DNA of 24,000 bases, taken from contig NZ_AGFF01000025.1 in NCBI RefSeq assembly GCF_000226215.1, forward strand, positions 38,374-62,373. Reading direction: 5' to 3'. Below, piece after piece: positions 1 through 24,000 of this stretch. The stretch's first letter is position 1; each line of letters begins with the position of its first letter. Below the pieces are notes generated by a model that saw nothing but the letters and a program-made list of their open reading frames with translations, did no database searches and was not told where the DNA came from. Source of the DNA: Dietzia alimentaria 72 (GTDB lineage: Bacteria > Actinomycetota > Actinomycetes > Mycobacteriales > Mycobacteriaceae). The translations under genes and the position numbers were made by a program.

Positions 1-1662
1 GAGGATGGCGGTCTTGACCTGCTCCATCCGGGTGCGGGCGGCCATGGAACCGGAGGCGTCCACGCAGAAGAGGACCAGGTTGGACTCCCGGCCCTCGCGC
101 ACGGCAGAACGCAGGTCATCCCTGTTCAGGAGGAGGCGGCCGGTGTCGCGGCCGCGTCCGGACTGCCAGCGGGCGGCGGCGCGGATGGTGGCAGGCAGGT
201 GCAGGTCCGAGCCGGTGAAGGCGCCCGATCCGATGCGCCGGCCCGAGCTGGTGAGGGCTCGCGATCTGCGACCAGCCGCACCCTGTCCCGTTCCGGCGAC
301 ACTGAGCAGGCGGGTTCGATACGGGTCCGTGGCTGCCGAGACGGTCCCGCTGGAAGCAGCGCCGTCTTGACCTGAAGAGCCGTCGGCGGACGCGTCGGCC
401 GGGCCGTCGGCACTCTGGTCAGCGGGGTCGTCCGAGGGGTCGGCTTCCGCGCTGTCAGCGAACTCGGGGCTGGAGGAGTCGTCCCTCGGAGACTGCTCGG
501 TATCGGGGTCCTGCGCGGGGTCCTCCGCCGTCGCGTGCGGTGCGGGCTGCTCGGCGGAGGGGGCCTCCGACTCGCTCGGTGCGTCTGCGGCGTCGGACTG
601 GTTCGTGGAGTCGTCTCGGGCGGGGTCGCTGTCGGGCTCGGGATCGGGGTCGTCGTCGTCACCCAGGAGCCGGTCGAGCAGGTCTTCGTCGAGGCCCGGC
701 GCGTCGAACGGGGCGCGGCGTCGGCGGTGGGGCAGGGACATCCGCGCGGCGGCACGAATGTCGTCGCGGGTGATGCGGAGGCGACCGTGCCAGGCGGCGT
801 GGGCGGCGGCGGTGCGAGCGGTGACGATGTCGGCGCGCATGCCATCCACGTCGAATCCGGCGCAGACCCGCGCGATGGTGGCCAGCGCCCATGGTGACAT
901 GGGTACCTGCTCGACCAGCTCGCGCGCGGCGATGATCCGCTCACGCAGGGCGGCCTCGTCGGCGGCGAACGTCGCGGCGAAACCGGACGGATCGGACTCG
1001 TAGGCGATACGGCGGCGCACCACCTCGGCCCGAAGTTCAGGGTCGCGCGGGGCGGCCACCTCGACGGTTAACCCGAATCGGTCGAGCAGCTGCGGACGGA
1101 GCTCGCCTTCCTCGGGGTTCATGGTGCCGATCAGGACGAATCGCGCGGCATGGTCCACGGACACGCCGTCGCGTTCTACGGTCACGCGACCCATCGCGGC
1201 GGCGTCGAGCAGCAGGTCCACCACGTGGTCGTGCAGGAGGTTGACCTCGTCCACGTAGAGCAGGCCGCGGTGGGCGCGCGCGAGCAGGCCCGGCTCGAAG
1301 ACCGTCAGCCCCTCGGACAACGCACTCTGCAGATGTAGTGACCCCGTGATGCGGTCCTCGGACACGCCGATTGGTAGCTCGACCAGACGTACCGGTCGCT
1401 GCTCGACGGGGGCGTCCACTGCGATCCGGCCGTCGGGGGTATCGGTGCCGCGATGGTCCGGGGCAGAGGAGAAGCGATCGCCGGACACCACGTCGAGGGG
1501 CGGCAGGACGCCGGTGAGCGCACGCACCATGGTGGACTTGGCGGTGCCCTTCTCACCTCGGATGAGAACGCCACCTACCGACGGGGACACCGCGGTGAGG
1601 ATGAGCGCCAGCGCCATGTCGTCGGATCCGACGACCGCGCTGAAAGGATAGTGCTGTGGCAT
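1..1662 (-). CDS. ChlI/ChlD-type chelatase fusion (AAA+ ATPase, acidic Pro-rich linker, vWA domain); probable ATPase component of a CobN-dependent cobaltochelatase; C-terminus lies beyond the window
   Basis: Absent from the ORF track because it has no stop inside the window. I translated the reverse complement from ATG 1662 and the frame stays open to position 1. N-terminus is MPQHYPFSAVVGSDDMALALILTAVSPSVGGVLIRGEKGTAKST (ChlI/BchI start plus Walker A); LLYVDEVNLL is Walker B. An acidic D/E/P/S linker spans roughly 360-690. The vWA MIDAS start LVLFCVDASGSM lies at 25-60. GGGAG RBS 5 nt upstream of the ATG. Confidence 0.85.
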   Translation of the reverse strand, partial: MPQHYPFSAVVGSDDMALALILTAVSPSVGGVLIRGEKGTAKSTMVRALTGVLPPLDVVSGDRFSSAPDHRGTDTPDGRIAVDAPVEQRPVRLVELPIGVSEDRITGSLHLQSALSEGLTVFEPGLLARAHRGLLYVDEVNLLHDHVVDLLLDAAAMGRVTVERDGVSVDHAARFVLIGTMNPEEGELRPQLLDRFGLTVEVAAPRDPELRAEVVRRRIAYESDPSGFAATFAADEAALRERIIAARELVEQVPMSPWALATIARVCAGFDVDGMRADIVTARTAAAHAAWHGRLRITRDDIRAAARMSLPHRRRRAPFDAPGLDEDLLDRLLGDDDDPDPEPDSDPARDDSTNQSDAADAPSESEAPSAEQPAPHATAEDPAQDPDTEQSPRDDSSSPEFADSAEADPSDDPADQSADGPADASADGSSGQDGAASSGTVSAATDPYRTRLLSVAGTGQGAAGRRSRALTSSGRRIGSGAFTGSDLHLPATIRAAARWQSGRGRDTGRLLLNRDDLRSAVREGRESNLVLFCVDASGSMAARTRMEQVKTAIL

Positions 1663-1694
1663 AGGGGCTCCCGCTCTCGTCAGCCAGACTGGGC

Positions 1695-1832
1695 AGCGCG
1701 AGGCCGGTCTCCGGACTTCCCGACCCCTCCCGACGTCTGCGCTGTGCGCGTCGATCGAAAGGCGCGGGTCACCGTAGCGGGCCCTGTGCCGGATTCTCAC
1801 CGGCTTCCCTGATTCTCCCCTCCGGCCGCGTC
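1695..1832 (-). promoter_or_regulatory. Cobalamin (AdoCbl) riboswitch in the 5' leader of the chelatase gene
   Basis: Reverse complement of 1771-1820 reads GGGGAGAATCAGGGAAGCCGGTGAGAATCCGGCACAGGGCCCGCTACGGT, the conserved aptamer core. Reverse complement of 1702-1719 reads GAAGTCCGGAGACCGGCC, a perfect match to the B12-box consensus AGYCMGGAGACCKGCC. It lies immediately 5' of the chelatase RBS and ATG. Confidence 0.75.
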
Positions 1833-1940
1833 AAGCGGTCGTGGGGCACCTCGTGCTGTGGGTCTATTCGTTTGTGGTGTTCAGGCTACCCAGCCACTCC
1901 GACACGAAGCCCTCCGGCCTCGCCGGTAGTCTTCCGGCTC

Positions 1941-3209
1941 ATGAGCGCACAGGTGGTCGTGGTGGGCATCGGGGGCGACGGCTGGGACGGGCTCGACGAG
2001 GCTCGTCGCCGAGCTGTCGGCGCCGCCGGTGTGCTGCTCGGCGGGGAGCGTCATCTCGCGATGATCCCCGCCGGGATCGATGCCGTTCGGGAGCGCTGGC
2101 CCAGGCCGCTGCGGGCCGGTCTTGCTGAACTTCTCGAGCGCCACCGCGGGCGCCGGATAGTGGCGTTGGCCTCGGGCGATCCCCTTGTGGCCGGCGTGGC
2201 CACCACGCTGATCGACGTGCTCGGTGCCGATGCCGTAGAGGTGATGCCGGCGGTGTCCTCGGCGGCGCTCGCACGAGCCCGGATGCGCTGGCCCGCCGAG
2301 ACCTCGGTGGTTCTCCGCGATCACCGCGCCCTCGCCCGTGAACTCTCCCCGGGCCGCCGGATCCTCGTCCTGTCCGCCGACAGGCACACGCCCGCCGAGG
2401 TCGCCGCGATGCTCACCGCCGCCGGCTTCGGGGCGAGCGCCATGACCGTCCTGTCCGACTTGGGCGCCGCATCCGAGGCGCGCCAGACGTGCTCCGCGCG
2501 GGACTGGTCACCGGATCGGGTGGCCCCCGCGCTGCACGTGTTGGCCGTGGAATGCGCGGTCGGCGGCAGCGGGCTTCGCGGTAAAGGTCACGACGACGAC
2601 AACGCAGCCGCCCGCCCACTGGGCCTGGCCCCCGGACTTCCCGACGACGCGTTCCACAGCGACGGTCAGCTCACGCGCCGCGACCTGCGGGCCTCCGCCC
2701 TGTCCAGGCTCGCGCCTGCCGCCGGCCACCTGCTCTGGGACGTGGGCGCCGGGGCCGGCTCCGTGGGGATCGAGTGGATGCGGGCCCATCCGAGTTGCCG
2801 CACCGTGGCCGTTGAAGCCGATGCCACCCGCGCCGCGCGCATCGCCCGCAACGCCGCCACCCTCGGGGTCCCCGGGTTGGAGGTGGTCCACGGCAGGGCG
2901 CCCGATGCGCTGGCCGGGTTACCTCGTCCCGATGCGGTGTTCATCGGTGGGGGCGGCACAGCTGAGGGGCTTGTCAGACGGTGCTGGGAGGCGCTTGTGC
3001 CGGGCGGGCGGCTTGTCGCGCACGCGGTGACGCTGGAGACCGAGCGCGTGCTCCTGGACTCCCGCGCCGAGCTGGGGGGCGAACTGACGCGGCTCCACCT
3101 AGAGCACGCCGAGCCCATCGGCACCTTCACCGGCTGGGCTCCAGCGCGCGCGGTCGTGCAGTGGGCGGCCGTCAAGCCCTGGTCGACATCTGTAGAGGAG
3201 AGCTCGTGA
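1941..3209 (+). CDS. cobL: Precorrin-6Y C5,15-methyltransferase (decarboxylating), CbiE/CbiT fusion
   Basis: From ATG 1941: MSAQVVVVGIGGDGWDGL (CbiE-type start). C-terminal half has a SAM-methyltransferase motif, LWDVGAGAGSVGIEW, plus FIGGGG (CbiT-like). The ORF-track start at 1872 adds a non-conserved extension. The stop overlaps the cobM start. Confidence 0.85.
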   Translation: MSAQVVVVGIGGDGWDGLDEARRRAVGAAGVLLGGERHLAMIPAGIDAVRERWPRPLRAGLAELLERHRGRRIVALASGDPLVAGVATTLIDVLGADAVEVMPAVSSAALARARMRWPAETSVVLRDHRALARELSPGRRILVLSADRHTPAEVAAMLTAAGFGASAMTVLSDLGAASEARQTCSARDWSPDRVAPALHVLAVECAVGGSGLRGKGHDDDNAAARPLGLAPGLPDDAFHSDGQLTRRDLRASALSRLAPAAGHLLWDVGAGAGSVGIEWMRAHPSCRTVAVEADATRAARIARNAATLGVPGLEVVHGRAPDALAGLPRPDAVFIGGGGTAEGLVRRCWEALVPGGRLVAHAVTLETERVLLDSRAELGGELTRLHLEHAEPIGTFTGWAPARAVVQWAAVKPWSTSVEESS

Positions 3210-3964
3210 CCGTTCACTTTGTGGGTGCCGGACCCGGCGCTGCCGACCTGCTCACGCTCCGCGCCGCAGCGGCGCTGCGGGCGGCCGACGTGTGCCTCTA
3301 CGCCGGTACCTATCTGGACGGGGGCGTGCTCGAGCACTGCCGTCCCGAGGCGCGGCTAATCGACACCCAGTATCTCGATCTGGACGGCATTATCGCTGAG
3401 ATCACTGCCGCGCATTCAGACGGCCTGGACGTGGTCCGCCTGTGCTCGGGCGATCCGTCGCTGTACTCGGCGCTGGCGGAGCAGACCCGCCGGCTCGACG
3501 CCGCAGGTGTTCCCTGGGACGTGGTGCCGGGCGTGCCCGCGTACGCAGCAGCCGCTGCGGAACTCGGGGTGGAACTCACCGTGCCCGAGGTGGTGCAGTC
3601 GGTGGTGCTCACGCGTGTGCAGGCTCGGTCCACCGCTATGCCGTCGGCCGAGGCGCTGGAGAACTTTGCCGCAACCGGCGCCACCTTGGTGCTGCACCTG
3701 GCCATCACGCGGATCCGCGAACTCGCCGAACGCCTGGTGCCGACCCACGGTGCGGACTGCCCGGTGGCCGTGGTGGCCAACGCGAGCAGGCCGCACCGAG
3801 TGGAGCTGCGCGGCACACTCGCTGACATCGCGGACTCGGTTGAGGAAGCAGGTCTACGTCAGGCCGCGGTGATCCTTGTTAGCCGGGCACTCGAACGCCC
3901 GGGGCTCGCTGAGTCCTGGCTGTATGCCTCCGACCCCGAGCGGGCCGAAAAGCGGCGGAGGTAG
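3206..3964 (+). CDS. cobM: Precorrin-4 C11-methyltransferase
   Basis: GTG 3206 overlaps the cobL TGA (GTGA) with a GAGGAG RBS at 3195-3200. VTVHFVGAGPGAADLLTLRAAAALRAADVCLYAG is the tetrapyrrole-methylase N-terminal motif. CSGDPSLYSA and VPGVPAYAAAAA are typical CobM/CbiF blocks. Length of 252 aa is typical. Confidence 0.85.
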   Translation: MTVHFVGAGPGAADLLTLRAAAALRAADVCLYAGTYLDGGVLEHCRPEARLIDTQYLDLDGIIAEITAAHSDGLDVVRLCSGDPSLYSALAEQTRRLDAAGVPWDVVPGVPAYAAAAAELGVELTVPEVVQSVVLTRVQARSTAMPSAEALENFAATGATLVLHLAITRIRELAERLVPTHGADCPVAVVANASRPHRVELRGTLADIADSVEEAGLRQAAVILVSRALERPGLAESWLYASDPERAEKRRR

Positions 3965-4038
3965 CCACGGCTGCGGAACCTCGGAGTGAGAAGTCCCCGG
4001 GCCGGTCGGCGGGTGAGGTGCACCGAGTTCGTTGCTGA

Positions 4039-4905
4039 TCAGCCCCTGGCCGCACCGACCTTCCAGTAGCCGGAGAAGGTGACGGCCTTCTTGTCCATGC
4101 CGACTTCCTGGACGAGGTGGCGGCGAAGCGAGGTCGCCAGGCCGGATTCGCCGCAGACCCACGCGTAGTCGACGTCGCTCGTCGCGCTCGCGTCCGCGGT
4201 GAGGGCGGCCAACACCGCCGTTCCGGGCGCGGCGTCCCCCCGTTCGTGGACGGTGATCTCCGCGGGCAGGCCCGTGCCGGCGAGCGCCGCGGCGGACGGG
4301 GCTTCGACGTGCGCGGTCACGCCTTCGCCGAGCCCGTGCAGGCCGCGGCGTCCCCGCTCCTCGAGGATCGCCAGCAGCGCCGGGACCGCGGTTTCGTCGG
4401 CCACGAGTAGCTGTCGCCGGGCGTCGTAGGTTGTGTAGAGCGCGCCGCCTGAGCGGAATCCGACGCGGTCGCCGACATCGACCGTGGTGGCCCACACCGA
4501 TCCGGGACCCGTATCGCCGTGGGTAACGATGTCGACGTCGATCTCGCCCTGCGAGCAGCGTAGTTCGCGGATCGTGTACCACCGGAGGCCGGGCTGCGCC
4601 TCCTGCGGCATCTCCGCGATTGCTGCCCGGACGTTGACGCGGTTGGCGTCGGGCATGTGCAACTGACCGTCCGCGCCGGGCATGAGCAGGCCGAAGTACT
4701 CATCGGGACCGACGAGCGAGTACCGGGTGAACTCGGGTGCGGCCAAGGTGATCCGGCGCATCACCGGGTTGAGTTCACGGACACGTGCCACGGTCGCCTC
4801 GAATTGCGCCTGCCCGTCGCGTTCGGCCACGTCGGCCATGGTGTTGCGATACCACAGGCGTGCGGCGCCAAAGACGATCTTGTCTTTGAGTTGAGCGAGC
4901 TGCAT
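4039..4905 (-). CDS. Siderophore-interacting protein (SIP/ViuB/DesF-like FAD-dependent ferric-siderophore reductase)
   Basis: From ATG 4905 (GGGAG RBS); an alternative ATG is at 4839. ATVARVRELNPVMRRITLAAPEF, GPDEYFGLLMP, LRWYTIREL and THGDTGPGSVWA fit a FAD_binding_9-type barrel. The C-terminal block YAWVCGESGLATSLRRHLVQEVGMDKKAVTFSGYWKVG is the SIP domain signature. The ORF-track extension to 5403 overlaps the MFS gene and is spurious. Confidence 0.8.
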   Translation of the reverse strand: MQLAQLKDKIVFGAARLWYRNTMADVAERDGQAQFEATVARVRELNPVMRRITLAAPEFTRYSLVGPDEYFGLLMPGADGQLHMPDANRVNVRAAIAEMPQEAQPGLRWYTIRELRCSQGEIDVDIVTHGDTGPGSVWATTVDVGDRVGFRSGGALYTTYDARRQLLVADETAVPALLAILEERGRRGLHGLGEGVTAHVEAPSAAALAGTGLPAEITVHERGDAAPGTAVLAALTADASATSDVDYAWVCGESGLATSLRRHLVQEVGMDKKAVTFSGYWKVGAARG

Positions 4906-4960
4906 AGATACTCCCGTATTGAAAAGTGACAGAGGAAAATGAGGCCAGTGCCTCGCTTCG

Positions 4961-6199
4961 TCAGGCCGCCGTGACGCCATGGCGCTCCTGGTGGCGCGCG
5001 CCCAGGAAGGTCCCGAGGAGCACGAGGACGATCGCGGCGATGAGCACGCCCGTGTATCCGACGAACTGGGCGAGCGCCAACGCGAGGCCGGCAGCGATGA
5101 ACGAGATTGCGAGCGCGAACGAGGTGAGAACCGTGAAATCCGTCCCCGCGGAACCGATTCTCGAGTAGTCCATATTGATCGTGTAGACCACGACATTGGC
5201 CATGGCATAGGTCGCCATGAACAGGCACAGGGCCACCGGGGTCCAGAGGATCGACGCCGAACCCAGGGCGAGGGGAAGCAGGCCGAGCGAGGAGAACGCC
5301 AGGAGCACGCCACCGAGGATGAGGGTGCGCCTCCGGCCGAGCCTGGCCACCAGCCATCCCGCGCCGAGAGAGGTGAGCACCGCGGGGATCGAGGCGACGA
5401 CACCTGTGACGATCCCGATCCGCGTCAGGGACCACCCGGCGTCGACGAGGGCGGGGGAGACGATTGCGTATCCGACCGCGGCGCCGATGTAGTAGAGCGG
5501 TACAACGACGAAAGTCCAGCTCCTGCAGCCCGGCTGACGGAAGACGGTCAGCAGGTCGGAGTACCCGGGCCGCTCGAGCACGATGTCCCGCGCCGGCTCG
5601 CGATAGGCCACGACCAGCGCCAGTGCGGTGGCGGTGAGCGCCGCTAGTACGAGGATCGCGGCGACCCACCCGAAGCGGTCGTAGATGAGGACCACCAGGC
5701 CGCCGCCGACGACGCTGCCGAGGTAGTTTCCTCCGACCTGGATGCCATTGCCCAGGCCACGCTCTCCGGCGGTGAGTAAGCGCACCGCGAGCGCGTCCGC
5801 GGCGACGTCCTGCGTCGCCGAGAAGACGACGTACAGGGCGCAGATCACCATGACCGGGCCAAGGTTGTCCGACGGGTCGGTGAAGGGCGCCAGCGCCAGC
5901 AGCGAGAGGACCAGGCCGAGCTGCAACGGGATGAGCCACGAGCGGTAGTGCCCGAAGCGGCGACTGCCATACCTGTCGACGAGGGGGGCCCAGAGCAACT
6001 TCAGCGGCCAGATGATGCCGATCGTCTGGAGCAGGCCCAGTGTCGCGAGAGAGGTCCCGCCCTCTCGCAGGATCGCGACGAGACCGATCGTGAGAAACCC
6101 GACGCCCAGCCATTGGGTGAAGTAGAGCGCGGTGATCAGGGGAAATCTCTGTGACTCCCGGCGGACGGCGCCGTCGGGGACGGCGGTGGTGGTCGGCAT
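4961..6199 (-). CDS. MFS permease of the AmpG / RhtX-FptX type (candidate single-component siderophore transporter)
   Basis: From ATG 6199 (GAGGAG RBS). Multiple hydrophobic helices. Diagnostic block YFTQWLGVGFL...PLKLLWAPLVDRYGSRRFGHYRSWL resembles the AmpG/RhtX family loop motif (KxLWAPxxD...RRxW). Lies directly downstream of the iron-box promoter region and upstream of the SIP gene. Confidence 0.75.
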   Translation of the reverse strand: MPTTTAVPDGAVRRESQRFPLITALYFTQWLGVGFLTIGLVAILREGGTSLATLGLLQTIGIIWPLKLLWAPLVDRYGSRRFGHYRSWLIPLQLGLVLSLLALAPFTDPSDNLGPVMVICALYVVFSATQDVAADALAVRLLTAGERGLGNGIQVGGNYLGSVVGGGLVVLIYDRFGWVAAILVLAALTATALALVVAYREPARDIVLERPGYSDLLTVFRQPGCRSWTFVVVPLYYIGAAVGYAIVSPALVDAGWSLTRIGIVTGVVASIPAVLTSLGAGWLVARLGRRRTLILGGVLLAFSSLGLLPLALGSASILWTPVALCLFMATYAMANVVVYTINMDYSRIGSAGTDFTVLTSFALAISFIAAGLALALAQFVGYTGVLIAAIVLVLLGTFLGARHQERHGVTAA

Positions 6200-6308
6200 C
6201 GTGCGGGCTCCTCGGCGGTGCGGGTCAGGGGTCGGGCACGGTCGGGTCTCGGTGCGGCGCCCCTGCGGTGGTGCGCGCGCCCGGTGCATTAACCCGATCC
6301 CGCTATCG

Positions 6309-6347
6309 CTAGGTTAGGGTAGCCAACCCATAATAAGGCAACCCTAA
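6309..6347. promoter_or_regulatory. IdeR/DtxR-type iron box(es) in the divergent siderophore promoter region
   Basis: 6309-6327 CTAGGTTAGGGTAGCCAAC matches the 19-bp consensus TTAGGTTAGGCTAACCTAA at 14/19 positions. The adjacent 6329-6347 CATAATAAGGCAACCCTAA matches 11/19 (10/12 in the right half). Outer arms TTAGGGT (6314-6320) and ACCCTAA (6341-6347) are inverted. A CATAAT -10-like hexamer sits at 6329-6334. The site lies between MFS ATG 6199 and decarboxylase GTG 6365. Confidence 0.7.
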
Positions 6348-6364
6348 ATCCGAGGAGTTCCCGG

Positions 6365-7909
6365 GTGAACCAGCATCTCCTGACCCACGAGACTGCCGGC
6401 GAGTACGTCGCCGGCATGTCCCGCGTCACCGACCTCGTCGCGGCCCACCTGGCCGCCACCGCCCCGTCCACGGGCGCCACCGTCGCAGAACTGACCCCCG
6501 CTGTGGAGGCGATCGACCTCGACTGTCCCGCCACCGATCTGGACAGCGCCCTGTCCGAGGTGACCGATCTCTACCTCCGTGACGCGGTCTGGTTCCACCA
6601 TCCGTCCTACGTGGCCCATCTCAACTGCCCCGTCGCGCTTCCCGCGGTCCTGGCCGAGGCCATCCTGGCCGCGGTGAACACCTCGGTCGACACCTGGGAC
6701 CAGAGTGTCGGAGGCACTCTCATCGAGCAGCGGCTCGTGCGTTGGACCGCCGACCGTATCGGCTTCGGCACCGATGCTGACGGCGTCTTCACCAGCGGCG
6801 GCACGCAATCGAACCTGCAGGCGCTCGTCCTGGCCCGGGGTGAGGCGATGCGTGGCGCGTCCGCCGCTGTGCCTGATGGGCAGCAACGACTCCGGATCCT
6901 CGCGACCGAGCACAGCCACTTCAGTGTGGTGAAGTCCGCTCGCATCATGGGGCTGCGTCCCGACGCGGTCATCTCCGTACCCACCGACGAGACGGGCGGT
7001 ATGTCGCTTACGTCCCTCCGCGATGCCCTCGACTCCCTCCGTGACCGCGACGAGATCGCCATGGCTGTCGTCGTCACCGCGGGGACAACAGACCTCGGAG
7101 TGATCGACCCTGTCGCCGGAGCCGCCGACCTGTGCGCCGAGTACGGTGCCTGGCTGCACGTGGACGCGGCGTACGGCGGAGGACTCCTCGTCTCCTCCCG
7201 TCGTCGCCACCTGCTCGAAGGGATCGATCGCGCCGACTCGGTGACGGTCGACTTCCACAAGACCTTCTTCCAGCCGATCAGTTCCAGCGCGTTAATCGTG
7301 CGTCGCGCCGCCACCTTGGCGCACGTGACCCATCACGCGGATTACCTCAATCCCCGCACGGCGGTGTCGCCCAACCAGGTCGACAAATCCATGCAGACGA
7401 CGCGTCGCTTCGACGCGCTCAAGCTCTGGATGACCCTGCGGGTGACCGGCGCCGATGCTCTCGGCGAGATGTTCGACGAGGTGATCGACCGGGCCCACGA
7501 GGTGTGGGACGAGCTGCGCTCGGATGGGCGTTTCGAGGTGGCCACCGAGCCGACCCTGAGCACCGTCCTCATGCGCTACCGACCGGAGGGGGTCAGCGCC
7601 GAGGAGGCGGACCTTCTCAACCCCCGCATCCGTCACGCCCTGCTCGGCCGCGGCGACGTCATGGTCGCGGGCACTGTCATCGACGGCCGCAGCTGGCTGA
7701 AATTCACCCTGCTCAACCCGGGGACCCCGCTGGAGCACCTCCGCGGGATCCTCGAGACGATCGCCGAGACCGGGGACCAACTGTTGGCAGAGGACGCGGC
7801 GGACAACCGAGAGGTTGGTCGGTGGCGTTCCGCCCGCGACCAACGGGGGGTCGTTCGCCTCGCGCAGCGTCCGTCCGAGTTCGCCTCGACCGGGAAGCAG
7901 GTTCGCTGA
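6365..7909 (+). CDS. desA: PLP-dependent group II amino-acid decarboxylase (DesA/DfoJ-like; lysine, ornithine or diaminobutyrate decarboxylase supplying the diamine)
   Basis: GTG 6365 with a GAGGAG RBS 7 nt upstream. FTSGGTQSNLQALVLAR, HVDAAYGG and the PLP-lysine block SVTVDFHKTFFQPISSSALIV are group II decarboxylase motifs. The stop TGA overlaps the next ATG (TGATG, 7907-7911). Confidence 0.85.
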   Translation: MNQHLLTHETAGEYVAGMSRVTDLVAAHLAATAPSTGATVAELTPAVEAIDLDCPATDLDSALSEVTDLYLRDAVWFHHPSYVAHLNCPVALPAVLAEAILAAVNTSVDTWDQSVGGTLIEQRLVRWTADRIGFGTDADGVFTSGGTQSNLQALVLARGEAMRGASAAVPDGQQRLRILATEHSHFSVVKSARIMGLRPDAVISVPTDETGGMSLTSLRDALDSLRDRDEIAMAVVVTAGTTDLGVIDPVAGAADLCAEYGAWLHVDAAYGGGLLVSSRRRHLLEGIDRADSVTVDFHKTFFQPISSSALIVRRAATLAHVTHHADYLNPRTAVSPNQVDKSMQTTRRFDALKLWMTLRVTGADALGEMFDEVIDRAHEVWDELRSDGRFEVATEPTLSTVLMRYRPEGVSAEEADLLNPRIRHALLGRGDVMVAGTVIDGRSWLKFTLLNPGTPLEHLRGILETIAETGDQLLAEDAADNREVGRWRSARDQRGVVRLAQRPSEFASTGKQVR

Positions 7910-9264
7910 TGACCACAGGCCCCGTGCGCGACCTCATCGGCATCGGCCTGGGCCCCTTCAATCTGGGCCTGGCCGCGCTGACCCACGACCTGCCAGACCT
8001 CGATGGCGTCTTCCTCGAATCGCGGGATGCGTTCTCGTGGCACCCGGGGATGATGATCGAGGGAGCGACGATCCAGGTGCCCTTCATGGCTGACCTGGTG
8101 ACGATGGCCGACCCCACGAACCGTTTCAGCTTCCTCAATCACCTCAAGCAGGTCGGCCGCCTCTATCCCTTCTACATACGGGAGAACTTCAACCCCCTTC
8201 GTGCCGAGTACGACCAGTACTGCCGATGGGTTGCCGACCAGCTCGAGACCATCCGTTGGGGCCACGAGGTGATGGCCGTCGAGCAGGAGGCCGACGGCAC
8301 CTACCTCGTCACGGCGCGCCGGTCAGATGGGTCGATCAGCTCCCTCCGCGCCCGGCACGTGGTCCTCGGCGTCGGGACCGAGCCCTCGCTCCCGCCCGTC
8401 ACCGAGCACCTGGGTGGCCCGGTGACGCACAGTGCAGGCTATCTGGACGCCAGAAGCGAACTGCGATCTCGGCGGAGCATCACTCTCGTGGGCAGCGGAC
8501 AGTCCGCCGCGGAGATCTACCTCGATCTGCTCGAGGGCGTCACCGAACACGGTTACCACCTGACCTGGGTGACGCGCTCGCCCAGGTTCTTCCCGATGGA
8601 GTACACCAAACTCACCCTCGAGATGACCTCCCCCGACTACGCCCGCTACCACCGCGCGCTGCCGATGGAGCGGCGAGACACCCTCGGGCGGGAGCAGCGC
8701 GCCCTCTACAAGGGGATCAGCGCCGACCTCGTCGACGCCATCTACGACACGCTCTACCGGATCCGCATCGAGAGCGGCAGGAGCGTGCCCACCACGCTGC
8801 TGACGAACTGTGAAGTCCGGGACGCCTCCTGGGACGATCACTCCGGCCGCTACACGCTGGGGGTACACCACCGGGAACAGGACACGACGGTGACGGTGGC
8901 CAGCGAGGGCCTTGTCCTGGCGACCGGCTACCGCCCGCGCACACCGGACTTCCTCGCACCCGTCGCGGACCGCATCCGCCGCGACGCGCGCGGCCGATAT
9001 GACACGGCATCCGACTACAGCGTCGACGTCGCCGGGAGGATCTTCGTCCAGAACGCCGAGGAGCACACCCACAGCGTCCTCGCGCCGGACCTGGGAATGG
9101 GCGCCTACCGTAACTCGGTGATCATCGCGGCGATCACCGGCCGGGAGGTCTACCCCGTCGAGGAGCGGATCGCCTTCCAACACTTCGGGGTCGAGGACAT
9201 CCACTCCCCCATGGTCACTCGCGGCGACGCCCGCGTCGCCGCGGCGGCGGGGGTGGGCCGATGA
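7909..9264 (+). CDS. desB: FAD/NADPH-dependent diamine (lysine/ornithine-type) N-hydroxylase, IucD/DesB/AlcA family
   Basis: From ATG 7909: LIGIGLGPFNLGLAAL (FAD GxGxxN motif), ITLVGSGQSAAEI (NADPH motif), GLVLATGY (the DxxxLATGY-type motif). Length 451 aa. The ORF-track start at 7132 is an out-of-context extension overlapping the decarboxylase. Confidence 0.9.
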   Translation: MTTGPVRDLIGIGLGPFNLGLAALTHDLPDLDGVFLESRDAFSWHPGMMIEGATIQVPFMADLVTMADPTNRFSFLNHLKQVGRLYPFYIRENFNPLRAEYDQYCRWVADQLETIRWGHEVMAVEQEADGTYLVTARRSDGSISSLRARHVVLGVGTEPSLPPVTEHLGGPVTHSAGYLDARSELRSRRSITLVGSGQSAAEIYLDLLEGVTEHGYHLTWVTRSPRFFPMEYTKLTLEMTSPDYARYHRALPMERRDTLGREQRALYKGISADLVDAIYDTLYRIRIESGRSVPTTLLTNCEVRDASWDDHSGRYTLGVHHREQDTTVTVASEGLVLATGYRPRTPDFLAPVADRIRRDARGRYDTASDYSVDVAGRIFVQNAEEHTHSVLAPDLGMGAYRNSVIIAAITGREVYPVEERIAFQHFGVEDIHSPMVTRGDARVAAAAGVGR

Positions 9265-11609
9265 GCAGCTACTCGATGGTCACGCTTATCGGCCGCGTCA
9301 CCCTCGAGTCGGTGGAACCGACCGGTGACGACGACGACGTGGCGCGGCTCCTGCACGGGTGGGTCACCCATCCCAAGTCCAGCTTCTGGGGCATGCAGGG
9401 GTGGACGCGGAAGCAGACCCGTGCGGCTTTCGAGGAGATTCACGCCGACCCGCACCACGACGCGTGGCTCGGACGGGTGGACGGGCAGCCGACTTTCCTG
9501 GTCGAGACATACGACCCGAGGCACAGCGTCCTGGCTGCGCACTACCGGGCCACCCCGGGGCAACTGGGTATGCACGTGCTCGTCGCCCCCACGGACACCC
9601 CGGTGCGGGGATTGACCTCGGAGGTCTTCCGCGCGGTGATGCATTTTTGTTTCCGGGACCCGCAGATCACCGAGGTCGTCGTGGAGCCGGACGTGCGCAA
9701 CCATGCCATTCACGCCAAGAACGCCGCCGCCGGATTCGTCGTCGACCGCACGATTACCCTGCCGGACAAGCAGGCACTGCTCAGCTTCTGCACCGTGGCT
9801 GCCTTCGCGACGAGCGAGCTGGAGCGCGGCGACGGCCGGGATCGCGGGCCGCGGGTCGAGCACCTCAATCCCGATGTCATGGCCCGTGCCCACCGGCACA
9901 TCGCGGCAAAGGCGCTCGGCGAGTTCGCTCACGAGCGGCTCCTGGAACCCGCCGCGACCGATGCTGGACGGTGGGAGATCACCGCGGGGCGCGCCCGATA
10001 CTCGTTCTCCGCTTCCCGACACCAGCCCGAGCACTGGCGCATCGACCCGGCGAGCATCGAGCGTGAGGTCGACGGCCACGCCACCGGGGTCGACGCCCTG
10101 ATCGTCGTCGGCGACCTGCACCAGGAACTCGGAATCCCGGAACACCTGCGCTCGACCTACCTCGAGGAGCTCAGCGGCACGCTCGCGAGTCTGGCGTACA
10201 AGTGGCACCACCAGCGACATTCCAGTGCTGACCTCGTCCACGCCGACTTCCAGACCGTCGAGGCGGCGATGACGGAAGGACATCCCGCCTTTGTCGCGAA
10301 CAACGGTCGGATCGGTTTCTCCGCCTCTGACCACGCGGCGTGGTCCCCCGAGGCGGGGGCCGACGTGCGTCTCGTCTGGGTCGCTGTGCGCCGCTCCCTG
10401 GCCGGACTCTCGCTCACCGAGGACTTCTCCGAGGAGGCCCTGTACAGCACAGAGCTCGACGCGGCCGACCTGGCGCGGTTCACTCGTCGTCTCGAAGCGA
10501 AGGGGGGTAGCCGCCGGGACCACCTCTTCATGCCGATCCACCCGTGGCAGTGGGACAACAAGCTCGCGGTGACCTTTGCCGCCGACATCGCCCGGGGCGA
10601 CATCATCCACCTCGGGACGACCGCCGACCGCTACCGGGCACAGCAGTCAATCCGCACCTTCTTCAACCGTGACCGGCCCGAGCGGTGCTACGTCAAGACG
10701 GCGTTGTCGATCCAGAACATGGGCTTTCTCCGTGGGCTGTCCCCGCGGTACATGCGGGACACACCCGCGGTCAACGACTGGGTCGCGCAGGTCGTAGCGG
10801 ACGACCCGGAGCTGACCGCATGCAACTTCCGGGTGCTGCGCGAGGTCGCCGCCGTCGGATATACCGGCGACGTCTACCACACCCTCGGCTCGGCCAATCC
10901 CCATACGAAGATGATCGCGGCCCTGTGGCGGGAGTCGCCCGTGCCGAAGCTGGCAGCGGGGCAGCGGGTGATCTCGATGTCGGCGCTGCTGCACCGGGAC
11001 GCGCAGGGCACCTCGTTCATCGGAGAGCTCATCGCGGCTAGTCCGCTGGCGGCGGGCGAGTGGGTGCGCCGGTGGCTGCGCGCCTACCTGCGGCCGATCG
11101 TCCACTGCCTCGGTGTGCACGATCTGGCCTTCATGCCGCACGGGGAGAACGTCATCCTGGTGCTGGAGGACCACTGTCCCACCGGCATCTTCATGAAGGA
11201 CATCGGCGAGGAGGTCGTCGTCATGGGTGAGCGCGAGCTCCCGCGGGATGTCGAGCGCATCCGGCACGTCCTCGACCCGAGGACCCAGTCGTTGTCGATC
11301 CTCACAGACGTCGTCGACGGGGTGCTCCGCTTTGTCTGCGAGATCCTCGACGACGACGAGGTGCTCGCCGAGGAGACCTTCTGGGCCCTCGTCGCGGATT
11401 GCGTTGAGGCACACGCTCGGGACCATCCCAGGGCGGCCCGGTTGGACCTGCTGCGGCAGAGGTTCGAACACTCCTGCCTCAACCGTCTGCAACTGCGCAA
11501 CACCCTGCAGATGGTGGATCTGGCCGATCCGGCAGGATCGCTGATCACGGCCGGGATGCTCGACAACCCACTGCACGCTGCGACGCGTGCGCCGGAGAGG
11601 GCGTCGTGA
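9261..11609 (+). CDS. Fusion of hydroxamate N-acyltransferase (IucB/DesC/AlcB-like, about aa 1-185) and NIS synthetase (IucA/IucC family, DesD/AlcC-like); same architecture as DfoC/BibC
   Basis: ATG 9261 overlaps the upstream TGA (ATGA). N-terminal domain: HGWVTHPKSSFWGM, LVETYDPRHS, GMHVLVAP, EPDVRNHAIHAKN. The remainder, NPDVMARAHRHIAAKALGEFAHERLLEP...MPIHPWQW...SIRTF...KTALSIQNMGFLRGLS...MPHGENVIL, is typical IucA/IucC with a FhuF-like C-terminus. Confidence 0.9.
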   Translation: MSSYSMVTLIGRVTLESVEPTGDDDDVARLLHGWVTHPKSSFWGMQGWTRKQTRAAFEEIHADPHHDAWLGRVDGQPTFLVETYDPRHSVLAAHYRATPGQLGMHVLVAPTDTPVRGLTSEVFRAVMHFCFRDPQITEVVVEPDVRNHAIHAKNAAAGFVVDRTITLPDKQALLSFCTVAAFATSELERGDGRDRGPRVEHLNPDVMARAHRHIAAKALGEFAHERLLEPAATDAGRWEITAGRARYSFSASRHQPEHWRIDPASIEREVDGHATGVDALIVVGDLHQELGIPEHLRSTYLEELSGTLASLAYKWHHQRHSSADLVHADFQTVEAAMTEGHPAFVANNGRIGFSASDHAAWSPEAGADVRLVWVAVRRSLAGLSLTEDFSEEALYSTELDAADLARFTRRLEAKGGSRRDHLFMPIHPWQWDNKLAVTFAADIARGDIIHLGTTADRYRAQQSIRTFFNRDRPERCYVKTALSIQNMGFLRGLSPRYMRDTPAVNDWVAQVVADDPELTACNFRVLREVAAVGYTGDVYHTLGSANPHTKMIAALWRESPVPKLAAGQRVISMSALLHRDAQGTSFIGELIAASPLAAGEWVRRWLRAYLRPIVHCLGVHDLAFMPHGENVILVLEDHCPTGIFMKDIGEEVVVMGERELPRDVERIRHVLDPRTQSLSILTDVVDGVLRFVCEILDDDEVLAEETFWALVADCVEAHARDHPRAARLDLLRQRFEHSCLNRLQLRNTLQMVDLADPAGSLITAGMLDNPLHAATRAPERAS

Positions 11610-13984
11610 ACCGGCGCTGGAGGGTGCGGCGCGACCCATGGGGAATCCCCCACTGCTGGGGCGCCACACTGAATGACCTCGCCTACGCCCAGGGATGGAC
11701 GGCCGCCGTCGATCGGGCCTGGCAACTGGAAATCGAGCGGAGGCGGTCTGAGGCCACGACGACCGCCGTCCTCGGCACCTCGGAGTGGGATGAGTTCGCC
11801 GTGGCCGCCAGGCTCCCCGAGATGTCCCGGGCCGCTGTCGCCTCGGTCGACGAGGACACAGCCGCCTGGCTCGCGGCTTTCGTCGAGGGGGTGAACGCGG
11901 GCCTGGCAGAGGGAGCCCGGCGCGCGCCGGAGTTCCTCGCCACCGGCACCGAGCCCGGACACTGGGAGCCCCACAGCGCGGCGGGGGTGTTCCTCGTCCA
12001 ACACGTGCTCATGGGGTCTTTCGGGCACCAACTGTGGCGCCGCCACGTGCGTGCGACGCTCGGCGAGACAGGCATCGACCTGCTCAGCCACGAAGCTGTG
12101 CCTTTTGGTGGCAGCAACGCCTGGGCGCTGACCGGGTCTCGTACCGCGAGCGGCGCCCCGATGATCGCGGCCGACCCACATCGCGTGCTCGAGGCCCCGG
12201 GGATCTACCAGCAGGTTCGGCTGACGACCCCGACGATCGACGTCACGGGCCTCGCCTTCCCGGGAGTGCCCGGAGTGGCGCACTTCGGCCACGCCGGCAC
12301 GGTCGCCTGGGCCATCACGCACGCCATGGCGGACTACCAACAGATCGCACCCGGTTCCGATCCCGCGATGCCACACCCGCTCACCCCGGCCGGCATCGAC
12401 GGCGATATCGCGCTGGGAGCCATGCGCCGACTGCTGACAGCGCGGACCGTGGACGATGTCGACGCGGCGTTCGATGACTGGGTGGAGCCGGTCAACGCCG
12501 TGATCATCGCCGGATCAGACGGAGTCGTCCGCGAGCGCGTCGCGGGCCGCATGGTGACGCAGGAAGGAACGACATTCGCGGTGCCTCCCGCTCGGCGGGA
12601 TCTCGCCGAGGGAGAGGTCGTCGTCCATGCCAATGATCGGCGCCCCTCCGTGGCGGGGCTCGGCGAGGAGTTCGCGGCCGCGCACCGGGGCAGCCGTATC
12701 GCAGAACTGCTCGCGCATCGCGAGCGGTGGGACAGTGAGTCCCTCTCGACGATCCAGATGGACACCCGGCTCGGTTCGTGGCCGACGTACCGGGCCCTGC
12801 TGCAACGGTTGGAAATCGACGAACGGTCGGACCCGGGCGCGATGACCGCGCAGGTCCGCCGGCGGCTGCTCGGCTGGGACGGACACATGGACGCCGGAAG
12901 CGTCGAGGCCGCCCTCTTCGCGCACTGGCGGACCGAGTTCGTCCGCCTCATCGCAGCCCACCCACGGCTCGAGGCCCTGCACGCCCCGACCGGGCTGGCC
13001 CCGTTCTTCGCCCCGTGGACGGACCCGGTCGCGCGAATCGGATCAGGCCTCGAGAGGGTCGTCGCCCGCGGCGGACATCACGGTCTTCCCGTCGCCGAGC
13101 TGGCGGCCGCAGCCCTGGGACGAGTGGCCGACACGCTCGGTGACCAGACATGGGGAGAGTCCCATGTCGCCGCCTTCAGCCTCGTCCATGGGCACAGTCC
13201 CGTCCCGGAGCCGCAGCCGCTGGGCGGGGACGGTGACTGCGTCCTCGCGACCGCGGCCGCCCCCGGACTGAGCGATCAGTGCTGGCGCGGGCCGGTCGCC
13301 AGACTCGTCTGGGACCTGGCCGGAGGGAGCACCTGGATAGTTCCTCTGGGTGCCGACGGCCCGTCCGACTCCCCCCACGCCCTCGACCAGCACGACCTGT
13401 GGCGCGCCGGCGCTCAGATCCCCACACGACAGGACACCCCCATGACCAACCTGATCTTCCGCCCCCTGCGCCCGACGGACGACGCCCCGATGATCCACGA
13501 ATGGGCCACCCGGCCCCGTGGACGCTTCTGGGGGATGGCGGACAAGAGCGTGGAGGAGATCCGTGACATCTACGCCTTCGTCGACTCCCTCGAGGCGCAC
13601 TGGGCGTGGATCGTCGAGGACGCCGGGCGGGCGGTGGCGCTGGTGCAGACCTACGAGCCGGAGCACGACCCGATCTCAGGGGTCTACGCGGTCCAGCCGG
13701 GGGATGTCGGCGCGCACGTCTTCGTCGCACCCGGCGAGGACGCCCTGCGTACCGCGGCGGGGATCCTCGCATGGATCTTCGCCGACCCGGCGGTCCGGCG
13801 TCTGGTGGGCGAACCGGATGCGGAAAACCACGCGATGCTCACCCGACTGCAGCAGAGCGGCTTCGAGTTCGCTGACGAGGTCACCATCGGCGACAAGCTC
13901 GCGAGGCTGGTCTTTCTCACCCGAGAGCGGTTCGAGTTCATGGCGTCAGACACGGTCACCCGGGGCGGGTGGCCGCGAGAATGA
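11606..13984 (+). CDS. Fusion of a penicillin-acylase-family Ntn hydrolase (aa 1-612, no signal peptide) and a second IucB/DesC-type N-acyltransferase domain (aa 613-792)
   Basis: GTG 11606 overlaps the upstream TGA (GTGA), with a GGAGAGG RBS. Acylase blocks: RRDPWGIPHCWG, AYAQGWTAAVDRAWQLEIERR, nucleophile motif GG-S170-NAWALTG (Ser codon 12113-12115), MIAADPH, GVPGVAHFGH. From ATG 13442 in the same uninterrupted frame: RPRGRFWGM, VQTYEPEHDP, GAHVFVAP, EPDAENHAM, LVFLTRERF. These blocks are paralogous to the acyltransferase domain of the upstream gene. Confidence 0.85.
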   Translation: MNRRWRVRRDPWGIPHCWGATLNDLAYAQGWTAAVDRAWQLEIERRRSEATTTAVLGTSEWDEFAVAARLPEMSRAAVASVDEDTAAWLAAFVEGVNAGLAEGARRAPEFLATGTEPGHWEPHSAAGVFLVQHVLMGSFGHQLWRRHVRATLGETGIDLLSHEAVPFGGSNAWALTGSRTASGAPMIAADPHRVLEAPGIYQQVRLTTPTIDVTGLAFPGVPGVAHFGHAGTVAWAITHAMADYQQIAPGSDPAMPHPLTPAGIDGDIALGAMRRLLTARTVDDVDAAFDDWVEPVNAVIIAGSDGVVRERVAGRMVTQEGTTFAVPPARRDLAEGEVVVHANDRRPSVAGLGEEFAAAHRGSRIAELLAHRERWDSESLSTIQMDTRLGSWPTYRALLQRLEIDERSDPGAMTAQVRRRLLGWDGHMDAGSVEAALFAHWRTEFVRLIAAHPRLEALHAPTGLAPFFAPWTDPVARIGSGLERVVARGGHHGLPVAELAAAALGRVADTLGDQTWGESHVAAFSLVHGHSPVPEPQPLGGDGDCVLATAAAPGLSDQCWRGPVARLVWDLAGGSTWIVPLGADGPSDSPHALDQHDLWRAGAQIPTRQDTPMTNLIFRPLRPTDDAPMIHEWATRPRGRFWGMADKSVEEIRDIYAFVDSLEAHWAWIVEDAGRAVALVQTYEPEHDPISGVYAVQPGDVGAHVFVAPGEDALRTAAGILAWIFADPAVRRLVGEPDAENHAMLTRLQQSGFEFADEVTIGDKLARLVFLTRERFEFMASDTVTRGGWPRE

Positions 13985-14588
13985 TGCGGACCGTGCGCTC
14001 GATCTCCTCGTCTTCGGCTTTGCGACCCATCGTCATCGGGGCGAGAAAAAGTGGTGCCACCAGGGCGTTGATCACTGATTCCGGCGTGTGCTCGGCGGAG
14101 ATCTCATTGCGGGCCAATGCGCGCTCGACCATCTGCTGCCATTCGTTCCTGACAGGTGCGTACTGGGCCACGACCAGCCTCCCGAATTCGGGGTAGCGCC
14201 GACTGGCCAGGAGCAACGTGGTGGCCACCTCGACAGGGTCGGCGGCGAACGTCGCGATGCGGTGCGCGAATTCACGGACGTCCTCGGCCCAGGAGCCGGT
14301 GTCCGGCGGGGCTATGCGGCGCACATGCGTCGACAGTCCCTCCACGAGCACGTCCTCGGGTGTGGGCCACCACCTGTACAGGGTTTTACGACTCACACCA
14401 GCGCGCTCGGCCATCTCGACCATGGTGAAATCGATCCTCCCCTCGGCGAGGAACGCCAGGCATGCCTCTCTCACGGCACGCCGAACCTCCGCGCTTCGTC
14501 CGCCGGAGCGGGTGCGCACGCGCGGGGCGGGTTCGGATTCGTCCGGTGTCGACCCGCCGCCGTGAGATGACGTGACCTGCGAATCCAT
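13956..14588 (-). CDS. TetR/AcrR family transcriptional regulator
   Basis: The helix-turn-helix block FTMVEMAERAGVSRKTLYRWWPTPEDVL is a classic TetR_N. I prefer ATG 14588 (GGGAGG RBS 7 nt upstream) over the track's GTG 14612. The 3' end overlaps the convergent siderophore gene by 29 bp. Confidence 0.85.
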   Translation of the reverse strand: MDSQVTSSHGGGSTPDESEPAPRVRTRSGGRSAEVRRAVREACLAFLAEGRIDFTMVEMAERAGVSRKTLYRWWPTPEDVLVEGLSTHVRRIAPPDTGSWAEDVREFAHRIATFAADPVEVATTLLLASRRYPEFGRLVVAQYAPVRNEWQQMVERALARNEISAEHTPESVINALVAPLFLAPMTMGRKAEDEEIERTVRIILAATRPG

Positions 14589-14702
14589 CGAAGAACCTCC
14601 CGTTAACGACACAGCATGTTGACTTTATCGAATTCCTGCGCGCATGATGTGGATCACACACTCCGCAATCTACGTCCGCGGGGCCCGCGAGAGGACATCA
14701 CC

Positions 14703-15926
14703 ATGTCAGTCGAATCCCAGTACGACGTCGCAGTGGTGGGCGCCGGCCCCATCGGCGCCGCCACCGCGAGGCATCTGGCCGACCAGGGCGCATCGGTGAT
14801 CGTCGTCGGCCCCGCCGAGCCCGAACGTTTCGACGATCACCAGGGCGTTTGGGCGGGTTACTACGACCAGGGTCGGTTGGCGCACGTTCTCGAGGTTCCA
14901 CTGGTGACCTCGTTGCTGGCCACCCGGTCGATCCGACGCTTCCCGGAGCTGCGGGAACGCTCGGGCGTCACCTTCACCACCCCCACCGAGTCGCTTAGTA
15001 TCCTGCCCGACGTCACCGAAGGCAACCGGGGATCGGAGTGGTTCGACAGGGACCGACTGCTCCGCAACGCCGAGGACCTGGGGGTCCCCGTCTCGCCGCT
15101 CAGTGCGGATGAGCTGCGCAGTGAGTACCCGCGGATGCGTTTCGCCCCGGGGCACGTCGGCGTGGTCCAGCGTGACGCCGCGATCCTCAACCCACGGGAG
15201 TTGGTGCGCGCGGAGCTCGCGGTCGCTACCGCGGCTGGCGTGACCCTCGTCCGGGACGAGGCGGTCTCGTTGGAGCGTGCGGAGAACGACGACGACGGCG
15301 TTCTCGTCGTCGGAAAGTCATCGGACACGTGGCGCGCGGACAAGGTCGTGCTGGCGACAGGCGCAGCTACCAACGCCACCGGCCTGCTGCCGCGTCGACT
15401 GCAGATGCAGACCTATGGCGCGACCGTCGTTCTGGTCGAGGTGGACGACCCAGCCACTGTCGACATGCCGGCGATGATGTACCTGAAGTTCGCGGACGGG
15501 CAGCTCCGGTTCGGCGGCATCGTGATGTCGCCCCTGCGCTACCCGGACGGCAAGTGGTACATCAAGGTCTCGGGCAACAGTCTGCTCGACACCCCGCTCG
15601 AGTCGTCCGATGAAATCGCCGAGTGGGTACGCACGGGTGGCCGGACCGCCGACATCGACGACACCTACGAGTTGCTGGCGGAGTTGATGCCCGACCAGAA
15701 ACTCGGTCCGGCGCTCACCCGGCCGTGCACTGTGTGCGACACCCCGACGGGACTGCCGTACCGGGACCGGGTGCATGACCGGGTCACGGTGGTCGTCGAG
15801 GGCGAGCGGGGCGCGATGGCCGCCGACGAACTCGGGCGCTTGACGGCTGAATACACACTGGCCGGTCAATGGAGAGACGGCATTCCGCACGAGGTCTTCC
15901 GCGCCCGCTGGGTCACACCCAACTGA
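14703..15926 (+). CDS. FAD-dependent oxidoreductase (DAO family, sarcosine/pipecolate-oxidase-like)
   Basis: From ATG 14703 (GAGAGGA upstream): YDVAVVGAGPIGAATARHLADQGASVIVVG is a GxGxxG dinucleotide fold. HQGVWAGYYDQGRL resembles the MSOX-type block. Divergent from the TetR gene. Confidence 0.75.
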   Translation: MSVESQYDVAVVGAGPIGAATARHLADQGASVIVVGPAEPERFDDHQGVWAGYYDQGRLAHVLEVPLVTSLLATRSIRRFPELRERSGVTFTTPTESLSILPDVTEGNRGSEWFDRDRLLRNAEDLGVPVSPLSADELRSEYPRMRFAPGHVGVVQRDAAILNPRELVRAELAVATAAGVTLVRDEAVSLERAENDDDGVLVVGKSSDTWRADKVVLATGAATNATGLLPRRLQMQTYGATVVLVEVDDPATVDMPAMMYLKFADGQLRFGGIVMSPLRYPDGKWYIKVSGNSLLDTPLESSDEIAEWVRTGGRTADIDDTYELLAELMPDQKLGPALTRPCTVCDTPTGLPYRDRVHDRVTVVVEGERGAMAADELGRLTAEYTLAGQWRDGIPHEVFRARWVTPN

Positions 15927-15956
15927 CTCGCGCTCTCTACGCGCACCCGAAAGAAG

Positions 15957-16341
15957 ATGGATCTCGTCATCCTCAGTGCCGGCGCAGTCGCCGGTTCCGT
16001 AGCGCGACTCCTGGCCTCCGACCCGCGCTACGACGAACTGGTTGATCGCAGAACTCGTCGCTGCAACGAGAGCCGCCGACGTCCGCATCGTCTGTGGCAT
16101 GGGGTACGCCCCGGGTAGTACCAGCCCGCTCGCCAGCTGAGTGACCGAGTCCATGGACTCTGCTCACAGCGTCGACGTGGTCATGGCCGTGCCCTACACG
16201 GTCAACCTGGGGCAGACCATCGACGAACACGTGCTGCACTCGATGTCCGGTGAGGTGGCGCAGGTCGTCGACGGAGCTATCGTTCACCTGCCCACGACGT
16301 CCTGCCGATATCGCCGCGCCGCTTCCAGGCCCGTTATATAA
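15957..16341 (+). pseudogene. Decayed saccharopine-dehydrogenase-family gene remnant
   Basis: ATG 15957 gives MDLVILSAGAVAGSVARLLASDPRYDELV, a Rossmann NAD(P)-binding start. After a +1 frame change near 16040-16050 it reads ELVAATRAAADVRIVCGMGYAPGSTSPLAS (GxGxxPG block). An in-frame TGA follows at 16138-16140. It then reads VTESMDSAHSVDVVMAVPYTVNLGQTIDEHV...DGAIVHLP and stops at 16341. About 128 codons in total, against the roughly 400 expected for this family. Confidence 0.45.
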
Positions 16342-16548
16342 CGACTCCGGAGGCTGAGCGCCGCCTCGCCGCGGAGCCCCGGGGCATGACGGGCAGAGAG
16401 ATGCAGGTGACCGTGTATCGATCCCCGAGCTTTCTTGCCCGGAGTCCTGAACGCGGTCGGTATCAAGCGCACCGGGCGGGTCACCACAACGACCAACGTC
16501 TGCTGGCCGCCGCGGACTACTCCTCGATCTACCGACGTTGGGATCAGC

Positions 16549-16737
16549 TCAGGATCCAAGCGCCGCAGGCAGGTAGCTAGAACCCGCCACGAAGGGCATG
16601 GCGAGGAAGCTGAGCGGAACGATGGACTGCTCCGTGGGGATTCCAACGGAGTCCAAGAATCCGGCGACCGCACCGAATACAGCATTAATTGCGTCGTACG
16701 CCGGTCCGCTGATGGGACCGTTGGGGCGGATGATCAT
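16549..16737 (-). CDS. Hypothetical small protein (62 aa, hydrophobic/amphipathic, no signal peptide)
   Basis: ATG 16737 is preceded by GGAG 7 nt upstream and by an in-frame TAA 8 codons upstream. Third-position GC is moderate (45 of 62 codons end in G/C). Sequence MIIRPNGPISGPAYDAINAVFGAVAGFLDSVGIP... has no family I recognise. Confidence 0.35.
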   Translation of the reverse strand: MIIRPNGPISGPAYDAINAVFGAVAGFLDSVGIPTEQSIVPLSFLAMPFVAGSSYLPAALGS

Positions 16738-16920
16738 CGAGAAACTCCATGGTTGGGGTTAAGGGCGGGAGGCATCCTCGGATCACGATACGCTCAGTCC
16801 CACAATGTATCTCCCACTACTTGACCTTTAAATCAAACGACTGGGCGTAGAAGTTCCCACGAATTACCCCGGCGCTATCTCGGCCCGGGGCGCACGCGCC
16901 CGCAGAGTTCGCCGGATACC

Positions 16921-17292
16921 ATGACCGCCATGGTGTGGATCTTCACGTTCGCGGTGTTGATCGTCGTGTTGGTCGGCGGCGCGGTGCTTCCGCGACGAGC
17001 GGCGCAGCCTCCTGCAGGATTCCCGTGGTTCTGGATCGCGTTCCCGGCGGCAATACTCCTGGTGGCCGGTTCGATCTCGGTATGGCTGCCCGGGGTCGGC
17101 GCGGTCGGAGGCTGGACGATGTACATGCCGCTGGCCGACAGGTCTCACGAAATGCAGTTCTTGAGCAACGAGCAGTTCAACTCGGTCTACCTTTGTATGC
17201 GCCTCTACTCGGCAGCCCTGTGGGCGCTACCGATCACCGCGGTGGTCGCGGCCGGTCTTTCAGTCTGGGCGTGGCGGCGTGACCGGGTGTGA
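16921..17292 (+). CDS. Hypothetical integral membrane protein (3-4 predicted helices)
   Basis: MTAMVWIFTFAVLIVVLVGGAVL, FPWFWIAFPAAILLVAGSISVWL and AALWALPITAVVAAGLSVWAW are hydrophobic segments. Codon third positions are mostly G/C. No obvious RBS. Confidence 0.55.
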   Translation: MTAMVWIFTFAVLIVVLVGGAVLPRRAAQPPAGFPWFWIAFPAAILLVAGSISVWLPGVGAVGGWTMYMPLADRSHEMQFLSNEQFNSVYLCMRLYSAALWALPITAVVAAGLSVWAWRRDRV

Positions 17293-17323
17293 AGTGCGCG
17301 GTCGCCCACGATTCGAGGCGAGT

Positions 17324-17821
17324 TCAGCGTTCCAGATCGGCCTTGAGGCGGGCGAGGGTGCGCTCGATGTTCTTCGCCTGGAACCGGTCGAACGTGCTGC
17401 CGCTGGTTGCCACCTTGTCGAAGCGGGCCGCCCACGCGTCCGGCCACCCCGTGCGGTCGTCCTGCCAGGTCTCGGTTACGCGGGTGATGCCGTCACCGGC
17501 CGGCTCGAGGGTATAGGTCCAGGTGGCGATGGGTGTGCGGAGCACGGGACGGCGTAGTCCGATCCGGTTCACCCGGAAGGCGAACTTTTCGCCCGGGTCT
17601 GCGACGTTCACGGTGCAGGTGGTGGTCCAGCGGACGAAACCCCGGCGGTTGCGGCCGACGAACTCGTCTCCAACTGACAGGGGACCGCGGCCCGGGCCAT
17701 CTGTGCCTTCGTTCTCGGGGCTCCACCGTGCCATATGTGAAGGATCAGCGAGTTCGTTGTAGATCCTCATCGGGTCAGCCGCGACCTCGATGCTGTCGGA
17801 CACGTGCATCGGGCGTGACAT
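17324..17821 (-). CDS. SRPBCC superfamily protein (polyketide cyclase/dehydrase-like, Polyketide_cyc2 type)
   Basis: HVSDSIEVAADPMRIYNELADPSHMARWSPE...GDEF...WTYTLEPAGDGITRVTETW is the typical SRPBCC/START-like pattern. Length 165 aa. Confidence 0.75.
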   Translation of the reverse strand: MSRPMHVSDSIEVAADPMRIYNELADPSHMARWSPENEGTDGPGRGPLSVGDEFVGRNRRGFVRWTTTCTVNVADPGEKFAFRVNRIGLRRPVLRTPIATWTYTLEPAGDGITRVTETWQDDRTGWPDAWAARFDKVATSGSTFDRFQAKNIERTLARLKADLER

Positions 17822-17966
17822 CGGTCAAGCGTGCCATAGGGCCCGCCCACGGGTCGGTAGCCGACGAGATTCGACGCCTCGGCAATCTTTCATCTCTGTA
17901 TCGCAAAGAGCGCGATCGAAAGAGGTCGCTGCCCATGGACCGTGGCCCGTCGCTGCGGTGGTAAGA

Positions 17967-18002
17967 CGACACCCCGCCACGTCGAATCGTGGCGGGGTGT
18001 CG
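17967..18002 (-). terminator. Perfect 15-bp GC-rich hairpin, probable intrinsic terminator downstream of the secreted-protein gene
   Basis: CGACACCCCGCCACG (17967-17981), loop TCGAAT, CGTGGCGGGGTGTCG (17988-18002). It lies 75 nt beyond the stop at 18077. There is no strong U-tract, which is common in actinobacteria. Confidence 0.5.
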
Positions 18003-18076
18003 AAGGAACCGCTATGCGGATGCGGGAGACGAGTCCTAGCTATCCGGGCTCAGGTCCCACCCATGAGCGTGGAGTC

Positions 18077-18709
18077 TCACGCAGGGGTCTTGTCCTCGTC
18101 GTTGGACGAGCCGAGCGAACCGAGCAAGCCGGTGTCGTTCTTGTCCGCGTCGCCCTTGTCGTTGTCACCGTTGGGGGCGTCGTCGTCGGTGGCCTCACCG
18201 TTGGACGAGCCGAGTGAGCCGAGCACGTTATCGAGCGAGCCGGTGCCATCGGACTCGTAGTCGAAGGCGTGGAGACGATCCTTGCCCGCGTCACCGCAGA
18301 ACGCCCCTGCACCGGCAACGGGATCGTCGGCCAGCTCGGTGTAGGTGACGTCCCAGTCAGCAGAGCCGTTCGCCGGGACCTGAATTCCCGGGACAAACGC
18401 GAACTGACCCGCGAACGGCTGGACATCGTGGGTCGCGTCTGCGGCCACTGCGGCTTCCTCGCCGGCCACTGCCTTGGAATTACCAAGAATTACGGTGCAC
18501 TCCAGAGCCTCTTCCGTGTCGTTGGTCAGGGTGCCGTTCGCCTTCTCCTTGCCTGCGTCTTCGAGATCCAACACGAGGGGTGCCGGTGCGGACGAGCCAG
18601 CCGTGAGCGAACCGAGCGAGCCGGCCTGGGCAATGCCTGCTCCGCCGAGGACGGTGGCGGCGCCGAGCGCGGCAGTGGCGGCGATTCCGGAGAAACGGGT
18701 GAAACGCAT
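18077..18709 (-). CDS. Secreted acidic protein of unknown function with LGSLGS repeats
   Basis: ATG 18709 (AGGAA RBS). MRFTRFSGIAATAALGAATVLGGAGIAQA/GS is a Sec signal peptide. The mature part carries GSLGSLTAGSS, LGSLGSSNGEATDDD and LGSLGSSNDEDK motifs, a D/N-rich tail and two Cys. The ORF-track start at 18916 is an unsupported extension. Confidence 0.7.
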   Translation of the reverse strand: MRFTRFSGIAATAALGAATVLGGAGIAQAGSLGSLTAGSSAPAPLVLDLEDAGKEKANGTLTNDTEEALECTVILGNSKAVAGEEAAVAADATHDVQPFAGQFAFVPGIQVPANGSADWDVTYTELADDPVAGAGAFCGDAGKDRLHAFDYESDGTGSLDNVLGSLGSSNGEATDDDAPNGDNDKGDADKNDTGLLGSLGSSNDEDKTPA

Positions 18710-19160
18710 GCAGTGTTTCCTTTCGTTCGGTCTGCCCAGATCGACGGGGGACCGTCGATTGAGTAGGCCGGGTGGCCCGGGCAAGAAGCAAACGTAACAA
18801 ACACTTCGGTCGATGTGAACCGCACAAGCATTGGATTTTGCCGTGTTGATGTGACGTATACAGGGACTGTCCTGGGTTGACTCCACGGGAACAATTTTTA
18901 ATGCTGCCTGGCCCAACGGGGCCTGTCCGCACGCACTCGAACCGGCATTTGACCCCCTTCCGGATCGCGAGCACTCGGTAGGTCACGTGCTCTACAAGAC
19001 GGTCGCGCGCGGACGGAAAGAGCTCGAAGTAGGGACCTTCCCTGCGCGCGGTGTTCTCCCATCGGTGAAGTGGCTGCCGTTTGACGCGGATCGCGGTGCA
19101 CCCTCACGGAAACAATCAAAAAAGACTGTTTTGGCGGAGCTGTGTGTCTATCGTCACACC

Positions 19161-20720
19161 ATGACTGATTCCGGATTCGGCTCCTGGGCGACCCGCCACG
19201 CCCTCCGCAACGGCGAGCGCATCGCCTACATCGACGGGGTGGGTGGCGTCACCACCACATACGCCGAACTCGAGGATCGCACCAACCGGCTAGCGGACGC
19301 ATTGACGACGCTGGGCGTTCAGCGGGGCGACCGGGTGGCAATGCTCCTGCTCAACAGCCCCCAGATGATGGAGATCTACATCGCGGTCGCCAAACTGGGC
19401 GCGATCTCCGTACCGGTGAATTTTCGACTCCACCCCTCGGAGGTCGCGTACGTGCTGGAGGATTCCGGTTCCTCATTCCTGTTCTACAGCACCATCTTTG
19501 CCGACGCTGTCGACGCCGCCACCGCCGAGAACACGCGTCTACGGACCATGGTGGCCGTCCCCACCGCCCAAGAGCGGACCGCGGGGGGTGGCCACTACGA
19601 GATGCTCCTCGAGGGTGCCTCCGCAGACCGGGTGGAGAACTCCATTTCGCATGAGGACATCTGCGTCCTCATGTACACGTCCGGGACCACCGGGCGCCCC
19701 AAGGGCGCGATGCTGACGCACGGCAACTTCTTCCACAACGCGGTCAACTCGATGGGACTCGGCTCGGGCATCGGACGCACGGACGTCACCGTCTCCGCGG
19801 CCCCCTTGTTCCATATCGGCGCTCTGGGTGTGCACACCCTCCCGTTCCTGTTCGTCGGCGCCACGGTGGTCATCACCGAGTCCTTCTCCCCGGACCTGTG
19901 GCTCGACGCGGTGGAACACCACCGCGCCACCACCGCGTTCCTCGTCCCCGCCATGTGGGCCGCGATCGCCCAGTCGAACTCGATCCGGGACCGTGAACTG
20001 TCCGGCCTCCGCTCGGCTATCAGCGGGGGCGCCCCGTGTCCGATCACCGTCATCCACGCTTTGCGCGAGTACGGGATGGAGTTCACTGAGGGGTTCGGAA
20101 TGACGGAAACCTCGCCCAACGCCGCCTGTCTGCAGCCGGAGGAAGTCGTTGACCACGCCGGATCGATCGGCCGCCCCGTCCTGCTCATGGACTTCCGGAT
20201 CGTCGACGAGCAGGGATACGAGGTCCCGACGGACGAGGTGGGCGAACTCTGCGTCCGCGGCCCTAACGTCTTTGTCGGTTACTGGGGTAAACCCGCCGAG
20301 ACCGACCGAGCCCTACGAGGTGGGTGGTTCCACACCGGCGACCTGGCGCGGCGGGACGAGCAGGGCTTCTACACACTCGTGGACCGGAAGAAAGACATGG
20401 TGATCACCGGCGGGGAGAACGTTTACCCGATCGAGGTTGAGCAGGTCATGTATCAGCATCCCGAGGTTCGCGAAGTGGCGGTGGTCGGGATCCCGGACGA
20501 CGCCTGGGGCGAGCGCGTCATGGCCGTGGTGGTGCGCACGGACGGGTCCACACTCCAGGCTGACGAGCTCCGGCAGTGGACTCGAGAACGCATCGCGCAC
20601 TTCAAGGCGCCGTCAGAAGTCCGGTTCGCTGAGGAGCTCCCCAGGACGGCCACCGGAAAATTACTCAAGCGTGAGCTGCGGAAAACCTACACGGGCACCG
20701 GAGCGGCGGTCAGTCGCTGA
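19161..20720 (+). CDS. Acyl-CoA synthetase / fatty-acid--CoA ligase (AMP-binding superfamily, FadD-like)
   Basis: From ATG 19161: MYTSGTTGRPKGAMLTH (AMP-binding motif), GFGMTE, GWFHTGDLARRDEQGFYTLVDRKKDMVITGGENVYPIEVE, PRTATGKLLKREL. The track start at 18987 adds a non-homologous leader. Confidence 0.9.
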   Translation: MTDSGFGSWATRHALRNGERIAYIDGVGGVTTTYAELEDRTNRLADALTTLGVQRGDRVAMLLLNSPQMMEIYIAVAKLGAISVPVNFRLHPSEVAYVLEDSGSSFLFYSTIFADAVDAATAENTRLRTMVAVPTAQERTAGGGHYEMLLEGASADRVENSISHEDICVLMYTSGTTGRPKGAMLTHGNFFHNAVNSMGLGSGIGRTDVTVSAAPLFHIGALGVHTLPFLFVGATVVITESFSPDLWLDAVEHHRATTAFLVPAMWAAIAQSNSIRDRELSGLRSAISGGAPCPITVIHALREYGMEFTEGFGMTETSPNAACLQPEEVVDHAGSIGRPVLLMDFRIVDEQGYEVPTDEVGELCVRGPNVFVGYWGKPAETDRALRGGWFHTGDLARRDEQGFYTLVDRKKDMVITGGENVYPIEVEQVMYQHPEVREVAVVGIPDDAWGERVMAVVVRTDGSTLQADELRQWTRERIAHFKAPSEVRFAEELPRTATGKLLKRELRKTYTGTGAAVSR

Positions 20721-20766
20721 GACGGGGGCCGCGGATCAGGGCTGCAGATAGCGAGAGCTGGTCGGG

Positions 20767-21387
20767 TCACATCCAGTCGACGGACAGGGGCTTCCGCCTG
20801 CCCCAGCCAACGGTCTGCAGTAGTGGCTCGTCGAGCTCCCGGGCGGGGTGGCCGATGCACAGGTAGGCCAGCGGTCGGGCACCGTCGGGAATCGGCACGG
20901 CGCCGCTCAGGTGCTCGGGATCCAGGAGGCTCACCCAGCCCATGCCCAGCCCCTCGGCCGTGGTTGCCAGCCAAAGCAGGGTGATGGCGGAGATGACACT
21001 GTATTCAGACGCCGCGGGCATCGAGGTGGTTCCGAGCACCGGCCCTTCGGGGGGTAGGTGACTCACCACGAGACCGACGGGCGCCTGCAGGATCCCCTCC
21101 AGACGAAGAGTGTTGTAGAGCTCGAGGCGCTTCCCCGAGAAGCGTTTGGCCTCGGCTGCACGGACATCGCGGAAACCCTCGTGGACGGCGTGGCGCACCG
21201 CCGGATCCTGAACCACGGTCACGTGCCACGGTTGACTGAGGCCGACGCTCGGCGCCACCGCGAACACGGCGAGAAGCCTGTCGATCGTCTCCCGCGGCAC
21301 CGGCGTCGTGTGGAAATGACGGTGGTCCCGTCGGGTGGCGAGCACCCGCCAGAGCGCGTCGAGATCATCGTGGTTCATGGGCGTCAT
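20767..21387 (-). CDS. bluB: 5,6-dimethylbenzimidazole synthase (BluB, nitroreductase fold)
   Basis: From ATG 21387: ATRRDHRHF, APSVGLSQPWH, FSGKRLELYNTLRLEGILQAP, LWLATTAEGLGMGWVS, LAYLCIGHP, GWGRRKPL. These align block-for-block with my recollection of Sinorhizobium BluB. The ATG overlaps the cobIJ TGA (ATGA). Confidence 0.85.
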   Translation of the reverse strand: MTPMNHDDLDALWRVLATRRDHRHFHTTPVPRETIDRLLAVFAVAPSVGLSQPWHVTVVQDPAVRHAVHEGFRDVRAAEAKRFSGKRLELYNTLRLEGILQAPVGLVVSHLPPEGPVLGTTSMPAASEYSVISAITLLWLATTAEGLGMGWVSLLDPEHLSGAVPIPDGARPLAYLCIGHPARELDEPLLQTVGWGRRKPLSVDWM

Positions 21388-22955
21388 GCCCGCACGAACC
21401 TCGGGCTCCACACCCGGCCGGAATCTGTCACCCGGGTCCCGGACGCACCCACGATGAGCAGGCATTTCATGTCGATCGAGCTGCAGTCGAGATCGCCGAG
21501 GGTGGTGACGGTCAACGACTCCTCGGCCCGTCCCACGTCGCGGCCCACCACCACGGGCGTGGCCGGATCGCGATGACGCAGCAGCACGTCCCGCGCGTCG
21601 GCGACCTGGTGGGTGCGCGAGCGGGAGGCCGGGTTGTAGATCGCCAGGACCAGGTCCGCGGTGGCGATCGCGTCCAGGCGTCTCGCGACCACGTCCCACG
21701 GTTTGAGGCGGTCGGACAGGCTCACCACCGCGAAATCGGCGCCGATCGGCGCACCAGCGCGCGCGGCCACCGCCTGGACGGCGGACACCCCGGGCGCCAC
21801 GCGGATCTCGACCCCGTGATGCCGCGGGTCCTCGGCGGCCTCGAACACGGCCGAGGCCATGCCGAACACCCCGGCATCGCCACCGGAGACCACTGCGACC
21901 TTCTCGCCGGTGGCGGCGAGCTCGAGCGCGAGCCCGGCCCGGTCCACCTCGACCGTGTTGCCCGAGCAGTGGCGACGAAGGCCGGGGCGCTGGGCGACCC
22001 GGTCAACGTAGGGCGCGTACCCCACGACGTGGTCGACCTCGGCGAGGATGCGGGACACCTCCGGGGTGAGCCAGTCCTGCGGCCCCGGACCCAGGCCCAC
22101 CACGTGGACCACCCCGCCCTCGCCGGACGACGGGGCCGCCGCGGTCAGTGGTTCGGGGCGGCGTCCCGTGGGGTCCTGGTGGTGGGAGTCTCCGGGGACG
22201 ACGACGAGGGAGAAGTACGGCACGGTGGCCGCGTCGACCTCGCGGACGGGGTGATGCGCCTCTGCATCCGTCGAGGCACGCTCCACATAGACCGCCCCGT
22301 CGAGCCGGCCGGCGGACTCGAGGGCGCGGCGCACAGCCGGGAAGTTGCGGCCGAGCTTCATGATGATCGCGCCGTCGGTGTCGGCCAGTCGCCGGGCGAG
22401 TTCCGCCTCGGGCAGAGTTCCGGGCAGCACGGTCAGCACGTCTGTCTGCCGCACCAGGGGGGTCGCGGCCGCGGCGGTGGCGGCGGCAAAGGCGGGGACC
22501 CCGGGCACGATCTCGGTGTGGAACTGCTCCGAGAGGCGATCGTGCATGTACATGAACGAGCCGTAGAACAGTGGGTCGCCCTCGGCCAGCAGGACCACTG
22601 TCCGGCCAGCGGACAGGTGCCCGGCGAGCCGCTGTGCGCTGCGCTCGTAGAAATCGGCGATCGCGCCGGCGTACCCGCCGGGGTGGTCGGCGACGCCCGT
22701 GGTGACCGGGTACTCGAGCACCTCCTCCACGGCTGCGGAGGGGATGAGATCGGCCGCGATGCGGCGGGCGTTGGACTGCTTTCCGCGTCCGGCGTGGAAG
22801 GCCACCACGTCGGCGGAGCTGATGAGCCGGGCGGCCTTGAGCGTCATGAGCTCGGGATCGCCCGGCCCCACGCCGACGCCGTAGAGCCGGCCCGTGCCAC
22901 CTGCAGCCACGGTGCCGGGCGCCGCAGCGTTGTCGGGTGCGTGCGCGGAGGTCAT
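21384..22955 (-). CDS. cobIJ: Bifunctional precorrin-2 C20-methyltransferase / precorrin-3B C17-methyltransferase
   Basis: N-terminal half: RLYGVGVGPGDPELMTLKAARLISSADVVAF, LAEGDPLFYGS (CobI). Second half: VVHVVGLGPGPQDWLTPEVSRILAEVDHVVGY, VSGGDAGVFGMAS (CobJ). The ATG overlaps the cobH TGA (ATGA, 22952-22955). Confidence 0.9.
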   Translation of the reverse strand: MTSAHAPDNAAAPGTVAAGGTGRLYGVGVGPGDPELMTLKAARLISSADVVAFHAGRGKQSNARRIAADLIPSAAVEEVLEYPVTTGVADHPGGYAGAIADFYERSAQRLAGHLSAGRTVVLLAEGDPLFYGSFMYMHDRLSEQFHTEIVPGVPAFAAATAAAATPLVRQTDVLTVLPGTLPEAELARRLADTDGAIIMKLGRNFPAVRRALESAGRLDGAVYVERASTDAEAHHPVREVDAATVPYFSLVVVPGDSHHQDPTGRRPEPLTAAAPSSGEGGVVHVVGLGPGPQDWLTPEVSRILAEVDHVVGYAPYVDRVAQRPGLRRHCSGNTVEVDRAGLALELAATGEKVAVVSGGDAGVFGMASAVFEAAEDPRHHGVEIRVAPGVSAVQAVAARAGAPIGADFAVVSLSDRLKPWDVVARRLDAIATADLVLAIYNPASRSRTHQVADARDVLLRHRDPATPVVVGRDVGRAEESLTVTTLGDLDCSSIDMKCLLIVGASGTRVTDSGRVWSPRFVRA

Positions 22956-23617
22956 TCAGACTCCTGTGCCAGGGCGTTGACGGCGGAGGCGGTCATGGCC
23001 GAGCCGCCGCGCCGGCCGTGCACGGTGACAAACGGGATGTCGATGCCGTGATCGGTCGCAAACGAGGCCAGGGCCGCCTTGGACTCGGCCGCGCCGATGA
23101 AACCGACCGGACACCCGATGATCGCCGCCGGCCGGGGCGCTCCGTCGAGCAGCATCTCCAACAGGTGAAACAACGCGGTGGGGGCGTTGCCGATCGCCAC
23201 CACGGAGCCGTCGAGCCGGTCAGCCCAGAGGCCCAGTGCCGCCGCGGACCGGGTGGTGCCCATCTGCGCCGCCATCTCCGGTACCCGCGGATCCCGGAGA
23301 GTGCAGACCACGTCGTTGTCCTGCGGCAGCCGGGCGCGGGTGACGCCGGAGGCGACCATGTGCGCGTCGCAGAGGATCGGCGCGCCGGACTCGAGCGCAC
23401 CCCGCGCCGCTTTCACGAGCAGCGGGTGGACACGCAGGTCGTCGACCAGATCGGTTTGCCCGGTGCCGTGGACCATGCGCACCGCGAGCTTCTCGGCATC
23501 CGCGGGCAGGCCCGATAGGTCGGTTTCGCGACGGATGGTGGCAAAGGAGTCGAGATAGATGGCCGGCCCGTCGTCGATGTAGTCATAACGACGCGGCGGC
23601 CGGAGGGCGGCGGGCAT
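22952..23617 (-). CDS. cobH: Precorrin-8X methylmutase
   Basis: YDYIDDGPAIYLDSFATIR, VRMVHGTGQTDL, ILCDAHMVASGV, VAIGNAPTALFHLLE, IIGCPVGFIGAAESK are CobH/CbiC blocks. GAGGAGG RBS 5 nt upstream of ATG 23617. Confidence 0.9.
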   Translation of the reverse strand: MPAALRPPRRYDYIDDGPAIYLDSFATIRRETDLSGLPADAEKLAVRMVHGTGQTDLVDDLRVHPLLVKAARGALESGAPILCDAHMVASGVTRARLPQDNDVVCTLRDPRVPEMAAQMGTTRSAAALGLWADRLDGSVVAIGNAPTALFHLLEMLLDGAPRPAAIIGCPVGFIGAAESKAALASFATDHGIDIPFVTVHGRRGGSAMTASAVNALAQESE

Positions 23618-23654
23618 GGGTCCTCCTCGGGGTTCTCGCCCCGCTCAGAAGTCG

Positions 23655-23796
23655 GTGTCGGCGCGAGAACAGACGCGCGCCCTGCCCGCGGCCAGTATCT
23701 GGCTGACGACCCTGGTCAGGGCCTCACAGTGGCGGAACCGCCCCGGAATCGCACCGGGTTCCTCGCCGTGGGACAGCTGGCAGCTTACGCCGACAC
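23655..23796 (-). promoter_or_regulatory. Cobalamin (AdoCbl) riboswitch in front of cobH-cobIJ-bluB
   Basis: Reverse complement of 23722-23764 reads GAGGAACCCGGTGCGATTCCGGGGCGGTTCCGCCACTGTGAGG, the canonical core including GCCACTG. Reverse complement of 23690-23707 reads GTCAGCCAGATACTGGCC (B12-box-like hairpin). A 9-bp closing helix pairs GTGTCGGCG (rc of 23788-23796) with CGCCGACAC (rc of 23655-23663). It ends about 37 nt upstream of the cobH ATG. Confidence 0.85.
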
Positions 23797-24000
23797 GACC
23801 AGTACTCCCCGCCATGGGGTCACGATCAGTTCAACGACATCGGGGCCGGTGATCCGGGCGATCAGCGCGCGATCGAGGATGCCGGCCGGTGCCTCGATGT
23901 GCTCGATCCTGCCTGTCACCGGCCCGTACGGCAGCGCCGGCGCGGCCTTCGGCAGGCGGTGGTCGGCCGGTGCGGAGCCCGCGAGGGACGCGGGGATCGG
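23785..24000 (-). CDS. 3' end of an upstream minus-strand gene entering from beyond the window; possibly precorrin-3B synthase (CobG)
   Basis: An open frame in phase with the window edge has mostly G/C third positions: ...PVTGRIEHIEAPAGILDRALIARITGPDVVELIVTPWRGVLVVSA*, with TAA at 23785-23787. The TPWRG-type C-terminal block and the position upstream of cobH fit my recollection of CobG. Only 71 aa are visible. Confidence 0.4.
   Translation of the reverse strand, partial: PIPASLAGSAPADHRLPKAAPALPYGPVTGRIEHIEAPAGILDRALIARITGPDVVELIVTPWRGVLVVSA

Follow-up and report, generated by a model that had tools for sequence, protein, structure and literature searches.

The closest described counterparts of the system considered here are the DesG and DesH proteins of Streptomyces coelicolor (SCO4049 and SCO4050), which are encoded in the desJGH locus (Augustijn et al. 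2025, PMC12161575) and display the same pairing of PF01804 and PF13523 domains as the locus described below. The name desG goes back to Cruz-Morales et al. 2017 (PMC5812494), and this is the kind of penicillin-amidase gene beside des genes that an earlier sequence-only reading of the present locus had mentioned. Knockouts in S. coelicolor, published in 2025, showed that both genes are required for acetyl-capped desferrioxamine B (DFO-B): DFO-B falls about 1,000-fold in the desG knockout and about 16-fold in the desH knockout, and DFO-E rises (PMC12161575). The same work put forward a model in which a succinyl group is removed and the product is re-acetylated, and reported desG-desH fusions in S. 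atratus and in Micrococcus CH3 and CH7. Aryl-capped DFOs are produced by Micrococcus strains whose fused desGH lies within the des cluster (PMC5812494), and in Streptomyces a siderophore-interacting protein gene (desJ) adjoins fused desGH. We found no biochemical assay of any DesG in the literature, and the protein was still termed a "putative hydrolase" in a 2026 paper.

In the window analyzed here (the whole stretch of DNA studied, 24,000 nucleotides), the counterparts of these genes are joined in a single ORF at the end of an operon, with the following features around it:

4039 to 4905, minus strand: siderophore-interacting protein (FAD_binding_9 + SIP; PF08021 + PF04954), a DesF/DesJ-like ferric-siderophore reductase
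4961 to 6289, minus strand: divergent MFS transporter, candidate siderophore exporter (PF07690, E=2.8e-29)
6310 to 6349, no strand assigned: putative AT-rich, iron-box-like operator (TTAGG-N9-CCTAA type) in the promoter region from which the MFS gene and desA diverge
6365 to 7909, plus strand: desA, PLP-dependent amino-acid decarboxylase (PF00282, E=1.6e-61)
7909 to 9264, plus strand: desB, diamine N-monooxygenase (PF13434, E=6e-116)
9261 to 11609, plus strand: desC::desD fusion of the DfoC type, with acyltransferase, IucA/IucC NIS synthetase, and FhuF-like domains (PF13523, PF04183, PF06276)
11606 to 13984, plus strand: desG::desH fusion ORF (792 aa, 85.8-kDa precursor; PF01804 + PF13523)

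The four operon genes overlap by 1 to 4 nt and are translationally coupled, with desG::desH as the final gene after desA, desB, and desC::desD. The closest match to the window protein, at 83% identity, is provided by Janibacter sp. GS2, which has the same operon and gene order, including the same 782-aa desC::desD gene and a desA that is 88.5% identical over aa 1-200; there, however, desG (606 aa) and desH (169 aa) are separate genes that overlap by GTGA, and their junction is one base shorter than that of the window. A look-up of the exact window protein sequence gave no match. Micromonospora sp. Llam0 has an identical layout of divergent MFS gene, desA, desB, desC::desD, and desG::desH, with both fusions in place, but its DesG::DesH is only about 42% identical to the window protein, is 890 aa long, and has a longer linker. 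The MFS gene occupies the same position in both organisms. As in the window, the S. coelicolor DesG and DesH go together with desABCD and lack a signal peptide, and their link to iron regulation may be shared as well, but they are separate genes in a distant locus with desJ, whereas the window genes are fused and lie within the des operon. By comparison with the published description, the window DesG domain is also about 170 aa shorter than SCO4049 (612 versus 782 aa). This difference is due to clade-specific deletions. In Janibacter-clade DesG proteins, about 51 aa of the longer homologs are missing following aa 247-259, and a further 16 aa following aa 327.

The extents of some neighboring genes differ from those of the longest reading frames. 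The start of desB is likely the ATG at 7909, which overlaps the desA stop (TGATG); in the long ORF 7132-9264 the PF13434 match begins only at aa 266, the GS2 ortholog is 457 aa in length, and the long N-terminal extension of that ORF was rejected as real coding extent. ORF 4761-6113 on the minus strand was likewise rejected, and we infer that the siderophore-interacting protein starts at 4905, a candidate that carries a GGGAG Shine-Dalgarno sequence. On the 3' side, no intrinsic terminator was found downstream of 13984, and the next ORF (14088-14570) shows neither a Pfam match nor similarity to the gene that follows desH in GS2; thus, it is solely this loss of synteny that places the end of the operon after desG::desH. 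Upstream of desA, the TTAGG-N9-CCTAA-type element is kept in seven Janibacter loci, and only this cross-species conservation marks it as a putative operator: it has five mismatches to the IdeR/DmdR1 consensus, a search with that consensus gave no match at three or fewer mismatches, and matches to a published degenerate iron-box pattern were no commoner than chance.

The terminal ORF runs from a GTG start through 792 codons to a TGA stop and overlaps the upstream gene by GTGA at 11606-11609. Penicil_amidase (PF01804) matches it with E=2.7e-103, and Acetyltransf_8 (PF13523) covers aa 623-760 with E=1.8e-35 and 122 bits (cut-off, 27). Its amidase portion carries the motifs RDPWGIPH (aa 9-16), AQGW (28-31), DRAWQLE (36-42), GGSNAW (168-173), and AADPH (188-192), and its acyltransferase portion carries FWGM (aa 641-644), QTYEPEHDP (681-689), GAHVFVAP (702-709), and EPDAENH (736-742). 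Ser170 is encoded by AGC at 12113-12115 and Met613 by an ATG at 13442. The sequence-only reading had reported this uninterrupted frame, these motifs, the Ser170 nucleophile, the internal ATG, and the GTGA overlap, all of which lie where it placed them, and its two predicted domain assignments are borne out by Pfam. In contrast, its statement that no acylase::acyltransferase fusion had been characterized does not hold. In addition to the fusions reported earlier in S. atratus and Micrococcus, the domain-architecture search that it had called for recovers the fused PF01804+PF13523 form in 102 of the 120 best database matches, and Micromonospora sp. Llam0 has the identical operon. The gene is therefore a DesG::DesH amide hydrolase-acyltransferase fusion belonging to an already described system, and not a new one. 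Consistent with this, both domains occur in one ORF, as covered by the antiSMASH "desGH" rule (PF01804 fused to PF13523 or no more than 1 kb away from it), and the 24-kb window matches the "desABCD" rule as well; both rules were taken from PMC12161575.

Within this protein, three segments can be delineated:

11606 to 12112, plus strand: DesG alpha chain (aa 1-169, 18.6 kDa), without a signal peptide; its alignment begins at the mature N-termini of the 35sz, 4hsr, and penicillin G acylase (PGA) alpha chains
12113 to 13441, plus strand: DesG beta chain (aa 170-612), from the Ser170 nucleophile; the 35sz and 4hsr beta chains begin with SNAW/SNNW aligned to S170
13442 to 13984, plus strand: DesH domain (aa 613-792, 20.2 kDa), an IucB/DesC-type N-hydroxy-amine acyltransferase (PF13523, E=1.8e-35)

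The catalytic set of the amidase domain is intact. In alignments, S170 falls on β1 of both 35sz and 4hsr, and N343, the oxyanion residue, on Asn β245 of 35sz. PDB 35sz, whose sequence suggests a DesG-like protein, has its alpha and beta chains deposited separately, the latter starting from SNAW. In an alignment of 43 homologs, G169, S170, N171, H192, R193, H226, F227, T238, and N343 are invariant in all 43. Y201 is likewise listed as invariant, and position 239 carries His in 10 sequences and Asn in 33. The pocket residues of DesG are H192 (β23), R193 (β24), Y201 (β32), H226 (β57), F227 (β58), H239 (β70), and N343. An AF2 model (pLDDT 84, pTM 0.85) shows a helical alpha chain with pLDDT mostly above 80, which drops at residues 164-166, just ahead of the predicted cleavage site. 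Only eight residues precede the RDPWGIPH block, leaving no room for a signal peptide; query residues 6-7 align to residues 8-13 of the mature alpha chains in PDB entries, and the family consensus itself begins M-x3-V-x-RDxWGIPH. On these grounds, DesG::DesH is predicted to be cytoplasmic. A signal peptide and periplasmic location are typical of the S45 family, but catalysis does not need them.

The nearest solved folds to the AF2 model, as found by Foldseek, are the Cupriavidus D-succinylase (PDB 7EBY/7EA4; E=1e-27) and the class III glutaryl-7-ACA (cephalosporin) acylase of Pseudomonas sp. N176 (PDB 4HSR; E=8e-26), with PGA and PvdQ following at about 1e-11. The first two enzymes act on substrates with dicarboxylic acyl groups and share with the window protein the beta-chain N-terminus SN.W...DPHR; 4HSR additionally shares R24β, Y32β, H57β, F58β, and H70β. 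They differ in being only 20-25% identical to it, in using beta-lactam or D-amino-acid substrates, and in having neither siderophore gene linkage nor a fused acyltransferase. The β24 residue is Arg in 4HSR and D-succinylase and Phe in PGA and PvdQ (PMC11241749 table). In the class III acylase, the substrate is stabilized by R24β, Y32β, H57β, H70β, and N242β (PMC6712217), all five of which have identical counterparts in the window DesG (R193, Y201, H226, H239, and N343), in a comparison that covers these five positions. By this analogy, the hydrolase pocket points to a dicarboxylic, probably succinyl, substrate. The invariant pocket residues that DesG shares with glutaryl and succinyl amidases (Arg β24, Tyr β32, and His β57, with His or Asn at β70) lend the proposed desuccinylase independent support at the sequence level and argue against a phenylacetyl pocket.

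The C-terminal domain shares the GNAT-type fold and motifs of DfoC from Erwinia amylovora (PDB 5O7O), DesC, and IucB, and it matches the PDB sequences of DfoC (5o7o, E=4e-23), NcdE, and MbtK. Across 36 fused homologs, 32 positions of this domain are conserved in at least 35, and W642, H704, E736, P737, D738, and N741 are conserved in all 36. As the sequence-only reading had proposed, it is a paralog of the acyltransferase domain (DesC) of the upstream NIS synthetase protein (32% identity, E=2e-29), in which the corresponding motifs FWGM, ETYDPRH, GMHVLVAP, and EPDVRNH occur at aa 42, 82, 103, and 142. In a neighbor-joining tree of 20 domains, drawn without support values, it clusters with the DesH domains of Janibacter, Streptomyces, Micromonospora, Kribbella, and Glycomyces, which form a paralogous clade separate from the DesC domains. 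The C-terminal domain is thus orthologous to DesH and not to DesC.

These observations make it probable that DesG::DesH is an accessory "capping" module, encoded last in a putatively iron-regulated desA-desB-desC::desD-desG::desH operon of a Janibacter-like actinomycete, which desuccinylates and re-acylates a precursor to give capped linear desferrioxamines. The dicarboxyl-type pocket and the fusion partner fit the published model, in which DesG removes succinyl and DesH re-acylates with a monocarboxylic acyl-CoA. In such a scheme, the cytoplasmic precursor would cleave itself before Ser170 to yield an alpha chain of 18.6 kDa and, still bearing DesH, a beta chain of 67 kDa. The DesC domain, fused to DesD, would produce N-hydroxy-N-succinyl-diamine (HSC), and the DesG Ntn-hydrolase would take the succinyl off part of this pool, with Arg193 at β24 as in dicarboxyl-acyl amidases. 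The attached DesH, to which the intermediate may be channeled directly, would at once re-acylate the freed N-hydroxy-diamine from a monocarboxylic acyl-CoA, most likely acetyl, with aryl or fatty acyl groups also possible. The resulting chain-terminating cap monomer would let DesD build linear capped desferrioxamines of the DFO-B type and not only macrocyclic ones of the DFO-E type. Thus, the presence of desG::desH predicts capped, linear desferrioxamines from the host.

This reading has to be weighed against two others that differ in what the hydrolase does. Cruz-Morales et al. 2017 proposed that DesG acts synthetically, as an aryl or acyl transferase that makes aryl-desferrioxamines by placing phenylacetyl on monomeric or dimeric N-hydroxy-diamines, in keeping with the reversible transfer of phenylacetyl by penicillin acylases and with the aryl-DFOs made by Micrococcus with desG inside its des cluster (PMC5812494). 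The Micrococcus products indeed indicate that the cap in the window system may not be acetyl. Nevertheless, any such cap can be explained by the CoA-dependent DesH attached to DesG, and S. coelicolor, which has desG, makes no aryl-DFO but loses acetyl-capped DFO-B when the gene is knocked out (PMC12161575). Together with the invariant Arg at β24, as in succinyl- and glutaryl-specific enzymes, in place of the Phe of PGA, which is only a distant structural match, this renders a synthetic aryl transferase improbable. Accordingly, the fatty or aryl cap suggested by the sequence-only reading survives as a possibility, but one of which the hydrolase pocket gives no sign; its broader proposal of acyl exchange on the N-hydroxy-diamine is essentially the published DesG/DesH model.

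A very improbable alternative is a PvdQ-like or catabolic role, namely, fatty-acyl trimming of a siderophore precursor or cleavage of the hydroxamate amides of ferrioxamine after its import, to release or recycle iron. PvdQ, a pyoverdine/AHL acylase, is a precedent for acyl trimming in siderophore maturation, PvdQ and E. coli PGA share the Ntn-hydrolase S45 fold and Ser β1 nucleophile with the window protein, and a siderophore-interacting reductase gene lies nearby. However, PvdQ and PGA are periplasmic enzymes with signal peptides and a hydrophobic acyl pocket (Phe β24), none of which is seen in the window DesG, with its Arg at this position and predicted cytoplasmic location. The PvdQ equivalog NF051460 (NCBIfam) scores 25.1 bits on the window protein, well below its cut-off of 950, and the S. 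coelicolor genetics show a biosynthetic phenotype (PMC12161575). The equivalog score, the fold ranking, and the β24 residue led us to reject the "PvdQ-type" label of the sequence-only reading, and the correct annotation is desG::desH instead of a novel PvdQ-like enzyme. Of its other expectations for this domain, the intact Ser nucleophile and catalytic set (S170, H192, and N343 in 43/43 homologs) and the missing signal peptide were upheld; the acyl pocket matches the glutaryl/succinyl type and not that of PGA or PvdQ.

The fusion itself hinges on a short homopolymer at the junction of the two domains:

13437 to 13441, plus strand: C5 run on which the fusion depends (junction alignments with Janibacter; simulated one-base deletion)

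A residual Shine-Dalgarno sequence, AGGA (13431-13434), precedes this run, and the ancestral desH start, the ATG at 13442, follows it. Removing one C in a simulation yields a 612-aa DesG ending in TGA that is overlapped by the ATG of a 180-aa DesH. A frame problem near 13430-13445 was what the sequence-only reading had named as fatal to its single gene; the frame is indeed uninterrupted as the sequence reads, but it rests on one C of the run, and the relatives are split. In a junction alignment with Janibacter sp. GS2 and a Logan contig, the window differs from the split arrangement by one base of the homopolymer. The two genes lie in different frames in all seven loci from other Janibacter species and in two metagenomic Janibacter-like contigs, which are the two that span the junction among the matches of a metagenome scan for relatives; they are split in 9/9 such loci, with an ATGA or GTGA overlap at each of the seven Janibacter species junctions inspected. 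A metagenome scan gave no match to a junction with either four or five C's, and the scan for relatives gave only matches of 64-80% identity, the 80% one being limited to aa 182-310.

Either the fusion is very recent or the extra C is a sequencing error. Since the nine other loci are split, the fusion could be an error, in which case the true run at 13437-13441 would hold four C's, and desG (612 aa) and desH (180 aa) would be separate genes, translationally coupled through an ATGA overlap; the function would be unchanged, but there would be no fusion protein. In favor of such an artifact are the different frames and overlaps in the Janibacter relatives, the single homopolymer base that separates the window from the split arrangement, the exact restoration of the ancestral state by its deletion, the persistence of the internal AGGA and ATG, and the inter-domain spacing of 16 residues, the shortest of 36 fused homologs (24-73 in the others). 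Against it, the fused state is the majority in the wider family, no other Pfam-matched gene in the window appears frame-broken, and the internal Shine-Dalgarno sequence has changed from GGAGA in the Janibacter junctions to GGACA, a weakening that is expected when coupling is no longer needed. We regard an artifact as rather unlikely, though not negligibly so. Tentatively, and with considerable doubt, the single-base insertion in a split-gene Janibacter lineage might instead capture a fusion at its origin, in which coupled desG and desH became one polypeptide before any linker had evolved. With the internal Shine-Dalgarno sequence and ATG retained, DesH could be produced in fused form and also as a free protein. 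If real and functional, such a fusion would offer a natural test of the channeling proposed for desGH fusions, in which tethering hands the N-hydroxy-diamine on from desuccinylase to acyltransferase. A desG-desH fusion has also arisen independently in the related contig L002, which again speaks against an artifact in the window. Fusion and fission of these genes recur through tiny changes at an ATGA overlap.

The desG/desH pair, an amidase (DesG) and an acyltransferase (DesH), is already named in the literature, its fused form included, and the 792-codon ORF of the window (GTG start, TGA stop) is a Janibacter-type addition to it. The name desG was given in 2017 to the penicillin-amidase gene of des clusters, with aryl capping proposed as its role (Cruz-Morales et al., PMC5812494), and the desJGH locus of S. 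coelicolor was defined in 2025 (Augustijn et al., PMC12161575). In that species, desG knockout lowered desferrioxamine (DFO) B ~1000-fold and desH knockout ~16-fold, with a rise in DFO-E. Strains without desGH make only uncapped DFOs; in the authors' model, N-hydroxy-N-succinylcadaverine is desuccinylated by DesG and the freed amine acetylated by DesH (PMC12161575). The same authors state desG-desH fusions for S. atratus and Micrococcus CH3 and CH7, and argue that a fused protein profits from the intermediate being locally concentrated (PMC12161575). The fused form is also widespread in databases: among the best 120 of the 2458 homologs found, 102 carry PF01804 and PF13523 in a single protein, in Streptomyces, Micromonospora, Nonomuraea, Actinoplanes, Dactylosporangium, Glycomyces and others. 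The view of the sequence-only reading that no characterised acylase::acyltransferase fusion is known is thus not supported. Both proteins are still termed "putative" in a 2026 paper, which implies that no DesG/DesH biochemistry has been published yet.

The target closes a series of four translationally coupled genes on the plus strand, which lie among the following features:

4039-4905, minus strand: siderophore-interacting FAD reductase, DesF/DesJ-like, divergent from desA (start inferred)
4961-6289, minus strand: MFS transporter, divergent from desA
6310-6349, intergenic between the MFS gene and desA: candidate operator of the TTAGG-N9-CCTAA type, in an AT-rich island (surroundings ~69% GC)
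6365-7909, plus strand: desA, PLP decarboxylase
7909-9264, plus strand: desB, N-monooxygenase (start inferred from a TGATG overlap)
9261-11609, plus strand: desC::desD, Acetyltransf_8 + IucA_IucC + FhuF, DfoC-type
11606-13984, plus strand: desG::desH, the target
14088-14570, plus strand: 160-aa ORF, 104 nt downstream of desGH

The motifs read from the sequence, GGSNAW included, were each recovered at their residue and nucleotide positions, as were the nucleophile Ser170 (AGC, 12113-12115), the internal Met613 (ATG at 13442), the GTGA overlap with the upstream gene (11606-11609) and the four paralogous blocks in the desC::desD protein. Pfam search placed Penicil_amidase PF01804 (E=2.7e-103) and Acetyltransf_8 PF13523 (aa 623-760, E=1.8e-35) on the target. 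The first conserved alpha-chain block is reached after only eight residues, and the target aligns with solved alpha chains from their mature N-termini onward; hence, there is no room for a signal peptide, as had been claimed. The DesH domain is 32% identical to the DesC domain of its own operon, and in a neighbor-joining tree (no support values) it falls in a DesH clade apart from the DesC domains.

The AF2 model of the target is confident (pLDDT 84, pTM 0.85), and a Foldseek search against the PDB ranked the D-succinylase structures 7EA4/7EBY first (E about 1e-27), followed by the class III glutaryl-7-ACA acylase 4HSR (8e-26), class I cephalosporin acylases (about 1e-20 to 1e-22), MacQ (about 1e-16 to 1e-18), and penicillin G acylase (PGA) and PvdQ (both about 1e-11). 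PvdQ identity was rejected on this low rank and on an NCBIfam equivalog score of 25 bits where the cut-off is 950. The earlier interpretation stands in outline, but loses its novelty to the literature and its "PvdQ-type" label to these scores and the nearer folds. Nine residues, namely G169, S170, N171, H192 (β23, counted from the nucleophile Ser of the beta chain), R193 (β24), H226 (β57), F227, T238 and N343, are invariant in 43/43 aligned homologs. In a published active-site table (PMC11241749), PGA and PvdQ have Phe at β24, whereas 4HSR (R24) and D-succinylase (R305) have Arg there, and modelling of 4HSR has its substrate stabilised by R24β, Y32β, H57β, H70β, H178β, N242β and Y467β (PMC6712217). 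R24β, Y32β, H57β, H70β and N242β have identical counterparts in the window (R193, Y201, H226, H239 and N343). By this analogy, we infer that the DesG pocket is suited to acyl groups with a terminal carboxylate, for example succinyl; the pocket residues would speak for the desuccinylase model rather than for a pocket that takes phenylacetyl or fatty acyl. At β70 (His239, 12320-12322) the Janibacter group has His (10 sequences), whereas the remaining 33 homologs have Asn; since class III cephalosporin acylase has a specificity hotspot at His70β, the substrate range of DesG may differ between clades. Relative to homologs of 780-1000 aa, Janibacter-clade DesG lacks ~51 aa after β78 (aa 247-260, 12344-12385), where the residual loop (residues 246-262) is modelled with low confidence (pLDDT <50), and 16 aa after aa 327 (about 12586).

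In the proposed mechanism, the precursor would self-cleave before S170 into an alpha chain of 18.6 kDa and a beta chain of 67.2 kDa to which DesH stays attached (computed masses). The DesC domain would make the N-hydroxy-N-succinyl-diamine, part of which would lose its succinyl through DesG; DesH would re-acylate the released N-hydroxy-diamine from a monocarboxylic acyl-CoA, and DesD would end the chain with this monomer as its cap. S. coelicolor sets a precedent for an acetyl cap, and Micrococcus strains with desG inside the des cluster for an aryl one (PMC5812494); either may apply here, the sequence favouring neither. The best PDB sequence match, 35sz (E=9e-65; labelled "penicillin acylase family protein"), is close to the DesG family consensus and consists of two deposited chains, an alpha chain of 195 aa and a beta chain of 576 aa (chains A and C). 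Its beta chain begins SNAW, aligned to S170 of the target, which supports autoprocessing at the equivalent site in the DesG-like family. A literature search found no paper describing 35sz; judged by sequence, this could be the first structure of a DesG.

The nearest relatives of the target are from Janibacter, the best being Janibacter sp. GS2 (83% identical, same operon). In each of the seven other Janibacter species examined, desG and desH form two genes in different frames, with a 4-nt ATGA/GTGA overlap after a conserved GGAGA Shine-Dalgarno, and the frames also differ on two metagenomic Janibacter-like contigs. The junction reads CAGGACACCCCCATGACC in the window and, aligned to it, CAGGAGA-CCCCGTGACG in GS2. 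When the C5 run at 13437-13441 is shortened by one C in silico, the frame splits into a DesG of 612 aa, closed by TGA, and a DesH of 180 aa whose ATG overlaps that stop. As sequenced, the fusion thus hinges on one base, whose state needs read-level confirmation. Together with an inter-domain spacing of 16 residues, the shortest of 36 fused homologs (24-73 in the others), this dependence marks the fusion as a plain concatenation. That the single extra C is a homopolymer-length error and the genes are really split would account for the departure from the split arrangement, and no independent record of the junction was found by exact protein look-up or metagenome scans including four- and five-C versions. 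However, a related Janibacter-like contig at 72% identity (Logan SRR25399850_227059, positions 1938-2008) is fused independently via another change, a 51-nt insertion giving a Cys/Gly/Ser-rich linker, with AAGGAGA and GTG kept at the former desH start. Fusion therefore recurs in the Janibacter-like clade. For the window, a homopolymer-length error is rated the less likely of the two readings, though a serious one. Fused or split, the encoded activities are identical.

Micromonospora sp. Llam0 has exactly the layout of the window, both fusions included. On the minus strand of the window (4039-6289), the MFS transporter is followed by the siderophore-interacting FAD reductase; GS2 has an MFS gene at the equivalent position but, unlike the window, no siderophore-interacting protein gene there, and in a Streptomyces locus such a (desJ-like) gene adjoins a fused desGH. 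The element at 6310-6349 is conserved ahead of desA in seven Janibacter loci and probably acts as a DtxR/IdeR-type operator for the divergent MFS/reductase and des operons; because it departs at five positions from the IdeR/DmdR1 consensus, a Streptomyces/Mycobacterium one, the predicted iron control is rated probable and no higher. Synteny with relatives stops directly after desG::desH, and no terminator was found downstream. The ORF at 14088-14570 had no match in a Pfam search, does not resemble the GyrI-like gene after desH in GS2, and may not be a genuine gene. Tetrapyrrole (corrin-type) methylase genes, probably of cobalamin biosynthesis, lie on both flanks of the siderophore locus (1872-3964, plus strand; 20767-22955, minus strand) in regions whose synteny is not kept with GS2, and a nitroreductase-family gene adjoins the right-hand set.
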